A stretch of 64,000 nucleotides of DNA, taken from sequence record MN642089.1; one strand, 5' to 3'. The DNA comes from Klebsiella phage N1M2. Each line of letters begins with the position of its first letter. Within the stretch, counting starts at the first letter, position 1. The position numbers and the translations under genes were made by a program. Positions 1 through 64,000 of this stretch are shown piece by piece. Under the pieces are notes generated by a model. That model saw only the letters and a program-made list of their open reading frames with translations. It ran no database searches and was not told the origin of the DNA.

Positions 1-17
1 CGCGTACTGGGGATATC

Positions 18-989
18 ATGTATGCTTTTGGTAACAACCTGGAAGACATCGCTAACTTGAACGCAATGCTTTATTCTTACCTGACTCGCCGCCACGCTAA
101 CCGCGGTCGTAAGGGTTCGGATAACGATATTAAATTTAAGATGAAGTTCACTGAAGGGGCCATCGGTGAATTCTGGGTGAGAAACATTGAGTTCACAGAC
201 AAGATGGTTTCTTTCAAAGTAGGTTGTGAGTTTGAAATTATCCATAATGCATTTAAGAGCATGTATGATTTTGTAATTGTCACGCCTGCTCTGGGTCAGG
301 CAGTTAATCCGATCAAAGCCCTGAAAGAAAAGGAAGTTAAACCTAAGAAGGAAAAGAAAGCTATCAATACTTTTGACGAACTAGTCAATGATATTGCTAA
401 CGAACCTAAATTATGTATTTCTAAATTCTTAGCAGTGAAGATGCTAGAAACTGGAATTAGAAGTTTAGGTAAAACTGAAGGATTAGTTAATGTAGGAAAC
501 GTTAGTCATGCTGGGATTCAATTTGAATTGAGAAAATACGGTCAAGAAGGACCGATGATGCTCTATGTGGAAGTTGATGAGAATCTAGTATTTAGTGCTT
601 CCATTATTAGTTTCAAACGCATCAGCAATGACATGGATAAATCAGTTACAGCAAAACAGATCACTGAGCAATCGATTATTCGTCATGACTTCATGGAATG
701 GCTGGAGGAGTACGTTGGTGATGATTACATCCACAATGTATGTAAATGGCTGGCTGGTAAGGAAAGCGGTGTAGCTGGTGCCGTTAATAGCGAATATCAA
801 TGGGACCAGTACACCTATGGTGACTTCAGTATTTTGATTGAAGTATCTCCTAGTGGTGGGTTTGACGTCACTGTTAAATGTGATGACACTACTGTTGCCT
901 CCCCGTTCCCGTTTGAGATGGAACATGTGGTGGAAACATTAAAGCCTCGTGGTTTCTTAACTCGTCTACTTTCTGTATTCTCCTGGTAA
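18..989 (+). CDS. hypothetical protein (possibly 5'-partial; in-frame with window start)
   Basis: 323-aa ORF with no upstream in-frame stop before window edge. Followed by GNRA-loop terminator hairpin at 997-1024. Confidence 0.5.
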   Translation: MYAFGNNLEDIANLNAMLYSYLTRRHANRGRKGSDNDIKFKMKFTEGAIGEFWVRNIEFTDKMVSFKVGCEFEIIHNAFKSMYDFVIVTPALGQAVNPIKALKEKEVKPKKEKKAINTFDELVNDIANEPKLCISKFLAVKMLETGIRSLGKTEGLVNVGNVSHAGIQFELRKYGQEGPMMLYVEVDENLVFSASIISFKRISNDMDKSVTAKQITEQSIIRHDFMEWLEEYVGDDYIHNVCKWLAGKESGVAGAVNSEYQWDQYTYGDFSILIEVSPSGGFDVTVKCDDTTVASPFPFEMEHVVETLKPRGFLTRLLSVFSW

Positions 990-996
990 TATAATT

Positions 997-1024
997 CCTA
1001 ACACTTCCGCAAGGGAGTGTTAGG
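997..1024 (+). terminator. hairpin CCTAACACTTCC-GCAA-GGGAGTGTTAGG followed by T-rich tract
   Basis: 12-bp stem with one U.G pair and a GNRA tetraloop, then ttattatcttattttttatttt. Confidence 0.6.
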
Positions 1025-1065
1025 GTTATTATCTTATTTTTTATTTTGCATTTGCATATAAGTTT

Positions 1066-1090
1066 AAGCAGATATTATCACAGTGTAGAA
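1066..1090 (+). promoter_or_regulatory. early promoter-like motif (AGCAGATATTATCACAGTGTAG) upstream of GIY-YIG gene
   Basis: Member of a 7-copy motif family CAGAnATATnATCAnnAGTG, about 45-60 bp upstream of start codons. A conserved cttATAGAAGGA RBS region follows. Confidence 0.5.
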
Positions 1091-1131
1091 GTTAGAACAA
1101 TTTTTCATACACTTATAGAAGGAATTAAAAT

Positions 1132-1878
1132 ATGTTTAATCAAGCAACTATCGAACAACTGGGTTACTACGTTTACTCCCTGACTGATCCACGTACCAAT
1201 AAAGTTTTCTACATTGGTAAAGGTTGCGGACAACGTGTTTATATGCACGTTCAGGACGCAGTTAAATCCCCACGTAAATCTGACAAGCTGGACACCATTC
1301 GTGATATTCACGCTGCTGGTTTAGAAGTTGAACATTGTATTATCCGTCACGGTATGTCTGAAGAAGCCGCTTTTGAAGTAGAAGCCGCCATGATCGACAT
1401 GCATCTAGATCTTACTAACATTGTTAAAGGTCATGGTGTTTATCGTGGACCTCAGTCTGCAGAAGAATTAGATATTCGTTATGCGGCTGAAGAAGCCGAC
1501 TTTGGTGATCTGAAAGTCATGATGATTAAGATCAACAATACTTATGGTAAAATGGATACTTGGGACGCTACTCGTTTTGCATGGACTGTTAATCCTAATG
1601 TTGCCATGTGTGCTGATGTAGTTGTTGGTGTAGCCAATGGTATTATCCGTGGCGTGTACATTCCAGAAGGTTGGGTTAAATCCATTATGGAAGAAGAACC
1701 TGAACTGTATGCTTACCACAATCTTACTCAGAAAGACCATAAGAACCGTAAAGTACTGGTTGGTCATCCAGCCCCTGCAGAACTGCAAGAACGTCTGTTA
1801 AACAAACAGATCCCAGCTGAATACTCCATGAAGGGTACTCAAATATCTTTCCGTTACAACTTTGTAAAAAGGAAGTAA
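1132..1878 (+). CDS. GIY-YIG homing endonuclease (Seg/I-TevI-like)
   Basis: N-terminal GYYVYSL...KVFYIGKG.GQRVYMH motif matches the GIY-YIG catalytic module. 248 aa. Free-standing between unrelated genes. Confidence 0.8.
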   Translation: MFNQATIEQLGYYVYSLTDPRTNKVFYIGKGCGQRVYMHVQDAVKSPRKSDKLDTIRDIHAAGLEVEHCIIRHGMSEEAAFEVEAAMIDMHLDLTNIVKGHGVYRGPQSAEELDIRYAAEEADFGDLKVMMIKINNTYGKMDTWDATRFAWTVNPNVAMCADVVVGVANGIIRGVYIPEGWVKSIMEEEPELYAYHNLTQKDHKNRKVLVGHPAPAELQERLLNKQIPAEYSMKGTQISFRYNFVKRK

Positions 1879-2171
1879 TGATTATGTCAATGGCACCAAC
1901 TCACAATGTCGATAAGATATCGAAAGCTTTGCTGCCGGTCGTTATTAAAGAAATTAACAAACGTACCAAAGAAACATCTGGTCGTGAAGTAGCAAAAGAG
2001 TTAGGAATCAGCACCAACACTATTAGTCGACTTAAGAACTACGGCGGGTTAAACATCTCCCTAGATACCATCATTGGCATTTATGTCAAACTAGGCGGAA
2101 CAGTAACCATTTCCGGAACGTTGGGTAATAAGAAAACACAAGCAGAATTTGGAGCGAAACAACATGGCTAA
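1878..2171 (+). CDS. small HTH (XRE/Cro-like) DNA-binding protein
   Basis: Segment SGREVAKELGISTNTISRLKNYG fits a helix-turn-helix. ATGA overlap with the upstream stop. Confidence 0.55.
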   Translation: MIMSMAPTHNVDKISKALLPVVIKEINKRTKETSGREVAKELGISTNTISRLKNYGGLNISLDTIIGIYVKLGGTVTISGTLGNKKTQAEFGAKQHG

Positions 2172-2529
2172 GTATAACAATGCAGCGGTATTGAAAGCTA
2201 AAAACTTATTAGTATGTCGTTTGTCTTACGTAATTCATAGTAAGCTTCAATATACTAGTCAGCGAGTGTTAGCAGAACGCCTTGGGATGTCCGCTAACAT
2301 CATTTCCAAGGTCAAACGTGAAATCCATAAGGGTGTTAGTTTCGATGCCCTGTTGGAGCTTGCACGACGTCTGGACGTCACCATGAAACTTTACATCGAA
2401 GTTAATGGATTGAAAGACAGTTCAGTCGAAATTGAAATGAGTGCTGTTCCACCATTTAAAGCTAATAAAGGTTTAACTGCGTGGGAAGTTCAAACCATCT
2501 ATGAACCATCTTCCCGTTTCAAACACTAA
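2149..2529 (+). CDS. small HTH (XRE/Cro-like) DNA-binding protein, paralog of previous (start may be ATG at 2164)
   Basis: SQRVLAERLGMSANIISKVKRE is an HTH segment that aligns with the upstream ORF's HTH. Tandem duplication. Confidence 0.5.
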   Translation: MERNNMAKYNNAAVLKAKNLLVCRLSYVIHSKLQYTSQRVLAERLGMSANIISKVKREIHKGVSFDALLELARRLDVTMKLYIEVNGLKDSSVEIEMSAVPPFKANKGLTAWEVQTIYEPSSRFKH

Positions 2530-2546
2530 TCTAGAAGGAAATCAAA

Positions 2547-3530
2547 ATGTCTCGTAAAAAGAAACGTAACAGCTTCAACCCTGCAGTAAAGAAAACAGTA
2601 GCTGCTATTCCTCATGATGTTCCAATACAAACTAAAATGGTTGATACCAGCGTCTTTGATTTCTATCAAAATGATGAAGTCCGCGAAGAAGACTACCGTA
2701 TCAACTATTCGCCATTTATCTCTGGTGTTTCAGTTAACTATACTGGATTCCGTTTTAAACAGAATCATGTCATCAAGTTGAAGACTGGCGAAATCACTCG
2801 TGGGCGTCCTAATGCGGATGCGTGGTATCTGGAAGACGGGCGTACAGTTTACGATCCTGAAGTAGAACGTATCTCTTTGATTCCAGATGGGCTCGATCGT
2901 AAATACTCCTTCACTGGTGAAGGTCGTGTAGTTCGTGACATCCAAATGTTCGGAACCAAATATCCCGTTTATTGTGGTGAGACTTTCTATTACCCTTCAC
3001 AGATTCCCGAAGATAAAAAGATTGTCGTATTCGGTGCATTTGCCTATCGTTATCAGAGCGGGGTTAAATTCAAGATCATCCCGGTGACAGGAATGATTGT
3101 TGATAAAGATGATCCTCGTCCTGGGTTAGATGTTCTTCTCAAATATGAAGAAGTTGACATTAACCTGATGTGGGGTGAACACACCGGTCATATCCTGAAT
3201 ACGGAAGAACTCATTAACCGGATCAAGTGGGTTCATCGTATCAAGGAACTGGAAAGAAACCGTCCTGATGACTTTGCAAGGGCTGTTAAGTTGGCTAAAG
3301 AGAATGGAATACCTGAAGCTTCCTATACTCTTTATATCCCGGCACTAATGGACATGCCAGTTGATAAAGTTATGGAAACTTATAACTTAATGAATGCTCC
3401 ACTGGATAAGGGTGCTATCTATCCTACCGATCCCATGGAGGGTGCTAAGCGCGCTAACCGTGGACCTTACACTTTAGGTCAACATGATTACATCGCTGGT
3501 AAAGTATTTGAAGTTATTAAGGAGCAGTGA
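2547..3530 (+). CDS. hypothetical protein
   Basis: 327-aa ORF. RBS-like aggaaatcaaaATG. Lysine-rich N-terminus. Confidence 0.6.
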   Translation: MSRKKKRNSFNPAVKKTVAAIPHDVPIQTKMVDTSVFDFYQNDEVREEDYRINYSPFISGVSVNYTGFRFKQNHVIKLKTGEITRGRPNADAWYLEDGRTVYDPEVERISLIPDGLDRKYSFTGEGRVVRDIQMFGTKYPVYCGETFYYPSQIPEDKKIVVFGAFAYRYQSGVKFKIIPVTGMIVDKDDPRPGLDVLLKYEEVDINLMWGEHTGHILNTEELINRIKWVHRIKELERNRPDDFARAVKLAKENGIPEASYTLYIPALMDMPVDKVMETYNLMNAPLDKGAIYPTDPMEGAKRANRGPYTLGQHDYIAGKVFEVIKEQ

Positions 3531-3889
3531 TGAAAGGTATTACAACCAGAGTTAAATCACATGCTAGTCTGAGCGGAGCTATACAGATCGACATGAGCAA
3601 TAGTTACGCCAAAGGTATAACTATCGAACGTTTACGTAAAGAGTTCTCAGAATGCGATCAGAGAGCTTTTGGAGGTATTGTTGATTGGTTGACTGCAAAT
3701 GAAAGTCAACTGGTTAAACCAGAAGCTTTCAGGGAAGCGGTAAGGGCAGCAATGTATGAAGTAGTCAAATTGATTCACCCAAATACATCGTTAGCTTTAT
3801 CAACTAACTTTAATGTTCTTTATGAACTGGTTATGGATTTCATTAAAGAACGTGACGCCAAAATTGCAGCTTATCAGAGGAACAAGTAA
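3527..3889 (+). CDS. hypothetical protein
   Basis: 120-aa ORF. AAGGAG RBS. ATGA overlap with the upstream gene. Confidence 0.55.
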   Translation: MMKGITTRVKSHASLSGAIQIDMSNSYAKGITIERLRKEFSECDQRAFGGIVDWLTANESQLVKPEAFREAVRAAMYEVVKLIHPNTSLALSTNFNVLYELVMDFIKERDAKIAAYQRNK

Positions 3890-4581
3890 TGAATGACCGC
3901 ATGAAGAAACTGTTTGAAGAATGTAGTCAGCTGGCTAAAGACAAAAACATCAATATCGTCTTACCGACATCGGGTGGTCCATCAAAATTAATGGTTGATG
4001 GAATTGAATATCTTGATGGCGGGACGGTTAAGGCCAATGTCATTAAAGGTCGCACTGTTGGAGGTTCTTTCCAGTTCAAGTTCGAACCTGGTTCGCCGAT
4101 GGCTAAGCTCAAAGAAATGAATGTTCCTCATGAAGCTTTCCAAGAGTTTCGTTTAGGGGCAGTTGCGGGATTGGTTAATCATGGGATCCCTATCGATGAG
4201 CAACTAAAATCATTAGTTGAAAGAATTGAAGCAGCTAACGGAAACTGGACCAAGTTCATCCGTACTCCTTCTGAAATCACTCCGATTTATAATGAGCATT
4301 TTGAACTGACTCTGACTAAGGCGGTTTATAACGCACTGGCTCAGAGCTATTCAGCAACTATGTCATTCAGACTGACAATTGCATCAAAAGAGTTGATTAA
4401 GGAAATCACTGAGCAGTACCTGAAGAAAAATAAAGCGCAAGTCGAAGTGACAGGGTGTGGAGTATATGTCCACTACGATACGGTTAAAGAGCTGGGTAAA
4501 GATATCACTAACGACAAGCCTTTTAATCCTGATGACCTAGTATTTACTATCATCCCTGGATCTACCATCAAACTGTCTTAA
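3889..4581 (+). CDS. hypothetical protein
   Basis: 230-aa ORF. TAATG overlap coupling with the upstream gene. Confidence 0.55.
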   Translation: MNDRMKKLFEECSQLAKDKNINIVLPTSGGPSKLMVDGIEYLDGGTVKANVIKGRTVGGSFQFKFEPGSPMAKLKEMNVPHEAFQEFRLGAVAGLVNHGIPIDEQLKSLVERIEAANGNWTKFIRTPSEITPIYNEHFELTLTKAVYNALAQSYSATMSFRLTIASKELIKEITEQYLKKNKAQVEVTGCGVYVHYDTVKELGKDITNDKPFNPDDLVFTIIPGSTIKLS

Positions 4582-4608
4582 TTAACAAATACTTAACTTT
4601 AGAGAGAA

Positions 4609-5376
4609 ATGAAAATGGATAATGTAAAAGTAACTGGTAATGGCCGTGTATTCCTTAGTGGCGAAGAACTTGATCGTAAGAAGATTATCGACATGATCAC
4701 TTTCAATAGTCGTCATGGTGCGATGTCTTCTTCTGATCTCCGTCCTGAAGGTGAACTTACTGTGGAGCAAATTCTTCAATGGGACGACATGTTCCCTGAA
4801 GTAGAATACAGTGAACAAATATTGGGGAAATATCAGGGTTCTGGTTATCTAACACCAGTCCAGGCTTTCTCAATTGACATCTCTGTTTTCGTCAAAGATA
4901 AAGGTTGGTTGCATCCACGTCACTGGCGTTATAATTATAATACTGGCATCATTGTGTTCCTTTGTCACGATCTGTTGGTTGGTGAAAAGATCATAATGAA
5001 TGTCAGCAGCCGTTCTAGTATCTTAGCCCGCAGATACATGGACAAATTTGAACGTGAAGGTATTGTGGGTGGTATTCGTCGTGGGATCTTTAACATGCTT
5101 GATTCTACAACTGAAACTAATAAGACTAGGATTAGTTTGATAGGTGGGCAACCGATCAAATCTGGCTGTTGGAAAGAAATGCTTGCCGAAATCAAAGGCG
5201 TCGCCATTACTCAGTTCCCTAATGGTTTAGGTTATCCGGCTGGACTCCATTCTGGTTACATGGAGTTGGATGACGATCGTCCTATGACTGTTCGTGGAAA
5301 TGGTCGCCAGAAGTTGATTGATAATGGTAAAGGTAAAATGTGGCCTGAAGCCCGTACTCGTAAAGGACGTAAATAA
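4609..5376 (+). CDS. hypothetical protein
   Basis: 255-aa ORF. RBS agagagaaatgaaaATG. Confidence 0.55.
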   Translation: MKMDNVKVTGNGRVFLSGEELDRKKIIDMITFNSRHGAMSSSDLRPEGELTVEQILQWDDMFPEVEYSEQILGKYQGSGYLTPVQAFSIDISVFVKDKGWLHPRHWRYNYNTGIIVFLCHDLLVGEKIIMNVSSRSSILARRYMDKFEREGIVGGIRRGIFNMLDSTTETNKTRISLIGGQPIKSGCWKEMLAEIKGVAITQFPNGLGYPAGLHSGYMELDDDRPMTVRGNGRQKLIDNGKGKMWPEARTRKGRK

Positions 5377-5663
5377 TGAAATGGTTATCATATCCCTTGG
5401 TGTTTCTCTGCTCTATGCTGCTTAGCTCTTGCTGGGTTCCTGAAACAGTTAATCTTCCAGATGACCAAATTGTAACCGTGCTGGAATTACGCGGTTATCA
5501 TGACATCGTACTGGAGAAAACTGTTAAAAACTTAGGGGAAGGTATCTTTGGTCCTTGCCGAACATTCAGTGCCGTGTCGCCCAATGATGAAATAGTTAAG
5601 GGTGGGTATTGCACTCCGCAGTACATGGACCGGACAATCAACATAACCTATCGGGGTAAATAA
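5376..5663 (+). CDS. putative lipoprotein (signal peptide + lipobox LLSSC)
   Basis: N-terminus MKWLSYPLVFLCSMLLSSCW has a hydrophobic h-region followed by L-S-S-C. 95 aa. Confidence 0.5.
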   Translation: MKWLSYPLVFLCSMLLSSCWVPETVNLPDDQIVTVLELRGYHDIVLEKTVKNLGEGIFGPCRTFSAVSPNDEIVKGGYCTPQYMDRTINITYRGK

Positions 5664-5675
5664 CAGGTTTTTGAT

Positions 5676-5897
5676 ATGACTTCTTTTCTAACCAAATACA
5701 GCTCAGGATTTTTATCCCTAGCTTATTTTATCATGGTTGCTGCAACAGTAACATCCTTGATTATCAATAACGAGATATCCCGATTCGATAGGGTCATCTC
5801 TTTCATCATCGTTGTATGCGCATCAATAGTTAGTTATTGGTTTGCATATGAGCAATGTAAACTTAACCGCCTCCGTAGACAAGGATTGAGTAAATGA
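5676..5897 (+). CDS. small membrane protein
   Basis: 73 aa with two hydrophobic helices. Confidence 0.4.
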   Translation: MTSFLTKYSSGFLSLAYFIMVAATVTSLIINNEISRFDRVISFIIVVCASIVSYWFAYEQCKLNRLRRQGLSK

Positions 5898-6316
5898 ACA
5901 AATTGACATTTCCTAATGAGTTCTCACGCTTCCATGCAACTGGTACTAAACCAGAGGTAGAGATCAAAGGTGTGGAATTGAAAAAGCCCAAAGATACTTC
6001 GCTTATTCCTGGTAAGAGCGTCAAGATCATCAATGAGACAGAAGGACTCATCAGCCGAATCGAGATGCTCTGCGTGTTTGGTAAATTCAACCGCGGTAAG
6101 TTATTATCTCTTTCTAAGCGCCGCAAGAAAATAGCTTTAGTGCGCGGTACGATGTTCTATGAAACAGCTACTGGTAAATTGGTAGATGCCAAGCATCGTT
6201 TTAAACCAGGTATATCTTCCATCCCGGTCATGGTTGAATGGGTAGAAAAAGAAGGACCCTCATTCACTAACTTTATGAACGAATGGGCCAAATACATTGC
6301 TGAAGGGGCGGAATAA
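5894..6316 (+). CDS. hypothetical protein
   Basis: 140-aa ORF. ATGA-type overlap with the upstream gene. Confidence 0.5.
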   Translation: MNKLTFPNEFSRFHATGTKPEVEIKGVELKKPKDTSLIPGKSVKIINETEGLISRIEMLCVFGKFNRGKLLSLSKRRKKIALVRGTMFYETATGKLVDAKHRFKPGISSIPVMVEWVEKEGPSFTNFMNEWAKYIAEGAE

Positions 6317-6543
6317 TGACTATTGATCTAATCGTTAACTTCATCATTATTTCTACTTTATTTATTACCTTCGGATTAATGAGCGTCATTGAAGGAATGA
6401 AAGCCCTTCGTAAATACTGGGACGATAAATCTAAGTTAGACAAAGAACTAACTAAGGTTAAGCGTTCCCTCTGGATAAATGTGTTTGTGTTTATTGGGTT
6501 GGTTATGCTACATCTCTTTATAGCGGATGTTCCCATTTGGTAA
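6316..6543 (+). CDS. small membrane protein
   Basis: 75 aa with two predicted TM helices. Confidence 0.45.
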   Translation: MTIDLIVNFIIISTLFITFGLMSVIEGMKALRKYWDDKSKLDKELTKVKRSLWINVFVFIGLVMLHLFIADVPIW

Positions 6544-6565
6544 TCCTTTGTTAAAGGAGACTACC

Positions 6566-6706
6566 ATGCCAAGTGTATCTGAAAAACAAGCTAAGTTTAT
6601 GCGTGCAGTTGCTCATTCCCCTGAGTTTGCCAAGAAAGTTGGTGTTCCTCAATCTGTGGGTAAAGAGTTTAATGACGCTGACAAAGCAAAAGAAAAGAAA
6701 AAGTAA
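6566..6706 (+). CDS. small highly charged protein (46 aa), not in ORF track
   Basis: Strong RBS AAAGGAGACTACC-ATG. Followed directly by terminator hairpin 6715-6744. Confidence 0.35.
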   Translation: MPSVSEKQAKFMRAVAHSPEFAKKVGVPQSVGKEFNDADKAKEKKK

Positions 6707-6714
6707 ACCATAAT

Positions 6715-6744
6715 AGAGAACCTACCGATTAAGGTAGGTTCTCT
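6715..6744 (+). terminator. hairpin AGAGAACCTACC-GATTAA-GGTAGGTTCTCT
   Basis: Perfect 12-bp stem. Sits between the small ORF and the next gene. Confidence 0.55.
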
Positions 6745-6765
6745 TAAACTATAGAGGGTATCAAC

Positions 6766-7125
6766 ATGAGTAAGAAAAGTTATCTCCCAGAATCAATCAA
6801 CGCCAATGAAATTGATTGGACTGGTGCTAAAAACCTTGATCTGTCTACAGCCACTTTAGAGGTCAGGAATGGTTTAGCTAAACTGACTATCAAAGGTCAT
6901 GCTTTCCATTTTGAAAAGATTCCTATGCCGATTGATTGGGCTGGTTTCCAATACGGTATTAAAGACCGTGAACCACAACCCATTCATCGGGATACCGATT
7001 ATATACGGGAAGGTTATCTGGACACTCGTAGTTTCGGTAATAAGTTCATCATCAACTTCATTACCGATAATCGCAGTGAGCGACCATTTGTTATTCGTGT
7101 AGGAGACGTTAATGCCAAATGTTAA
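6766..7125 (+). CDS. hypothetical protein
   Basis: 119-aa ORF. Confidence 0.5.
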   Translation: MSKKSYLPESINANEIDWTGAKNLDLSTATLEVRNGLAKLTIKGHAFHFEKIPMPIDWAGFQYGIKDREPQPIHRDTDYIREGYLDTRSFGNKFIINFITDNRSERPFVIRVGDVNAKC

Positions 7126-7453
7126 AGAGCTAGATTTCTTTCGCATGAAGTTGCAGAATAATAAAGCTGCAGCTTTCTATGTGCGTGATGGTAAGGCATT
7201 CTATTATGTCGGTCCTGATCGTTTCGATGTTGACTCTGCGGCTAATGCTGTTAATTACGGTAAGAAAGCTCTGGAAGAGAATTTCGATTACGATGAAGAA
7301 TTCAAAACAATGGATCTGTCAAAAGACTTATTGCTTAAAGGCAAAATGAATCTGTTGCAGATTCAAGAATACTTCATATTGATGTTTATCGATTCCAGTA
7401 AACAACATTGTCCTATTGTGATTCGTGCTGGAAATGCTTTGGAGAACTTATGA
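7112..7453 (+). CDS. hypothetical protein
   Basis: 113-aa ORF. Confidence 0.5.
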   Translation: MPNVKELDFFRMKLQNNKAAAFYVRDGKAFYYVGPDRFDVDSAANAVNYGKKALEENFDYDEEFKTMDLSKDLLLKGKMNLLQIQEYFILMFIDSSKQHCPIVIRAGNALENL

Positions 7454-7734
7454 TTAAAAAGTATAAACTTATTTGGGTGTACATTGTAGCCGGGTTATCT
7501 GTGTTAGCTCTCCTGGCAACCACAATGAGTTGGTTAGAAAAAGAACCCAATCGTAAACTGGAGCAATTGGGTTATTCCCAGGTAAAGATCTTAGGAACTA
7601 CACCTGGTTGTAAAGATGGTCGAGGTTATACATTCGTAGCCACTGGTCCTACTGGAGGGTATCGGGTTGGTGTACTGTGTATTTACCAAGATCATTTATC
7701 TGTGACCATTACTGGTCGTCGTAACTTTAATTAA
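7450..7734 (+). CDS. membrane protein (start moved to ATG 7450, RBS GGAGAA)
   Basis: MIKKYKLIWVYIVAGLSVLALLATT is an N-terminal TM segment. The ORF-track start at 7408 lacks an RBS. Confidence 0.45.
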   Translation: MIKKYKLIWVYIVAGLSVLALLATTMSWLEKEPNRKLEQLGYSQVKILGTTPGCKDGRGYTFVATGPTGGYRVGVLCIYQDHLSVTITGRRNFN

Positions 7735-7744
7735 GGAATGAATT

Positions 7745-8203
7745 ATGTTTAAAGCAATCATCAATGGTATCAAATGGTTCTTCGGTCAGCCAGAAGAAGA
7801 GAAACAAAAACTGGCACGTAAACATCGTCACGCTACTTTTAATCCAGCTACTAAAACTGGCCCCGTTAAAGTACGTGGTATTCCAACCATCCCTGATGAA
7901 GGTACTGGGATCAAGGATAGTTACATGAAGTTGGTTGAAATGGCGGGTATTGACGAATCCCTGGTAATCGAAGAAGCTAAGGCTCGTATTCTGATGCCTA
8001 TGGATTTCTCTGATCGCCATATTGAACATGCCCTGCAATGTTGCGGTTTCCAAAAGGAACCTAAACGTTCAGGCGGTATGGCATACGACCCTCGTTTGAT
8101 TCAAGCAGTTAAACTGAGTGTCAATATGTATTCTACCGGTGTTCAGACTCGCATTGAGGAAGTCCAGAAGAGACTGGAAGAAGCTCTCAAAGAAGATGAA
8201 TAA
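7745..8203 (+). CDS. hypothetical protein
   Basis: 152-aa ORF. RBS aaggaatgaattATG. Confidence 0.55.
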   Translation: MFKAIINGIKWFFGQPEEEKQKLARKHRHATFNPATKTGPVKVRGIPTIPDEGTGIKDSYMKLVEMAGIDESLVIEEAKARILMPMDFSDRHIEHALQCCGFQKEPKRSGGMAYDPRLIQAVKLSVNMYSTGVQTRIEEVQKRLEEALKEDE

Positions 8204-8281
8204 CTACCTTCGTTAAACTAAACTAGAAAATGAATCAGGTGTCCAGAAATGGATGCCTGATTTGTTAGGAGTTATTTATTT

Positions 8282-8500
8282 ATGTTGAAAAAGTTGGTTG
8301 TTGGGGAAACCTACCTGAATGAATCGGGTACTCCATTCAAGGTATTTGGTATCGGCTATTACGGTAAGAAATATCGCACGCCAATGGTCCTGCATCAGAA
8401 TCTGGAGATAACTGATGTCTTACCTGAGAAGTTCACTCCTTGTGTACTCACTCAAAAACAATTCATGAAAACTTTTAAAGAGGTTCCAAGCAATGACTAA
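8282..8500 (+). CDS. hypothetical small protein
   Basis: 72 aa. RBS aggagttatttatttATG. Confidence 0.45.
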   Translation: MLKKLVVGETYLNESGTPFKVFGIGYYGKKYRTPMVLHQNLEITDVLPEKFTPCVLTQKQFMKTFKEVPSND

Positions 8501-9872
8501 GAAAGTAAAGAACAATACCCAAGCTGGCACTAAAGTAACTCCTGCTATGAAGAAGGAAGTGGAAATGCCAACTCTGGAACAAATTGAAGCATCTGAGTTG
8601 CCAGCTTCTTATGTAGACTCAGATTCCTTTGAAGTAGCAGAGCCAGATCAAATGGAACCACTGGCTCCAACTAAGTTTGTGATTATGGGTCGCGAAGGTG
8701 AACTGATGCGTCCAGATCGTATTACCGATATGCCTCTGGTCATCATTGCCGGTGATAAGATCGAGCTGAAAGAATGTAAAGATCTTCCTATTGATAAATA
8801 CTGCGTGCCTGTGGGAGTACAGTTAGGTGCTACTCGTGATAGCATGAAACTTTATAAAGACAAAGACCAAGCCCTGTTGTCTAAAATGAAGTGGTATACT
8901 TTCACCACAGCTGGTCTGGAAGTTATTATCAGTAGTGGTTCTACTCTGGTAGTTCGTGAATGTTTGTCTGTTAACGACTACTGGTATGAAGAAGATGAAC
9001 CGCGTGGTAAGTCTAAGCTTATCATGGCTGGTGCGATGCTGGAAACTTCTAACCTGGTAGTTCGCGGTACAGCGACAGTGAATAACAGTTCTCTGATTGC
9101 TCAGAATCACGTAGAGCTGGTTAGTTCCAATATCACTACCACGATGATTAGCTCAGGTAGTAACATTACCGTTCGGGATAGTGTATTAACTGATTGCGGT
9201 TTCCTTAACCACACCCAGTCCTATACTTCACTTATCAAATGTCGTATGACTGGCGCTAAGATTAGCGGTTTTAAACGTGTTAACCTTAACCGTGTGGAAG
9301 CCTACGAACATTCTCGCTTTAATCTGAATGGCTGGGCGCGTGGAAGCGATACAGGTGCTTCTTTGGAAATCAAAGATATCACTTTGAACACCATGAATGG
9401 TCATTTCGGTTCTATTAATGAAGCACTGAGCAATTGGACTGACGTTTCTAATAGCTGGGCCGAACCAACCATTAATATCTCTCGTCGTATTGACTATGGT
9501 CAGTTCTCTAGTCTGGAAATGATTCCATTTGCCCGTGTCGGGAAATTCGACTTGTTGGTTGGTGGTGAAGTATTCCTGGCTACTGATTTCTTCCCTGTTG
9601 ATAAAGGTGAAACATATCCTGTCCCTAGTAAACAAGTACAGGTTCCTGGATTGAGTGGTGATTACACAGCTAACTACGGGATCGGTCTTTTAAATACTGG
9701 TGCCCATTATCGTGGAACTATGGTATGGAACCGCGCAGCTAAAATTATTTTCGGTTACCAATATGGTAAACAACCTATCGGTAAAACTGGCGAAGCAATG
9801 GTCAACACTTTAGTTGAGCAAATCAAATCACGTATCGGTATCTACGTGGAGTTATCAAATCTGTCAATGTAA
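8493..9872 (+). CDS. hypothetical protein with beta-solenoid-like repeats
   Basis: 459 aa. Central region has periodic S/T/N-rich short strands (SSGSTLVVRE, TSNLVVRGTATV, NSSLIAQNHVELVSSNIT, SSGSNITVRDSVLTD). Confidence 0.55.
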   Translation: MTKKVKNNTQAGTKVTPAMKKEVEMPTLEQIEASELPASYVDSDSFEVAEPDQMEPLAPTKFVIMGREGELMRPDRITDMPLVIIAGDKIELKECKDLPIDKYCVPVGVQLGATRDSMKLYKDKDQALLSKMKWYTFTTAGLEVIISSGSTLVVRECLSVNDYWYEEDEPRGKSKLIMAGAMLETSNLVVRGTATVNNSSLIAQNHVELVSSNITTTMISSGSNITVRDSVLTDCGFLNHTQSYTSLIKCRMTGAKISGFKRVNLNRVEAYEHSRFNLNGWARGSDTGASLEIKDITLNTMNGHFGSINEALSNWTDVSNSWAEPTINISRRIDYGQFSSLEMIPFARVGKFDLLVGGEVFLATDFFPVDKGETYPVPSKQVQVPGLSGDYTANYGIGLLNTGAHYRGTMVWNRAAKIIFGYQYGKQPIGKTGEAMVNTLVEQIKSRIGIYVELSNLSM

Positions 9873-9883
9873 TAGGTAAGTGT

Positions 9884-10576
9884 ATGGGAACAACAACTGC
9901 TGTTATAAATGCACATATCAGTGAGCAACTCACTGGGTTGATGCATTCATTCGGTAACTTGTTCGTTCACGTATCGGGGGAAGGGAAGGTTGACTTCCGT
10001 GCCCCTGGTATGGGTTCAGGCTGGTTAGGGATGATCAAAGTTATTCTGTCTGGTGATGTTGGGTGTATGAAACCATATAAAGGTTACGACACTTGTGCAT
10101 TTGACCAAGCGATTGAATACTTGATGGACCTGGATATGGCTCCACATTTGAACAGCTCTATTAACGAAGAGTATCTCGTTGACCGCGAGACTTGGGTTAA
10201 GTTTATCCAAGGTATCAAGGAAGAATGTTCATTTGTGGGTAAGCCATTACCGAAGTATACCTTCGAGCTTAAAACCGCTGATGAGAAACACGTCATTACA
10301 ACTATTGTTCTGGAACCTATGTGCAATGGTTTTGTAGTGGGTGAATACCAAGCTTCTAAAGAAGCTGAGTATATCGGCATTATCGAAGATTACGACCAAC
10401 CTAAAATCGATGCCTGTTTTATTCAGTGTGAAGGCAAAGAGTACGAAATTGAATTGGATAAACTGGTTCACTATCGTCATCGTAAATACCAACCTCGTAA
10501 AGGGGATTACCTGTTGTTTAATAACGACAAAGGTGTTTACGTAATCCTTCCTCAGGAAGACTACTCGATTCATTAA
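9884..10576 (+). CDS. hypothetical protein
   Basis: 230-aa ORF. Followed by terminator 10588-10614. Confidence 0.55.
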   Translation: MGTTTAVINAHISEQLTGLMHSFGNLFVHVSGEGKVDFRAPGMGSGWLGMIKVILSGDVGCMKPYKGYDTCAFDQAIEYLMDLDMAPHLNSSINEEYLVDRETWVKFIQGIKEECSFVGKPLPKYTFELKTADEKHVITTIVLEPMCNGFVVGEYQASKEAEYIGIIEDYDQPKIDACFIQCEGKEYEIELDKLVHYRHRKYQPRKGDYLLFNNDKGVYVILPQEDYSIH

Positions 10577-10587
10577 TAGTTAATGTT

Positions 10588-10614
10588 CCTCTTACTCCTT
10601 AACGGGAGTAAGAG
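10588..10614 (+). terminator. hairpin CCTCTTACTCC-TTAACG-GGAGTAAGAGG + T-tract
   Basis: Perfect 11-bp stem followed by ttcatattcatttgtatttattttt. Confidence 0.65.
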
Positions 10615-10639
10615 GTTCATATTCATTTGTATTTATTTT

Positions 10640-10668
10640 TGGACTTATATTATCTAAGTGTATAAGGA
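10640..10668 (+). promoter_or_regulatory. early promoter-like motif (GGACTTATATTATCTAAGTGTATAAGG)
   Basis: Same motif family as the other six copies. 40 bp upstream of 10704 with a downstream cttGTAGAAGGAG RBS block. Confidence 0.45.
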
Positions 10669-10703
10669 AACAATTTTTAATTAACTTGTAGAAGGAGTAA
10701 TTT

Positions 10704-11018
10704 ATGTCTGGTGATTTCTTACCTACTAAAATGTTTTCCAAACTGGCTGGAGAAGAACAGAAGTTGGGTAGCCATTATCATAATCAAAACAATGTAAGTC
10801 ACCAGCATCGCTTACTGACGATGACTCGTGAAGAACGTATCACCGACCTGGAAGATAAACTGGAAAAAGCCATGAACTATGACTTTGACCTTGTTGAAAC
10901 CATTCAGGAAAAAATCGATCTTTATCAAGGCATGACCGACGAGGAGTACAAGTCTTATATCCGTATCAAGATGTTGTATACTCGTAACGCTATCAAACCA
11001 ATCATCCCAACTAAATAA
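10704..11018 (+). CDS. hypothetical protein
   Basis: 104-aa ORF. Confidence 0.5.
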   Translation: MSGDFLPTKMFSKLAGEEQKLGSHYHNQNNVSHQHRLLTMTREERITDLEDKLEKAMNYDFDLVETIQEKIDLYQGMTDEEYKSYIRIKMLYTRNAIKPIIPTK

Positions 11019-11047
11019 CCAACCCTTTAATTATAGAGAGAAACAAA

Positions 11048-11533
11048 ATGACTAACTCAATCGCTGCAGCTTCTGAATTCCACAACACCATCCCTTTCCA
11101 GCAGATGATGTCGACCAAACATTACATCCCTACTACTAAGGCTAAACCTGAGCGTCGTAAATACAAAGTTCGGGGTGAGGATATCTCATTCAGCATCTCC
11201 GGTGATACACCAGCTCAGATTCGCGATATCGCCTGTCAGTTGCTTCAACGACTGGAAGAAATCAAGGGCTTGAAACTCTATGGTCTTCCTCACCTGATCG
11301 AGTGGGAAACTCATCATGTCAACCTGAAACCGTTGAATGAATATCGTCTGTGTTCTCCGGTTAAGAACATTACTCTGGAAATTGCAGAGTTTAAAGATGG
11401 TGAACGCATTATCATACAGATGTTCGAACACTATGGTCATCGTACCTCATTTACTTTCAAATCTAACGAGCGCAATGTTAGTGCAGTTATCGATACACTG
11501 CGTGGCATTCAACAGCGCCTGGCAGGTAAATGA
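11048..11533 (+). CDS. hypothetical protein
   Basis: 161 aa. RBS tagagagaaacaaaATG. Confidence 0.5.
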   Translation: MTNSIAAASEFHNTIPFQQMMSTKHYIPTTKAKPERRKYKVRGEDISFSISGDTPAQIRDIACQLLQRLEEIKGLKLYGLPHLIEWETHHVNLKPLNEYRLCSPVKNITLEIAEFKDGERIIIQMFEHYGHRTSFTFKSNERNVSAVIDTLRGIQQRLAGK

Positions 11534-11745
11534 TGGGCGAACGTTTAACTAAAACACTTTTTATCATGCAGCTCAGACATGGCATGAGAAAGATGGTCCT
11601 TCCGAAGATGAAGGAAATGATCGAGTTAGAAATTAACAAGATCGAAAAGATGTCTGAAGAAGAATTTGATCAGTACGTTTTAAAGACGGCTGGTAAACCA
11701 AATGAAATCAACCCGAACAAAACCAAGTTCAAAACTCATCGTTAA
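11530..11745 (+). CDS. hypothetical small protein
   Basis: 71 aa. ATGA overlap with the upstream gene. Confidence 0.4.
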   Translation: MMGERLTKTLFIMQLRHGMRKMVLPKMKEMIELEINKIEKMSEEEFDQYVLKTAGKPNEINPNKTKFKTHR

Positions 11746-11755
11746 GGAGAAACAA

Positions 11756-11995
11756 ATGAAAGCGCAATTCCGTATCACTCGTCGTAAACTGATTGAAGAA
11801 ATGAAGAATCTTCGTAAGATGCGTGCTGCCGCCAAAGGTAATCCTGATATGAAAGATCGTTATCGGGAACTGGGTGAGCGCATTGTGGAAACGCAAACTA
11901 AGATCGACCAGTTGAACGTTGCTCTGGGTATTCCGGTAATGACCAATAAAGGTTTTGCCAAACATCACGGCGTAGGTAAAGTAGACCGCAAATAA
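11756..11995 (+). CDS. small basic protein (start moved to ATG 11756, RBS AAGGAGA)
   Basis: MKAQFRITRRKLIEEMKNLRK.. is Lys/Arg-rich. Confidence 0.45.
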   Translation: MKAQFRITRRKLIEEMKNLRKMRAAAKGNPDMKDRYRELGERIVETQTKIDQLNVALGIPVMTNKGFAKHHGVGKVDRK

Positions 11996-12044
11996 CTTAG
12001 CGGTACTACCTCATTTATAAACTATTTGAATAGAGAGAAATAAA

Positions 12045-12674
12045 ATGGCTAGTAAGAAACCTCGTAACAAGAAGTTCAACCCACTCCGTACTCGTACCAA
12101 ACATATCCAGAACGTTTTGAATAACGCGATCAATAAGTTTTACATGATCGGAGATATGAACCACGATCCAATGTCTTTCCATGTTTCTGATATCAAGATG
12201 CAACTGAAAGGTGGTGACCTGGGAATTGCGTTGAGTGAGTTGACTAAATTCTTCTATGGGGAGAAACGCCATTGGGCTATCGGCATTTACCACTTCTTTA
12301 AGATCGATGATAAACTGGAGGTTGTTCCGACTATTGTTAAGTTGGATGAAGTTGATCTTCGTGAAGTTGCAGAAGTTGTTGATGTGAATGTCAAGCTCGC
12401 TAAAGAAGCCATCCTGGATCCAGAGGAAGGCTTTACAGAAGAGAATCATATCTTCTATGGTTATTACATCAACTATGGTAATAACTTATCCTGGGACGCT
12501 ATGGAAGCCGATATCATTAAAGCATTCATGAAAGTCAATCAGGATTTTGAAAACATCAAACCTGAAATCTGCGAATGTACTGCTGAGAAAGTTCTGCAGG
12601 CAATTGCAGGTGAGAAATTCAGCGTAGCTGATTCTAATCGACTGAAAACTTCAATGGTAGAGGAAACTAAATAA
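12045..12674 (+). CDS. hypothetical protein
   Basis: 209 aa. RBS tagagagaaataaaATG. Confidence 0.55.
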   Translation: MASKKPRNKKFNPLRTRTKHIQNVLNNAINKFYMIGDMNHDPMSFHVSDIKMQLKGGDLGIALSELTKFFYGEKRHWAIGIYHFFKIDDKLEVVPTIVKLDEVDLREVAEVVDVNVKLAKEAILDPEEGFTEENHIFYGYYINYGNNLSWDAMEADIIKAFMKVNQDFENIKPEICECTAEKVLQAIAGEKFSVADSNRLKTSMVEETK

Positions 12675-13009
12675 TGTCCAAGATGAAATTAGTATTTACT
12701 GAGTATCAAGAAAACTGGGATGCACACACTGTCCACGTTGTTGTTAAAGCAACATTAAACGGAACTCCATTAGAAGGGATTTCGTTGGACATGTCCCACA
12801 AGCGTGCAACTACTGAAGTAGTTAACCGTGCAGCTGCAAACCAAATCCTGGATGTAGTGGAACAGTCCATTAAACGTCTGGGTATGCAACCAAGTGATTA
12901 CGATCGCGATCTTAAATCCATGTTGAAAGAGTTCGACGTATTCCTGCATCAAACATTCAGAGATCAATGTTCCGAATTTGAAATTCCGTTCAAGCATCTG
13001 ATAAATTAA
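12674..13009 (+). CDS. hypothetical protein
   Basis: 111 aa. ATGA-type overlap with the upstream gene. Confidence 0.5.
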   Translation: MSKMKLVFTEYQENWDAHTVHVVVKATLNGTPLEGISLDMSHKRATTEVVNRAAANQILDVVEQSIKRLGMQPSDYDRDLKSMLKEFDVFLHQTFRDQCSEFEIPFKHLIN

Positions 13010-13039
13010 TCCGATCATTTTAATATAGAGAGAACTATC

Positions 13040-13387
13040 ATGAAACCAGTACTGACCTTTACCGATCTGATCATTAACGACGAAGATGGCAAATACAGCA
13101 TCGAAATGGTTGCCACGATCAATCGTGAGATCGTCAAGAAGATAACTCGCCCGATTATCAACCCTTCTGCTGAAATGCGCCAGAGCGTCTTCCAGAGCGC
13201 TTTAGATGGTATCTGTTTAGCGGCGGCTTGTGTAATGGATAACCGTGTTGAAGGTTTCCACTACCCAGCCGGTATGAACCTGGTAGAAAAGCTGTCTCTG
13301 TTTGATATCAAACAAACAGTTACCATGGCCAACGATCTGCGTGCTGCAGGTTTTGATACCAACATTATCATGGCGGCTATCTGGTAA
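13040..13387 (+). CDS. hypothetical protein
   Basis: 115 aa. RBS tagagagaactatcATG. Confidence 0.5.
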   Translation: MKPVLTFTDLIINDEDGKYSIEMVATINREIVKKITRPIINPSAEMRQSVFQSALDGICLAAACVMDNRVEGFHYPAGMNLVEKLSLFDIKQTVTMANDLRAAGFDTNIIMAAIW

Positions 13388-13713
13388 TGCTTCTAAGCCT
13401 ATTAGAAAGAATCAAGGGTTGGGTAAAACCAACCCCCAAACAACCTACCATTGAGTTTGTTTCACTTACCTCAATTTCTACAACTGAATGTATGGGATGG
13501 GTGAAAGTTTACCATAACAAATTGGTAATCAGGGTCAATGGTGTAACTCGTATTAAACGAACTAAGACGAACTCACAATTAACTTGTCATTCGTTTAGAA
13601 GAATGTTCGAGATGTGTATTGGGACAGGTGAAACATTACACATCGCAAGAAGTAAATACAAAATCGTCCTATCTGCTAAATTCAAAGCAGGTATTGGTAA
13701 AAACTTTATTTAA
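13387..13713 (+). CDS. hypothetical protein
   Basis: 108 aa. TAATG overlap with the upstream gene. Confidence 0.4.
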   Translation: MLLSLLERIKGWVKPTPKQPTIEFVSLTSISTTECMGWVKVYHNKLVIRVNGVTRIKRTKTNSQLTCHSFRRMFEMCIGTGETLHIARSKYKIVLSAKFKAGIGKNFI

Positions 13714-13726
13714 GGAACTTATAGAA

Positions 13727-15034
13727 ATGACTAAATCTAAAGAAGTAGTAATCGCTCGATTCGATGAAGTTGAAGGTACTGAAATTCTGATCACTTCCGT
13801 TGATGGTCATCAGGGTCGTTCACCTAACATGCTGGAAGCCATCCAGAAGTTAGTTTGCGATAAGTATGGGGAGGATTGGAAATCAGTAAATGCCATTTGT
13901 CGTCTTCCTTTCAAGGACCTGGTCAAGCGATATGGTATTGTTCGTAAAGCAGGTGTTCATTTACCTGTTGGTTATCCAGGCGGTGTTTATGAGGAGATCA
14001 AAGAACGCTCTCCGATTATCATCACTTACCACTCCGCAGCACAGGGTTACCCAAGTGGTGCGCTGTACAGTTACACTGCCGTATACGGTGATCAAAAAGT
14101 ATCTGTAACCCGTGGTAGTTCTTATCTGGGTATTCTTGATATCCTTACCGAACTGGGTTTTGAAGTAGAGCGTGGCAGGACCATCGAGTATCTGGTTGCT
14201 GAACATGACATTCGTTTAGAAACCAAACTTGATCCTTCCGCGGTGATCGATAAAGATCTTAAAGAAGTATTAACTCCTATTAACGACAACACTCCTGATG
14301 AGGAACCTAAAGTGACCAAACAAAAAGAACAGCGTATCAAACTGAACATTATCGACATCGAACCTAATGGCGCTGGAGACTGGGTCTTTACCATTGATGG
14401 CGTCGGTACTCGCGGTGAAGTAATTCCGCGTACTAAGTTCATCGTAACTAGCCGTAATAATTCATCCAACTCTCTGCGTACGGATCCTCGTATTGTGATC
14501 GCTGCAGTTCTTCCATCTATCTGCAGTCTGACTGATGATCAACTGATCGCTCTGCGTACCGATGATCCTGCTAAGTTTATTAGCAACATTGATTGGGCCG
14601 TTGGAGATACTCTTAAACGTGGATTCCCTAAAAACAATGCAGGGGCTGCGATCCTGAACTTCCTGGGTGAAATTGAAAAGGCATCCGGTGGTGATATTCT
14701 GGACACTCTGGTTGCATTTATGTTCAACCAAGAACTGAAGTGGGACCCAGATATGCAGATGGTTCGTAACATGTCTGGGGTGACGTCGGAAGGTGCTGAA
14801 ACTCGGTTCCGTGTTGTTCATGCTGTTGGTGGGTTCTTCGCTGAAGGCGCTATTGAAATGCGCAAGATTCGTATCTTCAAAGATCACTCCACTGTACAGA
14901 TCTACACCACTCCACACACGCATAAGTTCGATAAAGAAACTCATTGCAAGACCTTCACCACGAACCACCCAGAGCAGGTTCTGGAGTTCCTGCGTGGTAT
15001 CTCAGAAGTACAAACTCACAAGTTCTCTAAATAA
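13727..15034 (+). CDS. hypothetical protein (436 aa; start moved to ATG 13727, RBS aaggaacttatagaaATG)
   Basis: The ORF-track N-terminal extension from 13619 overlaps the previous gene and lacks an RBS. Confidence 0.55.
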   Translation: MTKSKEVVIARFDEVEGTEILITSVDGHQGRSPNMLEAIQKLVCDKYGEDWKSVNAICRLPFKDLVKRYGIVRKAGVHLPVGYPGGVYEEIKERSPIIITYHSAAQGYPSGALYSYTAVYGDQKVSVTRGSSYLGILDILTELGFEVERGRTIEYLVAEHDIRLETKLDPSAVIDKDLKEVLTPINDNTPDEEPKVTKQKEQRIKLNIIDIEPNGAGDWVFTIDGVGTRGEVIPRTKFIVTSRNNSSNSLRTDPRIVIAAVLPSICSLTDDQLIALRTDDPAKFISNIDWAVGDTLKRGFPKNNAGAAILNFLGEIEKASGGDILDTLVAFMFNQELKWDPDMQMVRNMSGVTSEGAETRFRVVHAVGGFFAEGAIEMRKIRIFKDHSTVQIYTTPHTHKFDKETHCKTFTTNHPEQVLEFLRGISEVQTHKFSK

Positions 15035-15064
15035 CTTTAATTGACACCTACAGAGGTAATATAA

Positions 15065-15412
15065 ATGAAACGCGCTTTAGTTCTTGTATTTGGTCTGGTA
15101 TGTTTGGTTGGTGGTCTGTTGATTGATTCTCCTACTGTTCAGGCTAAGAACTCTGGTGATCATTTTGTAAAAGGGAAGATCGTAGCTTTAGAAGGATGTT
15201 ATTCTAAAGAGACATCGGTTGAATCAATATGCCTTGGGGTTGTTGAAACGGCACTCGGTCATAGATCAGGTAAAATCGTTGGGGATGTTTATATCGGGAA
15301 GAACGTTTATCAGGAATGTGTTAGTAATTCTGTTGAAACTAAATGTTCTAAGGTATGGCGAGCCTCTGTAGGTGAAAGTTATTTAGTTGGTGGTGAACTC
15401 ACTGAGATGTAA
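15065..15412 (+). CDS. secreted protein (cleavable signal peptide, ..TVQA|KN)
   Basis: MKRALVLVFGLVCLVGGLLIDSPTVQA is the predicted signal peptide. Mature part is Cys-containing. Confidence 0.5.
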   Translation: MKRALVLVFGLVCLVGGLLIDSPTVQAKNSGDHFVKGKIVALEGCYSKETSVESICLGVVETALGHRSGKIVGDVYIGKNVYQECVSNSVETKCSKVWRASVGESYLVGGELTEM

Positions 15413-15420
15413 ATGAATAA

Positions 15421-15452
15421 TAGCTACTCTACCCAAACGGGTAGAGTAGCTA
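15421..15452. terminator. bidirectional hairpin TAGCTACTCTACCC-AAAC-GGGTAGAGTAGCTA
   Basis: Perfect 14-bp stem between convergent genes. T-tract on the plus side (tactttatttttttat). Confidence 0.65.
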
Positions 15453-15472
15453 GTTCATATTACTTTATTTTT

Positions 15473-15661
15473 TTATGACTTTATTTTGAAAACAACTGAA
15501 CCCTTATAGATAGTTCCATCTGGGTGTTCAACATAAGTATATTGAACAGAAGGACTTTCTATATTGTTGGTTGTCAAATCTGGTCTAGAGACACCTTCAT
15601 AGAAAGCTTTGAATGGTATCTGTCCAGTTTGACCTTGTAGAATATCTATCTTCTTGGCCAT
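15473..15661 (-). CDS. hypothetical small protein
   Basis: 62 aa. Last gene of the minus-strand structural unit. Confidence 0.35.
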   Translation of the reverse strand: MAKKIDILQGQTGQIPFKAFYEGVSRPDLTTNNIESPSVQYTYVEHPDGTIYKGSVVFKIKS

Positions 15662-15713
15662 TACAATATTACCTTATTATAGTTAGGACATAGAATCCTT
15701 TAAACAAAATAAA

Positions 15714-15743
15714 GAGTATCTACCCCTGGTGGGGTAGATACTC
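15714..15743 (-). terminator. hairpin GAGTATCTACCCC-TGGT-GGGGTAGATACTC
   Basis: Perfect 13-bp stem immediately 3' of the 722-aa gene. T-rich tract on the minus strand (tttattttgttt). Confidence 0.6.
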
Positions 15744-15754
15744 AATGATGAAGT

Positions 15755-17923
15755 TTATAAAATTTCTACTTTAAATCGGTCAGTAGGGATACCTTTACTA
15801 TTAGCTTTTGTTTCTAAATCAACAGAAGCTTTAAGTGCGAAATCTGTTTCATTGTATTTAACATTGAAAGTCAATTCTGCTGTATCTGTGATGACATCTT
15901 TTTCATCAGCAGTCACAGATTTGAATGCCCACTTACCGTCTTCAGTTTGAATAAATTCAAAGTCAGCTTTGATAGCTTCAGCATTATCACAAACTACAGA
16001 AGTTACATTAGCAGTAACATCTTCACCACCTACCTTTATTGTATAAACTAAAGGCGCAACGTCCCAAAGTTCCATTGTGTATTTGGTTGTTAGATCGGTG
16101 ATTCTTGGTTTGGTTGGTGCAGTAACATCAAGCTCTGCGGAGACACCTGTCCAAGACATAGGGAACCCATTATAATCTTCAGTGAGTTCAAACTCTATGC
16201 TGGCTTTGGAGTTCTCTTTATTGGATCTCACCTTACCTTTAAATACCAGACCTGTTTCATCTGTGGCAACAAAGTTATCAATAATGGTAACATCTGTCGG
16301 AGTAGCAGAAGTAATATCAACTTTAATAGCTGATGGTTCTGTTGCACCCAAAGTACGTAATTGAAGGAATCTCAATTCAACATCAGTTTGATCGTAAGGT
16401 TCTAACTTATTAGGAGTTAGTTGTGCAGTAACTGGTGTACCTGGATTACTATACGACTTAACTGGTATTTCAAATAAAGGCTCATCTTTATCTGGATAAC
16501 CCAGAACCATTGTGATATTAAATACACCTTTATTGTAAGAGGTCGTGACAACAACACCATAGTCACCAGGCTCAGCGCCAGGTTGAATATTGTTGCTATA
16601 TCCATTTATGACAGCATTTGGAGCTTTAACCTTAAGGCTCTTGAATACTAATCCAGATACTGGTTGACCAGCGGCATCTTTAACACTGAATGAAATCTCA
16701 TTCCGACCCATTGGGTTGATATCGGAATCCTGAGTTTTCCATTCCACACTGGCTGTTGGTTCAGACATGGAAATGACTTTCTGAACAAACTCCCCAACTT
16801 GTGTTTGATATTTGATATCAACTTGTTGAGTGAGTTCTACATCAGCACCAGTTTTATTTTCTTTAGTGATTTCCCAGGTAATTTCAGTGGCTGTTTTGCC
16901 AACCAACTTAATGATAGACTCGTCAGCAACAGTTACTTCCAAATCTTCATTAGATACTGCAACCCCATCATACTCTACGGACAGTTTAACTGAATGAGTA
17001 GAACCTTGCAGACCTTTTATTTCCTGTGGGATTTCTTTAATGGCAAGACCGCCAATATAAACCGAACCAGGTAAAGTGGTGGTTACTATGTTAACATTCT
17101 CAACAACACCTTCAGTGTCATCACCGATAACTATAGTAACGTCACCAGTGCCAGCCTGAGGCTTACTGTTAAGAACAATAGTTAGTGCATCCACATTGTT
17201 TACGATGCTGTCACCAAATGTGAATGGACCACCATTAGAGGACTCAGAACGCAATTTAAGAGCTTTAGCTGGTTCAGGTAGACCTTTGTACCAAACATTA
17301 AATACGGTGGTGGTAGTGCCTCCTATAGGGGCTTTACACTCGGTAGCTGTGGTTGTTGCTTTAAGAGCTACACCGTCATAAGGTTCGGCGTTAATGGTCC
17401 CTTCAAAAGTTTTAACCGTTTGGTCAGGATCATATTCAGCAGGTAACTTATAAGTCCAGTTTGCTTTGAAAGCTTTGGCTTCAGCAAAGCTAGCATCAGA
17501 CACGATATACCACTTGGTATTATCCCAAGGTCCCAATTGAATATTGGCAGTAGGAGTTAGTTTAACATCTACCAACTGACTAGTGATATCCTGACCATTG
17601 GCCATTACTTTAAATGGCAATGTCGTTCCACTATCCCATACCTTAGAACTAATAGGTGTGTCAACAGTCTCTAGTACCAATTTAGCTTTCTGCTTTAATG
17701 ATAGAGGGACTGTTAACTTGTACTTGTCTTTATATATGAATGTGAGGTTTGGTGTGTGAGTGGTATCCTGGGCAACTTCGCCCAGGAATTTATAGGTAAT
17801 AGAATCAGCGGTCTTACTCTCGATTTCAACTTTAGAAGTATCGTCGAGAGTAATAACCATTTCTGGATCTAAGTTACTCAACACCTCCCCATCAACAGCC
17901 ATTGCGTTTCTAACTGTTGCCAT
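15755..17923 (-). CDS. large beta-rich structural protein (fibre/Ig-like), 722 aa
   Basis: T/V/N/D/G-rich composition with no long hydrophobic segments. Co-oriented with the giant genes. RBS AGGA. Confidence 0.65.
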   Translation of the reverse strand: MATVRNAMAVDGEVLSNLDPEMVITLDDTSKVEIESKTADSITYKFLGEVAQDTTHTPNLTFIYKDKYKLTVPLSLKQKAKLVLETVDTPISSKVWDSGTTLPFKVMANGQDITSQLVDVKLTPTANIQLGPWDNTKWYIVSDASFAEAKAFKANWTYKLPAEYDPDQTVKTFEGTINAEPYDGVALKATTTATECKAPIGGTTTTVFNVWYKGLPEPAKALKLRSESSNGGPFTFGDSIVNNVDALTIVLNSKPQAGTGDVTIVIGDDTEGVVENVNIVTTTLPGSVYIGGLAIKEIPQEIKGLQGSTHSVKLSVEYDGVAVSNEDLEVTVADESIIKLVGKTATEITWEITKENKTGADVELTQQVDIKYQTQVGEFVQKVISMSEPTASVEWKTQDSDINPMGRNEISFSVKDAAGQPVSGLVFKSLKVKAPNAVINGYSNNIQPGAEPGDYGVVVTTSYNKGVFNITMVLGYPDKDEPLFEIPVKSYSNPGTPVTAQLTPNKLEPYDQTDVELRFLQLRTLGATEPSAIKVDITSATPTDVTIIDNFVATDETGLVFKGKVRSNKENSKASIEFELTEDYNGFPMSWTGVSAELDVTAPTKPRITDLTTKYTMELWDVAPLVYTIKVGGEDVTANVTSVVCDNAEAIKADFEFIQTEDGKWAFKSVTADEKDVITDTAELTFNVKYNETDFALKASVDLETKANSKGIPTDRFKVEIL

Positions 17924-17937
17924 GGGTATTTCTATCC

Positions 17938-20900
17938 TTATTTAGTTGGGTTCTTAACTGCTTGAGTTAGTACGATAGTATCGGTACCTTCACCACTAGT
18001 TTGGAATCCATCGACCATTTCTAATTTTTCATAGAAAGGTACGTGTTGGAAACTAAAGCTAGTATTCGCAGTTTGTTTGACATTCTTAGGATCAACATAA
18101 GTGATTGTCAAACCAACATTGTTTCCAATGTAAGTAACATCGGTATCTTCGGTGAATCTCAGTTTCAAACCATTTTTGGTGATTGAACCAGGAACTATTT
18201 CAATACGCGGATCCGTAGGTTTAGAAATAGTCACTTTAGGATCATTCAATGCAACCTGCTTATCATTATAATAAGCAATTATTTCCATTGGCATTTCGTC
18301 ACCAAGCTTACCGGTAACGCGCCCAGGAACTGTATCTGAAACAATGAATGGTTTATTGGAATCAACCAAGGTCAGTCTGAATCTTGCAGGACCACCATTG
18401 ACGTTAGTAATGATCTCGTTATTAGGAGTGCCTTTCAGTTTGAGGTTAACAATGACTTCTGTATAAGCGACACCAACTTTAGCAAAATCAAATCGCATTG
18501 TGCTTCTGCCTGATGCATTATCATAAGTCATAGCACCACTAGGAGTGCAGTAACCACTACCAACTGGCATACTAACGAAATCTAAAGCCCCTACTGGAAC
18601 GCCTCTCAGCTTACCTGAGAATTGCATACTGGAGAACCCGCCAGAATACATGATCCATTCGCCGCTCTCACCTCTGTAGTTAGGAGGGACTTCTGCGGTC
18701 AATACCAGTTCTTTACCATCATACTCATTAATGGTAAATGGAACTTCAACATTAACTTCTGGCGTATCTGCGGCGTACTTATAAGTATAAGAAACATTTT
18801 GTTTAGTTGTAGGGATAGCCTTATCAGAGATAATCTGATAACCGCCCTTAAGACCATTATGTTTAACCAAACTGGTCTCAACAAAACTAATTGCATTTAC
18901 ACTAGAGGTAACGTCTTTATCACCCAACATGAATTTAAGTGGTGGGTTGGCGGTACTGAACCAAACATCAACTTTAGGTTCCAATACTGTTACAACTAAG
19001 GCACCGGTTAAAGTAACATTAATAGTAGTTTCTGTTTTGAGACCTTTGGAACTGACTTGGACCTTAACAGGAACTACCTGGTCATAAGGAACTTCCTTAT
19101 CAATTTGAACGACCATTGTATCTGCAGTTACTGAAACCTTACTAATGGTATCAGCTGGATCGAAGGACCATGCTACAGAACTATCATCAAACTTAAAGTT
19201 AGTTTCACCATTGGTTAGGGAACCAGTTAAGGTAATCCGATCGCCCTTCTTACCAGAGATATCAGTAGGTGTCAAATCAAGTTTGAAATTACTCGAATCT
19301 ATAACACCATAGATAGGTTCCAATGGTACCTGGTTTTCAGTTGTTCCATCAGATAAGAAGAAGGTGACAAAGCCCTTACCTTCATGCCCACCACCGACCA
19401 CCACCACACTATAAACCCCATCACCGATCTCTTTGAAGTCCTTAGCAGACGCGGGGGCACCACCTGTTGCAATTCCGCCTTTAGATACCACAACACCAGT
19501 AACTGGCTTACCGGTTAGGGTAACTTTGAACTTCATCTCAGTTTCAGCACCTTCAACACCATTGAATTCGGTATCGATTGGTTCAGCAATCAATGTGGCT
19601 TTAGGTATTGCCAATCCATCTGCTATTACTGGTATTCCAGTAACTCCCTTAGCTGTTATCCCACCTCTAACATAGACATTTCCACTTACAGTGGTTGCGG
19701 TGAATTTAATTATTAGATATTTATTGTCGTTGGGATCCACGGAAACAGAGAACTCTTTGGTCGTATCGATACAGTTCTCAGGAACTGGGACCAGTTTACC
19801 AGTGAGTAGTTTCATATCCTCTAACAGCGTTCCGTTATTAGATACTCTACATCTGATAGTATTTTCTATACCTGGTTTAACTTCACCAGGTTGGTATAGT
19901 GTTAGCAAAGGAGCTTCGGTGGAGGTTGTTGGGTTTACCCAGAAATTATTTCTAGTTACACATTTATATTGATCATTCACCCCACCTTCTTTATACAACA
20001 TCGCCCATGGTGAGTAGTACTGATGGTTGGTATCAGTGATATTCAATCTTGGTTTAGTGATTCTGACATATAAGGTGGTATCATCTCCACCTATGTAACT
20101 AAAGGCATTTGCTTTAATGGAAGGGCTACTGATATTATTACCATTATCAAGGAAATAAACTGATAAGTTATAGTCATTTAAAGATATTCTTTCACCATTA
20201 ATATAGACATAAACTTCAGCTGTCCCGGAGCTTCCAACAAATGCACCCAATGCCCCATAAGGTCCACCGACTTTTTCTATGGTTCCATAAAGAGCTAAAT
20301 AGTCTCCATTGGAGAATAGCTTGGCATTTAGATGAACTACATCTATATTTTCATTAGCCCCTGGAGAATCCTTAAGTTTATACCCTATCCCATTAACAGT
20401 AGTAATAGGGTTATATACATCTTTAGACCCGTTAACTACAGTTGCCTTGATAGTAATCGTAAGCTCGGTATTATCTTCGGATGGTGTTAACTTAGTTACT
20501 ATAAATCCTGGATTAGTGGGAAGGATAACTTCTATCCTATCTGCAATTGGTTCTTTCTTATATTTAGGTTTAATTACATAAGTGGTTTCTTTTAGAGGGC
20601 TAGCCCCAATGATTCCATCTGTTTCAATTTCTAGGGCTTTACCACTCCAAGCCGCTATTCGATAAGTACCATAGGCTACTTTAGGTTTCCAGTTGCCACC
20701 AACATTAACTTCAAAAGTAAAGAATGTGGATTTACTAGCTCCCGCATTTGGAGCTGTGTCCACAGTCCATTTAGTTGGGTCTTCTGGGTCGACAATGATA
20801 TATTCATTGGGGATCAGTTTAACATTTCTAATCTCACTGGTTACATCTGTCCCGGCCAGAACGACACTAAATGGTACAGCGTCCAGTTGATCCCAGACTT

Positions 20901-22557
20901 TAACATCAATAGTCTTAGGTGTGATTACAACAAGATCATTACCACTAATAAGTAGCTTCTTGTTATATTTGTAAACACGATTCTCAGGAGCAGGTCCCGT
21001 GATATCCGCAGTTACAAGTATCTCACCATTATTACCATTGGTGATGGCATTGATGACAAAACTACCATCGAGATTTTTAGATGGAGCAGAGGCACTAGTT
21101 AATGGTCCAGTTGCTTTAAAGTTAGAAATAGTGTTGCCGGAGAACTTGTTTTCACCTTGTTCCTTGATACCGATGATGACATAGTTATCACCTTTATTAT
21201 TCAACTTCTCAAATGGCATTGCATAAGAATCATAACTACCTTCTGGAACAGGAATAGAGAGTTCTTGGCAAGCGACCGGAGTGACGCCATAGATAGGACC
21301 GTTGTAGTACCTTGGACAACCCAGCACGCCACTGGCTATAACCAATTTTTGTTCAACACCAGTGGTAGTTATTTCCTGGATATATCTATTTAGTTGATCT
21401 GGGGTTAACCCAGTTATATCAATTGTGGTTATTGTAGTGTTATTAGAAGCCACACGTAATGAGGCAAATCCAGAAATAAATTTAGCACCTTCAGTGATCC
21501 AATAAGACCAATTCACCCCAGCTGCAATGGAAGCTGTAAACATGGCCTTTTGTAGAGAATTGGGAACTAGATCTTTGATCGATGTTAACAGAATGGCTTT
21601 GGGTTCCTGACCAACATCCAATAATGCAACCCCACCATAATCGTAAGTCTGACCAGCTCTACCAAATCTCCATGTGAATCCCAATGATTCGTCAGATGCA
21701 ACTGGACTATCATTAGTTATTACATATCCAATGTACTCTGGTGTAACTTCCGTAATTGAAAATTTAGATGCACCCTTTTGCTTTTTAACTGCTATGTTGA
21801 CTGGACTTATTGTTATACCTTGAGTGTTGAGTGGCGTTATAACCCCACTTAAAGTGATAATGGGATATAATCTACCTTTAGCGTCTTTAGGTCCTTTCGG
21901 GTTACTATCAAACCCGGTTGGGAAAGTCACAAAGAACCCACTCTTAAAAGTCATAAGAATATTAATAGCCGCCCAACCATCACCTTCTTTGGTACTGTCA
22001 TCAGCTTCATTTCTCAATATTCTTATTCTGACAGTTTCACCCAGAGCTTCTGCAGTTGGAGTATAGTAGACTCTGACTGTTAAATTATCAGGGAGTTTCT
22101 CTTGTTTATTAAACTCGGCCTTGCCGTTGAACTCATTAGATCCTGACAGGAACTGAAATTTTGTATTACTTAAAGGCTGACCTTGATATTTGGCTTGAAT
22201 ATCAAAGTAGCTTTGCTGGTTGGGAACACCAGTAATAATTCTACCATTATTGGTAATGATTGTTGCTTCTAACGTACCTTTTGGATACGCCTTTATATTG
22301 ACCTTACTCTCTGCTTCCAGGGAGTAGGTCTGTCCTAAGTCTTCGACGTCAAACTTGAATACTGCGTCGACCAAGGTATCTTTATCTTGGTCGGCATTAA
22401 TTACTGTGAAAGTATCGTTATCATTAGCTTTGAAGAAGGGGACCGGAGTCCCCCCTTTTACATCAACTTCTTTTAACTTGATATTCTCAGTAATGTCAGT
22501 ACCAGTTTGGACGCTTCTAACCCTGAATGGAACTACAGCTGACTGTTTGTTATCCAC
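17938..22557 (-). CDS. giant structural fibre-like protein, 1539 aa (GTG start)
   Basis: Uninterrupted 4.6-kb ORF. Start is GTG with an AAGGA RBS 9 nt upstream. 20 nt after the stop of the 3375-aa gene. Confidence 0.7.
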   Translation of the reverse strand: MDNKQSAVVPFRVRSVQTGTDITENIKLKEVDVKGGTPVPFFKANDNDTFTVINADQDKDTLVDAVFKFDVEDLGQTYSLEAESKVNIKAYPKGTLEATIITNNGRIITGVPNQQSYFDIQAKYQGQPLSNTKFQFLSGSNEFNGKAEFNKQEKLPDNLTVRVYYTPTAEALGETVRIRILRNEADDSTKEGDGWAAINILMTFKSGFFVTFPTGFDSNPKGPKDAKGRLYPIITLSGVITPLNTQGITISPVNIAVKKQKGASKFSITEVTPEYIGYVITNDSPVASDESLGFTWRFGRAGQTYDYGGVALLDVGQEPKAILLTSIKDLVPNSLQKAMFTASIAAGVNWSYWITEGAKFISGFASLRVASNNTTITTIDITGLTPDQLNRYIQEITTTGVEQKLVIASGVLGCPRYYNGPIYGVTPVACQELSIPVPEGSYDSYAMPFEKLNNKGDNYVIIGIKEQGENKFSGNTISNFKATGPLTSASAPSKNLDGSFVINAITNGNNGEILVTADITGPAPENRVYKYNKKLLISGNDLVVITPKTIDVKVWDQLDAVPFSVVLAGTDVTSEIRNVKLIPNEYIIVDPEDPTKWTVDTAPNAGASKSTFFTFEVNVGGNWKPKVAYGTYRIAAWSGKALEIETDGIIGASPLKETTYVIKPKYKKEPIADRIEVILPTNPGFIVTKLTPSEDNTELTITIKATVVNGSKDVYNPITTVNGIGYKLKDSPGANENIDVVHLNAKLFSNGDYLALYGTIEKVGGPYGALGAFVGSSGTAEVYVYINGERISLNDYNLSVYFLDNGNNISSPSIKANAFSYIGGDDTTLYVRITKPRLNITDTNHQYYSPWAMLYKEGGVNDQYKCVTRNNFWVNPTTSTEAPLLTLYQPGEVKPGIENTIRCRVSNNGTLLEDMKLLTGKLVPVPENCIDTTKEFSVSVDPNDNKYLIIKFTATTVSGNVYVRGGITAKGVTGIPVIADGLAIPKATLIAEPIDTEFNGVEGAETEMKFKVTLTGKPVTGVVVSKGGIATGGAPASAKDFKEIGDGVYSVVVVGGGHEGKGFVTFFLSDGTTENQVPLEPIYGVIDSSNFKLDLTPTDISGKKGDRITLTGSLTNGETNFKFDDSSVAWSFDPADTISKVSVTADTMVVQIDKEVPYDQVVPVKVQVSSKGLKTETTINVTLTGALVVTVLEPKVDVWFSTANPPLKFMLGDKDVTSSVNAISFVETSLVKHNGLKGGYQIISDKAIPTTKQNVSYTYKYAADTPEVNVEVPFTINEYDGKELVLTAEVPPNYRGESGEWIMYSGGFSSMQFSGKLRGVPVGALDFVSMPVGSGYCTPSGAMTYDNASGRSTMRFDFAKVGVAYTEVIVNLKLKGTPNNEIITNVNGGPARFRLTLVDSNKPFIVSDTVPGRVTGKLGDEMPMEIIAYYNDKQVALNDPKVTISKPTDPRIEIVPGSITKNGLKLRFTEDTDVTYIGNNVGLTITYVDPKNVKQTANTSFSFQHVPFYEKLEMVDGFQTSGEGTDTIVLTQAVKNPTK

Positions 22558-22578
22558 GGTTATTGGTCCTTATCAGTA

Positions 22579-25500
22579 TTAACGAGGAGAAATGACTTTG
22601 AATGGTGCAGCGTAAGACTTGCTGTATTCAACGTCTATCTGTGTGATATCGGTCACATATGGCGTAGTCGGAGAAGCTGACTGCGTTAACGTGATGTCTA
22701 CAATATATTCACTTCTTCCTTTATAAGTGAACTTCAACTTGAACTTATGAATAACTTCTTCAGTAGAGTCGTTAGTGAATTTGTATCCGATAGTCTTATC
22801 ACTGAGAGTCCCGATGGTAACTGCTGGGTAATCAACGATTTGAATAATCAAATTCTCATCGGTGTTAGCCAATGCGGTCGAACCAAGGAGCACACTCTGA
22901 ATAAGAGTAGGTAACTCATAGTAGTTACCAGTTCCAGTAGTTTGGAAACCACTAGCCGGAGTGAGTTCCGTAGGTAGGATTTCAACCTTAGGTCTCAGGT
23001 CAATATAGTCAGAACCAATGTTACCGTTACCAGTATCATGGACAGACTTCAATCTGATCTTCAGGTCTCCATTACCAACATTCCCACCTGTTACTTTAAT
23101 TACTAAAGTCCCATCGCTACCTGGGCTCATGTTACCAAAGGTAATCAATCCAGCAGGAATAGAAATACTGCTTGACTTATCGAAAGTAACATTACCAACT
23201 AAAGGCTCGCCAGAGTAATCGCCTTTGATAGTGATGAATCCTTGTTCACCTGTCATCAGGATTACGTCATCAGCCGTTGCATTAATCTCTTTTCCGTTAT
23301 AACCATAAACAGTGAAAGTAACTTCTTGTTTGATGGTAAATGTAACGTTGTCCAGAGTAATATCAACTTCGAAGGTAGGCATTACTTTAGTAGTCTGAAC
23401 ATCAGCGTGACTAATTACCCATCCTTTATCTTTGATGCTCACGTATGAGTTATCAGAGATTCTCACGGCAGAAATCTGATCAGTTACATCATTACCTTTC
23501 CAATCCAATTTGAATGGCAGAGGTCCGCTCTCATTAATATGAGCAGTGATTTCTGATGTCAGATTAGTTACAGTTGGTTTAGGAACCGTAGATACCTGAG
23601 TAACTTTGAATGGTATTTTCAACTGACGGTCTGGCGGAATGTTAGTATCTTTATTCCAAGCCGCTACCACATCTGAGGTAAGTTCCCCAACATCAATGTC
23701 ATTAGCGAACTTAAACTGGAAGTATCCACCTGCGATGTAAGTTGTCGTCACAACGTTAGGTGTAAATACTGCCCTGTTAAAGTCTGTGGATAGGATACGA
23801 GCTTCATCAATGCCTTTCCTGTACTTGACATCCATTCTCATCACAGGCCCGCCAAACTGACCAGTAAACTCTTCTGGGTCGGCAGAGATCAGATAATAGC
23901 CATCGACATAGTACGTTTGAACTGGAACTTTCACATAAGTGAAATCCACGCCTTCCACTGCATCAGGGAGATACATTCTGGATTTAAGACCAACACAGAG
24001 GTAACCTTCTTGAGGTTCCTTCATATCAGTCGCTAGCGCTTGCCAGTTAAAGTAAATGTTTTTGGAGTTATTATCAGGACCTTGGTTATAGATGTTTTCA
24101 GCAAACCCTGGGAGCTTAGAACGAGCGGAGTCTATTTCAAATAGGCTATAATCGCTAATAGCTACTTTACGATATTCGCCTGAAACAGTACCGCGGAATA
24201 TAGCATTCGTTTGACCCATTATCCCGTTATTAAACTGGCTAGGGTTATTAAACTTAAAGCTCAGGGCTTGACCATCATACCCTTCGATGTTGAATACAAC
24301 ATCCTGTTCAATTTCCCAAACACGAGGACCCTGAACGACCGTAACAATAAATGTACCAGTCTTGGTAGTTGCTTCAGGTTCACCATCAATAACAGTATAG
24401 CCATCAGTGAGTTTAGGACCCATCTCCAACCAATCTTTATCTTTATCAGCTGCTTTGATATTAGTAACTGAAGAAGTATCGGCCGGATAATCCACACCAT
24501 CAATAGCTAGTTTAAATGGCAGACCTGTGTTCTTTTTCCAAACGCTCGTGTTAACTTCTTGAACATCTGTAACTGTAAGAACTGGATCTGTCGCACCTTC
24601 TTTAGCTTTGAAGATGATAGGTTGATCGTAACTAAAGGTATACTCTTTATTGTTGTTAGGGTTTTTGAATCTGATATTAAAAGTGAAGTAACTTGTAACA
24701 TCAGTAGCGCCAGGTTTAACAGCAGCTGGACTAATTTTGTAAGACTTAGCGGTCCAGTTGAATCGATTAGTCCCCTGAACATTAGATGCCCCAAAGAGTG
24801 TTGCGATACCTAGGTCGTGTGTTAGACCAACCGAGATAACTTCATTGGTTAGGTTGAGATTAACAGCAAGAGCACCCCAAACTAAATCGCACGGGACATC
24901 GACCACTGTCGTACTTCCGGCAGGGACAATGATAGGCTCAGGTACGAATCCTTCCCTGAAGGTAATTTTATCTTCGAACATATTCCAGATAACTGGCATG
25001 TTATCGAAGTTTTTACCAGGAGTGCCGGCAGGGTAACCGTTAGGTCCATTAGCCTCAGTACCATTATACTGTAATGGGACTTTACCTTTGTATTTACCCA
25101 ACTTGTCAGGTATCACCCTAACACTCACCTCATTGGCATTACTACCACCGCCAGAAGTCCAATGTATGGCTGTTGGATCTTCCGACTCAATACGGTTGAT
25201 TGTTGAATATCCAGACCGGTTTGTTCCAATAGGGTATGTTTTATTTTTCAACATTGCCCTAAAGAAGAAAGTGTAGAAGTTATTAGTGAAAGGTATGTTG
25301 ATAACGAAGCCATCACCTTCTTCCGTAATAACTGGTGCACTAACACCATTCTTGTTTACCGGTTCGCCCCAGAACTCAATCCCATCCCAAGCTGAGATAT
25401 TAACAGTTATCTTACCAGTAAGAACAACATTACCAGTAGATGCAGGAGTCGAGTATGTGAATTCTACTTCTACCGTCTTAGGTGTTGGGTCCGCATTTAT

Positions 25501-28500
25501 ACACTGTACAGTTGCACTTGGACCAGCTTCAAAGTAATTTGAACTGATCGCAGTGATACTACATTGTGTAGTAATATCGGTTTCACCACTAAAGACTTTG
25601 AATGGAGTGAATTTACCCCAAATATCGACATCCACAGGGTCGGTATTAGGTTCTAATCTCGGACCTTGGAAAGCCTTAAGTTGAACCTTACCACGTTGGT
25701 GCAGGTCATTGGTTCCATCATAACCCACGACATCCCAGACAAAGTTAAATACAGCAAAGAACGAATTAAGCCCTTTGTATTTAACCACCAGTTCATCTCC
25801 ATCAGGTTCGACAGAAAGAACTTCGAAGAAGGCGCTATTCTGAGTTTGTTCTTGATTCAATGTCAGAGCCGTAGTAGGTAAACCGCGGTTAGTCATTTTG
25901 AATCTCAACTCACCTTCTTTATCTTTGGTAAGTTCAAATGGATTCGGCGCGCCGGTACCTTGGATCCATCCAGCATGAGTAGGTCTAGAAGCTACTAGTG
26001 TTGTTAATTCTACATCAGGTATCTGTATCGTGGACCCTCTAAATGGAACCTCAATAACCCATGAAGTTCTAACATTATGGTTTCCGGTATTCCCGATGTA
26101 GTTATCAATACACCACATCCAGTCCTTGTTAGGATTTTCATCATCAGGAATGATGAGAATGCCTTGGGCGTCAGCATCCAATGTTTCCATACTCACTGGA
26201 GTACATTGAGTAGTTAGATCGGTACCGCCAACCATCACTTTAAAGATCTGAGGACCTCTAACCCTGTTGAATGGTTCAACACTAACTCTGATTGGTGTGA
26301 TTACCGGATAATCCGCAGGGACGACAATCTCAAATGGCTGAGTGTATTCACCAGTATGGGTTGTTCCAGTATTTGGGTCTGTATAACTCAAGGAAACTTT
26401 AATTTCCCGTTTACCCAATTCAGCATCGATAGGTGCGATGACCTCATACTGATACTGAGTTTGGTTAGATCCAGTGATCTTAATAATATCATCAGGATCA
26501 AGAGTTATTTTCAAGTCAGGGTTATCAAGTAGTATATTACGACCTCTGAGAGTGACTCTTAAAGGCATGTTACCTTTATCACCATTCCCGCCCTTAAGAC
26601 CAGCATTCCAACCAGTTACCAATAATGGAGGTTGTTTGAAATCCGCACCAATAACCAGACTACACCAATCCAGGAACTCAACACCAGGTTTAGCTCCACC
26701 AGGTCTTCTCAAGATGAGTTTGATATCACCTTTAAATTCCTTAGTAGGAGTTACACTATATCTGGCTCGCGCCTCAGACCCACCACCGATTGGACCAGTG
26801 AACTCAATATCCATCGCGTCACGGAAATCAGTTTCCAAATAGTCAATTATGTCAGTGTTGTTAAAGTTAGGGATTAACTTGTAAACAGTCTGCATATCAA
26901 CAGTTGTTACATCTCCCACTTCCATTACTAGAGGGTAGGTGTTATCAGGATAATGTTCAGGTGGATTTCTGTGCATCCAGAAGGACTCTAAAGTTCTCTG
27001 GTTCCAGGCTGCAATGTTGAACACCACATCAGCTTCACCTTTCCATGTCCAGTTACGGTAGATACCGTTATAGATCATTTTCAGTGTGAGTGACTTATTG
27101 GTCTCATCTGCTTTCACTACCGTAAAGCTACGGAGAGAAACAGTGATGTATCCATTAGGTTGTTCTTCATCTAATTCACAGTTCATCCAACCACTTTCAG
27201 CAGGAGCTGGAAGACTAGATGCTGTCAGTGAGACATCTCCACAAGTCGCCGATCCGATACCGAGGGATTGGGTATCAAACATCTTACATGCAACTGGAGA
27301 ACGAGGAACAACTACTACTGGTGCGGAAGTATACAGTTCAGGTATTTCTACTCTTCTGCTGTAATTATTTCCACCATAAGTATATGTGATGTTAATGAAG
27401 TCAGAAACTGTGATTTCACGTCCTGGGGCCACAACGCCTGCAAGAGAGTAATTGAATGATTCAGATTCCCAACTACCGATGCTGAGAACACCAGCGTTAG
27501 GAGAAGCACCTTCACCTTTCTCTACAGTTACCCGCAGACTACCATTAGCCATTTCCTGTTTAGCATCGATAGGAATCCCACCAAACAGAATCTGGAGTTT
27601 GTACTCTCCAGTGTCTCCGTCCTTACCAGTCAGCAGGTTATCACGATCACCGATCTCAACACCCAACTCACCCATAACTTTAGTCGGAACTTTACCAGTC
27701 CAAACGTCATAAGGAGCTGGATCTGTACCAGCAGCAGGAGACCAGAACACCAGGTCCATTTCCCCAAGCCCGGCTTCAACACCTTCAAAGGTCAATACGA
27801 AATCAACTCCATCCATCGAGCTACTAACGTATTTAACAGATTTAGGGAAAGTACTCAATTCAGGTTTGAATGTCGCACTTGCACCTACTTCCTTATCTTT
27901 GTAAATTGGGCGAACCTTCAGGGTATTTTGTTCACCAACAGCTGTTTCCAATTTATTAGGCGTGACGGTACATTTGAATCTAGTTGTATCCTGAGCACCT
28001 TGGATTCGGAATGTCGCATCAAACTCAAGTGACTGAACTTCTGGAACTTCATCTACCTTATACAGAACCTGCATCTTGATAGTCTTATCGCTCTGAACTT
28101 TCTCAGCGCCGATAATTTCCCAGCCACGTGGTGCGATGAACTCGACCCATTGGTTGTCCGGTTCGTTGGTCTTATAACCCTGAACAGTATTTAAAGGGTT
28201 ATCGCCCATTTTAATACCTTGAGTAAATGACCCACGATCCCAAATCTTACCGTTGATTGGATCGTTGTTCGTGATCTCTACTTTACCCATCTGGATACTA
28301 ACCTGGGTAGAAATCGTTCCTTCTTTAGGCGCAGGAGCACCAACTTCATAGGTGACTTTAATATCTTCAGGATAAACAGTCAAGGCTTCACTGACGTTAG
28401 AACGAATGGCCTGAATAACAACACCATTGCTAACTCCACCCACGATACGAATCGAGTGTGCTTTGCCATTATCTACCAGTTCATATTTCAGCCCTGGTGT

Positions 28501-31500
28501 ATTACCAGGAATTCCATATTCCCCATATTTAAGGGCCAGTACGATGGTTGCTGTTTCCATCCAAGGAATCGTAATCGCTGGGGTTTTGGATTCAACAGTA
28601 AAGACTTCATCAGAAGACTGAGTGATAACTTTAACTACGGCAACTGCATAGTCATCATTGACAACTGGCGGATTGGTAGCATTCTCTCTCACGAATACTA
28701 ATCTGAGAGTGTCTTCTGCTTGACCCAACAATGTGTAAGGTACATCACCATCTGGAGTGATCTCACCCAGTACGATGTTTTTAGGTATAGTACTCTTACC
28801 TAAATCAATACTTACATTCTTGGCAACATCACCGGCATACTTAAAGCGGAACTTCATTGTTCCAGGTGTACCAGCTTTACCTTCAACTTCTTCTGGACCT
28901 TCAGTGATAACGAATTTCTTACCGTCATATTTGGCGATATTGAAATCGGTTTCAGTATCCATCTGGTAGGTATTCCCACCCATGGAGTATTGAGCAGAAA
29001 GTCTCAGAGTGGTAGTAATGGAAGTAGATTGGCTACCGCCAGTAACGTACCATTTATTTGGTTCAGTGAAAGTGATATACGGGTTAGTTCCACGAGGAGT
29101 CAGACTTTCGATTGGAACAGGTCGACCTTGATCATCAACCAAAGTAATTCCAACGACGCCGCGATCCCATACGTTAACGTTAAATGAAGGGTTAGCTCCA
29201 ATTCTAACATCAGGAATATGGATGACTACCGGTACGGTATTTTCATTGGTCCAGGTTTTTCCATTAGGGTCAACGTACTCGACATTGATTTTGAAATCAT
29301 AGTCGTAGTCTTCGCCTTTCTCCCCACCTTTAGCAAGTTTAACAGTCAAGGACTCGTCATTGATCTTAACAAGTTCTACTGGCTCGCCATCACCTGAAGT
29401 GGCAGTGAGTTTTAACTTAGGATCATTCAGGGTTAATGGAATACCATCCCAGTTATAGACTAACTCGATAGTTGCTTCGGCATTCCAGATGCCTTTAACA
29501 GAAGGAGTGATCTTAACTAGGTTCAGTTCATGGGGCCATGCAATCTCAGTCGGAATATCAGCCTGGATCGTTCTACCACTTGGTGTGTGGCGATAGATCA
29601 GGGTCATTAAGTAATCACCACCACGAGTGGTTTCGTACCCAATAACTACACCTTCACCATCCACGTTAGAACTTACACCCATGATGAAAGTTTCTGGGAT
29701 AGTGGAAGCAGCTTTATCCACAACTACATCAGCGTTAGCCGGTTTACCTTTATAAACAAAGTTACCCGTTATTGTACCATTAGTTCTGGAATCTGCTTTG
29801 ATAGACTTAGGTTCCCAATCACCGCCGAAAGTGATCTGGTCCCAAGGCTCCAAATTAAAGACAACTTCAGTAATGAACTTGCGATCTTTAGCTTTGCCTA
29901 CGGTCCATTTAATTTCTAACGGAATCGTAATGGTGGTTGCTTCTTTCTCAGCCCAAATCACTTCCCAGTTAAGTTTATTGAAAGCAATATACTCATTATC
30001 CTGGATAGATTTGACGCTAGTAATCGCACCAGTCCAGTTGGTATTACCAGCCATGAGAGTGAAAGGCAATAGTCCAGTATCCCAAATAGCTGCATCGATA
30101 GGTGCGGCTGGGGTACCTTCTAAACGCATTTCTGGATATACAGTGAAGACAGGTAAAGTGAACTTAACGTTAGTTTGTTTACCGTCTCTTGGGTCTGTAT
30201 AGATGTACTCTAATTCCAAACCAGATTGACGAGTCTCACCGATGTATTCCCAAACGTTGTCAACAACCTCGACACCATTGTCTTTAACGTCAACGATACG
30301 GACGTTAGATTTGTCAGTACGCTTATACGTTAAGTTAGGATCGGTCAGTGGAACGACTTTACCAGCAAAGGTCAGAGTGATCTTAGCTAATGCTGAAGAA
30401 CCACCTACTTCAACTGTGGTTTCTTTATCGTAATCCTTAAGTACCAGTACACGAGACTGTTTAACGTCAGTGCTAACGTGAACAAGTGCGATATCTTCAG
30501 GTTTAGGATCTTCGATACCAGGGCGTTGAATATAAACTTTACCAGGCTCAGTAGTAGGTTGAAGTTTACTGTAGTTGGCACGAATAACATTTCGTTCTTC
30601 TATATAAACGAAAGAGTTGAAAGTAATCCCTGCTGGGGTTACTAACTTATCTTTCATTATTTCTGCTGTGGCGGTAATGTCTTCTGACAAGTGGTATACT
30701 TGGAATTCAAAGTAACCTGTTTCATCAGACAGACCGTCGATCAGTGCAGAAGAAGGAACGGCTACAGTTTTGGTGTTAATCCCAGGTTCTGTTGTACCAG
30801 GATCTTGTTCCCAAGCATTAACATTGAAAGTTTGATCGTAAGTAAACTGACGCCAAACACCATCAATAGTGTAACGGAACTTAAATGGAACTGTGGTGCT
30901 TTCTGCCGGAGCAGGAACATCTGGAGCATTACCAACGAACCATTGATCCGCATTACCTTTCTTAGGAATGATGAAACCTTTCTCATCTTCAAAAGTATAA
31001 TCACTAATTTTCTTAGTGACATCAACGCCGTTCACAATCAGTTTAAATGGATAGTCACCAAACTGATACTTATTAACCACGAGAGGGTTAGAGAGAACAG
31101 GAACCAGTTCAACTGTGGAGACCTGCGCTACAATTACACGGACCTTACGAGTGATGACGTATCTTACACCAGTTGGCGCAATCCAACGGAATACTTGATC
31201 ATAGTCATCTTCAATTTCTTCGCCGGGTTTGTTGGCGTCTTTGATGATGGTGTAATTAACACCTAACTGATCAACTGAATTATATTCGATCAGTTCTTTC
31301 TCACCTTTCTTACCTGTGCGGATATCAAGATCGGTAGGAGAAATAGGTTCATCATTATAAAAAGCACCAACAGTCAAAAGACCTTTATCGCCTTTATGAC
31401 CACGGATAACAGCTGGGAAACTACGAATCTCAAACTTAGGACCGGTATCTGGACGAGTAAGAACTACGTTCACATACGCCGGAGCTTTAGAAGTAATATC

Positions 31501-32706
31501 ACCTTCGTTATATACAAACTCAGCGGTATAGAGCCCACCGACTTGTTCAACGGTGTTCGGGAAGTTAGTGCTTAAATGACCTTCATAGATCATCGCGTCA
31601 TTTTCATCCCAGGTAGTAAACTTCATTGCACCGAAGTTACCTTGCTGGAGTAACGCAGATGGAGGAGCACTAATTCTTACCTTATTGCCTTTATAGAAAG
31701 CAGTGATCTTAACCTGTACATCTGAACCTGATGGCGCGGTAACGGTTTCTGGATCAATTACGAAAGTAAGATCGAAACTGTTATCCTTTTCGATAACCAC
31801 ATTGATTCTGAACGTTTTCTTAACAGGTCGACCTTGCCACATATAAGTGACACGCACGATGATCTCATCACGGACTTCTTTTTCAGAAGAACCATAAATG
31901 GTTTCACCAATGATGAAGTTTCCGTCTTCAGAACGTTTAGGAATGGTGTAACCAGAACCAGTACTGATTTCGATCAAAGCTTCATGTGTGATGTCAATAG
32001 TGGTGTTGAACCAATAGGTATTTGGAATACTGAAGTCTTTACCACGCTGGGTCGTAATGGACTCAGGAAGGTTAGAAGTAATTCCAGGAACATTGGCTTC
32101 ATCCAGAACTAATTCATAAATGAATAGTGGATAGGTTCCAGTACCAAATGAAGCATCAGTGATTTTAACTGTACCTGATTCGAGAGTATCGTAATCAATG
32201 AAAGTTAAAGATTCACGAGAGGTAACGTATTCATTAAAGAACAAATCACCAAAGGCAGCCATTGGACCACTGATGGTTTTTGCTTCTTCTTGAGAAAGCA
32301 GAACACCATAGTTATTAAGCCACTTACACCACAGTAAACCGTGATCTACTTTGTTGGCTTTAACGTAAGCTTTCAAGTTATCCAGGTCTTCGATCTCGAT
32401 CAATGGAACGGCGAAGTCTTCCAGGATATCTTTCATTTGTACACGAGTGATGTCGACGTCAACACGTGCAAAACCGGTTTTGCGCGCTGTAAAGCAAACG
32501 CGAGTAATACCATCAGGGAAAGCAACTGGGTTCTCAATAACTAAGTCACCAGCAACCAAACCTGTGTAACGTTCTTTAGCTAACGCCAACTCATCTTCAG
32601 GTCCTTCAACCTCAAGACGTTTTATACGTTCTTTCAAGAAACGTTCTACTGGTGTGTATAACGGATCGTTAATACACTTTTTGTTAATCTTAATTTGCTC
32701 TGCCAT
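22579..32706 (-). CDS. giant structural fibre/adhesin-like protein with tandem Ig-like domains, 3375 aa
   Basis: 10.1-kb uninterrupted ORF. AAGAGG RBS. Many ~90-110 aa beta-rich repeats. The N-terminal ~200 aa has a standalone paralog at 44725..45330. Confidence 0.75.
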   Translation of the reverse strand: MAEQIKINKKCINDPLYTPVERFLKERIKRLEVEGPEDELALAKERYTGLVAGDLVIENPVAFPDGITRVCFTARKTGFARVDVDITRVQMKDILEDFAVPLIEIEDLDNLKAYVKANKVDHGLLWCKWLNNYGVLLSQEEAKTISGPMAAFGDLFFNEYVTSRESLTFIDYDTLESGTVKITDASFGTGTYPLFIYELVLDEANVPGITSNLPESITTQRGKDFSIPNTYWFNTTIDITHEALIEISTGSGYTIPKRSEDGNFIIGETIYGSSEKEVRDEIIVRVTYMWQGRPVKKTFRINVVIEKDNSFDLTFVIDPETVTAPSGSDVQVKITAFYKGNKVRISAPPSALLQQGNFGAMKFTTWDENDAMIYEGHLSTNFPNTVEQVGGLYTAEFVYNEGDITSKAPAYVNVVLTRPDTGPKFEIRSFPAVIRGHKGDKGLLTVGAFYNDEPISPTDLDIRTGKKGEKELIEYNSVDQLGVNYTIIKDANKPGEEIEDDYDQVFRWIAPTGVRYVITRKVRVIVAQVSTVELVPVLSNPLVVNKYQFGDYPFKLIVNGVDVTKKISDYTFEDEKGFIIPKKGNADQWFVGNAPDVPAPAESTTVPFKFRYTIDGVWRQFTYDQTFNVNAWEQDPGTTEPGINTKTVAVPSSALIDGLSDETGYFEFQVYHLSEDITATAEIMKDKLVTPAGITFNSFVYIEERNVIRANYSKLQPTTEPGKVYIQRPGIEDPKPEDIALVHVSTDVKQSRVLVLKDYDKETTVEVGGSSALAKITLTFAGKVVPLTDPNLTYKRTDKSNVRIVDVKDNGVEVVDNVWEYIGETRQSGLELEYIYTDPRDGKQTNVKFTLPVFTVYPEMRLEGTPAAPIDAAIWDTGLLPFTLMAGNTNWTGAITSVKSIQDNEYIAFNKLNWEVIWAEKEATTITIPLEIKWTVGKAKDRKFITEVVFNLEPWDQITFGGDWEPKSIKADSRTNGTITGNFVYKGKPANADVVVDKAASTIPETFIMGVSSNVDGEGVVIGYETTRGGDYLMTLIYRHTPSGRTIQADIPTEIAWPHELNLVKITPSVKGIWNAEATIELVYNWDGIPLTLNDPKLKLTATSGDGEPVELVKINDESLTVKLAKGGEKGEDYDYDFKINVEYVDPNGKTWTNENTVPVVIHIPDVRIGANPSFNVNVWDRGVVGITLVDDQGRPVPIESLTPRGTNPYITFTEPNKWYVTGGSQSTSITTTLRLSAQYSMGGNTYQMDTETDFNIAKYDGKKFVITEGPEEVEGKAGTPGTMKFRFKYAGDVAKNVSIDLGKSTIPKNIVLGEITPDGDVPYTLLGQAEDTLRLVFVRENATNPPVVNDDYAVAVVKVITQSSDEVFTVESKTPAITIPWMETATIVLALKYGEYGIPGNTPGLKYELVDNGKAHSIRIVGGVSNGVVIQAIRSNVSEALTVYPEDIKVTYEVGAPAPKEGTISTQVSIQMGKVEITNNDPINGKIWDRGSFTQGIKMGDNPLNTVQGYKTNEPDNQWVEFIAPRGWEIIGAEKVQSDKTIKMQVLYKVDEVPEVQSLEFDATFRIQGAQDTTRFKCTVTPNKLETAVGEQNTLKVRPIYKDKEVGASATFKPELSTFPKSVKYVSSSMDGVDFVLTFEGVEAGLGEMDLVFWSPAAGTDPAPYDVWTGKVPTKVMGELGVEIGDRDNLLTGKDGDTGEYKLQILFGGIPIDAKQEMANGSLRVTVEKGEGASPNAGVLSIGSWESESFNYSLAGVVAPGREITVSDFINITYTYGGNNYSRRVEIPELYTSAPVVVVPRSPVACKMFDTQSLGIGSATCGDVSLTASSLPAPAESGWMNCELDEEQPNGYITVSLRSFTVVKADETNKSLTLKMIYNGIYRNWTWKGEADVVFNIAAWNQRTLESFWMHRNPPEHYPDNTYPLVMEVGDVTTVDMQTVYKLIPNFNNTDIIDYLETDFRDAMDIEFTGPIGGGSEARARYSVTPTKEFKGDIKLILRRPGGAKPGVEFLDWCSLVIGADFKQPPLLVTGWNAGLKGGNGDKGNMPLRVTLRGRNILLDNPDLKITLDPDDIIKITGSNQTQYQYEVIAPIDAELGKREIKVSLSYTDPNTGTTHTGEYTQPFEIVVPADYPVITPIRVSVEPFNRVRGPQIFKVMVGGTDLTTQCTPVSMETLDADAQGILIIPDDENPNKDWMWCIDNYIGNTGNHNVRTSWVIEVPFRGSTIQIPDVELTTLVASRPTHAGWIQGTGAPNPFELTKDKEGELRFKMTNRGLPTTALTLNQEQTQNSAFFEVLSVEPDGDELVVKYKGLNSFFAVFNFVWDVVGYDGTNDLHQRGKVQLKAFQGPRLEPNTDPVDVDIWGKFTPFKVFSGETDITTQCSITAISSNYFEAGPSATVQCINADPTPKTVEVEFTYSTPASTGNVVLTGKITVNISAWDGIEFWGEPVNKNGVSAPVITEEGDGFVINIPFTNNFYTFFFRAMLKNKTYPIGTNRSGYSTINRIESEDPTAIHWTSGGGSNANEVSVRVIPDKLGKYKGKVPLQYNGTEANGPNGYPAGTPGKNFDNMPVIWNMFEDKITFREGFVPEPIIVPAGSTTVVDVPCDLVWGALAVNLNLTNEVISVGLTHDLGIATLFGASNVQGTNRFNWTAKSYKISPAAVKPGATDVTSYFTFNIRFKNPNNNKEYTFSYDQPIIFKAKEGATDPVLTVTDVQEVNTSVWKKNTGLPFKLAIDGVDYPADTSSVTNIKAADKDKDWLEMGPKLTDGYTVIDGEPEATTKTGTFIVTVVQGPRVWEIEQDVVFNIEGYDGQALSFKFNNPSQFNNGIMGQTNAIFRGTVSGEYRKVAISDYSLFEIDSARSKLPGFAENIYNQGPDNNSKNIYFNWQALATDMKEPQEGYLCVGLKSRMYLPDAVEGVDFTYVKVPVQTYYVDGYYLISADPEEFTGQFGGPVMRMDVKYRKGIDEARILSTDFNRAVFTPNVVTTTYIAGGYFQFKFANDIDVGELTSDVVAAWNKDTNIPPDRQLKIPFKVTQVSTVPKPTVTNLTSEITAHINESGPLPFKLDWKGNDVTDQISAVRISDNSYVSIKDKGWVISHADVQTTKVMPTFEVDITLDNVTFTIKQEVTFTVYGYNGKEINATADDVILMTGEQGFITIKGDYSGEPLVGNVTFDKSSSISIPAGLITFGNMSPGSDGTLVIKVTGGNVGNGDLKIRLKSVHDTGNGNIGSDYIDLRPKVEILPTELTPASGFQTTGTGNYYELPTLIQSVLLGSTALANTDENLIIQIVDYPAVTIGTLSDKTIGYKFTNDSTEEVIHKFKLKFTYKGRSEYIVDITLTQSASPTTPYVTDITQIDVEYSKSYAAPFKVISPR

Positions 32707-32819
32707 CAGCAGGGTCCTCTTTTATATGAAAAATCTATACTTTACATTTTAGAAGCAAATGATTCTAAGCCTCATACCATAATAATGAGAGCCCAGGTTA
32801 CCCCAGACTCTCATTCATT

Positions 32820-35636
32820 TTATTTAGTTTTCAAATCAATAACTAATGGATAGTAAAGTGGGTCAGGTGAAGGGAATCTGAATTTAGCATCTGCATAATA
32901 AGAAGTTCTTCTTTTCTTATCTGCAATAACCTCAACATATCCAATACCTGTTTGACGGTCATAAATAAGATCGATTGTTCTTACTTTCGTGTTGATATTG
33001 TTCTTGAAGAAATCATCAATACGAATGAACTTAGGATTCTTACCACTGGCATCTTTAAACTGCCACTTGTAAACTAATGTTCCCGACTTGGTAAACTCAT
33101 GACCTAAATAAGAAGCTGTTGCTGCAGGAGCATAATACTGCTGTCCTGTTTTAGCTTCGACAGTTAGCGAAGTACCAATCACTCTCACTTCAAAATTCAC
33201 ATCGAAAGGCATAACACCATTAACATCTTTCAATGGGAGTGTGTGGGTAATGATACCAGTTTTATCATTATAAATGAAGTTACTGGCTTCTTTGGTAAGA
33301 TTGTTTATTTTAACACCGGCACTAGAAGGTCGAGTCGATCTCAGTTGGTAACTAAGAACTAAGTCGCCATTCTTAAGTTCATAACCTAAGTACTCAACGT
33401 TAACTTTCAGTTTAGGTTCTTCAGTGTGAAGTAATTTGAACCATTGATCGTGAACACCATCCTCAGTTTCTATTCTGAGTTTAATATCCAGTCCGTAGTT
33501 TAGCTTGGCGTCCTGGTTATATTCACAATCAACGGCAAAGTTGAGATTACCAGTTTCTGGATCATAGCTTTCAGAACGACGGAGGTTTGAGATCCCCTTT
33601 ACATTCTCACCCAAAACAACAGAAGTTATTTTAACAGAAGGTGGGATTTCCCCGTTCTTAAGTATGACACCTAAGTTAAAGTTAAGTGAGTTCTTAATCA
33701 CACTAATGGCGTTAGTTTTCAATGAAACCGGAAATGAATCAGACCCGAATGTAGTAGACGATTCGAAATCGTATTCTGGGTTATCTCTGTAACCAGCCAG
33801 GTAGACCTTTCCTTTAAGGGTATGGGTTTCTTTGAAGCCGGTGGTTTCTACTTTGGTCAATATAGTCAATCGACCATTATGATAACCAGATTTAATGATT
33901 CCAGTGGATTTACCATTAACTTCAACTTTATTACTAACCATTACCATATTGGCAGGCGATGAGCCATCTTCAAACTTAGGTTCGAATACAGCCTTTTCAA
34001 TACCACCAATGACGGTATGTTCAATCACAGTAAAATCAATCTTACCTTCATCGGTAGGGATATTAATGTAATCCACAGTCTTGATATGAAGTGGTATTTT
34101 TCTTAGCACATTAGTTTTCACTAAAGCAGTACCAATCAACTCTACTTCTACAGCTTCTTCTTTCTGTTCATTCAGAATAAAGAATCCATTAACAATGTTG
34201 GGGTTCGTATCGTGTTTTTGAACGACATTGTTACTAGAAGGAATACGGTTGATCAACAAGCACAGTGAAGTGGCATCGATAGACACTATCTTCTCATTAG
34301 AAACCAGTGAGAAACTATAATCCATTCTGTCGGATTCATTTCTTATAATCGCCTCATTAAAGATGGCAATTGGTTTAGCCGTAGCTTCAACAAACCAAGG
34401 AACCATTTTATTATCGATAATGAAATGACCACGAAGGTTATAATGAAGTTCTCTACTGTTATCCACTACGACTTCCCAGGTAGCGATAAATTCATTACTA
34501 CCTTCAATCCAATTCAATCTTGGAGCAGCTGACCCGATTAAATGACTAACGAAGTCTGCTGGAGGAACGTGTAGATTCTGGAGAAGATAATTGGAATCTT
34601 CCTTTGAGGTTACCTTAAACCGAGCTTGAAGTGTATTATCTCCTAAGGTGGTAGAGATTAATTCTGCCTTATATGTAGATTGATGGTCATAATCCACAGA
34701 CAGATTAAAATCGATAGGTGGATAATTTTCACCTTTGGCTTTGGTAATAAAATTGTAATTCAACGTACCTTCTGGGATAACCCCCACCACTATATCGAAC
34801 TCGTATAGACCAGTGCGAGGATCGTAATTGATACTGTTAGGTTTTACAATACCAGTTGGAACATTATTGCCATATAGGAAAGGTGTCTCAAGAGAGAATG
34901 AACTCGGTGGTAGATTGGTATCAGCCCACTTAACTTCCATCATTACACGCAATGTTCTTTCTTTGAGAACTTTACTAATAACTTTATAGTTGATTGTTTT
35001 AGTTCTTTCTAGTCGACCATTGAAAGAAACTACAGTTCCAGGTTGGTCAGGTAAGGATCTTACTTCCGAACTATATTCCATATCAGCATACATAGCTCTG
35101 CTCTTAGCCTGGTAGGTCGCCACCAATATACCATCGATAGGATTATAAGTTTGCGTTAGTACTTTGTTACTAATCAGGTTACCTGTTGGCTTAGCTTCAT
35201 TATCCAAGCAGGCGAACTCAGGGATCTTCCCATTGGTTCTTTCTACTTTTAATGTCACTATCAGTTTATCGTCATGGAATCTAAATGAGGACGACTTGAT
35301 TAGTAAAGCCGGTTCTGGGATTCTGAGTTCTTCAGAATGTTCAAAAGGTGTTGAATATTTCTCACCTTCTATGATGTAACTTCCTTTGACTTTAAAAGGA
35401 ACATCCACATCTGGGTTTGTTTCCGGTTCTACTTTGAACACTGTTCTGTAAGTACCGGTATTTAAATCGTAACCTTGAGAAACCGGATCACCATCTAAAC
35501 CAATTACATTATTAAGGAAAACCCGTTTAGGATAACCACCCCTTGTATAACGAACAACGTGTTCTATAACTAGGTGATCAAACCCTTCTCTTTTTATTCC
35601 TCCACTAAGATATATAGTGGTTGGGTGATCGATCAT
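32820..35636 (-). CDS. large structural protein, 938 aa
   Basis: GGAGG RBS. Beta-rich. Upstream of the giant gene on the same strand. Confidence 0.65.
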   Translation of the reverse strand: MIDHPTTIYLSGGIKREGFDHLVIEHVVRYTRGGYPKRVFLNNVIGLDGDPVSQGYDLNTGTYRTVFKVEPETNPDVDVPFKVKGSYIIEGEKYSTPFEHSEELRIPEPALLIKSSSFRFHDDKLIVTLKVERTNGKIPEFACLDNEAKPTGNLISNKVLTQTYNPIDGILVATYQAKSRAMYADMEYSSEVRSLPDQPGTVVSFNGRLERTKTINYKVISKVLKERTLRVMMEVKWADTNLPPSSFSLETPFLYGNNVPTGIVKPNSINYDPRTGLYEFDIVVGVIPEGTLNYNFITKAKGENYPPIDFNLSVDYDHQSTYKAELISTTLGDNTLQARFKVTSKEDSNYLLQNLHVPPADFVSHLIGSAAPRLNWIEGSNEFIATWEVVVDNSRELHYNLRGHFIIDNKMVPWFVEATAKPIAIFNEAIIRNESDRMDYSFSLVSNEKIVSIDATSLCLLINRIPSSNNVVQKHDTNPNIVNGFFILNEQKEEAVEVELIGTALVKTNVLRKIPLHIKTVDYINIPTDEGKIDFTVIEHTVIGGIEKAVFEPKFEDGSSPANMVMVSNKVEVNGKSTGIIKSGYHNGRLTILTKVETTGFKETHTLKGKVYLAGYRDNPEYDFESSTTFGSDSFPVSLKTNAISVIKNSLNFNLGVILKNGEIPPSVKITSVVLGENVKGISNLRRSESYDPETGNLNFAVDCEYNQDAKLNYGLDIKLRIETEDGVHDQWFKLLHTEEPKLKVNVEYLGYELKNGDLVLSYQLRSTRPSSAGVKINNLTKEASNFIYNDKTGIITHTLPLKDVNGVMPFDVNFEVRVIGTSLTVEAKTGQQYYAPAATASYLGHEFTKSGTLVYKWQFKDASGKNPKFIRIDDFFKNNINTKVRTIDLIYDRQTGIGYVEVIADKKRRTSYYADAKFRFPSPDPLYYPLVIDLKTK

Positions 35637-35670
35637 ACTTCCTCCGATATCGATACTGTTTGGACATAGA

Positions 35671-35696
35671 ATCTGATAAAGAGTCCCTGGACGAAC
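35671..35696 (-). terminator. hairpin GAGTCCCTGG-ACGAAC-CCAGGGACTC (attenuator/terminator between structural genes)
   Basis: Perfect 10-bp stem in the 78-bp gap between the 245-aa and 938-aa genes. Confidence 0.45.
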
Positions 35697-35714
35697 CCAG
35701 GGACTCTAATATCA

Positions 35715-36452
35715 TTAAGGTTCTATAACTAACGTGGTTCTGACACTACGTGAGCTGCATTTAACATCGGCATTACTAAACCATACTTCATAGTTAGTGC
35801 TGCTTTTGTTAGCAACATATGTGGTAAAGGTCACTGTTTTCTCATCAATGATCTTAGCGTCTCTGATCCAGTTAAATGTATTGGATCTCCCAGCAGCCTC
35901 ACTATACGTATAGTCTCGTTGTACAACCAACTTGTCTGATGTTATACCATCCTCAGGAAGTTTGACTGTCCACACCCCCAGGTTTCTTTCTTTGTCATAG
36001 ACAACTGAAACTTCGCCTGGGCCAACAGGAATATAATCGAATTCTGTTCTAGACGTATACTCAACACCGTCAGCTAATATAACTATATTAGTGGCCGCGC
36101 TATCTGGCTTATTGACGATATTTATATGAGCACGCAGACTGGTTTCTCCAAAGAGACCGTTTTCTCTCTTCCTTATTTTTAACGGACCAGTACCGCCCCA
36201 GATACCGGGCTCAAATCCTTTTACTTCCCACTCATTAATATAGGTAGTATTCCCTTTCTCATCAATGACTCTGAATGTTCCAAGTACTGAAGATTTGACC
36301 ATGTTATCCCATTCGGTAACTAGTTGGTTACCTCCTGTATACCCATAGCGCTGTTCAAATAAGATTGCAGGTCTACCCATATAACCATTGACCGCTCCAA
36401 ATGAAAATAATAACTGTTTTAAGTCAACAATGTGACCATAGGATCCGAACAT
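35715..36452 (-). CDS. structural-module protein, 245 aa
   Basis: First gene of the minus-strand structural run. Preceded by a UUCG hairpin. Confidence 0.55.
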   Translation of the reverse strand: MFGSYGHIVDLKQLLFSFGAVNGYMGRPAILFEQRYGYTGGNQLVTEWDNMVKSSVLGTFRVIDEKGNTTYINEWEVKGFEPGIWGGTGPLKIRKRENGLFGETSLRAHINIVNKPDSAATNIVILADGVEYTSRTEFDYIPVGPGEVSVVYDKERNLGVWTVKLPEDGITSDKLVVQRDYTYSEAAGRSNTFNWIRDAKIIDEKTVTFTTYVANKSSTNYEVWFSNADVKCSSRSVRTTLVIEP

Positions 36453-36453
36453 A

Positions 36454-36481
36454 GAGTAGGGTGGCTTCGGCCACCCTACTC
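36454..36481 (-). terminator. hairpin GAGTAGGGTGGC-TTCG-GCCACCCTACTC (UUCG tetraloop)
   Basis: Perfect 12-bp stem between the HNH stop (36495) and the 245-aa gene start (36452). Confidence 0.55.
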
Positions 36482-36494
36482 ATTATGATCTTAA

Positions 36495-37310
36495 TTAAAG
36501 TTCGAAGTCATTGAATGCGCCTTCTGCAACATTGGAATCGATTTGACCTACCAGGTAAGAACTAACCAAAGATTGTTTATCATGGGAGAAAGCCCAGCCA
36601 TTAACAATCTTCTTTCCATTAGATTTTAGAGCACGCCCTATCGATCTCCTAGATATTCCCAAGATTCCAGCACATTCATGGCTCGATTTGAATAACACGA
36701 GTTCAGTCCTGTCACTTATCTCAAGACCATAGAACATTTTACTTGTTCTGGTTCCGCTGTTATTAACTGAAAGTCCCTCTAATGTTATTTTCCATGTGTG
36801 GTCTAATAAAGTATCTTTATATTTATTGACAATCATTGTGCCTGAGACATTGGGAGTTCCAGCCCATCTTGATAGTTCTCGCAGAGAGTGTAGAGTGATG
36901 ACTTTTCCTGTCTTTACATTCTCTATCTTTATATGTTGGCTTGCTTTATTAAGTCCTGTCTTATATGCATGGAAGATGTTATCTGAATTGGTAGTCCATT
37001 CAAGATTGCTCTTAGTGCAGTCTAATTTATTACCATTAATGTGATTACAAGTTATTAGTTTGCAACCTTCTGGAAGATCTGGCCTTGGGCCATTAAATAT
37101 GGAACACACGGTGACATGAATAGTTATATAAGCCTGAACACCATAATCAGAGACGAGATTAACTGAACGATATCCATTACGGAGAAGGTCTTTCATTTTA
37201 AATTGGTCTTTCTTTCTCCTAACATCACCATTTTCATTTATCTCATAATTAGAGAACCCAGGTATGATTATCCAATTATCTTTATTATCCATGAATACCT
37301 CATGCCCCAT
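36495..37310 (-). CDS. HNH homing endonuclease (NUMOD4-like N-term) with C-terminal NrdB-tail duplication
   Basis: WIIIPGFSNYEINENGDVRR is the NUMOD4-like segment. CNHINGNKLDCTKSNLEWTTNSDN is the HNH motif. The last 26 aa ([22 protein letters not shown]) mirror the NrdB C-terminus. Confidence 0.8.
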   Translation of the reverse strand: MGHEVFMDNKDNWIIIPGFSNYEINENGDVRRKKDQFKMKDLLRNGYRSVNLVSDYGVQAYITIHVTVCSIFNGPRPDLPEGCKLITCNHINGNKLDCTKSNLEWTTNSDNIFHAYKTGLNKASQHIKIENVKTGKVITLHSLRELSRWAGTPNVSGTMIVNKYKDTLLDHTWKITLEGLSVNNSGTRTSKMFYGLEISDRTELVLFKSSHECAGILGISRRSIGRALKSNGKKIVNGWAFSHDKQSLVSSYLVGQIDSNVAEGAFNDFEL

Positions 37311-37332
37311 TTACCCAATTGGGTAAATGGGG
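37305..37332 (-). promoter_or_regulatory. 28-nt perfect palindrome CCCCATTTACCCAATTGGGTAAATGGGG enclosing the HNH start codon (translational sequestration hairpin)
   Basis: Read directly from the sequence. AUG lies in the 3' arm of a 12-bp stem with an AAUU loop. Confidence 0.6.
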
Positions 37333-37343
37333 ATGTTGTTTAT

Positions 37344-38489
37344 TTACAGACTAAAATCCGCAAAGTCATCAGTGTCGACTGTTGAATCAATTTGCCCCAC
37401 AAGATAGGAGCTGATCTCAGCCTCCTGTGGGGCCACCTGAACGTTGTCAGACACCAACCAGGAGTTAATCCATGGGATTGGGTTAGTGGTAGTTGTAAAT
37501 GGCATACCGAGCCCGATAGCGTTCATACGGATGTTCGCAATGTATTCAACATACTGGCACAGGATCGGCTCTGACAGACCAATCATAGAACCATCTTTAA
37601 ACAGGTATGCTGCCCATTCTTTTTCTTGCTGTACAACTTCCAAGAACATGTCGATTGATTCTTGTTTGCATTCTTCAGCAATTTCAGCCATCTCTGGATC
37701 ATCAGCACCATTTGCAAACAGATTCAGGATATGCTGAGTGCCAGTAAGGTGGAGAGCCTCATCACGTGCGATGAGTTTGATGATCTTAGCATTACCTTCC
37801 ATCAGCTTACGTTCTGCGAATGCAAACGAGCAAGCGAATGATACATAGAAACGAATAGCTTCCAGGGCGTTAACTGATTGAATACACAGATAAAGCGCTT
37901 TCTTAATCTCACGCAGGGTAACGACAACACGTTTACCATTAACAGTGTGAGTACCTTCACCCAGGTAATAATACTGCTGGGTTAAAGCAATCAGTTTATC
38001 GTAGTAACGGGACACCGCACCAGCACGACGGGTGATGTGTTCGTTATCCACAACATCTTCAAACACGATAGAAGGATCGTTAACGATGTTACGGATGATG
38101 TGGGTATAGGAACGAGAGTGAATCGTTTCTGAGAAGCCCCAGGTCTCTGCCCATGTTTCCAGTTCTGGAATACTGATAATCGGAAGGAAGGCTACGTTAG
38201 GCCCACGACCCTGTACGGAATCCAGAAGCGTCTGATATTTGAGGTTACTGATGAAGATATGCTTTTCATGTTCCGGAAGGTTCATGTAGTCAATACGGTC
38301 ACGAGTAACGTCAACTTCTTCAGGACGCCAGAAGAAAGACAGTTGCTTTTCAATAAGCTTTTCAAAGATACCGTGCTTTTGTTGGTCATAACGAGAAACG
38401 TTAACGTTCTGACCCATGAACATGTGTTCTAACAGTTGGTTGTTTTTATTTTGGTTAAAAGTTGAATAGCCGGACATGTTTAACTCCAA
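37344..38489 (-). CDS. nrdB: ribonucleotide reductase class Ia beta subunit
   Basis: 381 aa. Near-colinear high identity to enterobacterial NrdB, recalled from memory ([54 protein letters not shown]-terminal [20 protein letters not shown]). Confidence 0.9.
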
Positions 38490-38700
38490 GTAAGATTTGT
38501 TTAAGATGTTTGCACTTAGCTAATAATTATTACTCGGATAAAAGATTAAAGTTAGGCTAAAATAAATTCTTAATGAAAGACACTATCATACGTTAACTTA
38601 AACATGTTTTCACCGAAAGGTGGGAGGGAAAGGGTGGATATGTTTATATAGCGATTACGTAGTAATCATCCTTTAAAGTCTTTGGCCTTTGGTTCCAAAT

Positions 38701-38730
38701 CTTTTCAGGTAGATATTATTAAAGTGAAGT
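38701..38730 (+). promoter_or_regulatory. early promoter-like motif (CTTTTCAGGTAGATATTATTAAAGTGAAG)
   Basis: Near-identical to the copy at 49691-49720. 50 bp upstream of 38781. Confidence 0.5.
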
Positions 38731-38780
38731 TAGTACCTTAATTTAAATTTGTTGTGTGTTAAACTTTTGAAGGATTTAAA

Positions 38781-39635
38781 ATGAAAACTATTTTAGCTAT
38801 TGTAATTATGCTGTTTTCTCTTTCTTCTTTTGCTGAGGTTGATTACAGTAAAGAAGCGATGGATGCTCGTTGTGGTGATGGCCAGGAAATGATCTATTGG
38901 AATAAGATCGCTAAGACAGGTGCCGAAGTTAAAGTGTGCTTGAATGGGGATATGGTTTCTGGTGGCTTCTATATGCCTGATGGTGATGATATGGTTTACA
39001 CCTCACCATTGATACTAACCCATGTTCAAGTAACCAAAGACTATGAAGCAGTGATCGTTCAGAACTTACCTATGGCTTTCCGCTTCCAGCATAAGTATGA
39101 TGGTCGTGCTGATTATGCATACTTATTCGACATGGGTACAGAATCTGAAAACTCCCGACCTGTTGCTCTGGATCCTACCTTAGCGTATTCTAATATCATT
39201 GGACTGCGTGAAGCTAAACGTGGAACCTTCAGTATCGACCCTGTAAAGCCTGTAGAGAAGAAAGTTAAGACTACCCAGGAGAATACTCAGATCAAAACTT
39301 CTGATGCGGTAGGTGATCGCTGTGCTCCTGGTGATATCGTATTCTACGGTAAAACTGTGAAGGGTAATAAAGAAGTACTGGTTTGTCGTTGGAATGATAA
39401 TGTCTTTTATCGCTTTGGTAAAATCGGTAAGAAACCAGATATGGATTTAAAAGAAGACATTTCTAATATTGGTGTTGCTAACGAACTGGTCAGCATTCCA
39501 AATGGAGATGTTTATTATCACACTGGTTATGAGGATGGGCGTGAAGTTCTGATTGTTTCCCGCGGTAAAGACACATTAGCAACGATCGATCTTGATCAAC
39601 GCAGTGTTGTAAATAATATCAAAGCTTTATTCTAA
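38781..39635 (+). CDS. secreted protein with internal two-fold repeat
   Basis: MKTILAIVIMLFSLSSFA is the signal peptide. Repeats DARCGDGQEMIYWNK..EVKVC and GDRCAPGDIVFYGK..EVLVC. Confidence 0.55.
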   Translation: MKTILAIVIMLFSLSSFAEVDYSKEAMDARCGDGQEMIYWNKIAKTGAEVKVCLNGDMVSGGFYMPDGDDMVYTSPLILTHVQVTKDYEAVIVQNLPMAFRFQHKYDGRADYAYLFDMGTESENSRPVALDPTLAYSNIIGLREAKRGTFSIDPVKPVEKKVKTTQENTQIKTSDAVGDRCAPGDIVFYGKTVKGNKEVLVCRWNDNVFYRFGKIGKKPDMDLKEDISNIGVANELVSIPNGDVYYHTGYEDGREVLIVSRGKDTLATIDLDQRSVVNNIKALF

Positions 39636-39643
39636 CATACTGA

Positions 39644-39672
39644 CTGAGTGTACCCTTAAAGGGTACACTCAG
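39644..39672 (+). terminator. hairpin CTGAGTGTACCC-TTAAA-GGGTACACTCAG + T-tract
   Basis: Perfect 12-bp stem followed by ctttatattctattttcttttttg. Confidence 0.7.
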
Positions 39673-39789
39673 CTTTATATTCTATTTTCTTTTTTGTTTC
39701 TGAGTTCATCTGCATTTCATTTTAAACCGATATTATTAACGTGAGTACTACGAGTACAATTTTTATAATACTTATAGGGGATTATAACG

Positions 39790-40416
39790 ATGGATCGAAA
39801 GCAAGTTTTAGTTAATATGCTCAACAAAGATCGTGCAGAAACAGTTAAACTCCTTAAAGAAAGGAAAGCTTCCGGGAATCTAATTGTTAATCCAAAGAAA
39901 GACAATTTAGGTAATGGGAAGTGGAAACGTATCGGCATCGTTACAGCAATTGCTGGGATCGTCTTTTGTGTGGGTGCCATACTTTATAAGAAAAATCAGT
40001 TTGATGGGATCGTTTCCGATATCACCAAGTCTCGTCAAGACAGGGGTGAGGGGACTGGCGGTTCAGTTATTACTGAATCTTTAAATACCTTATCTGAAGG
40101 CGAAGGTATGAAAGCCGGGATAGATGATATAGTTTATTCCGGGATAAAGGGTTTAGCTGTAGGCTCTGCCGTTGGCCTGAGCGCTGCGCTAGCAAGCGAT
40201 GGTGTTCGTGAATTAATGGGTGATGTAAAGAATATTACCTATTCTGATATTAAAGACATCAATATTGAAATTGTGGAGCGTGAATTCAGTAAATACCGCA
40301 CTTACATTATCAATAAGTATCGTCAGTTATGTAAAGAAGATTTACCTACGTTTACCGAACTAGAAGAAGGTATTAAGAAGCTTTCTTCTAAACCTATCTT
40401 ATTCACTAATTTATAA
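39790..40416 (+). CDS. membrane protein
   Basis: 208 aa with one TM (IGIVTAIAGIVFCVGAILY) and a Gly-rich segment. Confidence 0.5.
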   Translation: MDRKQVLVNMLNKDRAETVKLLKERKASGNLIVNPKKDNLGNGKWKRIGIVTAIAGIVFCVGAILYKKNQFDGIVSDITKSRQDRGEGTGGSVITESLNTLSEGEGMKAGIDDIVYSGIKGLAVGSAVGLSAALASDGVRELMGDVKNITYSDIKDINIEIVEREFSKYRTYIINKYRQLCKEDLPTFTELEEGIKKLSSKPILFTNL

Positions 40417-40431
40417 TAGAGAGATTCAATT

Positions 40432-40827
40432 ATGTTTAAATCTATTTGGAAAACTATTGTTAATGCAATCAAGGTTGCTAAAGCATTCATTACTGGCAAT
40501 GTCTGTAAAAACATGTCTAGCCCAGTAGTTAACTCTCGCGAAGATATGATTGTTGTCAATAAAGGCGACAAGCTTAAACTTCTGCCATGGTTATTAGGTC
40601 TGTATCGTAATAATGATTTTGATTCTAGCTATGCGTATGGCAAAGAGTTGAAAAAGAGAATGAGCATCGATATTGCTAGTTGCATGGCCACTGGTGTAAT
40701 CTGGTTCGCTGGGATGATGTTTAACCTCCCATTTAATACTGTTATCTTTATCATCATTTATGCTGCTAACTTGGCAAGATTGATGGTTCGTAATATGAAA
40801 TTGGCTCAAGCTGCTATTGATGCTTAA
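40432..40827 (+). CDS. membrane protein
   Basis: 131 aa. Hydrophobic C-terminal half. RBS tagagagattcaattATG. Confidence 0.45.
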   Translation: MFKSIWKTIVNAIKVAKAFITGNVCKNMSSPVVNSREDMIVVNKGDKLKLLPWLLGLYRNNDFDSSYAYGKELKKRMSIDIASCMATGVIWFAGMMFNLPFNTVIFIIIYAANLARLMVRNMKLAQAAIDA

Positions 40828-41055
40828 TTTCTATATTACACTAGGTACATGTAGTACAAGAAGGAAAGTTATATGAAGTATTAAAGTCCGCTATCACTAG
40901 ACGATAGCACAAACTAATATTATCAAACTTATTGAGGAATCTAGAACCGGTTTACTAACTGGTAGAATATTTTATCTTTTTCTTATTTAGTATTTATGGA
41001 TTAATATCCATAAGGGTGTTAAGCTTTAAATATTAACCACTATCAAGGATCTTAA

Positions 41056-41331
41056 ATGAAAGCATTATCTTACATTATACTTATCGGGATTATTGTCCTC
41101 CTTTATTCCGTTATGTGGAACCCAGGAGAAAGTGAGACCAGGGTACTTGAAGATCAAGGTTTGACTGAGGTACATGTTGATACCTTGAGTTTCTTTGGTT
41201 GTCCTGATGATCAGTATGGTTACAAGTTCGAAGCCACCAACCAAGCCGGTAAGAATGTGAAAGGGGTGATGTGTAAAAAACGGTGTATTCTTCGGTTCTT
41301 GGAATATCCGTTACTTCTAACGATCCTTTGA
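41056..41331 (+). CDS. small protein with N-terminal TM/signal segment
   Basis: MKALSYIILIGIIVLLYSV at the N-terminus. Confidence 0.35.
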   Translation: MKALSYIILIGIIVLLYSVMWNPGESETRVLEDQGLTEVHVDTLSFFGCPDDQYGYKFEATNQAGKNVKGVMCKKRCILRFLEYPLLLTIL

Positions 41332-41351
41332 CCCAAACAAAGGAGTTTATA

Positions 41352-41639
41352 ATGAAAAGATTAGGAGCACTTGCATTTGTAATAGCATTAACTTTACCTA
41401 CCGCAGCCATTGCTGAATTACACGGTTCTATCTTCTTTAGAGGAGAGATCGTAGAAGTCCCATGCTCTGGTGTCAATAATAACACCTCTGCATTGGTACA
41501 ATGTAATCGAAAAGGCGAAAGTCCTAAAACCTTGAATATCAATCTTACTTCTACCAAAGATCAGTATATCGATGGTGTTAAAGTAAATTCTGATAACATC
41601 GGTAAGGGACTGTATACTGTAACTTTAACCATCGCATAA
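41352..41639 (+). CDS. small secreted protein (start moved to ATG 41352, RBS AAGGAG)
   Basis: MKRLGALAFVIALTLPTAAIA|E is the predicted signal peptide. 95 aa. Confidence 0.5.
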   Translation: MKRLGALAFVIALTLPTAAIAELHGSIFFRGEIVEVPCSGVNNNTSALVQCNRKGESPKTLNINLTSTKDQYIDGVKVNSDNIGKGLYTVTLTIA

Positions 41640-41642
41640 ATC

Positions 41643-41676
41643 AAAGAGAGGCTTCCGAAAGGAGGTCTCTCTCTTT
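41643..41676 (+). terminator. hairpin AAAGAGAGGCTTCC-GAAA-GGAGGTCTCTCTTT + TTTT
   Basis: Imperfect 14-bp stem with a GNRA-like loop followed by a T-run. Confidence 0.6.
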
Positions 41677-41722
41677 TTGTACCTGAACATAAATAAATTG
41701 AAATCACTTAAGGAGTATAGAA

Positions 41723-42124
41723 ATGAAAGTAACTGTAGATTTAACCGCACCTGAATCTCACCCTACCTCTAAATTACCTAAAGCTTTGCGTGAGTTCTGG
41801 TATTTCAAAGATGGTGAAGAACTTCGCCGTTTGATCGACTATACTGGTTGCCCTAATACCGGTTGCCAACATGCACTCCGTGTTTGGGGCGAGCGCGCTG
41901 ATGTTACTGCATGGTTGGATTTGTTCCAAGAAACCTATCCCGAAACAGAGCCAGAGATCATGCTGATTAAAAGTAAGATTCGTCTAGCTTTCGTGCACGG
42001 CACTGGTTTGAATAAGCTGGGTGGGTTGACTGTTGATCTTAAAACCATTACCCGTCAGGTTGGGTATAATGGCGAGATCCTGACCCGCCCTTACTTCTGG
42101 GCCCCATTCTGGGAAGAACGTTAA
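41723..42124 (+). CDS. hypothetical protein
   Basis: 133 aa. RBS aaggagtatagaaATG. Confidence 0.5.
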   Translation: MKVTVDLTAPESHPTSKLPKALREFWYFKDGEELRRLIDYTGCPNTGCQHALRVWGERADVTAWLDLFQETYPETEPEIMLIKSKIRLAFVHGTGLNKLGGLTVDLKTITRQVGYNGEILTRPYFWAPFWEER

Positions 42125-42125
42125 T

Positions 42126-42410
42126 ATGGAATTCTTAAAAGACTTCTGTAGTCTTCGCCATGGCGATATAATGGATAAAGGTATGTTCTACCTTATCGTG
42201 ATCGTATTTTTACTTATATTGGCATTACCATTTATTATCATACATGATAAGATGGAAATGACTGATGCAAATTGTATTAAGACCACTCAATCCAGAGAAA
42301 ACTCTCATATTCAGTTTATCTATGGTGACAAAGGTCAGATCATAAGTGCATACCCTGTCACCACAACTGAATATCTATATACCTGCGACGATTACCCAAG
42401 GTGGCGTTAA
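42126..42410 (+). CDS. small membrane protein
   Basis: 94 aa with one TM (FYLIVIVFLLILALPFIIIH). Confidence 0.4.
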   Translation: MEFLKDFCSLRHGDIMDKGMFYLIVIVFLLILALPFIIIHDKMEMTDANCIKTTQSRENSHIQFIYGDKGQIISAYPVTTTEYLYTCDDYPRWR

Positions 42411-42411
42411 A

Positions 42412-42831
42412 GTGAAAAAGCAATTACATGTTAATGAAGTCATTGACAGACTTCGTGGTCCTGATGAGATTGTACCTGTTTCTATTAACTTTGAGGACGT
42501 CCTTAGTTATAAGGATTGTACTTATGGTGATGAAACTTCCATTGGTAAAACTTACATTAGGGTAATCAGCAGTGAACGTGGTTACTTAGTAACTGAAAAC
42601 TATAATACCGTAAGAAAGATGATGGAAGATCTTCGTTTAGAAGATCTGCGTCCTTGTTACCGTGTTAAGATCGGCTACCAGGTTCATTACGTTCCTAAGA
42701 ACGAAGTTGAACATATTGCCATTGATGAAGAGAACTCACATACAACTTTGATTCTCAAATCTGGCGATAAGATCAAGACTAATCAGACCATGATCGAACT
42801 TCGTGAATCCGCAATTGAAATCCCATTTTAA
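42412..42831 (+). CDS. hypothetical protein (GTG start with AAGGTGG RBS; ORF-track start 42346 overlaps the previous gene)
   Basis: The reading frame continues the ORF-track ORF 42346..42831. Coupled with the upstream stop. Confidence 0.4.
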   Translation: MKKQLHVNEVIDRLRGPDEIVPVSINFEDVLSYKDCTYGDETSIGKTYIRVISSERGYLVTENYNTVRKMMEDLRLEDLRPCYRVKIGYQVHYVPKNEVEHIAIDEENSHTTLILKSGDKIKTNQTMIELRESAIEIPF

Positions 42832-42995
42832 AGGTTAAGAAATGAAACAGACTAAAGGTGTTACTCGCCGAGATCTTATTGCTTTCTTCGCAGGTAGTGC
42901 CTTTAGTCCAAAGGCAAAGATCGAAGATTTAATAATTGATACCGTATTAGGTAAACAAGCTAGCACATTAATCAACTTTAGAAAGAGGTTCTTAA

Positions 42996-43766
42996 ATGGA
43001 AAGTAAAAACAAAGACTGGTTCAAATACGATACTTACTGGCGCCAATGGTCCCGTGTAATTTGTCGTGGTGGTGGAAACTATGATCACGAGATCAGTATT
43101 CCGCTGACCCCTATTAATGATGAAGCAAGTGAATGGTCTCAACTGTCAGAGATCCGCATACACCGCTTCGATGTTCGTTATGCTGCATTCCGCGATAAGA
43201 ATAAGTACACTCACGTACTTCCTGATTCGGTGGTGGAGAAAATGAAGGCTAACTTATCTGCTAATAAAATAGAAGTCCTTCTTCATTCAAACATCCTTCC
43301 GTTAATCGATTGGGATAAGTACATCGAACTGGGTGATTCTGAAATGTCGATAATCCATTGTTCTATGGAACAGACAGGTTTCTTTAACCAGTTGTATGCT
43401 GGAAGTAATTCGAAGGAAACCTTCCCAACTGCGGAACAGTTTAAACGTGAGTATGGAATCCATATTCCGGAAGACCACATTCTCTTAGGTGGGATTTATC
43501 ACCAACATGGTGATGATCATGTACGTTGTCATGGTGTTCATGATCTAGCCAATAACACTATTTCTTTTGAAGTATTGTTGGATGGTAAAGATTATACTAT
43601 AGCAACTCGTTTCTCAGGTCGTTTGGGCGATATCGAATCAACCTGGGATATGAAGTTATTGAACTTTATGCAATCATCCCCCTATATCAAAATAGAAACT
43701 TTTGATGCAGTATTGCAGATGGTTGCTAAAACAAATAACAATCTCAACGTTTTCAAAAAGAACTAA
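42996..43766 (+). CDS. hypothetical protein
   Basis: 256-aa ORF. Confidence 0.5.
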   Translation: MESKNKDWFKYDTYWRQWSRVICRGGGNYDHEISIPLTPINDEASEWSQLSEIRIHRFDVRYAAFRDKNKYTHVLPDSVVEKMKANLSANKIEVLLHSNILPLIDWDKYIELGDSEMSIIHCSMEQTGFFNQLYAGSNSKETFPTAEQFKREYGIHIPEDHILLGGIYHQHGDDHVRCHGVHDLANNTISFEVLLDGKDYTIATRFSGRLGDIESTWDMKLLNFMQSSPYIKIETFDAVLQMVAKTNNNLNVFKKN

Positions 43767-43776
43767 GGAATTTAGA

Positions 43777-44196
43777 ATGCAACATTATTTCATGTCCTAC
43801 GGTATTCTGGTTAACTTTGGTGAAGACCACTTTATTCATCAGGCCGCTATCTTCCATAATAGCACCATCACCACTGATGAAATGGATCTGGGTTTCAACC
43901 TGAATACCAATCGTGTCTCACCTATGGAAGTTGAACATCAGATCAAAGAGATCTCTGAAGTAGTTGGTGATCGTAAACGTTCATCGATCTTTGATCCTGA
44001 GTCATGTGTCCGTAATCTGGACAACCTGAACTGGGCTGGGTTCACTTATATTCATAAAGAGCACGATCAAGATCAACCAGTCATCATGTTTATCAATGAT
44101 GATAAATACGTTGATCTCAGTAAGTGGAAAGAGATTTCTACTGAACGTGCTTTGGCAACCATTAACAAATTTGCAGAACCAAAGGAAGAAGAATAA
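43777..44196 (+). CDS. hypothetical protein (start moved to ATG 43777, RBS AAGGAA)
   Basis: 139 aa. Confidence 0.45.
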   Translation: MQHYFMSYGILVNFGEDHFIHQAAIFHNSTITTDEMDLGFNLNTNRVSPMEVEHQIKEISEVVGDRKRSSIFDPESCVRNLDNLNWAGFTYIHKEHDQDQPVIMFINDDKYVDLSKWKEISTERALATINKFAEPKEEE

Positions 44197-44654
44197 TGGA
44201 ACTCAAATTCTTATTCGGTAATACACACTTAGTTAAAATCAATCATGACGATGTCAAAGAGAATGCTGAAATAAAACCAGCTATTCTTTTAACCCGTAAG
44301 GTTGATATTGTTCAACACTCTGATATGGCTAACCGTACTCAGTTCATGGGTGTGACTAATGGTGGATTCGTTCGTCGTTTCCGTAAACCATCTGGTTCTA
44401 TCTGGTATGGTGAATCAGTGTCATGCCGTGTCAGCACTGATGAATCCATGGAAAAGGTTTACCGTGCTTTGGTTGAGCAGAACAACTACTGGTATTTCGA
44501 ATTCGAAATGTACGGTGAAAAACACGCTATCTTTATGGCTTGTCCAGAAGGTTATTATCCATGCTCTATCATCTCTGGTATTGAATGGAAACCGTGTGAT
44601 CATAAAGAAATGTATGACATCATTTCAGTAGAAGACGAAGCCAACTGCTGGTAA
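44196..44654 (+). CDS. hypothetical protein
   Basis: 152 aa. TAATG overlap with the upstream gene. Confidence 0.5.
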   Translation: MELKFLFGNTHLVKINHDDVKENAEIKPAILLTRKVDIVQHSDMANRTQFMGVTNGGFVRRFRKPSGSIWYGESVSCRVSTDESMEKVYRALVEQNNYWYFEFEMYGEKHAIFMACPEGYYPCSIISGIEWKPCDHKEMYDIISVEDEANCW

Positions 44655-44674
44655 AAATTAAATACATGCATAAT

Positions 44675-44704
44675 CCCTACCTAGCCTTTGCGGGCTAGGT
44701 AGGG
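44675..44704. terminator. bidirectional hairpin CCCTACCTAGCC-TTTGCG-GGCTAGGTAGGG
   Basis: Perfect 12-bp stem between convergent genes. Confidence 0.65.
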
Positions 44705-44724
44705 TTAATAATGTTTAATTATTT

Positions 44725-45330
44725 TTATGCTATCGCTTTCAAATCTTCAATGAAGAACATCAAGCCCTGGGTTGGATCGATGTTTATTGCTTCAACAGTA
44801 AACGTGCCTGAATGTTTACCAGTTGGATCAATGGCGTCTAGTTTATTGGTAACGATCTTATCCCAATAAATATTACCCATTATTTTCATTACACCATCTG
44901 GATTACCTTGCTCCGCTTCTGAAACAACACCATACTTATTGCTATCAGTTAACAGTACAATACCGGCTTGTTGTGTTCCGGCTTTAACTGCTGCGATCAG
45001 ATCGTCTACTTTAGCATACTCAGTGACAGTTACTGAGAATTCTTCTAAGATAGGTTTGATGGTTACTTTTTCAACTTCGATATCTGCACGGAAGAAACCA
45101 GTCTTACGAGAAAGGAAGCAACAACGGACAATGCCACTGTTGAAAGAAACCGGAGGTTCGATCATCACATCTTCGTGACGTAAACCATCATAACGTTGTT
45201 TGGCTAAGTCTAACTCTGCGCTTGGACCCGCTGCCTCTAGTTTAGCGATACGATCAACCATAAACTTTCGGGCAGACAGGAACACAGGGTCATTTATCTT
45301 TTTGCTATTGATACCTGAAACAGTGATCAT
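44725..45330 (-). CDS. standalone paralog of the N-terminal ~200-aa domain of the 3375-aa giant protein
   Basis: INSKKINDPVFLSARKFMVDRIAKLEAAGPSAELDLAKQRYDGL...RKTGFFRADIEVEKV aligns with INKKCINDPLYTPVERFLKERIKRLEVEGPEDELALAKERYTGL...RKTGFARVDVDITRV. Confidence 0.6.
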   Translation of the reverse strand: MITVSGINSKKINDPVFLSARKFMVDRIAKLEAAGPSAELDLAKQRYDGLRHEDVMIEPPVSFNSGIVRCCFLSRKTGFFRADIEVEKVTIKPILEEFSVTVTEYAKVDDLIAAVKAGTQQAGIVLLTDSNKYGVVSEAEQGNPDGVMKIMGNIYWDKIVTNKLDAIDPTGKHSGTFTVEAINIDPTQGLMFFIEDLKAIA

Positions 45331-45396
45331 AATTGACTACCTATAAGGGGGAAAGTGTTAGAGTAATTACTCATTCCAAAAGATTCAAATAAAAAT

Positions 45397-45425
45397 AGAC
45401 AGATATTATCATTATGTACAGTTAA
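45397..45425 (+). promoter_or_regulatory. early promoter-like motif (AGACAGATATTATCATTATGTACAG)
   Basis: Motif-family member 25 bp upstream of 45450. Confidence 0.45.
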
Positions 45426-45449
45426 TAGTAATGTTAATAAGGAATCATT

Positions 45450-45905
45450 ATGACCCCACATGTTGGACCAGCCAGTATGCAAGAACATGAAACCGTAATA
45501 AAGGCTCTGTACGGTTCTATTGAAAAGATGCGTGAACATCCAACCTATCTGGAAGTTGTCAATCGCATTGAGTATTTAGAACGACTTAAAATCGATCTCT
45601 TTAACTTACTAGAGGAAGAAAAAGGTAATGTCCGTTGGTATAAACCTATCTCCTATTTGTCTTCTAAAATAGCAGACTTTGCTTATAAGTATACCGTGGA
45701 TAAACCTATCTCTGAAATCATCCATAAACTTAAAGCTCAGAAAGGGTTACCTGTGGGATTCGTAGTCGGTGAGCTTATTGAAGAAATGAATAAAGCTTTG
45801 TGCGTTATTCAGGACATGATCAAACACCGCAATAAACAATACTTCATTAACGACGACGTATATTTAAAAGAGGCTATTAAATGGAAAGAATCACAAAAAC
45901 GCTAA
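45450..45905 (+). CDS. hypothetical protein
   Basis: 151-aa ORF. Confidence 0.5.
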   Translation: MTPHVGPASMQEHETVIKALYGSIEKMREHPTYLEVVNRIEYLERLKIDLFNLLEEEKGNVRWYKPISYLSSKIADFAYKYTVDKPISEIIHKLKAQKGLPVGFVVGELIEEMNKALCVIQDMIKHRNKQYFINDDVYLKEAIKWKESQKR

Positions 45906-46285
45906 ATCATGGTCAGTATTACTATGAGTTAGCCAATGAATCATTTAAAGGTCTATCCAAAGAAATCGAAGATGGGTATGCTTACCTTTCTCGTTTATTT
46001 GGGTGGAAACTTTATCTCACCTGGAATGGCGTTAAGACTGCATTGATCCTAGCAAGGGTTAAAGGTTTTATCACCGAAGCAGGTAAGATGTTTGATGATC
46101 CAGAATCTGTAGTGGAGTATTCTTATTATGAAGACATGATCGAAATGGTGCGTGAGTACGACGATCTGTTAAATGAATACAAATCTGACATCATCAAACT
46201 TTTCGACATGGCTTACGATGATCGCAATGTTGATTCTGAAACCCGCTTTAAAGCACATACCTGGGGCGGTCGTGTCCTTAACTAA
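45881..46285 (+). CDS. hypothetical protein
   Basis: 134 aa. Overlaps the upstream gene by 25 nt. Confidence 0.45.
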   Translation: MERITKTLNHGQYYYELANESFKGLSKEIEDGYAYLSRLFGWKLYLTWNGVKTALILARVKGFITEAGKMFDDPESVVEYSYYEDMIEMVREYDDLLNEYKSDIIKLFDMAYDDRNVDSETRFKAHTWGGRVLN

Positions 46286-46296
46286 TAGGTGTAAAT

Positions 46297-46824
46297 ATGA
46301 ATACAGTATTCTGGTCCGATGGTCACGTGGATCACCTTCCTGCGGTTAAACAACGTGGCTTTGAAACTATCGAAGCATTTCAAGAGTATTACGCTGATAC
46401 TTGGTGTTCAACTGTCACTAAACGCACTAAGATTTTCTGCGTTGGTGATATGGCATTGACCCATCAAGGTTTGGTGTTCCTTAAGAAGCTTCCTGGTTAT
46501 AAACACCTTATCCTGGGGAACCATGATAAAGAACGTCAAAATGATATTCGGGATCTGATGGAAGTATTTGATGATATCGATGGTTTCTATAAACATAAGA
46601 AATCTCCGTTATACATCGCACACTGCCCTTCACACCCGTCCCAGTTACGTGGTCGTTTGATGGTACATGGACATACCCACATGCAAGTAATTCCTGACGA
46701 ACGTTACATTAACGTGTGTTTTGATTTGCTTCCTAACGGTCCTGTATCTATTGAAGATATTGTATCTGGTAAATATCGTTCATATAGGAAACCTGAAAAT
46801 GTTATCCAAACTGCAACGGCTTGA
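46297..46824 (+). CDS. calcineurin-like metallophosphoesterase
   Basis: Motifs GDMALTH, GNHDK and HGHTH typical of the metallophosphatase fold. 175 aa. Confidence 0.7.
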   Translation: MNTVFWSDGHVDHLPAVKQRGFETIEAFQEYYADTWCSTVTKRTKIFCVGDMALTHQGLVFLKKLPGYKHLILGNHDKERQNDIRDLMEVFDDIDGFYKHKKSPLYIAHCPSHPSQLRGRLMVHGHTHMQVIPDERYINVCFDLLPNGPVSIEDIVSGKYRSYRKPENVIQTATA

Positions 46825-47026
46825 TAAGTTTCTGGATACCGCATTTAAAATTATCTTTACAGTCAATGTAGTGCTGCTCGGGCTAAATTTATTTTGGCCC
46901 AAGGAAACTGCTCGCAATACCATCTTAATACTTTTACCAACTCTCGTGATCATCATGACGATACAAGCTGTATTAGGCTTTATCATCTCCAAGAAGAAGC
47001 GGAGGAGAACTTGGAAAGAACGTTAA
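46799..47026 (+). CDS. small membrane protein (start moved to ATG 46799)
   Basis: Two TM helices (FKIIFTVNVVLLGLNLFW, ILILLPTLVIIMTIQAVLGFII). RBS AGGAAA. Confidence 0.35.
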   Translation: MLSKLQRLDKFLDTAFKIIFTVNVVLLGLNLFWPKETARNTILILLPTLVIIMTIQAVLGFIISKKKRRRTWKER

Positions 47027-47247
47027 AGTTAACCTTCTTCATCATCTTGCTGATATTAACATTCGTTATCTTTAACGGTGTTGTCTTGCATTGTTATGGT
47101 GAAGAGTTTGACAAAGACTTATATAACTTCATTTGGAAGTTTAATCTTTGTTTGTCTTTATTCTTGGCGTACATCACGTACGCCTTCTTTAATATGTTAA
47201 TCGACTATCGTTACCCAACTGGAACTGAAGATGAAGACTTTGAATAA
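47011..47247 (+). CDS. small membrane protein (putative TTG start after GGAGGAG)
   Basis: Hydrophobic LKLTFFIILLILTFVIFNGVV segment. ORF-track N-terminal extension has no RBS. Confidence 0.3.
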   Translation: MERTLKLTFFIILLILTFVIFNGVVLHCYGEEFDKDLYNFIWKFNLCLSLFLAYITYAFFNMLIDYRYPTGTEDEDFE

Positions 47248-48421
47248 ATATGAAGCCTGGTATATGGAACAGCTCAATAACATTATTGAGAACGGTCAGC
47301 GTCGTGGAGACCGTACAGGTACTGGTGTTATTTCATTACCTGATTTGGAATATCGTCATGATCTCCGTGAATCCTATCCGGTAACTTTCTCTCGTTGGTT
47401 TAACCTGCAGTTCCCTATCATCGAGATTCTCTGGATGATGTCTGGTGAATCAAACATCCAACGTCTGAAAGAAAATGGCTGTCCATTCTGGAATGGCTTT
47501 GCGGTTAAAGGTGACAAGATCGCACCAACCGAGCTTTCCATTACTGAGCGTCTGAAACTGCTGGCTAAAAAGCAGGGTGTCCCTTATGGTAAGGTTCTTC
47601 AAATCTTCGGTAGTGAGCGTCCTGAAGATATTACCATCGAACTGGACAAACAGCAGATTCCTAACACCCAGGATATGCTGATTGCTAAAGACGGTGATCT
47701 TGGTCCGGTGTACGGTGTTCAATGGCGACATTGGCCTAATCCGGATGGGACTACTTTCGATCAGCTGGTTTATGTATTGGAAACCCTCCGTAAAGATCCT
47801 GACAGCCGTCGTGTGGTCGTTGACTGTTGGAACCCAAGCTATCTACCTGATCCTAAGAAGAGTCCTGCAGAGAACGCTGTAGACGGTAAAATGGCATTGA
47901 CTCCTTGTCACTTCACTTTCGGTTTCTATACTTGGGAAATTCCTTTCCATGAACGTGTAGAAGAACTGAAGAAAGTTTGTAGTCGTCAGGAATGGATGTC
48001 AGTTTATCCAATCTATAAAGGTAGTGAGACAATGTTGAAGATCGATCACTTGATCGAGAAATACAATGTCCCTAAATACTATCTGGACCTTAAATACGTC
48101 ATGCGTAGTAATGACTGGATCTTGGGTCAACCGGCTAACATGAACATGTACTCTGCCATGTTGATGATGTTTGCGAAAGAACTGAATATGGTTCCTCGCT
48201 ATGTCAAATACACTGGTTGGGATGCGCATGTTTATACCAACCACCTGGAAGGCGCTGAAGAACTGAATAAACGTTGGGCTGAGAAGACTCACAAGTTCTC
48301 AACAATCAAGATGGATCTGGATACAGAACCAAAAGGTTTGTTCGGTTACCACCAAGATGACTTTAAGATCATCGGTAAGTATGAACCTATGGATCGTATT
48401 AAGTTCCCTATCGCCATCTAA
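47231..48421 (+). CDS. td: thymidylate synthase (ThyA family) with two large insertions, 396 aa
   Basis: DRTGTG, DLGPVYGVQWRHWPNPDG, DPDSRRVVV..WNP, ALTPCHFTFGFY (catalytic Cys), GWDAHVYTNH (Asn means dUMP-specific), C-terminal IKFPIAI. A ~60-aa insert lies in the small domain. A ~45-aa insert lies between FY and the Y.RS.D motif. Confidence 0.85.
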   Translation: MKTLNKYEAWYMEQLNNIIENGQRRGDRTGTGVISLPDLEYRHDLRESYPVTFSRWFNLQFPIIEILWMMSGESNIQRLKENGCPFWNGFAVKGDKIAPTELSITERLKLLAKKQGVPYGKVLQIFGSERPEDITIELDKQQIPNTQDMLIAKDGDLGPVYGVQWRHWPNPDGTTFDQLVYVLETLRKDPDSRRVVVDCWNPSYLPDPKKSPAENAVDGKMALTPCHFTFGFYTWEIPFHERVEELKKVCSRQEWMSVYPIYKGSETMLKIDHLIEKYNVPKYYLDLKYVMRSNDWILGQPANMNMYSAMLMMFAKELNMVPRYVKYTGWDAHVYTNHLEGAEELNKRWAEKTHKFSTIKMDLDTEPKGLFGYHQDDFKIIGKYEPMDRIKFPIAI

Positions 48422-48430
48422 ATAAACCAA

Positions 48431-48460
48431 GCTAGGGGCTCTTAGGAGCCTTTAGCTTTT
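48431..48460 (+). terminator. imperfect hairpin AAGCTAGGGGCTC-TTAG-GAGCCTTTAGCTT
   Basis: Sits after the td stop. Stem has an internal mismatch. Confidence 0.35.
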
Positions 48461-48500
48461 CAAGGTATACGTTTACCTACCCTACAAATAGGAAATCGTT

Positions 48501-48725
48501 ATGAACTTACCACAATGGGTTATAGAGGTTAATCAACATGCATTCCTGATAATGATCAGTTTCTCTTTCGCATTATCGTTCTTCTTCTGTTTTTCTGATC
48601 TCCATAAGTACACCAAGTTGAAATACATTGTTATCGACTTCGTGGGTTATGGGGTAATCTCAATCGGATCTATTATTGTCGTCTACACTCTGGTGATGAC
48701 CACTTTAATGAATCATTATTTATAA
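48501..48725 (+). CDS. small membrane protein
   Basis: 74 aa with two TM helices. Confidence 0.4.
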   Translation: MNLPQWVIEVNQHAFLIMISFSFALSFFFCFSDLHKYTKLKYIVIDFVGYGVISIGSIIVVYTLVMTTLMNHYL

Positions 48726-48735
48726 GGAATCAAAA

Positions 48736-49635
48736 ATGAAAAACGTTAACATTCAAATCAATTCTTTCGTTGGCGTAGCATCAATCCAAACCATGATCCG
48801 CCATGTAGGTACTGTAACTAAACAAAAGGTTCTTGAAGATTGTATTATCGATGGGATGGTCGGAACCAATACCTTTAATGCCCTTAACTTCATTGCTGGT
48901 TATGTGTTCGGCACTCGCCCGCATGTTCCACAAGGCATCGTTGGATTGGAAGATGGCATTCTCTCCGTCCAACGTTGGTATGAGGGAGTTAGAACTTCAA
49001 TGCCGCCACATCGCCAATCAGTATGGCCTCGTTTGGAATGTGATGGTGTTTGGGGAACCGATACATATATCGCATTTTCCAATATGGCCAATTTATATTG
49101 CGAATTGTTCATTGCTGCAAAATCTAAATCTGAAGGATTCGGATTAAGACGTCGTGATCCTTCCCGTCCATTTATTGATGGTCGTCCTATTGACTTAAAA
49201 CCTACCCAGCCAGAAATCTCTCTATCTCCAAGAGAGACAGTTCAGATGACCGGTCAGGAAGATGACCCAGAAACTCTCCAGGCTCTTGCTAACGCTATGG
49301 GTTGGGATAATCCAGTGATTACCCCTGCTCAACTGTTAGCTTCTCAGAATGGGTTTGAGGCGTTAATCACACGTCATGCTGGGACTAAAGAAACCCTGGG
49401 TATTCTTGTATACATGAAGCCTAGTCGTTTATCTCGTTTATATGACTTCAATATTGTTGGGTTATATGTGCGTGAAGGTTGTCGTGATGCCAGTATCGGA
49501 ACTTCTTTAGTTGGTCGTCTTAAAACAATTGCCGCCAATCAAGATAGTGATGTGAGTTTTACCCTTGCGAGTGTAGCAAGTAAATCTTCTCGCGTTGCTC
49601 AGTTCTTGAGCGGTATGAAGATCAATATGAAGTAA
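48736..49635 (+). CDS. protein with two peptidoglycan-binding-like repeats (DGxxGxxT) and an uncharacterised C-terminal domain
   Basis: IDGMVGTNTFNALNF and CDGVWGTDTYIAFSNM resemble PG_binding_1 cores. Confidence 0.5.
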   Translation: MKNVNIQINSFVGVASIQTMIRHVGTVTKQKVLEDCIIDGMVGTNTFNALNFIAGYVFGTRPHVPQGIVGLEDGILSVQRWYEGVRTSMPPHRQSVWPRLECDGVWGTDTYIAFSNMANLYCELFIAAKSKSEGFGLRRRDPSRPFIDGRPIDLKPTQPEISLSPRETVQMTGQEDDPETLQALANAMGWDNPVITPAQLLASQNGFEALITRHAGTKETLGILVYMKPSRLSRLYDFNIVGLYVREGCRDASIGTSLVGRLKTIAANQDSDVSFTLASVASKSSRVAQFLSGMKINMK

Positions 49636-49643
49636 ACCAATAA

Positions 49644-49671
49644 CCCTCTATTCCTTAACGGGAATAGAGGG
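49644..49671 (+). terminator. hairpin CCCTCTATTCC-TTAACG-GGAATAGAGGG
   Basis: Perfect 11-bp stem. Same TTAACGG loop as the hairpin at 10588. Confidence 0.6.
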
Positions 49672-49690
49672 GTTGGATTTCAGTTGTATT

Positions 49691-49720
49691 TCTTTTCAGA
49701 CATATATAATTAAAGTGTAT
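49691..49720 (+). promoter_or_regulatory. early promoter-like motif (TCTTTTCAGACATATATAATTAAAGTGTAT) with TTGTAT -35-like element
   Basis: TTGTAT, then 15 nt, then TATAAT. Motif family. Confidence 0.55.
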
Positions 49721-49775
49721 AAGACAATAAAGTTTTATACAACTTACACTAATCAACTTATAGAGAGATACAATC

Positions 49776-50126
49776 ATGGCTAACAACTTCGCAAACGTAG
49801 AACACTTCGCTGACCGTAACGTAGATGGTCTGGCATACATGAAAGATGTACTGGCTAACGTTATGGGTGCTAACACCAAATCTGAGAAAGCTGAAGAATT
49901 CGGTAGCTTCTCTATGGCTGCTATCAAAGCTATCGGCCGTAAAGCTTTTGGTGCTATCCCACTGTTCCGTACCAAACCACAGGTTAATGGCATCATGACC
50001 TTCCAGGTTTTCTTCAACGACTTCGCTGAAGCTAACAACCTGAACATCCGTCTGCGCACTACCGGTGTATGGGACGAAGCAACTCTCAATGCCTTCACCA
50101 TGATGGTAGAGAAATACAAAGCGTAA
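49776..50126 (+). CDS. hypothetical protein with C-terminal PG-binding-like TGVWDEATLNAF motif
   Basis: 116 aa. Confidence 0.5.
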   Translation: MANNFANVEHFADRNVDGLAYMKDVLANVMGANTKSEKAEEFGSFSMAAIKAIGRKAFGAIPLFRTKPQVNGIMTFQVFFNDFAEANNLNIRLRTTGVWDEATLNAFTMMVEKYKA

Positions 50127-50212
50127 TAATCGGCATCAACAGTATGGGGAATTTATCCTTGTACTGTTGATGCTATATTTAGTTAAACACTTTATTTTTG
50201 TCTGGAGAAATA

Positions 50213-50860
50213 ATGTCACCTAAATTAGTATTGGCGTTCGACATGGACGACACTCTTGTAGATACTTATGGTTTTATTTACAACCACATGTTGCAGTTCT
50301 ATACTGACCGTGGTATGGAAACCGAATTAAATTATATCATGGATATGCACGCCAAAGGTTTTAGTAGCTTAAGCTGGCGTAAAGATGAATCTGACGATGT
50401 GTTCTATCAGATCATCAAGAAACATACTTATATGGTTGATGCTAAACCAACCATGTTGCTCTCCAATGACTTCATCTCTATCTGTAATCGACTGATTGAA
50501 AGATATAAAGATGACGTTCAGTTTGTTATTTGTACACATCGTGGTTTTACAAGCCATGGGCAACCATTAACTGAAGAGTGGTTAGAGAAGTTTGAAGTCG
50601 ATCATATCTTCAAAACTGTTCATGCCCTGGATCGTAAAGAACATGCTAACAAAGTAGCGTTCTTGAAAGAACAATATCCTGGGTCTGAAATCCGTTTAGT
50701 TGACGATAACCCAATGCATGATGGTGAAACTGTTCATCCTTATATGCCTGAGTTAGTTATCTATGATAAGATTACTGCGTTACCGGGTTATGCTAATCAG
50801 CGTAAGTGGACCGGTAATCTTTCTTTCTTTAATATGTGCTACCAAATCCTTAAGGACTAA
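50213..50860 (+). CDS. HAD-superfamily hydrolase, 5'(3')-deoxyribonucleotidase-like (start moved to ATG 50213)
   Basis: Motif I FDMDDTL (DxDxT), motif II ICTHRG, C-terminal VDDNP acidic motif. RBS GGAGAAATAATG. Confidence 0.65.
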   Translation: MSPKLVLAFDMDDTLVDTYGFIYNHMLQFYTDRGMETELNYIMDMHAKGFSSLSWRKDESDDVFYQIIKKHTYMVDAKPTMLLSNDFISICNRLIERYKDDVQFVICTHRGFTSHGQPLTEEWLEKFEVDHIFKTVHALDRKEHANKVAFLKEQYPGSEIRLVDDNPMHDGETVHPYMPELVIYDKITALPGYANQRKWTGNLSFFNMCYQILKD

Positions 50861-50862
50861 TC

Positions 50863-51486
50863 ATGAATATTTCTACTACTTCTAAACTTTCTTCATTCAT
50901 CCACTATACCACTTACTCTATGATCGTTGCTGTTGACGAAGCGGGTGGTATCGGCATTGATAATAAATTACCTTGGCCTAAGTGCAAGGAAGATATGCAG
51001 TGGTTCCGTTCTCAGACTTTGGGTAAAATCATCGTCATGGGTCGTAAGACTTTTGAATCGATCGGATCCAAACCTCTCCCTGGTCGTATCAACATTGTTA
51101 TTGGTTCCAAACTGGAACCAGAAGTAGCTCGTACTTTTAATAAAGAAAATGAAGGTAACAAAGACGCAGGGTATCTGATGTTTGTTCCTTCTGTTTCTAA
51201 AGCTAAAGAAATGATTTCAATGACCGCTGGTACACTTCACAATGGTGGTGAAGTAATGGTCATCGGTGGTGCTTCCATTTATGAGGCATTCTGGAACGAC
51301 ATTGGTCGAGTCTACCTTACTACTTTCAAGGATACCTTTAATACTGACGTTAAGATCCACATGAATCTAAATCAATTTGAATTGGTTTATCGAGATGACC
51401 GTTCAGTGTTGGGTCCTAAGTTTGAAATCTATGATGCTCAACAAACCTTCCGTGTTGAACGTAAAGACACTTCCCGTTTTGCTTAA
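50863..51486 (+). CDS. frd: dihydrofolate reductase
   Basis: MIVAVDEAGGIGIDNKLPWP...VMGRKTFESIG...LPGRINIVI...VIGGASIYEAF. All are canonical DHFR motifs. Confidence 0.85.
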   Translation: MNISTTSKLSSFIHYTTYSMIVAVDEAGGIGIDNKLPWPKCKEDMQWFRSQTLGKIIVMGRKTFESIGSKPLPGRINIVIGSKLEPEVARTFNKENEGNKDAGYLMFVPSVSKAKEMISMTAGTLHNGGEVMVIGGASIYEAFWNDIGRVYLTTFKDTFNTDVKIHMNLNQFELVYRDDRSVLGPKFEIYDAQQTFRVERKDTSRFA

Positions 51487-51502
51487 TTGAGAGATAAAGT
51501 AA

Positions 51503-51757
51503 ATGTTTAAGATTCCGGCTGATATGATCGGTAAAGTTCGTGTTGGTGAAACTTTGGTTATTACCAAAATTGGTCATGGTAAAGCTTCTATCTGTGGAGA
51601 ACATGTGGTAGTTGAAGTTCCATCCAAAGATCGTAAATTGGGTGAACGGTTCTTTGCTACTGGTGATAACCGTTTAGTTAAACGACTAAGTTTGACTAAT
51701 GTCGTTTCAACCTGTAAAGAAACTCAGATTGTCTTTAAAGGCAAACGTATACAATAA
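51503..51757 (+). CDS. hypothetical small protein
   Basis: 84 aa. Confidence 0.45.
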   Translation: MFKIPADMIGKVRVGETLVITKIGHGKASICGEHVVVEVPSKDRKLGERFFATGDNRLVKRLSLTNVVSTCKETQIVFKGKRIQ

Positions 51758-51766
51758 CAACTAATA

Positions 51767-51790
51767 AAGGGGATGGGTAACTATCCCCTT
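51767..51790 (+). terminator. hairpin AAGGGGAT-GGGTAACT-ATCCCCTT
   Basis: 8-bp stem with an 8-nt loop. Weak. Confidence 0.3.
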
Positions 51791-51958
51791 AGGAGTAATG
51801 TCGTGCATTTCTTATTAGAGCTATTAGCACTATTCGTAGGTGCTATCGTTATGGGGTTCGTATCTTTCTTAGGGTATGAAGCATTTAAGTACTTGAAAAC
51901 CCGTGCGGTAAAATTTTTCAAACAGATATTATCTAAGTAGTAAAGTAGAAATAATAAA

Positions 51959-52618
51959 TTGGAGATGATGATGTCTGAACAAATAACTGCGTTAGATTCT
52001 AGAGAAGTTTATCCAATGGAAATCATTGGGGTGATCTCAGAACAATCTAATCCAGCAATCATGGCTAAGATTCGTGGGAACACTAAACGCTTACCGTATC
52101 ACATCTATACCAGTGGTCCAGGTGGTAATGTGGCAGCTGGGTTCGCGATAATGGACATATTAGGATCCATGGATGTGAATGTAGTTTATTTCATCCAGGG
52201 TTTCTGCGCATCGATGAATGCGTGCTTTGTTCAGGATCGTGATTTCCTGAGATTGTGCTATCCGCATACTCGATTCATGTTCCACAGTTCGATGTTGAAG
52301 TTAGAGGGGAATGAGGAAACTATCGATAACCTCTACAAGAACCTTAAGCTTTATGATTCTGAAATTATTCAGGTCGTGGCTGATGGTGTCGGAATGGAAT
52401 TCAAAGAAGCTAAACGGAAACTGTTCACCTATGATAAATTCTTTATGGGTAAGGATTTATTAAAGCTGGGCGAAAACGGTGCTGTAGATGGCATCATTCA
52501 AACTGATCTGGGTGACCATAAATATCTGTGTGAAACTCGCGATGGATTGAAAGTGATCGATACTTACATTCATCAACGTTCAGACATTAAAGAACTTCCA
52601 CTGTGGGTGAAATCGTGA
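51959..52618 (+). CDS. ClpP-like serine protease (S14 family homolog)
   Basis: HIYTSGPGGNVAAGFAIMDIL...IQGFCASMNACF...RFMFHSS aligns to ClpP YINSPGGVITAGMSIYDTM...MGQAASMGAFL...RVMIHQP (catalytic Ser and His conserved). Confidence 0.7.
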   Translation: MEMMMSEQITALDSREVYPMEIIGVISEQSNPAIMAKIRGNTKRLPYHIYTSGPGGNVAAGFAIMDILGSMDVNVVYFIQGFCASMNACFVQDRDFLRLCYPHTRFMFHSSMLKLEGNEETIDNLYKNLKLYDSEIIQVVADGVGMEFKEAKRKLFTYDKFFMGKDLLKLGENGAVDGIIQTDLGDHKYLCETRDGLKVIDTYIHQRSDIKELPLWVKS

Positions 52619-53037
52619 ATCAGTTACTATGGATATTCTTGGGTATGGGTTGTGGGATCTATATCTTAATAGGTCTCTGGGTATTAGGTAATTACTTCTG
52701 GTGCTTCGGGACGGCACAGAGTAATCCAACCACTAAAATTAAATTCATTAACACCCTTATCTCCATTGGTCTAATTCTGCTATGGCCATTCTTTTATCTG
52801 TGGTTAGGGTGTGTGATCATTTATGACTATATCCAACACCTCAAGACTAAGAAAAAGAAAGTTCGTCTTTATACTTGCATAGGTAAGGGCGGTCGTTATA
52901 AATGTTACGGAGAAACTATTGGAGCAGGTACATCCAAAGGTGAGTCCGTGGTTATCTATCAAGACATAGATAGCAAGAAACTATTCCATCGTACCAGAGA
53001 TGACTTTGATAAACGCATGAAGCTGCTTGATAAGTAA
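52603..53037 (+). CDS. membrane protein with 2 TM helices and a Cys-containing cytosolic tail
   Basis: LLWIFLGMGCGIYILIGLWVLG and LISIGLILLWPFFYLWLGCVII are the two TM segments. Confidence 0.4.
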   Translation: MGEIVNQLLWIFLGMGCGIYILIGLWVLGNYFWCFGTAQSNPTTKIKFINTLISIGLILLWPFFYLWLGCVIIYDYIQHLKTKKKKVRLYTCIGKGGRYKCYGETIGAGTSKGESVVIYQDIDSKKLFHRTRDDFDKRMKLLDK

Positions 53038-53085
53038 TCTGTAATAAACCAACCTCACTAACTTTAGAAAATAGGAATCAAGAAT

Positions 53086-54645
53086 ATGTCTTCCATCCTG
53101 ACTGAACAAACCTTCACCAATGCATCTGAAACTCGCCAGATCGTAGACGAAGTAATGAACAATGCATTTGAATCTGTATGTTCTACCATGGGACCGAATG
53201 GTCGTTATGTTGTAATCAATCAGCTGAATAAACCGAAGGTCACCAAAGATGGCGTGAGTGTAGCGAAAGCTCTGGATTTCGGTGAAGCTCGTCGTAACCT
53301 GATCGCTCAGATCATCACGGAGCCGTCAATCAAAACCGATAACGAAGTTGGTGATGGCACAACTACAACTGTGTTTATGACCAACCACCTGTATCGTGCA
53401 TTTGGTTCGCGCATGACTTTCCGTAATGTTCGTTATGTTGATAGCCTGATTCAACAAGTCCATGATTATATCGGGACATTGATTATCCCTGGTAATCTTC
53501 ACAGTGAAGAATTCCGTAACATGTTGATGACTTCTTCGAACTATGAAGAAGAGATTGTCGATAAAGTTCTGGAGATCTTCAAGTCTAACCAGAATCCAAA
53601 TATCACGCTGCAAAATACTCCGGCGCTTCCTAAGGATGAGATCGAGTTCACTAAAGAAATTAAATTCGATGGTGAATATGGTCAGAACAGTTATGCTCCG
53701 GCAAGTGGCGTTACTGTGGTCCCTACCGATAAAGCATATGTGGTGGTGGTTGATGGTAATGTACGCAGTATCCCTGCAGAGTTCCTTAGTCGTATGGCCT
53801 TTAAAGCTACTCAACATGCGGTCATTCTGATTGCTCGTAACTTTGATCCATCGGCAATGGCACAGATCAATAACGAGAACCAACGACTGGGTATTATGAA
53901 GTTCATCCCATATAAGGTTGCAGCGGCAGGTTCTTTGGGTACTGATACCATGAATGACCTGGGTAAGATTCTGGGACTGAGTCCAGTATTTGAACTGGGA
54001 AGTTATGATTATGATCGTGCTGTTACCAACCAGTTCGATATGTATCTGACAACCTCTGGTCTGCAGTTCGATAAAGACAATGCTGAGATGGAAGCCATCA
54101 CTGACGAGATCTTAGAAGGTCTGGATGTTCGTTGGGAAGCGCTCTCTATCGTAGAACGTCAAACTCCTGTCGGTCTGGCATTGGCACGTCGTATTGCTCG
54201 ACTGCGTGCAAACAACATTATCCTGAAAGTAACTGGGGTAACTCCAAGTGATGCAACTGAACGTTATTATCGCTATGAAGACGTTGTTAAAGCAGCGAAG
54301 ACTGGTTTGCAGTTTGGTGTGATTCCTGGTATTGGTTATGGCTATCTGATGGCATCTAACGTCATTGCTGCCTTGCCTGAACAATCTGATGAGGAGCTTG
54401 AGATCTGTCGTAAGAACTTGATCCAGGTATTATGTGCTCAATATGAACACTTAACTGGTCATGATTATACTGGCGGAACTCCTACCTTTATCGATCTGGT
54501 AACTGGGGAAGAATCTGATACACCTATGAATGTATTTGATAATGCCGCGGCTACTATGATTGCTCTTAAAGGTGCTTGGCAAACTGCCAAGACTTTGGGC
54601 AAGATCAGTAATGTAATGGGCCGTTCTAATAAGTCTTATGCATAA
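53086..54645 (+). CDS. GroEL-like chaperonin (Cpn60 family), 519 aa
   Basis: MGPNGRYVVI..KPKVTKDGVSVAKALDF..VGDGTTTTVF aligns to GroEL LGPKGRNVVL..APTITKDGVSVAREIEL..AGDGTTTATVL. Confidence 0.8.
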   Translation: MSSILTEQTFTNASETRQIVDEVMNNAFESVCSTMGPNGRYVVINQLNKPKVTKDGVSVAKALDFGEARRNLIAQIITEPSIKTDNEVGDGTTTTVFMTNHLYRAFGSRMTFRNVRYVDSLIQQVHDYIGTLIIPGNLHSEEFRNMLMTSSNYEEEIVDKVLEIFKSNQNPNITLQNTPALPKDEIEFTKEIKFDGEYGQNSYAPASGVTVVPTDKAYVVVVDGNVRSIPAEFLSRMAFKATQHAVILIARNFDPSAMAQINNENQRLGIMKFIPYKVAAAGSLGTDTMNDLGKILGLSPVFELGSYDYDRAVTNQFDMYLTTSGLQFDKDNAEMEAITDEILEGLDVRWEALSIVERQTPVGLALARRIARLRANNIILKVTGVTPSDATERYYRYEDVVKAAKTGLQFGVIPGIGYGYLMASNVIAALPEQSDEELEICRKNLIQVLCAQYEHLTGHDYTGGTPTFIDLVTGEESDTPMNVFDNAAATMIALKGAWQTAKTLGKISNVMGRSNKSYA

Positions 54646-54652
54646 CTAAGAT

Positions 54653-54677
54653 CGAGCTGAGGGTAACACCTCAGCTC
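54653..54677 (+). terminator. hairpin GAGCTGAGG-GTAACA-CCTCAGCTC followed by T9 run
   Basis: Perfect 9-10-bp stem, then cttatttttttttc. Confidence 0.7.
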
Positions 54678-54709
54678 GCTTAGACTCATTCTCCTTATTT
54701 TTTTTTCTT

Positions 54710-54955
54710 ATGAACAAATTAATTAAAGAAGAGTTAAAGAAACATTTAGAAAGTGGTGATTTCTGTGTAACCGTTTGTATTGGTGAAACGACCTTTCTAT
54801 GTTTTCCTTTATTACACTCTGTAGATATCTATAGGCTAGAAGGGAATCATCTAACCCACCATGAAAAGGAAATCAGCCCTGATCTCGATATAGATGAGAT
54901 AGAAACTTATTGCATCTATATAGAAGAACGGTGTCTAGCTGATAACAATAAGTAG
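54710..54955 (+). CDS. hypothetical small protein
   Basis: 81 aa. Confidence 0.4.
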   Translation: MNKLIKEELKKHLESGDFCVTVCIGETTFLCFPLLHSVDIYRLEGNHLTHHEKEISPDLDIDEIETYCIYIEERCLADNNK

Positions 54956-55005
54956 GAGATTTATCTCCCCTATAGTGGCTCTTTGATTTTCAGGAAGTAT
55001 GGAAT

Positions 55006-55287
55006 ATGATACTGAAAAGAATTACCACTGCGAAGGGCGAAGGTAGAAAACAATTAGTTAATTTAGACAACATGCTTGCAATTGCCTTTATGATAATTGT
55101 TTTAACTTATGCGCTATGCATTGACTATTATGTCTTTGCCTACTTTACTATGGGTTTGGTTGTGGGTCGCGTCGGAGAAATAATTTTTGAAGTGAAGCAC
55201 AATTTATTTGATAAACCTTTTTTACATTGCCTAGTACTTTTAGGGATTCCGGTTCAGTTAGCTTGGAATCACTTTATGCATAGTTAA
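55006..55287 (+). CDS. small membrane protein
   Basis: 93 aa with two TM helices. Confidence 0.4.
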   Translation: MILKRITTAKGEGRKQLVNLDNMLAIAFMIIVLTYALCIDYYVFAYFTMGLVVGRVGEIIFEVKHNLFDKPFLHCLVLLGIPVQLAWNHFMHS

Positions 55288-55303
55288 CGGAGTTAAAAAC
55301 ACA

Positions 55304-55888
55304 ATGTCCAGTTTGTACTTTTACCACAGTTCAATGAATGCGGGTAAATCAACAACATTGCTACAAGCCAACTACAACTATCATGAGCGCGGGATGAAGA
55401 CTCTTGTTCTTAAGCCAGCTATTGATACTCGTGAAGGCAAAGCTGTAATACGTTCACGTATCGGGCTTGAAGCTGAATGTGTCATGTTCGAAAAACATGA
55501 TAACCTATTCTGGGTCATCCAAAGCCTGATTGGATTAAAACCAAATCCACATTGCATTCTTATTGATGAAGCACAATTCCTAACCAAAGAGCAGGTCATT
55601 CAACTTTCAGAGATTGTTGATCAACTCGATGTTCCGGTATTGTGTTATGGGCTGCGGTCTGATTTCCAAGGGAACTTATTCCCAGGGTCGGCTGCGTTGT
55701 TTGCTTTAGCTGATAAACTCGAACGTGTCAAAACGATTTGTTGGTGTGGTAGAAGTGCTCACATGGTTTTGCGTCTTGACTCTGAAGGGAAAGTGGTACG
55801 TGAAGGTCAGCAAGTGGATGTAGGTGGGAATGATAAATACATTTCGGTTTGCCGCAAACACTTTAAGTCTGGTCAAACTCACGCTTGA
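55304..55888 (+). CDS. tk: thymidine kinase
   Basis: MSSLYFYHSSMNAGKSTTLLQ (P-loop), VLKPAIDTR, IDEAQFL, CWCGRSA...VCRKH (zinc ribbon). High similarity to T4 and E. coli Tdk. Confidence 0.9.
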   Translation: MSSLYFYHSSMNAGKSTTLLQANYNYHERGMKTLVLKPAIDTREGKAVIRSRIGLEAECVMFEKHDNLFWVIQSLIGLKPNPHCILIDEAQFLTKEQVIQLSEIVDQLDVPVLCYGLRSDFQGNLFPGSAALFALADKLERVKTICWCGRSAHMVLRLDSEGKVVREGQQVDVGGNDKYISVCRKHFKSGQTHA

Positions 55889-55900
55889 TTTTAGTTGTAT

Positions 55901-55930
55901 CTTATTTCAGACATATATCATTTAAGTGAA
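55901..55930 (+). promoter_or_regulatory. early promoter-like motif (CTTATTTCAGACATATATCATTTAAGTGAA) with TTGTAT -35-like element
   Basis: Motif family. Confidence 0.55.
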
Positions 55931-55978
55931 TATGAACAATAAAGTTCTTATACCTTAACTAATATAGAGAGAAATATC

Positions 55979-56326
55979 ATGACTACTATCAACGAAAACA
56001 TCATCAAACAAATGGACGCCATCCTGGACAATAAAGATCTGCCTAAAGAAGGTGATTACGTTAATCGTCATCGTAACATGATCGGTGCTTTGGCTGGCGC
56101 AGCAGTTGCTGTAGGTTTGGAAGTGGTTAGTCCAACTGGTTCTAAAACTTCTGCAGTAGTTGCAGCAGCGGTAAGCCTTGGTGCTACCTATGCAGCACGC
56201 AACATCATTGAGGCAGCTCCTCAGTCTAACATTACTGCAGCAACTGTAGCTGCCGGTACTTGTTATGCAGGGATGGTTGGTGGTCGTATTGCCGCTTGTT
56301 ATTTCCCAGGTAATGTAGGCGAATAA
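55979..56326 (+). CDS. Gly/Ala-rich glycine-zipper membrane protein
   Basis: GALAGAAVAVGLEVV...AAAVSLGATYAA...AATVAAGTCYAGMVGG. Confidence 0.5.
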   Translation: MTTINENIIKQMDAILDNKDLPKEGDYVNRHRNMIGALAGAAVAVGLEVVSPTGSKTSAVVAAAVSLGATYAARNIIEAAPQSNITAATVAAGTCYAGMVGGRIAACYFPGNVGE

Positions 56327-56333
56327 GTAAACT

Positions 56334-56355
56334 CAGGCTACCTTCGGGTAGCCTG
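56334..56355 (+). terminator. hairpin CAGGCTACC-TTCG-GGTAGCCTG + T-tract
   Basis: UUCG tetraloop. Followed by ttattcggttcttattttttttgg. Confidence 0.7.
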
Positions 56356-56386
56356 TTATTCGGTTCTTATTTTTTTTGGTGAGAAT

Positions 56387-56677
56387 ATGATATCTTGTCG
56401 AAAATGCCTAGCATTAGCACTATTGTTTTCTATTGGGTTCTGTGCCATCGTTGTAGCTTGTTTGGCTAAAACACAATACTCGGCAACAGACCTTCTTATT
56501 CATTGCACCAATATTAACAAAGGAAATATACTTCCGTATCCCTCTGGTTGTGCGAGGCCCGTAGAGGTCATCGATAATGTTTTTACTTTTGTTAATGCTC
56601 AGGGTGCTTTAGAAACTTACGTTATAATAAGTAAGCGGGATGGGACATTTCAGTATTATGAAGTCAACCATTCTTGA
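56387..56677 (+). CDS. small secreted/membrane-anchored protein
   Basis: MISCRKCLALALLFSIGFCAIVVACLA at the N-terminus. Confidence 0.4.
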   Translation: MISCRKCLALALLFSIGFCAIVVACLAKTQYSATDLLIHCTNINKGNILPYPSGCARPVEVIDNVFTFVNAQGALETYVIISKRDGTFQYYEVNHS

Positions 56678-56763
56678 TATCCTATGAAAGTAATTGACTA
56701 AACTCTCACTTCACTATGAAGATGAGAGAATGGTTTTGTTTCATCAACATGGAATTTAAATAA

Positions 56764-57486
56764 ATGCAACAGACTCCTAGCCCTTGGCAGTACCTGCTCG
56801 ATATCGTTATCAAATCCAAACTGGCAGCTGCTGCCGCCAGCAAAGATCCTGCTTTCCGTGCACGCCAAGAAAAATACTATACCGATCTTAAAGAAGATCA
56901 GTGTGAGTTTTCTACCCCTGTACGTAAAGGCGATAATTGGTACGTTACCATCACTTGTCGTGAACGCGGTTTCCAGTTGGTAGACCTGCCTTATAAAACT
57001 GGCGCATTGTTCCCTATGGTCAAACCAATGGCCAACTATGTCCTGGAACCATCGTCTATCGCTATCAACACCATGACCGGTCTGTACTACGTCATGTCTA
57101 ACGAGCACCTGCATCTGCAAGTTCACCCTCAGTCTAATATCTGGGAAGCTCTCAAGATGACTGGTTATGAGTTTGCTCCTAAGCACTTTGTTACCAATAT
57201 GTATGAGCAGCGTAATGAAGAATTGGCAGCAGATGGTCATATCGACATTAACCATAGTGTTGTCACTGGTCGTATCTATATCTCTTATCTGCAGAAGCAA
57301 GCAGAAAAGGTAGAAGATCCTAAAACTGAAATCCCGGTAGAACCTCCGGTTGAAACTGTAGAAAAAGATCTTCCTCCAGTTGAAGAAACTGAGAAAGAAA
57401 CTGCCGGTGAAGTTGAAGAAGAAAAACAGGAAGAAGTTGCCAAGCCTGTAACTTTTAATAAACAGCAGAACTTCAAAAAGAAATAA
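56764..57486 (+). CDS. hypothetical protein with acidic/lysine-rich C-terminal tail
   Basis: 240 aa. C-terminal EVEEEKQEEVAKPV. Confidence 0.5.
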   Translation: MQQTPSPWQYLLDIVIKSKLAAAAASKDPAFRARQEKYYTDLKEDQCEFSTPVRKGDNWYVTITCRERGFQLVDLPYKTGALFPMVKPMANYVLEPSSIAINTMTGLYYVMSNEHLHLQVHPQSNIWEALKMTGYEFAPKHFVTNMYEQRNEELAADGHIDINHSVVTGRIYISYLQKQAEKVEDPKTEIPVEPPVETVEKDLPPVEETEKETAGEVEEEKQEEVAKPVTFNKQQNFKKK

Positions 57487-57499
57487 TCTAAAATAATTT

Positions 57500-57528
57500 A
57501 TCTAGAGCGGGGGAAACCCTGCTCTAGA
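57500..57528 (+). terminator. hairpin TCTAGAGCGGG-GGAAACC-CTGCTCTAGA + T-rich
   Basis: About 11-bp stem with one G.U pair. Confidence 0.55.
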
Positions 57529-57544
57529 TTTATGCTCTATTTTA

Positions 57545-57570
57545 AAACAGATAGATATTATCATAGTGTA
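57545..57570 (+). promoter_or_regulatory. early promoter-like motif (AAACAGATAGATATTATCATAGTGTA)
   Basis: Motif family. Downstream atctATAGAAGGAaattaaatATG. Confidence 0.5.
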
Positions 57571-57616
57571 AAGGCTTAAATATATTTTTTTACTAATCTA
57601 TAGAAGGAAATTAAAT

Positions 57617-58108
57617 ATGTTCTCTCTGATTAATGCTTGTGGATCTGATATCGAGTACGTTGAAGAATTGATCAAAGCAGTTCGAAAAGAACAACGTGAA
57701 GCCCAGTCGGCTATTCAGTATGAAACCAAATCAGTTTCTGTTAAACTGGTTCATGAATATCAAGTAACCAAAAAGCCACGTTCAGTTGCAAACATTCGTT
57801 ATAACACAGAAGAACGTTTGAGCAATGGTAAAGTGAGTTGTGATTCTTACTTGATTAAATTGGAGGAAGGTGAAACTTATAGCATGGATCCTATCAACGG
57901 TTTGATTGAAGGTATCCTTGAAGCAGTTAATAATGATATCGATATGGCGGCAATGTGCGGCTCTGTATTGGAAGCTGAGGATATCTCTGATCGAGTCCAA
58001 CGCTATATGACATCTGCTTTAGAAGGTGCTTACATCTTTGATGGTGTAAGTGTATCCACTGTGGTTGTTGCTAATCAACCATCTGAAATTATTGTAACGG
58101 TGTGTTAA
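57617..58108 (+). CDS. hypothetical protein
   Basis: 163 aa. Confidence 0.5.
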   Translation: MFSLINACGSDIEYVEELIKAVRKEQREAQSAIQYETKSVSVKLVHEYQVTKKPRSVANIRYNTEERLSNGKVSCDSYLIKLEEGETYSMDPINGLIEGILEAVNNDIDMAAMCGSVLEAEDISDRVQRYMTSALEGAYIFDGVSVSTVVVANQPSEIIVTVC

Positions 58109-58599
58109 TGCAAATATGGTTAAACCGAGATGGTAAACTCGTTTCAAAACCAACTGTTGCTGGTATCCCTATTCCTAAAGATAAATTACAGGAACCGGTG
58201 AATATCACTAAATTAGGTAACTTGGTTTATGTCTTACGCTTTGACGAGGAGACGGATGCTTATCTCACTATCTTCAGAAAGGACATAAGTCTAACACCAA
58301 GACTCCTTAAACTTCATGGTGTTCAACAACGTGAAGATCCTCAGAAACTCGCTGAGATCGTATTCAGTAAACTACTGTCGTTTGATAACAATCGCTTAGG
58401 TAACCGTGATCGCAATATCGCACTACCTATTGTCAGACCTCTGTGTAGTGAATTCTTCCGCGGTCATATTCAGACCCCTACAAAAATGCTGAACTATTCA
58501 GCTTATAAAACAATGCTGACCTTATTTGACCAAGATGGTAAAGGTGTGCTTCGTGTCAGCTATGTAAAACTTTCTCGTTCAATAAAGGATAGCCTGTAA
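58102..58599 (+). CDS. hypothetical protein
   Basis: 165 aa. Overlap coupling with the upstream gene. Confidence 0.5.
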   Translation: MLMQIWLNRDGKLVSKPTVAGIPIPKDKLQEPVNITKLGNLVYVLRFDEETDAYLTIFRKDISLTPRLLKLHGVQQREDPQKLAEIVFSKLLSFDNNRLGNRDRNIALPIVRPLCSEFFRGHIQTPTKMLNYSAYKTMLTLFDQDGKGVLRVSYVKLSRSIKDSL

Positions 58600-59303
58600 T
58601 GATTGATATACTCGGTAACGCATTAAAATCTTCTTTGATGGAATGTAACAAAATCGAAAACCCTAATGACTATGCAAAAGAGTTATTAGAAACGATTAAC
58701 CGTTATAAAACCAACATGTTTAAAATGTTGGCTGTAGATACCAAACTGGTTTATGATCCTAAAGAACTGGTACAGATTCGTATCTGTGGTTCTTGGCGTA
58801 TCAGACCTGGGATGGATCGTAAACCTCAATTCCTCGAATCGTCTCCATTCATTCTTCATCTGAATGGTGTGATCCCAGCTATTGGTGAACGTAAGAACCG
58901 GGAATCTTCTTATAACTTGGGTATTGATATCAGTGATATTATTGATGTCGAGAAACTCAACATGCTTAAAACTGATTGGTATACTGGAAGCGTACAGGAA
59001 AACGAAGATGATGAAACTTCTGCTTTTGATATGCCTGGCGTCTATATGTTTGGCGATCGTCAGGCGACTGAGGTAATTGATATTACCCTTCAGTTCAGCG
59101 CTCATGTTTACCATCACGTTGTTTCTGAGTACGAACGTAAATCAGCAGAACGTATGGCTAACGACCCTAAACTGTCTAATGAAGTCCTTCGTAAACGTGC
59201 TGAGCAAAAGGAACGTGCGATGGGTTATGATTTGACTGATGTCTTTAATAAACGTGTTGGGGTAAGTAAGCCGCAATTAAGCGCTGCACAAATGCGTCGT
59301 TAA
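58599..59303 (+). CDS. hypothetical protein
   Basis: 234 aa. TAATG overlap with the upstream gene. Confidence 0.5.
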   Translation: MIDILGNALKSSLMECNKIENPNDYAKELLETINRYKTNMFKMLAVDTKLVYDPKELVQIRICGSWRIRPGMDRKPQFLESSPFILHLNGVIPAIGERKNRESSYNLGIDISDIIDVEKLNMLKTDWYTGSVQENEDDETSAFDMPGVYMFGDRQATEVIDITLQFSAHVYHHVVSEYERKSAERMANDPKLSNEVLRKRAEQKERAMGYDLTDVFNKRVGVSKPQLSAAQMRR

Positions 59304-59330
59304 CTTTCAGCATAGCTGATAGGAATAGAA

Positions 59331-59906
59331 ATGAAAATCATTGAACGTATCAATCAAAGAGAATTGATAAAGTTAGACTCTGCACAAGGCTTTTATAATC
59401 TCTTACCTAATCCCCAAATTAATGCAACGTTAGATTTGCACTTGGATGATTACAACAGGTATCTTGGTGTTGAAGCCACAGACAAGTGGGGAATACATCT
59501 TTATGTTAGGAAACTTTCGGTAGTTTGGTTTTATACCGATAAACGCGGTGTGTATCTGGAATACTGGTCTCCAATTGGCGGTACAGATTTCACGCTTCAC
59601 ATTCAGTGGAAAGAGTTAGGCTTGCGAGTCGAACATATTCCAGAAAGCGTTGTGGAGAACTATCTCCCAATGATTAAGAACAAAATGATGACTACATACT
59701 TCCAGTTTATCATTACCCGTGGAAGTAAATGTAGAAAAGCCATTCTTGAAGCCCTACGATCTATTGAGACAGTTGAACGTATGTGGCATATCAATAATGA
59801 GTTTTCAATCATTCAGGAAGGTGGTCTGTACCATCTATATCGGGGTCGTACTTTACGTCGTGGCTATATTCCTCTCGAAGCTATTACCCCTCATCTTTTA
59901 ACCTAA
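59331..59906 (+). CDS. hypothetical protein
   Basis: 191 aa. Confidence 0.5.
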   Translation: MKIIERINQRELIKLDSAQGFYNLLPNPQINATLDLHLDDYNRYLGVEATDKWGIHLYVRKLSVVWFYTDKRGVYLEYWSPIGGTDFTLHIQWKELGLRVEHIPESVVENYLPMIKNKMMTTYFQFIITRGSKCRKAILEALRSIETVERMWHINNEFSIIQEGGLYHLYRGRTLRRGYIPLEAITPHLLT

Positions 59907-59916
59907 CGACAAAATA

Positions 59917-59945
59917 CCCCTACCCCTCCGTAAGGAAGGGTAGGG
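59917..59945. terminator. bidirectional hairpin CCCCTACCCCTCC-GTAA-GGAAGGGTAGGG (GNRA loop)
   Basis: Sits between convergent genes. T-run on the plus side (aattaaatttttta). Confidence 0.6.
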
Positions 59946-59963
59946 AGTATACAATTAAATTTT

Positions 59964-60602
59964 TTATGGGTTTCTTGCTTTCAACTGATCTTCTAACTGT
60001 TTGATGTAAGCATACAGTTGTTGATTCTCAGTTGTCAGTTCTTCAATGCGAACTACGTCTGAAGGATTGCTAGTGATTGCTTGCTGACGTGTGTTTTCCC
60101 ATGCATCTGCCTGTTCTTTAGAAACATAACCACGAGTGGGCATTGTTCCTATAACAGTTCTCGGATCTTGGATACCAACAGAATTTTTGATGTACTCATT
60201 AAAATGAGCAATTACTGAATTGATACGATCTTTGAAAGCAGGTGGACACGCACCCAAATCAGAGATAATACAAACACGTTCATAGATCACACCATCAACT
60301 AGAGGGAATGATTTAAGATACGTCGATAAAAGATACGTATCAGGTCTTCCACGACTAGTCAGTACAATGACTACAGCTTCAGCTGCGATAGCTTGGTCCA
60401 GATAAGTTTGATACTGGTCTTGAGTAATACCAACCGGTTCAAACACGAGTTTGTAAATATCTTCTTTATCAGCTTGCATCTCAGGAATAGTGCGCACAGC
60501 TTCGACAGTATAGTAAATCTTTGGATCGACTACATTACTGAAAGGATTTTCAGCTTCGAAGGAACCTGCAGCCCAAATTGCTGGAATTAAGTTCTGACTC
60601 AT
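59964..60602 (-). CDS. hypothetical protein
   Basis: 212 aa. Translationally coupled to the upstream 443-aa gene (ATGA overlap). Confidence 0.5.
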   Translation of the reverse strand: MSQNLIPAIWAAGSFEAENPFSNVVDPKIYYTVEAVRTIPEMQADKEDIYKLVFEPVGITQDQYQTYLDQAIAAEAVVIVLTSRGRPDTYLLSTYLKSFPLVDGVIYERVCIISDLGACPPAFKDRINSVIAHFNEYIKNSVGIQDPRTVIGTMPTRGYVSKEQADAWENTRQQAITSNPSDVVRIEELTTENQQLYAYIKQLEDQLKARNP

Positions 60603-61930
60603 TCAGGAATTACCTTATCTTTGACAAATTGATAACGGGAGATCATCGTAAGCTTAACTTTAGATGAACGTCTCGTAATATACAGTTTGCCATCTTTGAT
60701 AACACGCTGAATACCTTTTGGAGGCATACCATCTGGAGTAACAATCTCACCAGCTGCGAGCATCTCTTCTAAGTCGAAGATAAACTTAACAGTGTCTTTA
60801 GACATCATACCTGCCTGAGAGTCAGTAGAAGGAATCAACTGGTAGTCAGGGAAGATGTCGCGGATCTTATCACGACCTGCATGGTTCTTAGGTTTCCCTA
60901 CGAAAGCCATGTGAGCCGACTTGTACAGATGAGGTACAATCTGAGTCGATTCTATGACGCTGTTCTCACCCCAAAGGCTTGCGTACTTCTTAGGTAAGTC
61001 TAAACCACCTTTAACGGTGTAGATTGGGGTAAACGTTGAACCAGCGATGGTTTCATTCTCAAGACCGATTTCATTCCAATAAGGAACAATCGCAAACTCA
61101 AGCGGGTTGAACAAGTCTGGGATAATATCAGCCCAGTCAGTTTCAGGATGCTTGGAGTGAGTGAGAATACACTCTTTGATCTTCTCGTACGTTTCTTCTT
61201 CTGCGTCATTAGGGTTGCCATAGTAAATGACAGTCCAATCTCCGCGGTTATAATGAGGAACGTTGATCAGGTCATAGATGTCAAAGGACATTACAATACG
61301 TGCAGTATACGGATTGGTATTATCACCAACTAGTTTCTGCACACGATCTTCGATCATCGCTGTGGTTTCATCAGCTAAGCGCTGAGCAACTTGTTTATAG
61401 TTCTTATCAGCAAGGAAATCGATATCGTCGATCGGGATAGGGTGAATAACATAGATTTCACGATATGGGAATTCGACACGGAAATATTCGTTAGCGAACC
61501 AGATCTTGAATTCTGATGTTACCTTACCTACAGTTAAAGTGAAGGAAATACTAGACGGCAACCAAATTGCGTTGTTGGTGACCATCACACTAACATCTTT
61601 CCATTCCCACCCTTTAGTGTAGGTTGCTTTAAGTAATTGGAGACAACCCTGAGAAGATTCGGTTGTTTTGTTTTGAGTAGCTTGGTCGTATAACCACTTA
61701 CACATGTTGAGAACTGGTGTTGCAAATTCCTGAGGAACTTTCTCATACATGGAAGTTTCAGAGACACCACGGAACACATGGAGATCTACTGGGTTATCGG
61801 GACCGAAATAAATATCAGGTTCTTTGGAGTAGGTCATCGTACTGTTGGTTAATTCACCAATGGGGGAAGTTGACCCATTGATCACCAAGTCATGAACCAC
61901 AGCAAAGCAACTATACAGAGTTGTTGACAT
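60599..61930 (-). CDS. hypothetical protein, 443 aa
   Basis: Long uninterrupted ORF. Confidence 0.55.
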   Translation of the reverse strand: MSTTLYSCFAVVHDLVINGSTSPIGELTNSTMTYSKEPDIYFGPDNPVDLHVFRGVSETSMYEKVPQEFATPVLNMCKWLYDQATQNKTTESSQGCLQLLKATYTKGWEWKDVSVMVTNNAIWLPSSISFTLTVGKVTSEFKIWFANEYFRVEFPYREIYVIHPIPIDDIDFLADKNYKQVAQRLADETTAMIEDRVQKLVGDNTNPYTARIVMSFDIYDLINVPHYNRGDWTVIYYGNPNDAEEETYEKIKECILTHSKHPETDWADIIPDLFNPLEFAIVPYWNEIGLENETIAGSTFTPIYTVKGGLDLPKKYASLWGENSVIESTQIVPHLYKSAHMAFVGKPKNHAGRDKIRDIFPDYQLIPSTDSQAGMMSKDTVKFIFDLEEMLAAGEIVTPDGMPPKGIQRVIKDGKLYITRRSSKVKLTMISRYQFVKDKVIPE

Positions 61931-61963
61931 ATTGCAACCTTTTAGCTATAATGAAACATATTT

Positions 61964-62389
61964 TTGAAAAGTGGTGGACACAGCATGAACTTCTTTCTGA
62001 GGGAACTAATCAATAGGATAATTAGTTACTTTATCCGAGTATCCAAAGGTGACTCATATGAAGACAAGATAGAACACTTGTTACGTAAGTCACTCTTATT
62101 CACATTTATGGCTTTGATTTTTGCTCTCACCATGACCTCTAAATATTTGGTAGCCAACTGGTACCTAGAAGATTTAGAGAAGAGTCTAAATAAAGTTGAC
62201 ACCTTCATGGTTGAGCAGCAAGATAACATGAACAGTCTTTTCCGTATTAACGGTGATCAGTTGAAACAGATCGATAAACTCACTCATGAGAATAACGACT
62301 TGGAGACTGATATCCGTACGTTACTCCACAACCAAGCTATCTTGGAAAAGGAGAACAAGGATCTACGGAAAAAGCTGGGTAAGAAATAG
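61964..62389 (+). CDS. membrane-anchored coiled-coil protein
   Basis: N-terminal TM (LLFTFMALIFALTMT) then a heptad-like region with a KENKDLRKKLGKK tail. Confidence 0.45.
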   Translation: MKSGGHSMNFFLRELINRIISYFIRVSKGDSYEDKIEHLLRKSLLFTFMALIFALTMTSKYLVANWYLEDLEKSLNKVDTFMVEQQDNMNSLFRINGDQLKQIDKLTHENNDLETDIRTLLHNQAILEKENKDLRKKLGKK

Positions 62390-62449
62390 TAAATTAAGAC
62401 AAGGATGTCCATTAGTTGTTACATCACAAATTGGCAGGTATAACTAACA

Positions 62450-63871
62450 ATGAACATTGTCTACTATATCGTAAGTTCTTTTATCAAAGATAAAAATGTC
62501 GGACTATCTGGCGGTCATGGCTATTCTTACGATCCCGGTAATGAGAGCAAGCGTAAGTTACAGAAAGACGTACCAACAGTTTATGGATACTACGTTAATG
62601 GTAACTATCAAAATATCGCAGTGGATCAGATCGATATTTATAATGGTCGTATCCTAAACCAACCAAATGAAGTTGACGCTTATCTCACTCATCTGGAACT
62701 GATCATTAATAAATGGTTAGAAGAGAAGAAAGATGGCAACAAACTTTTGGTAATTAGTAACTGTGTCAAAGCGCACAAGATGCTTGAGAAAAACAAGTGT
62801 CCTGATCAGTACAATGCAGAACTGTTCAAACGTGTTTATGCTTTGATTCAGGAACATAAGAAAGATATCATCCACGATATCGAGTATTATGCAAAAGGTG
62901 GTGAAGGTCCTAAGACAGCTCATAAACAATTGGAACTCGCAATTGCGTTGGCAGATTTACCCAATCCAGATGCTGTCACTCTTGACAAAATGGATGTTAA
63001 AGAGTATAAGAACCCAGAGATCGATTTCAATAAGTTGGTTACCGCAACTCGCTGGTATTTCAATACTGGTGATAAATCAACTTTCCATGATGTCGATGAA
63101 CAAGGGTATCGTCACTATACCTTTGGTCGGGTTGACCCGGATAAGAACTATTATGGTAAGGCAACACCAGATGTGTACTATTCTGCATTGTACACTAAAA
63201 CACCTATTAAGGTTTTGGATAAACTGTTCGCTTTCTGTCAGAAGAACAAGCCAAACCCTTACAACATCATGGCAGCCGGTAACTTGAACCACATCAAATC
63301 AAAAGAGATCGCTCGCGTTATCGATACGATCCCTGGAACATTTGGTAAGAAAGAGTTAGTTGCCCCAATGACGTTAGGTAATAATGAAGGTGCTAATCTG
63401 GTTGAATTCATTGACCCACCTGGATTATCTTACCGCATTCGTGATTTCCATGCCAAGCTGGATGCTATCTTCCGTTTCTGGAGAAAGCGTGATGAGAACG
63501 GGTGTTATCAGAAACATAAGTTTATTGATATCACTGAGTTGTTCTTTGTCAAGGATCCTAAAGGCAAATGGAAAATCCATCCGGACTTCACTAACAACAC
63601 TTTGAAAATGCCGGTGTCTATTGAAGCTCCTGGTTGTATTAAACCAGTTACGATCAATTTGAGTATGAAGTTCGATACTCCTGAACGTAATGCTTTAAAC
63701 AGTTTGATTGTGAATAAAGTAGAAGATATTAAAGTCTTCCTTGCTTTAGATTTCAGTGACGACTCTGGTGTTAGTTATTGCACCATTGTACATACTCCTG
63801 AATTTGATTACATTCATTCTAATAGCATCGCTAACCTTCGGGTTTACAGTTTGAAAGAGCTGGGCAAATAA
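62450..63871 (+). CDS. hypothetical protein, 473 aa
   Basis: Long ORF. RBS not obvious. Confidence 0.55.
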   Translation: MNIVYYIVSSFIKDKNVGLSGGHGYSYDPGNESKRKLQKDVPTVYGYYVNGNYQNIAVDQIDIYNGRILNQPNEVDAYLTHLELIINKWLEEKKDGNKLLVISNCVKAHKMLEKNKCPDQYNAELFKRVYALIQEHKKDIIHDIEYYAKGGEGPKTAHKQLELAIALADLPNPDAVTLDKMDVKEYKNPEIDFNKLVTATRWYFNTGDKSTFHDVDEQGYRHYTFGRVDPDKNYYGKATPDVYYSALYTKTPIKVLDKLFAFCQKNKPNPYNIMAAGNLNHIKSKEIARVIDTIPGTFGKKELVAPMTLGNNEGANLVEFIDPPGLSYRIRDFHAKLDAIFRFWRKRDENGCYQKHKFIDITELFFVKDPKGKWKIHPDFTNNTLKMPVSIEAPGCIKPVTINLSMKFDTPERNALNSLIVNKVEDIKVFLALDFSDDSGVSYCTIVHTPEFDYIHSNSIANLRVYSLKELGK

Positions 63872-63878
63872 AGCATAC

Positions 63879-63909
63879 TCCCTTACCCTCCGCAAGGAAG
63901 GGTAAGGGT
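63879..63909. terminator. bidirectional hairpin CCCTTACCCTCC-GCAA-GGAAGGGTAAGGG (GNRA loop)
   Basis: Same family as 997 and 59917. Between convergent genes. Confidence 0.6.
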
Positions 63910-63927
63910 TATATGTTTGTTTCTTTT

Positions 63928-64000
63928 TTAGTTCATGAATTCATCTGCTAATTGAGCAAGATACTTACCTGCTTCTTCAGAGACTTCTTCTTTCGCTAAT
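63928..64000 (-). CDS. 3' end of a minus-strand gene running off the window (…LAQLADEFMN*)
   Basis: Open frame to the window edge with TAA at 63928-63930 (complement). Confidence 0.35.
   Translation of the reverse strand, partial: LAKEEVSEEAGKYLAQLADEFMN

Follow-up and report, generated by a model that had tools for sequence, protein, structure and literature searches.

On the minus strand of the window, as we call the 64,000-nucleotide stretch of Klebsiella phage N1M2 DNA that was analyzed, the gene order is the body of nrdB, a C-terminal segment with its stop codon (tail A), an HNH gene, and a second C-terminal segment (tail B). nrdB (37344-38477) encodes the beta subunit of a class Ia ribonucleotide reductase (RNR) and looks complete and functional (Pfam Ribonuc_red_sm, E = 1.3e-46). 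Its open reading frame (ORF) spans 37344-38489, with a likely ATG start at 38477, the same as in the HNH-less Serratia phage Yubaba. The end of the protein aligns with the C-terminus of Escherichia coli NrdB, and both the equivalent of Tyr356 and the acidic/hydrophobic end are present. Tail A makes up the last 22 codons and the stop (37344-37412). Between that stop and the HNH start lies a hairpin with a 12-bp stem, CCCCATTTACCCAATTGGGTAAATGGGG (37304-37331; -26.9 kcal/mol, z = -4.2 on folding), just 5' of a GAGG ribosome-binding site. The HNH ORF spans 36495-37310, with a likely ATG at 37292 after the GAGG, in agreement with the deposited 265-residue protein N1M2_165 (36495-37292). This protein is I-HmuI-like up to about ...NGWAFSHDKQSL and then runs into tail B (36495-36563), whose stop is the old stop of nrdB. 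A terminator-like hairpin, GAGTAGGGTGGCCGAAGCCACCCTACTC (36454-36481; -29.2 kcal/mol, z = -5.7), belongs to the resident nrdB 3' end, now lies downstream of the HNH::tail B ORF and is placed like the hairpin that follows the nrdB stop in Yubaba and Sureiya.

The initial annotation held that the two genes end in the same peptide family. This was confirmed on the minus strand, with 15 of 22 residues identical between tails A and B, and the codons that it listed were right (AGC TCC TAT CTT GTG GGG versus AGT TCT TAC CTG GTA GGT). The tails share 36 of 66 nucleotides, the longest exact run being 5 nt, with a pS of about 1.1 and a pN of 0.26. Thirteen of the 15 conserved residues use different codons, compared with 9.1 expected for a random draw from the window's own codon usage (P = 0.026). 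BLASTP comparison of the nrdB and HNH ORFs gave an alignment that reaches both stop codons (E = 2e-6), and these ORFs were the sole pair with a common C-terminal peptide among the 195 ORFs of at least 60 residues in the window (E = 8.5e-6). A DNA repeat search missed both tails (55% identity); the duplication is detectable at the protein level only. The BLASTP alignment extended upstream of the tails (VNGWAFS.D..Q), and we considered whether the HNH gene had captured more of nrdB. This was rejected, as tailless HNH relatives also conserve the NGW.F or NGY.I motif.

N1M2_165 is predicted to be an I-HmuI-like HNH homing endonuclease. Pfam analyses detected HNH_3 (PF13392) at residues 65-111, with 25.6 bits for a cutoff of 24.8, and a candidate N-terminal NUMOD4 module (PF07463) at 20.5 bits (E = 5.6e-4), below the cutoff of 23.4. 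An alignment of eight family members shows no variation at the His and Asn positions of the HNH_3 motif. I-HmuI (1U3E) was the sole significant match in the PDB by sequence (E = 0.0035) and the only Foldseek match there at E <= 0.001 (E = 1.4e-8, probability 1.00); the low TM-scores (0.32/0.47) are as expected for a flexible multidomain protein. The AlphaFold2 model has a mean pLDDT of 76.9 and is confident except in the linkers and the tail, with values below 50 over the last 18 residues. Homologues cease to align at residues 236-238 of N1M2_165, and the C-termini of the family differ beyond ...GW.F..D..L. The HNH gene is free-standing, with no intron, and nrdB closes at its own stop before it. 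A group I intron or intein was rejected, as an Rfam search of 35500-39000 at E <= 1 returned only chance microRNA and snoRNA matches on the hairpin. RF00028 was absent from the N1M2 region, and the same model found an intron in the nrdB gene of L008 at 69 bits, indicating that the test had power.

We then compared nrdB 3' regions with and without the HNH gene, as the initial annotation had proposed, which mapped both the insertion point and a short imported tract. The element is present or absent at the same locus in three pairs of collinear relatives. In N1M2 versus Yubaba, the single large gap of the global alignment is an 849-bp insert (36568-37416) made of tail A, its stop, the hairpin spacer and the HNH ORF without a stop of its own. 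Because of the repeat, these boundaries are uncertain by approximately 4 nt, and 36564-37412 is equally valid. Analogous single inserts were found in contig L007 versus Sureiya (818 bp) and in Erwinia phage Simmy50 versus Desertfox (959 bp), and in all three comparisons the native sequence picks up again at the Ser-Ser-Tyr codons. The insertion is thus located 21 to 22 codons before the nrdB stop, directly upstream of the radical-transfer tyrosine codon (Tyr356 in E. coli; SS/YLVGQID, with the slash at the junction). The comparison covers a handful of relatives, and the available HNH-less relatives of N1M2 are no closer than 85%.

The comparative data strongly support the view that tail B is the recipient's own nrdB 3' end and that tail A was imported with the HNH gene, as it tracks the latter rather than the nrdB body. 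The nrdB gene of N1M2 is 85% identical in nucleotides to that of Yubaba up to about 37416-37423, and its body identity is 0.85 to 0.88 with Yubaba, Sureiya and L007 and 0.76 with L006, which marks the body as resident and the last 22 codons as imported. Tail A matches the Yubaba tail at 38 of 66 nucleotides (58%) and tail A of L006 at 53 of 66 (80%). This is paralleled by the HNH protein, which is 72% identical to that of L006 and 62 to 64% to that of L007. A long left co-conversion tract was tried and rejected for N1M2, since sliding identity is highest to Yubaba until the last ~100 nt; the imported tract is therefore essentially tail A only. Target-gene sequence has traveled with the endonuclease gene, as tail A with its HNH lineage and, in Simmy50, as the whole of nrdB, which is swapped (about 73 to 80% identity) between flanks that are 97 to 100% identical.

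The N1M2 sequence alone would fit the opposite polarity just as well, with an HNH gene and a foreign tail B imported after an intact resident nrdB whose tail A is native. This is highly improbable in view of the relatives. Tail B of N1M2 aligns with the native tails of HNH-less Yubaba and Sureiya and, like these, is followed by their terminator and downstream motif. Tail B of L007 is identical to the native Yubaba tail (66/66 nt), and that of Simmy50 matches the Desertfox tail at 63 of 66 nt. Tail A, in contrast, is at odds with the nrdB body that it completes and clusters with the tails of other HNH-bearing phages. Direct repeats flanking an insert can also be produced by replication slippage, and one might imagine that the 3' end of nrdB was duplicated in tandem within the N1M2 lineage, that the copies drifted, and that the HNH gene landed between them independently. 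We give this even less credence. Synonymous sites are saturated between tails A and B, whereas the nrdB body has diverged by 15% from Yubaba, and the same layout and junction recur in different phage genera, with resident tails that match the local HNH-less alleles. The initial annotation had called the locus a molecular fossil of an endonuclease invasion at the 3' end of nrdB, with one tail from the donor and one from the recipient. The invasion and the two origins are strongly supported, and the role of each tail can now be assigned, but "fossil" is too weak a word for what is a structured cassette that recurs, rather than a one-off scar.

The same layout as in N1M2 was found in four other phage lineages. 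The HNH ORF is fused in frame to tail B in three diverged cassettes (N1M2, L006 and L007; HNH identity, 62 to 72%), Simmy50 and L173 have the displaced tail beyond the HNH stop in another frame, and L008, L169 and L176 lack it. Every tail-bearing HNH gene found adjoins nrdB; tails on HNH genes away from nrdB, which the initial annotation had named as evidence against an nrdB origin, did not turn up. Across cassettes, pairs of tails A and B are identical at 36 to 44 of 66 nucleotides and at 15 to 16 of 22 residues. A hairpin separates the nrdB stop from the HNH start in six of the six cassettes examined; those of L006, L007, L008, L169 and Simmy50 are comparable to that of N1M2 and in the same place, with unrelated sequences (z from -3.4 to -6.1). 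A different HNH gene truly splits nrdB in Sureiya, L007 and L176. Close relatives of the N1M2 HNH protein are rare, with 7 proteins in 5.8 billion. A HMMER search of 1.84 billion cluster representatives gave only five matches at E <= 1e-30, among them a new nrdB-linked member, P0009/L176, without a displaced tail. Among the matches listed from IMG/VR, the JGI metagenomes and an exact IMG/VR scan for TCCTATCTTGTGGGGCARAT, Erwinia phage RAY was accompanied only by distant HNH genes.

Taken together, the locus is very likely a free-standing I-HmuI-like HNH homing-endonuclease cassette that sits inside the nrdB coding sequence, carries replacement last 22 codons for it and has displaced the resident tail. 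Loss of the last codons would remove the NrdA-binding tail of NrdB, a loss that the cassette's own tail A and stop would avoid; by supplying a recoded copy of those codons, the cassette would keep NrdB whole. In a co-infection, the enzyme would nick or cut nrdB alleles that lack the HNH gene, in or close to the stretch encoding SSYLVG, and repair would copy the cassette from the HNH-bearing genome. This repair would use the nrdB body as its left arm and, on the right, the conserved tail together with any sequence that follows it. The HNH genes of the N1M2/L006/L007 branch lack a stop of their own; their reading frame hence continues through tail B and ends at the old nrdB stop.

The codons at the junction suggest how the element might spare its own genome. 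All seven HNH-linked functional tails (N1M2, L006, L007, L008, L169, Simmy50 and L176) are recoded at the Y-L-V-G codons. Their Leu codon is CTT or TTA in 7/7 cases, whereas it is CTG or TTG in 10/10 HNH-less or displaced copies, namely, those of Yubaba, Sureiya, pEt-SU, Desertfox and E. coli and the tails B of N1M2, L006, L007, Simmy50 and L173. The block reads TAT CTT GTG GGG or TAT TTA GTN GGT in tail A, compared with TAC/TAT CTG GTN GGT in native copies. The signature TCC TAT CTT GTG GGG is common to N1M2, L006, L007, L008 and L169, and the exact run TCCTATCTTGTGGGGCA occurs in five cassettes despite divergence in the remainder of the tail and in the HNH gene. From these 17 sequences, which are phylogenetically non-independent, we infer the target site and a role of the recoded codons in protecting the functional tail from cleavage. 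Within the same genome, the right half-site in tail B of N1M2 is still of the "sensitive" type. Tail B may be spared because the upstream half is no longer attached to it, which would mean that the enzyme requires that half-site as well. The comparison thus predicts a target at the SS/YLVGQ codons around the radical-transfer tyrosine, and as immunity bases the four synonymous positions in TAC CTG GTA GGT.

It may be that the N1M2 copy, though built as described, is a dead relic whose HNH protein is no longer active or mobile. No known native tail is close to its tail B (48/66 nt to Yubaba), suggesting an older insertion than that of L007, and the NUMOD4 match falls below the Pfam cutoff. We nevertheless regard this as unlikely, because the ORF is intact at 265 residues, the catalytic-region His and Asn positions do not vary across the family, the structure model is confident apart from the linkers and the tail, and a relative, L007, was invaded very recently. 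A second question is whether the fused tail does anything. The initial annotation had proposed that it could target the HNH protein to NrdA or compete with NrdB, and in this reading the in-frame NrdB tail is functional and selected, docking the endonuclease on the NrdA of the phage or the host or competitively inhibiting NrdA-NrdB assembly. In its favor, class I RNRs are inhibited by C-terminal R2 peptides, all three diverged cassettes of the branch carry the fusion in frame, tail B keeps the full SSYLVGQID...F..F.L pattern, and the predicted disorder of its last residues would fit a docking peptide. No phage nrdA was found in the 64-kb window, and none from Petsuvirus or Agricanvirus was among the 60 best tblastn matches of E. 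coli NrdA; the large RNR subunit bound by a fused tail may thus be host NrdA. If functional, the tail might put a co-infecting competitor at a disadvantage or link homing with nucleotide metabolism. The pN/pS ratio between tail B of N1M2 and the Yubaba tail, approximately 0.2, would also agree with selection, but the same value was obtained for functional tails (tail A of N1M2 versus L006) and for the untranslated tail B of L173.

The other cassettes give the proposed targeting or competition no support, and we consider a functional tail improbable. The displaced tails of Simmy50 and L173 are untranslated yet equally intact, L008, L169 and L176 have none, and homing endonucleases are usually produced at very low levels. 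The three in-frame cases belong to one HNH clade and count as one event. In L007, tail B is still identical to the native tail, which indicates that the fusion arises automatically on insertion and that this tail is too recent for selection to have shaped it. Thus, the in-frame fusion is probably incidental, and the way the element is built most likely gives the HNH protein its chimeric C-terminus as a by-product. Most of the tail divergence may predate the displacement. The tails B of N1M2 and L006 nonetheless retain their frame, stop and NrdB-like character (pN/pS of about 0.2 versus Yubaba), for which selection acting on the chimera could be responsible instead of a recent displacement.

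Homing endonuclease genes can enter conserved coding sequences without killing the gene as introns, as inteins or by splitting it into pieces that reassemble. The N1M2 locus would represent a fourth way in phages, in which the element brings a recoded spare of the part that it cuts off. The same design logic underlies synthetic home-and-rescue or cleave-and-rescue drives, in which a nuclease directed against an essential gene is linked to a recoded, cleavage-resistant copy of the cut part of that gene, using engineered Cas9 in insects. The N1M2 cassette would be a natural, protein-guided counterpart of the home-and-rescue type in a phage.

The closest precedent is provided by mitochondrial mORFs that carry a replacement C-terminus. 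Such gene hybrids were described for atp6, atp9, cox2 and nad3 of Glomus sp. (Beaudet et al. 2013, PMC3630166), for atp6 of Allomyces macrogynus in original work cited there, and in Endoconidiophora, with C-terminal atp6 and cob duplications beside endonuclease ORFs (PMC6279837). As in N1M2, an endonuclease ORF near the 3' end of an essential gene comes with a foreign in-phase C-terminal segment. Pushed downstream, the native C-terminus agrees in nucleotide sequence with that of endonuclease-less relatives, and the imported copy has a diverged DNA sequence but a conserved protein sequence. How the ORFs relate in reading frame also differs between cases, as it does among the phage cassettes. 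The described mORFs that we found differ in that they are LAGLIDADG or GIY-YIG elements of fungal mitochondria, whereas N1M2 is a double-stranded DNA jumbo phage with an I-HmuI-like HNH gene in nrdB. Unlike in mORFs, the displaced piece in N1M2 is fused to the end of the endonuclease rather than to the host gene, and the recoding is concentrated in a defined four-codon block. The cassette would thus work like the mORF gene hybrids while falling, by its phage genome and HNH enzyme, outside those element families. The strategy is known from fungal mitochondria, and we found no description of it for a phage in the literature searched; the N1M2 paper (PMC7058600) and the Erwinia Agricanvirus paper (PMC6690015) do not mention the cassette.

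Among phage systems, T4 MobE is also a free-standing HNH homing endonuclease encoded beside an RNR gene, and it nicks the nrdB gene of an endonuclease-less phage (Wilson & Edgell 2009, PMC2790892). T4 mobE is promoterless, under hairpin/terminator control, and inherited with flanking markers (PMC2790892). It differs from the N1M2 gene in lying upstream of nrdB, in acting near the nrdB 5' end and in involving no duplication or gene fusion, the two being likened by their shared HNH family alone. In Aeromonas phage Aeh1, as reported from Friedrich et al. 2007 in PMC2988022, mobE lies within the coding sequence of a "genes-in-pieces" nrdA, so that, like in N1M2, an HNH gene interrupts an RNR gene whose function is kept. 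By that account, Aeh1 nrdA is split into two polypeptides that reassemble, whereas nrdB of N1M2 remains unsplit because a replacement 3' end is supplied. I-HmuI itself, a nicking enzyme of Bacillus phage SPO1, shares with N1M2_165 an N-terminal HNH domain and an extended multimodule architecture, but it is intron encoded in a DNA polymerase gene and only about 18% identical. The gene for N1M2_165 stands free, and its product has about 90 residues more and a foreign NrdB peptide at its end. The present label of N1M2_165, hypothetical, could be changed to HNH homing endonuclease with chimeric C-terminus. The cassette occurs in Klebsiella, Serratia-type and Erwinia phages with different genes downstream, possibly because both repair arms lie in a gene whose conservation extends from E. 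coli to jumbo phages.

The nrdB gene (38477-37344, minus strand; the mechanical ORF list extends its start to a TTG at 38489) and the ORF that follows it on the same strand (ATG at 37292 to 36495, listed from 37310) were assigned by Pfam to Ribonuc_red_sm (E = 1.3e-46) and HNH_3 (25.6 bits against a cut-off of 24.8), respectively, with a sub-threshold NUMOD4 match in the HNH ORF. The spacer holds a GAGG and a hairpin with a perfect 12-bp stem (37331-37304, minus strand), and no intron is present at this locus. The initial annotation stated that the two ORFs end in the same peptide family with synonymous divergence, which we confirmed: the last 22 codons of nrdB (tail A) and the nrdB-like tail at the 3' end of the HNH ORF (tail B) have 15 of 22 residues and 36 of 66 bases in common, the longest identical nucleotide run being 5 nt. 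Different codons are used at 13 of the 15 conserved residues, compared with 9.1 expected from the codon usage of the window (P = 0.026). BLASTP between the two ORFs gives E = 2e-6, and the duplication was not picked up by a DNA repeat finder. No other pair among the 195 ORFs of the window has a common C terminus.

At 100% identity, the HNH protein matches N1M2_165 of the 253-kb jumbo phage N1M2, which infects Klebsiella. The phage collection has its nearest records in Petsuvirus, a genus represented by Serratia phages Yubaba and Sureiya and by Edwardsiella phage pEt-SU. In Yubaba, an intact nrdB is followed by a terminator hairpin and the next gene, and the HNH gene is absent. Alignment of nrdB 3' regions with and without the HNH gene, as initially proposed, mapped the insertion point: globally aligned, N1M2 and Yubaba differ by a single gap of 849 bp (37416-36568), and native-type sequence restarts in tail B, at its Ser-Ser-Tyr codons. 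Downstream of tail B come a terminator-like hairpin as in Yubaba (36454-36481) and a conserved motif, GGATCCTATGGTCA (36433-36446, minus strand). Because native-type sequence restarts in tail B and runs on into a terminator and motif of the Yubaba type, tail B is the resident 3' end of nrdB. As delimited by this alignment, the insert is tail A with its stop codon, followed by the hairpin and by an HNH ORF devoid of its own stop. Past the nrdB terminator, the GGATCCTATGGTCA motif is kept in N1M2, Yubaba, Sureiya and the related contig L007, with variants in contigs L006, L173, L008 and L169, and may serve the downstream gene as a phage promoter. The ORF at 35715-36452 has a predicted start that overlaps the motif and may be over-extended.

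L007 is a Sureiya-like phage with one clean 818-bp insert relative to Sureiya, and its tail B is the same as the native tail at 66 of 66 positions in Yubaba and 63 of 66 in Sureiya. Tail B of Erwinia phage Simmy50 likewise matches the native tail of Erwinia phage Desertfox at 63 of 66 positions, and the flanks of these two phages are approximately 97% identical 5' of nrdB and 97-100% identical 3' of it. The body of N1M2 nrdB is closer to those of Yubaba, Sureiya and L007 (identities of 0.85-0.88) than to that of L006 (0.76), whereas its tail A is closest to tail A of L006 (0.80, versus 0.62 for tail A of L007 and 0.58 for Yubaba), and its HNH protein is 72% identical to that of L006 and 62-64% to that of L007; the set compared is small and has phylogenetic structure, with the nearest available HNH-less relative of N1M2 at 85%. 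The ranking of relatives by tail A thus parallels that by HNH and is at odds with that by the nrdB body. This discordance and the native matches of tail B indicate that tail A belongs to the mobile unit and that tail B is the invaded genome's own, in agreement with the earlier claim of endonuclease invasion at the 3' end of nrdB leaving a donor and a recipient tail. The imported left tract is short in N1M2, as identity to Yubaba remains highest until the last ~100 nt, and in Simmy50 the entire nrdB was exchanged (~73-80% identical to that of Desertfox).

Close relatives of the HNH protein are rare (7 among 5.8 billion proteins). We compared their contigs and one more from an exhaustive HMMER search, and added the Erwinia Agricanvirus phages through tblastn. 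Scans of IMG/VR and JGI metagenomes gave, among the matches listed, Erwinia phage RAY and distant HNH genes. The HNH gene lies directly 3' of nrdB wherever upstream DNA is available, except in the Desertfox group; there, an HNH relative with 38% identity is found immediately 5' of nrdB. Every tail-bearing HNH gene with upstream DNA available adjoins nrdB, as expected if the tail derives from it. The displaced second tail was found in five lineages, in frame with HNH in N1M2, L006 and L007, and out of frame in Simmy50 (3819-3887 of its contig), where the HNH TAA overlaps the junction, and in L173, where the HNH TAA is followed by CC and then the tail. Contigs L008, L169 and L176 have no second tail, their HNH proteins having their own C terminus. 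The gene after the cassette or nrdB differs (an ORF of 245 aa in N1M2, of 1035 aa in both Yubaba and L007 and of 716 aa in L006, and gp93 in Simmy50).

The functional tails linked to HNH read TAT CTT GTG GGG in N1M2, L006, L007, L008 and L169 and TAT TTA GTN GGT in Simmy50 and L176. TAC/TAT CTG GTN GGT is found in the HNH-less alleles of Yubaba, Sureiya, Desertfox and E. coli, and also in the displaced tails of N1M2, L006, L007, Simmy50 and L173; pEt-SU has TAC TTG GTG GGT. At the third position of the Leu codon, the groups split 7 versus 10 with no exceptions, these sequences not being independent. The exact run TCCTATCTTGTGGGGCA is kept in five cassettes whose HNH proteins are only ~50% identical, and synonymous sites beside it (Gln, Ile, Ser) are variable. 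We infer that the recoded block is the footprint of a recognition site, with selection opposing reversion to a cleavable sequence. Recoding would be needed because a copy of the right half-site beside the intact left half would restore the cassette's own target; tail B would keep the sensitive right half, its left half being replaced by HNH sequence.

L008, L169 and L176 may represent a simpler state, in which HNH sits past the nrdB terminator region and before the next gene, and the nrdB tail is already recoded. This suggests that the target is in the nrdB tail, at ~70-100 bp from where HNH is inserted, and a target at some distance is usual for free-standing endonucleases. When a phage with unrelated DNA 3' of nrdB was invaded, the 3' end of HNH might have been joined, at the cleavage site, to the broken end, which would yield the duplicated-tail form. 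With both homology arms within nrdB, this form could move between phages whatever follows nrdB.

The initial annotation also proposed that the fused tail might target the HNH protein to NrdA. Binding is physically plausible but found no comparative support, the displaced tail being out of frame in Simmy50 and L173 and absent from L008, L169 and L176, and we consider it very improbable. HNH homologues cease to align at ...GW.F..D..L and differ in their own C termini beyond, and the in-frame fusion is restricted to one HNH clade. As the HNH ORF of that clade has no stop codon, and as tail B of L007 is untouched native sequence, each insertion at this site yields the fusion automatically. The untranslated tails of Simmy50 and L173 are as intact as the in-frame ones, so that intactness may reflect recency rather than selection, between which the pN/pS values of the tails do not discriminate. 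The chimeric C terminus is thus probably an incidental by-product of insertion.

Among solved structures, I-HmuI (1U3E) alone was matched by sequence (E = 0.0035), and it was also the only significant fold match of the AlphaFold2 model (Foldseek E = 1.4e-8; mean pLDDT 76.9). The model has its beta-rich HNH region at the N terminus, together with short linkers and a pair of short C-terminal helices (204-211 and 215-223), which by analogy with I-HmuI are taken to be a putative DNA-binding helix-turn-helix; pLDDT is below 50 for the last 18 residues, most of tail B. A strong hairpin separates the nrdB stop from the HNH start in six of six cassettes examined (z from -3.4 to -6.1), with unrelated sequences among the six. 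T4 MobE, a free-standing HNH endonuclease that nicks T2 nrdB, is promoterless and under hairpin/terminator control (PMC2790892), and HNH endonucleases of its type are nickases (PMC2988022). The hairpins would fit a MobE-like control.

The N1M2 architecture is like that of mitochondrial gene hybrids created by mobile endonuclease ORFs in Allomyces atp6 and in Glomus atp6, atp9, cox2 and nad3 (PMC3630166) and of the C-terminal duplications of atp6 and cob in Endoconidiophora (PMC6279837), among other things in that the native copy is identical to that of endonuclease-less relatives and the imported copy is diverged in DNA. Unlike those cases, it involves a phage, an HNH enzyme and a displaced piece fused to the endonuclease. 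A review of T4 mobile DNA does not mention duplication, neither an HNH nor a homing endonuclease is mentioned in the N1M2 paper, and the Agricanvirus paper reports only that the HNH/RNR gene order is 'reversed' in some phages (PMC6690015). Full-text literature searches found no phage description of such a cassette, and the architecture thus appears to be known from mitochondria and new in its phage/HNH form, as far as the literature was searched.

Within otherwise 97-100% identical Erwinia jumbo phages, Simmy50 (1795-3887) carries a foreign nrdB allele, tail A, HNH and a relic tail, and Desertfox (2992-4978) a related HNH followed by the resident nrdB. Judged from these alternative blocks, the published reversal (PMC6690015) is two competing endonuclease/nrdB cassettes. 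A second hot spot lies within nrdB at ...KLIAR|DEALH..., where N1M2 and Yubaba are uninterrupted. A different HNH gene of 210-220 aa, annotated 'winged helix-turn-helix', splits nrdB in two ORFs there in Sureiya (4127-6221), L007 (3787-5881) and L176 (2-1548), and in L008 (5240-5478) the site is occupied by a group I intron without an ORF (RF00028, 69 bits against a gathering score of 50). L007 (4504-5437) and Sureiya differ by 2 mismatches in ~930 nt over the mid-gene HNH region versus 57 in ~1030 nt over the flanking nrdB halves, which suggests that this endonuclease gene recently swept across diverged nrdB alleles.

A Pfam search of the ORFs of 450 aa or more found no nrdA in the window, NrdB alone is listed in the N1M2 paper, and tblastn with E. 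coli NrdA gave no Petsuvirus or Agricanvirus among the 60 best phage hits. The NrdB tail is strongly E. coli-like, and the phage NrdB may be an orphan whose partner is the host NrdA. Very large ORFs of 3375 and 1539 aa lie 3' of the nrdB region (22579-32706 and 17938-22557, minus strand), and L006, L008 and L169 have similarly huge genes (>3500 aa) in the corresponding place; nearby ORFs of 938 and 722 aa had no Pfam match. A 519-aa ORF (53086-54645, plus strand) matches Cpn60/TCP-1 (E = 4.8e-15), suggesting a phage-encoded GroEL-like chaperonin. Lastly, 13 separate stretches of P0010, a 4998-aa protein of the representative library, match the N-terminal portion of the HNH query (E = 3.3e-46); this protein may have giant repeats, or may be a prediction that is mis-assembled or concatenated.

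Follow-up and report, generated by a model that had tools for sequence, protein, structure and literature searches.

A palindrome between nrdB and an HNH homing endonuclease gene of Klebsiella phage N1M2 is probably the gene-end RNA stem-loop of nrdB, carried in a homing-endonuclease cassette

The nrdB-endonuclease locus and its stem-loop

The window, i.e. the whole stretch of 64,000 nucleotides (64 kb) that was analysed, was placed via the published terminator table (PMC7058600) at positions 128001-192000 of the genome of Klebsiella jumbo phage N1M2. N1M2 is an OBP/phiKZ-like jumbo phage that encodes its own multisubunit RNA polymerases, and its closest relatives in the phage collection were the Petsuvirus phages Yubaba, Sureiya and pEt-SU. 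The functional gene for the ribonucleotide reductase small subunit, nrdB (37344..38474, minus strand; Pfam PF00268, E = 1.3e-46), is 85% identical at the nucleotide level to nrdB of Serratia phage Yubaba; its open reading frame was called mechanically from a TTG at 38489, and the ATG at 38474 yields the N-terminus MSGYSTF. It is followed on the same strand, within a minus-strand block at 15755-38489, by N1M2_165 (36495..37292), which encodes a homing endonuclease of 265 aa with HNH_3 and NUMOD4 domains (Pfam; PHROG 59). Between the two genes lies a stem-loop (37305..37332, minus strand), which is separated from the nrdB stop codon TAA (37346-37344) by the 11-nt A-rich spacer AUAAACAACAU (37333..37343, minus strand), a spacing typical of the gene-end hairpins of N1M2. 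Another hairpin, GAGUAGGGUGGC-CGAA-GCCACCCUACUC (36454..36481, minus strand), is the native gene-end hairpin of nrdB and now lies downstream of the HNH gene; it is terminator tORF165 in the list of the N1M2 authors and the positional equivalent of the post-nrdB hairpins in Yubaba and pEt-SU.

The plus strand at 37305-37332 reads CCCCATTTACCCAATTGGGTAAATGGGG and is a perfect palindrome of 28 nt, as a first-pass annotation of this DNA had stated. The structure that it had described on the minus-strand mRNA was also obtained by folding, namely a perfect 12-bp stem (CCCCAUUUACCC/GGGUAAAUGGGG) closed by an AAUU loop. The folding-energy calculation that it had proposed gave -20.9 kcal/mol for the isolated palindrome RNA and a minimum free energy (MFE) of -28.7 kcal/mol in a 91-nt context, compared with -17.5 +/- 3.2 kcal/mol for shuffled sequences (z = -3.5), and the unpaired probability of the stem was 0.00 in all four folding contexts (4/4). 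The palindrome was present in 0 of 100 shuffles, and the window holds seven perfect hairpins with a stem of at least 12 bp against 0.03 expected from dinucleotide shuffles. A search for further copies in the full genome had been proposed as well; it was run on the 64-kb window, where no second copy of CCCCATTTACCCAATTGGGTAAATGGGG was found with up to three mismatches allowed. An exact scan of IMG/VR with the palindrome gave zero matches, and no Rfam family reached its gathering score at this site, the one match being a spurious 25-bit hit to a miRNA model (gathering score 97). A stem of 12 bp is probably too short to be a substrate of RNase III.

The palindrome is not the only hairpin of this kind in the region. 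A census of perfect stems of at least 9 bp with loops of 3-8 nt in the 64-kb window returned 12 hairpins compared with 1.6 in shuffles, and all 12 were intergenic, i.e. located within the 7.7% of the window that lies outside open reading frames. Nine of the 12 were found 7-13 nt past a stop codon (7, 7, 7, 8, 8, 8, 11, 11 and 13 nt), the palindrome being one of the two at 11 nt, and the 5' flanks of the gene-end hairpins are often A-rich (e.g. ATAAT, AATAA). With its 12-bp stem, 4-nt loop, location outside open reading frames, distance of 11 nt from the TAA and A-rich flank AUAAACAACAU, the palindrome belongs to the class of gene-end hairpins as this class is defined operationally within the N1M2 window. 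Several of the census hairpins are rho-independent terminators in the list of the N1M2 authors, including both neighbours of the palindrome, tORF164 and tORF165 (window positions 35680 and 36454).

The palindrome itself was missing from the 56 terminators that the N1M2 authors obtained with ARNold (PMC7058600, Suppl. Table 5). Its 3' flank on the sense strand is CAUGAGGUAUUC, with 4 U in 12 nt, and no phiKZ-type TTAT or U-rich tract was found on the transcribed strand after the stem; the lack of such a tail explains why the palindrome was not called by ARNold. The terminator motif of phiKZ is BCCYCCCCHWWDGGGRRGGBYTTATKYYGT (PMC10914365). Like the phiKZ-type terminators and the ARNold terminators of N1M2, the palindrome forms a perfect, GC-capped stem of about 12 bp closed by a 4-nt loop, is intergenic, lies a few nucleotides past a stop codon and has an A-rich 5' flank. 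Unlike the phiKZ-type terminators, it has no TTAT or U-rich tail in the sense direction, and the Shine-Dalgarno (SD) sequence and AUG of the endonuclease gene are found there instead. Given this tail and the omission by ARNold, the palindrome may terminate transcription weakly or not at all. The mapped 3' ends of transcripts in related giant phages are marked by conserved stem-loops, and in phage 201phi2-1 ARNold accounts for only 52 of the 132 ends that were mapped while the non-ARNold terminators that were tested performed alike (PMC11512511). The missing tail thus makes the case for termination weaker, yet termination could still take place given that non-ARNold terminators work in 201phi2-1. 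With regard to the PeSL-type cassettes of T4-type phages (PMC2839356), no early promoter was found directly 3' of the palindrome; matches to the early promoter follow the hairpins at 10588 and 49644.

Related loci and the replacement-tail cassette

Homologues of the endonuclease were found immediately downstream of nrdB in unrelated metagenome-assembled jumbo-phage contigs (L004-L010), with identities to the N1M2 protein of 72% in L004, 64% in L005, 51% in L006 and 51% in L007-L010, and a homologue with 46% identity is likewise located directly after nrdB in Erwinia phage RAY (L092 = L173). In L004, L005, L006, L007 and RAY alike, a stem-loop separates the nrdB stop codon from the endonuclease AUG, and its sequence differs from locus to locus: CCUCACUUAUCC-AUAAA-GGGUGAGUGAGG in L004, AACCUUAUUCUGC-AAAU-GCAGAAUAAGGUU in L006, ACCCUAUACUGC-UUAGAU-GCAGUAUAGGGU in L007, an 8-bp stem in L005 and a long imperfect stem in RAY. 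Pairs were counted on a manual alignment of the stems because a MAFFT alignment of the four intergenic regions was out of structural register. On this manual alignment of N1M2, L004, L006 and L007 all stem cells were paired (48/48). The stems of N1M2 and L004 differ at six bases and keep pairing at all six (6/6), the changes from N1M2 to L004 being C-G to U-A, U-A to C-G and two to G-U, and the stems of L006 and L007 differ by two compensatory pairs. Since the G-U pairs can form in the sense RNA only and break the DNA palindrome, this indicated that selection acts on the RNA structure of the nrdB/HNH transcript and not on a DNA site.

Every copy of the nrdB tail examined in 10 related loci (14/14) has a stem-loop no more than about 20 nt past its stop codon; the 14 tails comprise six functional tails in endonuclease loci, five displaced remnants and the tails of the endonuclease-free phages Yubaba, Sureiya and pEt-SU. 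Thirteen of the 14 tail hairpins folded at -13 to -31 kcal/mol. In Deimos-Minion, which is also free of the endonuclease, the native nrdB end is identical to the remnant plus hairpin of RAY. The endonuclease genes of L006 and L007 end in a stop codon of their own, there is no nrdB remnant and a single hairpin stands between nrdB and the endonuclease gene; a TATG motif is located 3' of the endonuclease gene in these two loci, and elsewhere the same motif directly follows the nrdB hairpin. This order points to insertion of the endonuclease gene immediately downstream of an nrdB hairpin that was already present. On the simplest interpretation of these comparisons, the palindrome is the gene-end hairpin of nrdB.

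The replacement nrdB tail (37344..37406, minus strand) travels with the endonuclease and has TATCTTGTGGGGCA, a recoded version of the presumed target, whereas the displaced native nrdB tail (36495..36563, minus strand; 22 aa and a stop codon) forms the in-frame C-terminus of the HNH open reading frame and has the unrecoded TACCTGGTAGGTCA, which is also present in endonuclease-free phages. In three loci the reading frame of the endonuclease continues through such a remnant, which forms its C-terminal end. The replacement tail of N1M2 shares 80% identity with the functional tail of L004 but only 55% with the remnant of N1M2 itself; the functional tails group together and the remnants group with native tails (76% identity between the N1M2 remnant and Yubaba, and 63/63 identical positions between the L005 remnant and Yubaba). 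The recoded 17-mer TCCTATCTTGTGGGGCA, the native counterpart of which is TCYTACCTGGTAGGTCA, was invariant in all five petsuvirus-like endonuclease-bearing loci (5/5) and adjacent synonymous sites vary. Compared with Sureiya, L005 has an insert of 788 bp (3843-4630) with a 30-nt overlap duplication at the target. The replacement tail is 77% identical to E. coli nrdB over 108 nt, which does not clearly indicate its origin.

From this arrangement the putative mobile unit is the recoded tail, the stop codon, the hairpin, the SD and the HNH gene, with the hairpin inside the unit, and the likely target of the endonuclease is the native nrdB tail sequence TAYCTGGTNGGTCA, recoded in 5/5 of the petsuvirus-like endonuclease-bearing copies. 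Location of the endonuclease in a group I intron or an intein was considered and rejected, given that the upstream nrdB copy is intact up to a stop codon of its own and that the tail further downstream merely duplicates its end; an Rfam intron was found in L006 only, elsewhere in nrdB. An exact scan of IMG/VR with the recoded 17-mer gave zero matches, and a metagenome scan with the same 17-mer gave 30 matches, 29 of them by chance, and no further cassettes for covariation. The one real nrdB among these 30 (L188) is a bacterial nrdB-yfaE locus without endonuclease, and a scan of IMG/VR with the nrdB protein yielded nothing but distant or bacterial-like nrdB loci, and these were left out.

A comparable arrangement is reportedly known from Allomyces, where Paquin, Laforest and Lang are said to have described in 1994 a mitochondrial atp6 gene with a GIY-YIG open reading frame that brought a replacement 3' end of the host gene. 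As in Allomyces atp6, the N1M2 endonuclease comes with a foreign C-terminal segment, behind which the native one persists as a remnant. Unlike atp6, the host gene is a phage nrdB, the enzyme is of the HNH type and the remnant is in frame as the C-terminus of the endonuclease (in the three loci mentioned), and the likeness concerns the context of the hairpin only.

Start codon and translation of the endonuclease gene

The open reading frame of the HNH gene has two in-frame AUG codons close to the stem, of which the second (37292-37290) lies 12 nt beyond it. The order 3' of the stem is CAU-GAGG-UAUUC-AUG, in which the SD GAGG (37298..37301, minus strand) begins 4 nt past the stem and lies 5 nt before AUG 37292; the TGAGGT around it is conserved in L004. 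The deposited N1M2_165 protein of 265 aa corresponds to the open reading frame from ATG 37292 with 100% identity and coverage. The homologues in L006 and L007 start with MGNKDNW and MDNENNW, both of which align with M7 of the longer N1M2 form (MDNKDNW), and those in L004 and L005 start with MNWK and MEWK. NUMOD4 starts at residue 12 of the long form, corresponding to residue 6 of the short form, which is the usual position, and in L004, L006, L007 and RAY the ATG matching the N-termini of the homologues sits 3' of the stem. Given that the SD, the deposited protein, the homologues and the position of NUMOD4 all favour it, translation of the HNH gene probably begins at AUG 37292, and most likely not at the AUG inside the stem (37310).

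Between nrdB and the endonuclease gene (37290-37430) the two motifs that were searched, the early-promoter consensus of N1M2 and the TATG-type GGATYCTATGKYC, gave no match. A sigma-70 scan returned fewer sites than shuffles and was uninformative, and N1M2 has RNA polymerases of its own. With no recognisable promoter between the two genes, the hairpin is placed so as to limit read-through expression of the endonuclease. The view of the first-pass annotation, that endonuclease translation is kept off on read-through transcripts by a stem that hides the start codon, therefore stands in one part, i.e. an RNA stem-loop between nrdB and the free-standing HNH gene without a recognisable promoter between them, and is not supported in the other, given that the probable start and its SD are located outside the stem, in agreement with the deposited protein and the homologues.

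The strongest competitor of the gene-end interpretation is that the hairpin is a dedicated translational repressor, in which the stem-loop together with weak extensions (the 5' spacer with the CAUG/GAGGU flank) occludes the SD or standby region of AUG 37292 and the HNH protein is kept low on read-through nrdB transcripts. We consider this unlikely, but it deserves to be weighed. The base of the stem is 3 nt from the SD, and an extension of the helix in the MFE structure pairs two of the four SD bases. When folded in the -70..+35 context the SD had an unpaired probability of 0.05, which rose to 0.46 after in silico disruption of the 5' arm. In five of six endonuclease loci the accessibility of the SD segment was at or below the 7th percentile of 46 genes in the window, for a segment that partly overlaps the stem, and in L005 and RAY the SD lies inside a predicted stem. 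In four cassettes the hairpin and the endonuclease AUG are separated by a similarly short distance of 12-16 nt, and such a strategy is documented for T4-type homing endonucleases (PMC2988022). Against this, the predicted occlusion of the SD is not robust, with unpaired probabilities of 0.45-0.49 in the three other contexts (0.05-0.49 for the SD and 0.25-0.78 for AUG 37292 overall, depending on the folding context), and AUG 37292 was accessible (0.78) in the sole context in which the SD was occluded. No internal late promoter that would provide a hairpin-free transcript, the hallmark of the T4 cases, was found with the two promoter motifs searched, the accessibility of the SD was normal in L006, and equivalent hairpins follow nrdB genes that have no endonuclease. 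The last observation and the generic gene-end position and shape of the hairpin likewise count against the earlier claim of a dedicated switch for turning the endonuclease off. It is plausible from the folding models that the hairpin dampens translation of the endonuclease, and a gene-end role and a dedicated translational role are compatible.

Hairpins that sequester the ribosome binding site are described for I-TevI, I-TevII, I-TevIII and segB of the T4 family and for mobE of Aeromonas phage Aeh1 (Gibb & Edgell 2007/2009, as cited in PMC2988022), and in the I-TevI/mobE type, according to the same account, the SD and/or AUG is inside the stem and a late promoter yields a hairpin-free transcript (PMC2988022). 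As far as these descriptions go, the N1M2 hairpin resembles the T4-family hairpins in its stability and in its place immediately 5' of a homing endonuclease gene, one that relies on read-through for expression and is embedded in, or adjacent to, a gene for ribonucleotide reductase, and differs from I-TevI and mobE in that the probable SD and AUG of N1M2 are outside the stem and no internal promoter was detected. Neither the SD nor the probable true start was found paired in the stable stem, the SD pairing only via weak, context-dependent extensions. The geometry of the N1M2 hairpin agrees instead with that of seg43(25) of Aeromonas phage 25, in which a hairpin lies immediately upstream of the ribosome binding site without sequestering it (PMC2988022); seg43(25) differs from the N1M2 gene in being a GIY-YIG seg gene of a T4-like phage, and the analogy provides no mechanism.

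Competing explanations and biological meaning

Three further explanations of the palindrome were weighed. One of them is that it acts on the plus strand as a terminator stopping antisense transcripts before they reach nrdB. The stem is there followed by ATGTTGTTTATTT, containing ATGTTGT, which is similar to the ATKYYGT tail of phiKZ and is present on the plus strand only; a terminator scan flagged the palindrome on that strand, and the tail resembles those in the N1M2 terminator table (e.g. GGGGTTTTATGTTGTTT). This explanation is very unlikely given that there is no plus-strand gene or recognisable promoter upstream, the region 15755-38489 being a minus-strand block, that the A-rich 5' flank which makes up the plus-strand tail is common to other gene-end hairpins, and that the G-U pairs of L004 become A-C mismatches in antisense RNA.

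It is highly improbable that the AUG at 37310 is the true HNH start and is kept off by the stem, as the first-pass annotation had proposed. The position that it had given for this codon was correct, since the first in-frame ATG of the HNH open reading frame (37310-37308; 37308..37310, minus strand) begins 33 nt past the nrdB stop and is located inside the 3' arm, where it was fully paired in all predicted ensembles (unpaired probability 0.00). Its status as start codon was not confirmed. No SD is present at a usable distance, the only candidate being a GGG that is 3 nt upstream and itself inside the stem, and the six-residue N-terminal extension MGHEVF that such a start would add is found in 0 of 5 homologues (72-50% identity). 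The deposited protein uses the second ATG, the matching ATG of L004, L006, L007 and RAY is 3' of the stem, and NUMOD4 is at residue 6 when counted from 37292; the AUG in the stem is probably unused as a start.

The least probable of the explanations is a DNA-level element (a site for protein binding, cleavage, cruciform formation, recognition/operator function or recombination), of which the first-pass annotation had offered a cleavage or recognition site as an equal alternative: the 28-bp palindrome is perfect and contains CAATTG, and I-TevI binds an operator resembling its own target (PMC2988022), but only the pairing and not the sequence is conserved among cassettes with 51-72% identical endonucleases, the two G-U pairs of the L004 stem correspond to mismatched bases in double-stranded DNA and on the antisense strand, the alleles without endonuclease at which homing would be directed (Yubaba, Sureiya, pEt-SU and Deimos-Minion) have other hairpins, and the likely target is the nrdB tail TAYCTGGTNGGTCA, with no second copy of the palindrome in the window.

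We favour, with moderate confidence, the explanation that the palindrome forms the RNA stem-loop at the end of the functional nrdB gene and is carried in a homing-endonuclease cassette, where it would provide a normal end of the message and incidentally restrict the endonuclease. The hairpin would thus be a member of the stereotyped stop-proximal class of N1M2, which resembles the phiKZ-type terminator and 3'-end hairpins, and the order of the cassette would be the recoded nrdB tail, the stop codon, the hairpin, the SD and the HNH homing endonuclease gene. In the minus-strand transcript the hairpin is expected to form 11 nt past the nrdB stop and to supply the reconstituted nrdB mRNA with a normal 3' end, by terminating part of the transcripts, by blocking 3'-exonucleases, or both. 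Given that the endonuclease gene has no recognisable promoter of its own, translation of the endonuclease, from AUG 37292 with the SD GAGG, would depend entirely on transcripts that extend past the hairpin, and the AUG inside the stem would be a locked in-frame codon that is not used. Since the base of the stem is 3 nt from the SD and lies in the ribosome standby region, translation is probably dampened as well. Both the termination or stabilisation activity and the dampened endonuclease expression are what we infer from these features.

A wider proposal, which we put forward tentatively, is that the hairpin is an obligatory module of the replacement-tail cassette. According to this proposal an HNH endonuclease free of intron and intein invades the coding sequence of the essential nrdB gene together with a cleavage-immune, recoded version of the last approximately 22 codons, a stop codon and a 3'-end hairpin that restores the end of the message and gates the endonuclease, the cassette being found in at least two genera of jumbo phages (Petsuvirus-like, and Agricanvirus with phage RAY).

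Taken alone, the hairpin is an ordinary gene-end element, the conservation of which is explained by the upstream gene nrdB, and the main value of its analysis is the correction of a start codon that had been thought to be hidden. If it is true that the hairpin terminates transcription or stabilises the RNA without a U-tract, it would add to the non-canonical terminators of the RNA polymerases of phiKZ-like jumbo phages. The replacement-tail cassette around the hairpin represents the more interesting biology: a homing endonuclease appears to have settled inside the 3' end of an essential gene, bringing with it a recoded tail and an end-of-message hairpin, and the locus would thereby provide a natural example of a mobile element that insulates the expression of its host gene from its own.

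The replacement-tail cassette and its probable target

A recoded replacement tail of nrdB moves together with an HNH homing endonuclease. In N1M2 the cassette occupies 36495-37422 (minus strand), and its counterparts were found in two metagenome jumbo-phage contigs (L004, 3880-4790; L005, 3819-4700), at locus L011 (680-830) and in Erwinia phage RAY (L092, 2624-3650), and the sequence TCCTATCTTGTGGGGCA is unvarying across five petsuvirus-like loci that bear the endonuclease. The native nrdB tail, which carries TAYCTGGTNGGTCA, is pushed downstream by the cassette. In N1M2, L004 and L005 this displaced tail is read in frame as the C-terminus of the endonuclease, and in L011 and RAY it lies 3' of the endonuclease's own stop codon. 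With Sureiya as reference, the insert in L005 measures 788 bp and is accompanied by a 30-nt duplication. The target site of the HNH endonuclease is probably the native nrdB tail.

Two sibling Agricanvirus phages, Deimos-Minion (L172, 1992-2828) and RAY (L173, 1986-2819), have related HNH genes, but the side of nrdB on which the gene lies differs between them. The RAY gene (46% identical) is located downstream and accompanied by a replacement tail, and the Deimos-Minion gene (38% identical) is located upstream, separated from nrdB by a gap of 13 nt that is too small for a hairpin. The native nrdB end of Deimos-Minion is identical to the RAY remnant plus hairpin.

Possible source of the replacement tail

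A 17-mer of the recoded phage tails is also present in a bacterial nrdB-yfaE locus (L188, metagenome contig Ga0265293_10012594, minus strand, around position 6277). The tail of this locus, SEVSSDDLSGFEL, is closer to the N1M2 replacement tail than to N1M2's own remnant, and the same holds for the enterobacterial NrdB tail. Because the replacement tail resembles these bacterial tails more than the remnant does, the sequence comparison hints at an origin in a different nrdB lineage.

Possible signals adjoining the hairpins

The motif GGATYCTATGKYC adjoins gene-end hairpins on their 3' side, immediately upstream of virion-type genes. At 0-1 mismatch only three sites were found in the window (15686-15698, 35662-35674 and 36434-36446, all minus strand), and the motif is kept in the relatives Yubaba, pEt-SU, L004 to L007 and L011. 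It may be a late promoter. phiKZ probably has a TATG late-promoter core, although a paper on phiKZ does not give one.

Within 36383-36452 (minus strand), the first ATG of a 245-aa ORF lies 1 nt past the native nrdB hairpin (36454-36481) and has no SD, and the first codons of this ORF contain the TATG-type motif. In Yubaba the counterpart of this ATG opens an ORF of only 20 codons. Where this gene truly starts is doubtful.

Matches to the N1M2 early-promoter consensus, which the N1M2 paper names pORF149 and pORF187, occur within about 25 nt 3' of two gene-end hairpins (10588-10654 and 49644-49711, plus strand), a layout resembling the PeSL cassettes of T4-type phages.

No plus-strand gene was found upstream of the palindrome (37305-37332) in the window. 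The hairpin could act bidirectionally; its plus-strand tail ATGTTGTTTATTT (37333-37345) fits the ATKYYGT portion of the phiKZ terminator motif and also matches tails from the N1M2 terminator table.

Mobile elements in nrdB

A group I intron without an ORF lies within nrdB of the metagenome contig L006 (3240-3478; Rfam RF00028, 69 bits), and an HNH_3/HTH ORF splits the gene in Sureiya (L002, 3096-3998) and in L005 (2503-3438), the latter also carrying the separate 3'-end cassette. In these three genomes nrdB is a hotspot for mobile elements.

Follow-up and report, generated by a model that had tools for sequence, protein, structure and literature searches.

The window analyzed here is a stretch of 64,000 nucleotides from the genome of Klebsiella phage N1M2 (MN642089.1), a jumbo phage related to phiKZ; among described phages, Pseudomonas phage OBP is its closest relative (PMC7058600). 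Among the genomes of the phage collection searched, those nearest to N1M2 were the Petsuvirus members Serratia phages Yubaba and Sureiya, Edwardsiella phage pEt-SU, and OBP. Examination of the minus strand revealed nrdB, encoding the small subunit of ribonucleotide reductase (RNR), followed by a predicted homing endonuclease gene (HEG), with a second nrdB tail at the end of the latter. The features of the locus are as follows.

37344..38477, minus strand: nrdB (N1M2 ORF166), class Ia ribonucleotide reductase beta subunit, 377 aa from its ATG
37344..37412, minus strand: copy A, the foreign nrdB tail used by NrdB, codons S354 to stop, 22 aa, recognized by its divergence from Yubaba
37395..37406, minus strand: synonymous signature tat ctt gtg ggg of HEG-linked alleles, codons Y356-L-V-G359, predicted immunised target
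37305..37332, minus strand: 12-bp hairpin between the nrdB stop and the HEG start, -26.9 kcal/mol, z = -4.9, from a terminator scan
37298..37301, minus strand: GAGG Shine-Dalgarno sequence of the HEG, 5 nt upstream of the ATG at 37292, read from the sequence
36495..37292, minus strand: predicted free-standing HNH homing endonuclease gene (HEG), N1M2_165, 265 aa, with HNH_3, NUMOD4 and I-HmuI matches
36495..36563, minus strand: copy B, the displaced native nrdB tail, in-frame C-terminus of the HEG, recognized by its match to the Yubaba tail
36454..36481, minus strand: native hairpin 3' of nrdB, adjoining the next gene's start (36452), -27.3 kcal/mol, z = -5.85

The open reading frame at 37344..38489 on the minus strand matched the Pfam family Ribonuc_red_sm (PF00268, E = 1.3e-46, residues 38-337). 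Its product aligned with NrdB of E. coli K-12 at 78.2% identity over 376 residues without a gap, and the figure of about 80% identity to a near-colinear enterobacterial NrdB, which the initial annotation had given, was therefore accurate. The frame and its identification as NrdB likewise stood, but the length of 381 aa did not: translation likely starts, as in Yubaba and OBP, at the ATG at 38477 (MSGYSTF..., 377 aa) rather than at the upstream TTG at 38489, which is probably unused. According to the genome paper, all ORFs of N1M2 start with AUG (PMC7058600). Ten residues of the iron site and the radical pathway were identical to those of the E. coli protein in every case: the diiron ligands D84, E115, H118, E204, E238 and H241, the radical-bearing Y122, and the transfer residues W48, D237 and Y356. 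The R1-binding tail pattern YLVGQIDS-x-V-x4-F-x2-F-x-L-stop was also kept, and N1M2 nrdB is thus predicted to encode an intact diiron-tyrosyl radical subunit (R2). Rather than standing at the end of the giant-fibre operon, as had been proposed, nrdB is the first gene of a minus-strand string that runs on into the fibre genes, with a strong hairpin between nrdB and the fibre genes.

An HNH endonuclease gene next to nrdB had also been noted, and this was borne out by the minus-strand frame at 36495..37310, which matched HNH_3 at 25.6 bits (cut-off 24.8); a NUMOD4 match in the same frame fell below the Pfam threshold. The only PDB sequence match of the protein was the nicking enzyme I-HmuI (1U3E), with residues 7-132 aligned to residues 3-126 (E = 0.0035). 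The public annotation holds this gene as N1M2_165, a hypothetical protein of 265 aa that starts at M7 of the mechanically called frame, and its identification as an endonuclease element at the end of nrdB is a new observation. The HNH motif residues N83, H84, N96, N105 and H108 were invariant in six members of the family. GC3 of the HEG was 0.313 versus 0.455 for nrdB. The core of the HEG spans 36564-37292, and its last 22-23 codons are the displaced nrdB tail. At the nrdB locus the HEG was absent in Yubaba, pEt-SU, OBP and Kc263, and present in N1M2 and in the related loci L095 and L096.

The N1M2 nrdB gene was then compared with that of Yubaba in bins of 30 nt. Most bins were 76-96% identical and three internal bins 60-70%, and identity dropped to 56-60% in the last two. 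Over the last 69 nt, copy A matched the Yubaba gene at 41 positions and copy B at 51, the native tail being defined here by Yubaba and Sureiya, whose DNA diverges by about 15% from N1M2 nrdB. At the protein level, 18 of the 22 residues of copy B were identical to the native tail of Yubaba and Sureiya (…SAVDEGAFDDFQL), and a tblastn search of the HEG against Yubaba nrdB gave E = 9e-8. The DNA 3' of copy B, consisting of a hairpin and then the start of the next gene, was syntenic with the DNA 3' of Yubaba nrdB, and the hairpin at 36454..36481 is equivalent in position to the post-nrdB hairpin of Yubaba and Sureiya. Copy A carries a signature, E(A/S)EI(S/T)SYLVGQIDS(T/S)V, common to the HEG-linked tails of L095, L096 and Erwinia phage Simmy50.

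As copy B is native-like, copy A is divergent, and the HEG is absent in relatives, we conclude that a mobile unit inserted itself at the 3' end of nrdB and shifted the original tail downstream. This unit comprises a replacement nrdB tail, the hairpin, and the endonuclease ORF, and the last ~23 codons of nrdB in N1M2, the part binding the large subunit R1, are a foreign replacement. Clear homology between the HEG and nrdB begins at the V/S-S-Y codons. Similarity to nrdB reaching further into the HEG (48-65 aa by tblastn) was attributed to chance alignment of its helix-turn-helix-like C-terminal region. The displaced tail is short, and its divergence is mostly older than the insertion.

Homologs of the HEG were found at 72, 64, 51 and 46% identity, all of them directly 3' of a jumbo-phage nrdB, and a HEG occupies this position at seven loci. 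The three closer homologs came from a large protein database and lie on jumbo-phage contigs. L095 and L096 repeat the N1M2 layout, and all three share the same in-frame fusion point, DKxxL|(V)SSYLVGQID; the tails downstream of it differ among the three, each being native to its own lineage. Apart from the element, L096 is almost identical in sequence to Sureiya and Yubaba. Its identity to them runs up to '…atc tcg tcc ta', resumes after the HEG with 'tct tcc tac ctg gta ggt…', and continues through the native stop codon, the hairpin and the next gene, which places both junctions, at base level, at a repeated tcNtccta. The remnant tail of L096 encodes the Yubaba tail exactly (22/22 residues).

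Within the phage collection itself, the closest HEG, at 46%, was that of Simmy50 and its relatives, where it directly follows an orphan nrdB. In Simmy50 the stop codon of the HEG is also where a second nrdB tail starts, out of frame. In the congener Desertfox no HEG follows the 3' end of nrdB. The Simmy50 remnant agreed with the Desertfox tail at 66 of 69 nt, with a single difference in the following 110 nt; the functional tail of Simmy50 matched that of Desertfox at only 48 of 69 nt. On our reading of these sequences, a second junction arose independently in the Erwinia phages, again at nrdB codons V353/S354. A scan of IMG/VR for further family members returned only an Erwinia RAY-like contig and generic HNH domains, the two-tail pattern was seen only in that contig when all 80 loci were screened with a motif, and the metagenome scan gave no close members of the HEG family.

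At L097 and L258/L259 the HEG is intergenic, leaving no tail remnant and keeping its own C-terminus, …DKLDLIKLINK*, which is truncated in the HEGs of N1M2, L095 and L096. We read the intergenic form as ancestral; a single illegitimate join at the cut site would then have produced the fused, tail-displacing form, which may have spread by using the displaced tail as a right homology arm. This bears on an alternative in which the duplication is a one-off scar of illegitimate recombination, lying beside a generic and possibly dead HNH gene, and not part of a specialised mobile element. The truncated C-termini, and the probable start of the tail-displacing form as an illegitimate join, speak for such an event. 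A solitary scar is nonetheless unlikely, as one fusion point is shared by three phages whose HEGs are 64-72% identical and whose downstream tails differ and are lineage-native, as the Erwinia phages have their own junction at the same codons, and as the HNH motif residues are invariant in six members.

All five distinct HEG-linked alleles of the closer subfamily (N1M2, L095, L096, L097 and L258) read tat ctt gtg ggg at codons 356-359, and none of 11 others did; these 11 HEG-less or displaced nrdB copies read taY ctg/ttg gtN ggK. A Fisher test of the signature (4/4 vs 0/11) gave p = 7e-4 with sequences that are related to one another, and the pattern as a whole draws on about 16 sequences lacking phylogenetic independence. 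The changes are synonymous and lie exactly at the junction, as is typical of a target that resists the endonuclease encoded with it. The shared junction position V353/S354 is the predicted cleavage position, and the four synonymous changes probably shield copy A from being cut again. The foreign tail travels with both the HEG and the signature, which is the combination of co-conversion and target polymorphism looked for in a homing endonuclease. Taken together, the sequence comparisons identify N1M2_165 as a putative free-standing homing endonuclease from a lineage specialised for the 3' end of jumbo-phage nrdB, whose cleavage activity and site we infer.

The gene that this element occupies stands without its usual partner. 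In keeping with the earlier statement that no nrdA is adjacent, tblastn searches of the 64-kb window with E. coli NrdA and YfaE gave only noise (E of at least 0.7). Locus-level inspection likewise showed no nrdA adjoining nrdB in OBP, pEt-SU, Kc263, Simmy50 or Desertfox. The window covers only about a quarter of the N1M2 genome, and many phages keep nrdA and nrdB apart by mobile elements, so that N1M2 could have a large subunit of its own elsewhere and its nrdB would then not be a true orphan. For the remainder of the genome the evidence is the published annotation, which lists NrdB (ORF166), thymidylate synthase, dihydrofolate reductase, thymidine kinase and glutaredoxin, and no NrdA (PMC7058600). 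The complete genome of Yubaba (255,663 bp) had no tblastn match to E. coli NrdA at E<=1, nor one to YfaE, and there is no nrdA, nrdD or nrdJ among its annotations. When E. coli NrdA was searched against phages, no Petsuvirus was among the 40 matches listed, all of at least 60% identity. A distant nrdA in N1M2 is thus very unlikely. We conclude that N1M2 nrdB is an orphan without a cognate nrdA, as observed in the window and in Yubaba and as annotated for N1M2; this status does not affect its membership of class Ia.

The best functional reading, and a plausible one, is that the N1M2 R2 pairs with the R1 of the host. The phage R2 would join host NrdA in a hybrid enzyme that sustains dNTP synthesis during infection. 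The basis for this proposal is the retention of the ten iron and radical-pathway residues together with the R1-binding tail pattern, and the lack of nrdA in Yubaba. A broad set of phiKZ-like jumbo phages has R2 without an adjacent nrdA, and the one relative tested genome-wide has none; this R2-only state turns a hybrid of host R1 with phage R2 into a concrete proposal open to test. A precedent exists among the poxviruses, as most Chordopoxviruses encode R2 only, and a viral R2 (vaccinia F4) forms functional hybrids with host R1 via the C-terminal residues of R2 (PMC2900304). The jumbo phages resemble them in having the small RNR subunit only; the poxvirus hybrid was shown experimentally, for a eukaryotic virus and its host, whereas that of the jumbo phages is proposed from sequence.

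OBP, a Pseudomonas phage with an enterobacterial-type R2, sits awkwardly with a simple model of phage R2 and host R1. Its case would fit only if Pseudomonas NrdA accepts this R2, or if OBP has an nrdA of its own. The phages with R2 and no adjacent nrdA include one of Pseudomonas that carries an enterobacterial-type R2 together with a ferredoxin: directly 3' of nrdB in OBP lies a yfaE-like ferredoxin gene, and the operon order in E. coli is nrdAB-yfaE.

The resemblance of N1M2 NrdB to the host enzyme had been taken to suggest recent transfer of nrdB from an enterobacterial host, perhaps with the help of the endonuclease. The gap-free identity of 78% to E. coli NrdB favors this view at first sight, and the OBP ferredoxin points to an ultimately bacterial origin. 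The position of nrdB is shared by Yubaba, Sureiya, pEt-SU and OBP: in each, the gene diverges from a block of small genes and directly precedes the giant fibre genes; Kc263 also has nrdB alone. OBP, which shares the locus, infects Pseudomonas. In tblastn searches of all phages, N1M2 NrdB was 91.8% identical to that of Yubaba (Sureiya ~92%), ~83% to pEt-SU and 82.5% to OBP, with a graded series of more distant jumbo-phage proteins (Pantoea phage Survivor and Shewanella phage SXP01 79%, Kc263 78%, Erwinia phage AH04 75%, Agricanvirus 72%), and close NrdBs were present in many phiKZ-like phages.

The bacterial side presented a different picture. Across 185,579 bacterial species, with one genome per species, the best NrdB match was 79%, on a flat plateau of 75-79%, and the Enterobacterales (Yersinia, Klebsiella, Serratia, Escherichia) and the Pasteurellales (Haemophilus 78%) were about equally near. 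A neighbour-joining tree of 29 sequences, eight of them from phages, split the jumbo-phage NrdBs from all sampled bacteria in 200 of 200 bootstrap replicates, so that the phage proteins fall on one side rather than nesting in a host clade; the bacterial proteins were 84-93% identical to each other and 72-80% identical to those of the phages. Composition agreed with the tree. GC (0.441) and GC3 (0.455) of N1M2 nrdB lie inside the range of the other genes of the window, as against a GC3 of 0.71 in Klebsiella nrdB and 0.82 in Serratia nrdB, and the synonymous codon choice of the gene was fitted better by a phage model than by an enterobacterial one.

A locus common to the genus and found even in a Pseudomonas phage, the fully supported split, the low bacterial ceiling and the phage-like composition effectively refute recent host capture, which is left with almost no probability. 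As for the endonuclease, the HEG is missing from most relatives that have nrdB, and it did not bring the gene; what it did import is the foreign ending of about 23 nrdB codons. By these comparisons nrdB appears to be a long-standing gene of the OBP-like, phiKZ-related jumbo phages, already annotated and held across the clade. The ferredoxin of OBP suggests that the clade ancestor captured part of an nrdAB-yfaE-type operon long ago. A phage gene held by a clade can still look ~78% host-like because NrdB is so conserved, and high identity to a host enzyme alone does not imply recent transfer. The host-like orphan nrdB is in itself mostly ordinary; the HEG element and the clade-wide R2-only state are of moderate interest.

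The above considerations make it likely that two layers coexist at this locus: a clade gene, nrdB, whose product would pair with host R1, and a HEG unit with a replacement tail that is specialised for the 3' end of nrdB. The remaining alternative for the second layer, that copy A and everything up to the HEG stop form a group I intron or an alternatively spliced element so that NrdB ends with either tail, is very improbable. In its favor are the two tails flanking an HNH ORF, the standing of phage nrdB genes as known intron hosts, and a group I intron of this same nrdB family at R236|D237 in L097, L096 and Sureiya. Rfam searches gave no RF00028 signal in the element, in the N1M2 window or at the related loci L003, L005, L012 and L095-L097; this negative is meaningful because, at 69.2 bits (E = 6e-16), the same search did pick up the genuine intron that L097 nrdB has elsewhere. 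Between nrdB and the HEG ORF lie a stop codon and the hairpin, and the junction, tcc ta|c, shows neither the U customary at a 5' splice site nor the G customary at an intron end. Copy A is complete in every element, with its F-x-x-F-x-L stop pattern kept despite 20-38% DNA divergence, and there would be no point in a complete conserved tail with its own stop if splicing removed the segment. We therefore rejected a group I intron for the 3' element.

The hairpin between nrdB and the HEG was present in all five elements that were folded (z from -2.8 to -5.3), with its structure conserved and its sequence not; the L095 copy, with a U9 tract, forms a full intrinsic terminator. No copy of the published N1M2 early promoter faces nrdB, the exact match at 38703-38726 driving the divergent plus-strand genes, and a scan for sigma-70 promoters was at background. 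By analogy with T4 mobE, the hairpin probably limits read-through from nrdB, so that the endonuclease would be made at a low level.

A homing cycle consistent with these features would begin with the HEG product nicking or cutting HEG-less nrdB alleles near codons V353-G359. Repair would copy the unit from a HEG-carrying genome, with the body of nrdB serving as the left homology arm. With a tail and stop codon furnished by the unit itself, NrdB would remain functional, and that tail, reading tat ctt gtg ggg instead of tac ctg gta ggt, would probably be protected from being cut again. The native tail would be pushed downstream, in N1M2, L095 and L096 as the in-frame C-terminus of the HEG, where it could act as a right homology arm in later homing.

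Phage RNR genes are classic targets of homing endonucleases. The organization described here most closely recalls the fungal mitochondrial "mORFs", in which an inserted C-terminus is followed by an endonuclease ORF and the native C-terminus, sometimes in phase, with cases in atp6 of Allomyces macrogynus and in atp6, atp9, cox2 and nad3 of Glomus (PMC3630166). Both consist of a gene body, a foreign C-terminus, an endonuclease ORF and a native remnant, and in both the remnant matches relatives and the functional copy is divergent. Unlike the mORFs, which are organellar and encode LAGLIDADG or GIY-YIG enzymes, the N1M2 element encodes an HNH enzyme in a phage genome, and the piece swapped is the R1-binding tail of an RNR subunit. 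The element thus works like an mORF without being a member by descent, and the match looks like a convergent strategy. We found no description in the literature searched of a gene-end-replacing HEG in a phage.

Among phage systems, T4 MobE is likewise a free-standing HNH homing endonuclease adjoining nrdB, and nrdB is also its target. Its gene lacks a promoter, needs upstream transcription and is tuned by a terminator, and flanking markers are co-converted (PMC2790892). MobE differs in sitting between an intact nrdA and nrdB, in acting on the 5' region of nrdB, and in bringing about no replacement or duplication of a gene end, and no close sequence relationship between MobE and the N1M2 HEG was detected. 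Insertion of mobE is reported to split nrdA in Aeromonas phage Aeh1 (PMC3045599); there too a homing endonuclease lies inside RNR coding sequence and the enzyme is kept working by sequence that the element carries. The Aeh1 gene is reportedly split into two polypeptides that reassemble, whereas N1M2 nrdB is kept whole by a substitute 3' end. N1M2_165 shares with I-HmuI, the HNH nicking enzyme of Bacillus phage SPO1, an N-terminal module and HNH layout. I-HmuI is intron-encoded and 174 aa long, and N1M2_165 differs in being free-standing, with a longer, helix-turn-helix-like C-terminal region and an NrdB tail at its end.

The N1M2 element indicates that, by carrying a spare ending with it, a homing endonuclease can invade an essential phage gene at its coding end, with neither intron nor intein. 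As the swapped piece decides which large subunit R2 binds, the traffic of such selfish elements may shuffle partner specificity among phages. A more speculative suggestion, which we regard as improbable, is that the in-frame tail on the HEGs of N1M2, L095 and L096 is itself functional, as an R1-binding peptide that would dock the endonuclease on host NrdA, near the machinery of nucleotide synthesis and replication, or compete with the NrdB of a co-infecting HEG-free phage. If true, this competition would give the selfish element a second advantage.

The nrdB locus was compared among relatives of N1M2 at both ends of the gene and within it. In Erwinia phage Desertfox an HNH endonuclease 38% identical to that of N1M2 is encoded directly upstream of nrdB (2495-3331 of the locus), whereas in the congeneric Erwinia phage Simmy50 the endonuclease gene lies downstream; the nrdB locus has therefore been colonised at one or the other end of the gene. 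The coding sequence is also split in three relatives, in each case at R236|D237, within the iron-ligand motif:

L097, a related jumbo-phage contig, 2240-2478: group I intron without an ORF (RF00028, 69.2 bits)
L096, a second such contig, 1503-2438: insert of about 0.9 kb, with a 219-aa HNH ORF inside
Serratia phage Sureiya (L003), 6964-7866: insert of about 0.9 kb, with a 219-aa HNH ORF inside

Weak intron halves, of about 19 bits each, were found on both sides of the HNH ORF in L096. The Sureiya gene appears in GenBank as two nrdB CDSs and a "winged helix-turn-helix DNA-binding protein".

Comparison of Sureiya with L096 and with window positions 37410-37421 revealed, at about 8265-8280, the left-flank variant "gct gag atc tcg" (A-E-I-S) followed by the native tail. 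This variant is otherwise seen beside endonuclease-borne tails, and the 3' end of Sureiya nrdB is without an endonuclease. The combination may record either a lost endonuclease or a brief tract of co-conversion, because such a pattern would be left by recombination between copy A, the imported tail used by N1M2 NrdB, and copy B, the displaced native tail fused to the homing endonuclease gene.

The fibre module varies exactly at its boundary with the nrdB-endonuclease unit. The gene at this boundary and a paralog of part of the giant protein are as follows:

35715-36452 (-): first gene past the nrdB-endonuclease unit, 245 aa in N1M2
44725-45330 (-): 201-aa ORF, a paralog of the giant-protein N-terminus at 32107-32706 (-)

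The product of the former is 1035 aa in both L096 and Serratia phage Yubaba, and the N-termini are alike (MFGSYGH in N1M2 versus MYGSYGH in the other two). The 201-aa product matches the giant protein (3375 aa) over about the first 180 residues of the latter, at 41% identity (E=5e-44), and Yubaba has an annotated counterpart that is likewise 201 aa long.

Seven sites in the window match the early-promoter consensus published for N1M2/OBP at ≤3 mismatches, versus 0 expected. Exact or one-mismatch matches lie at 38703-38726, 49694, 51916, and 55905, all (+). None was found upstream of nrdB in the window; the predicted early promoter at 38703 (+) drives genes divergent from it. The nrdB coordinates of the initial annotation included a short stretch:

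38478-38489 (-): upstream extension of the mechanical nrdB ORF, starting at a TTG four codons before the conserved ATG

These 12 nt are probably untranslated.

Neither the N1M2 window nor Yubaba yielded a yfaE homolog. In OBP (L013, 5001-6388), the syntenic orphan nrdB is followed by a yfaE-like ferredoxin gene with overlapping stop and start codons, and the ferredoxin gene likewise follows nrdB in the E. coli nrdAB-yfaE operon. OBP is a Pseudomonas phage, yet its R2 is of the enterobacterial type.
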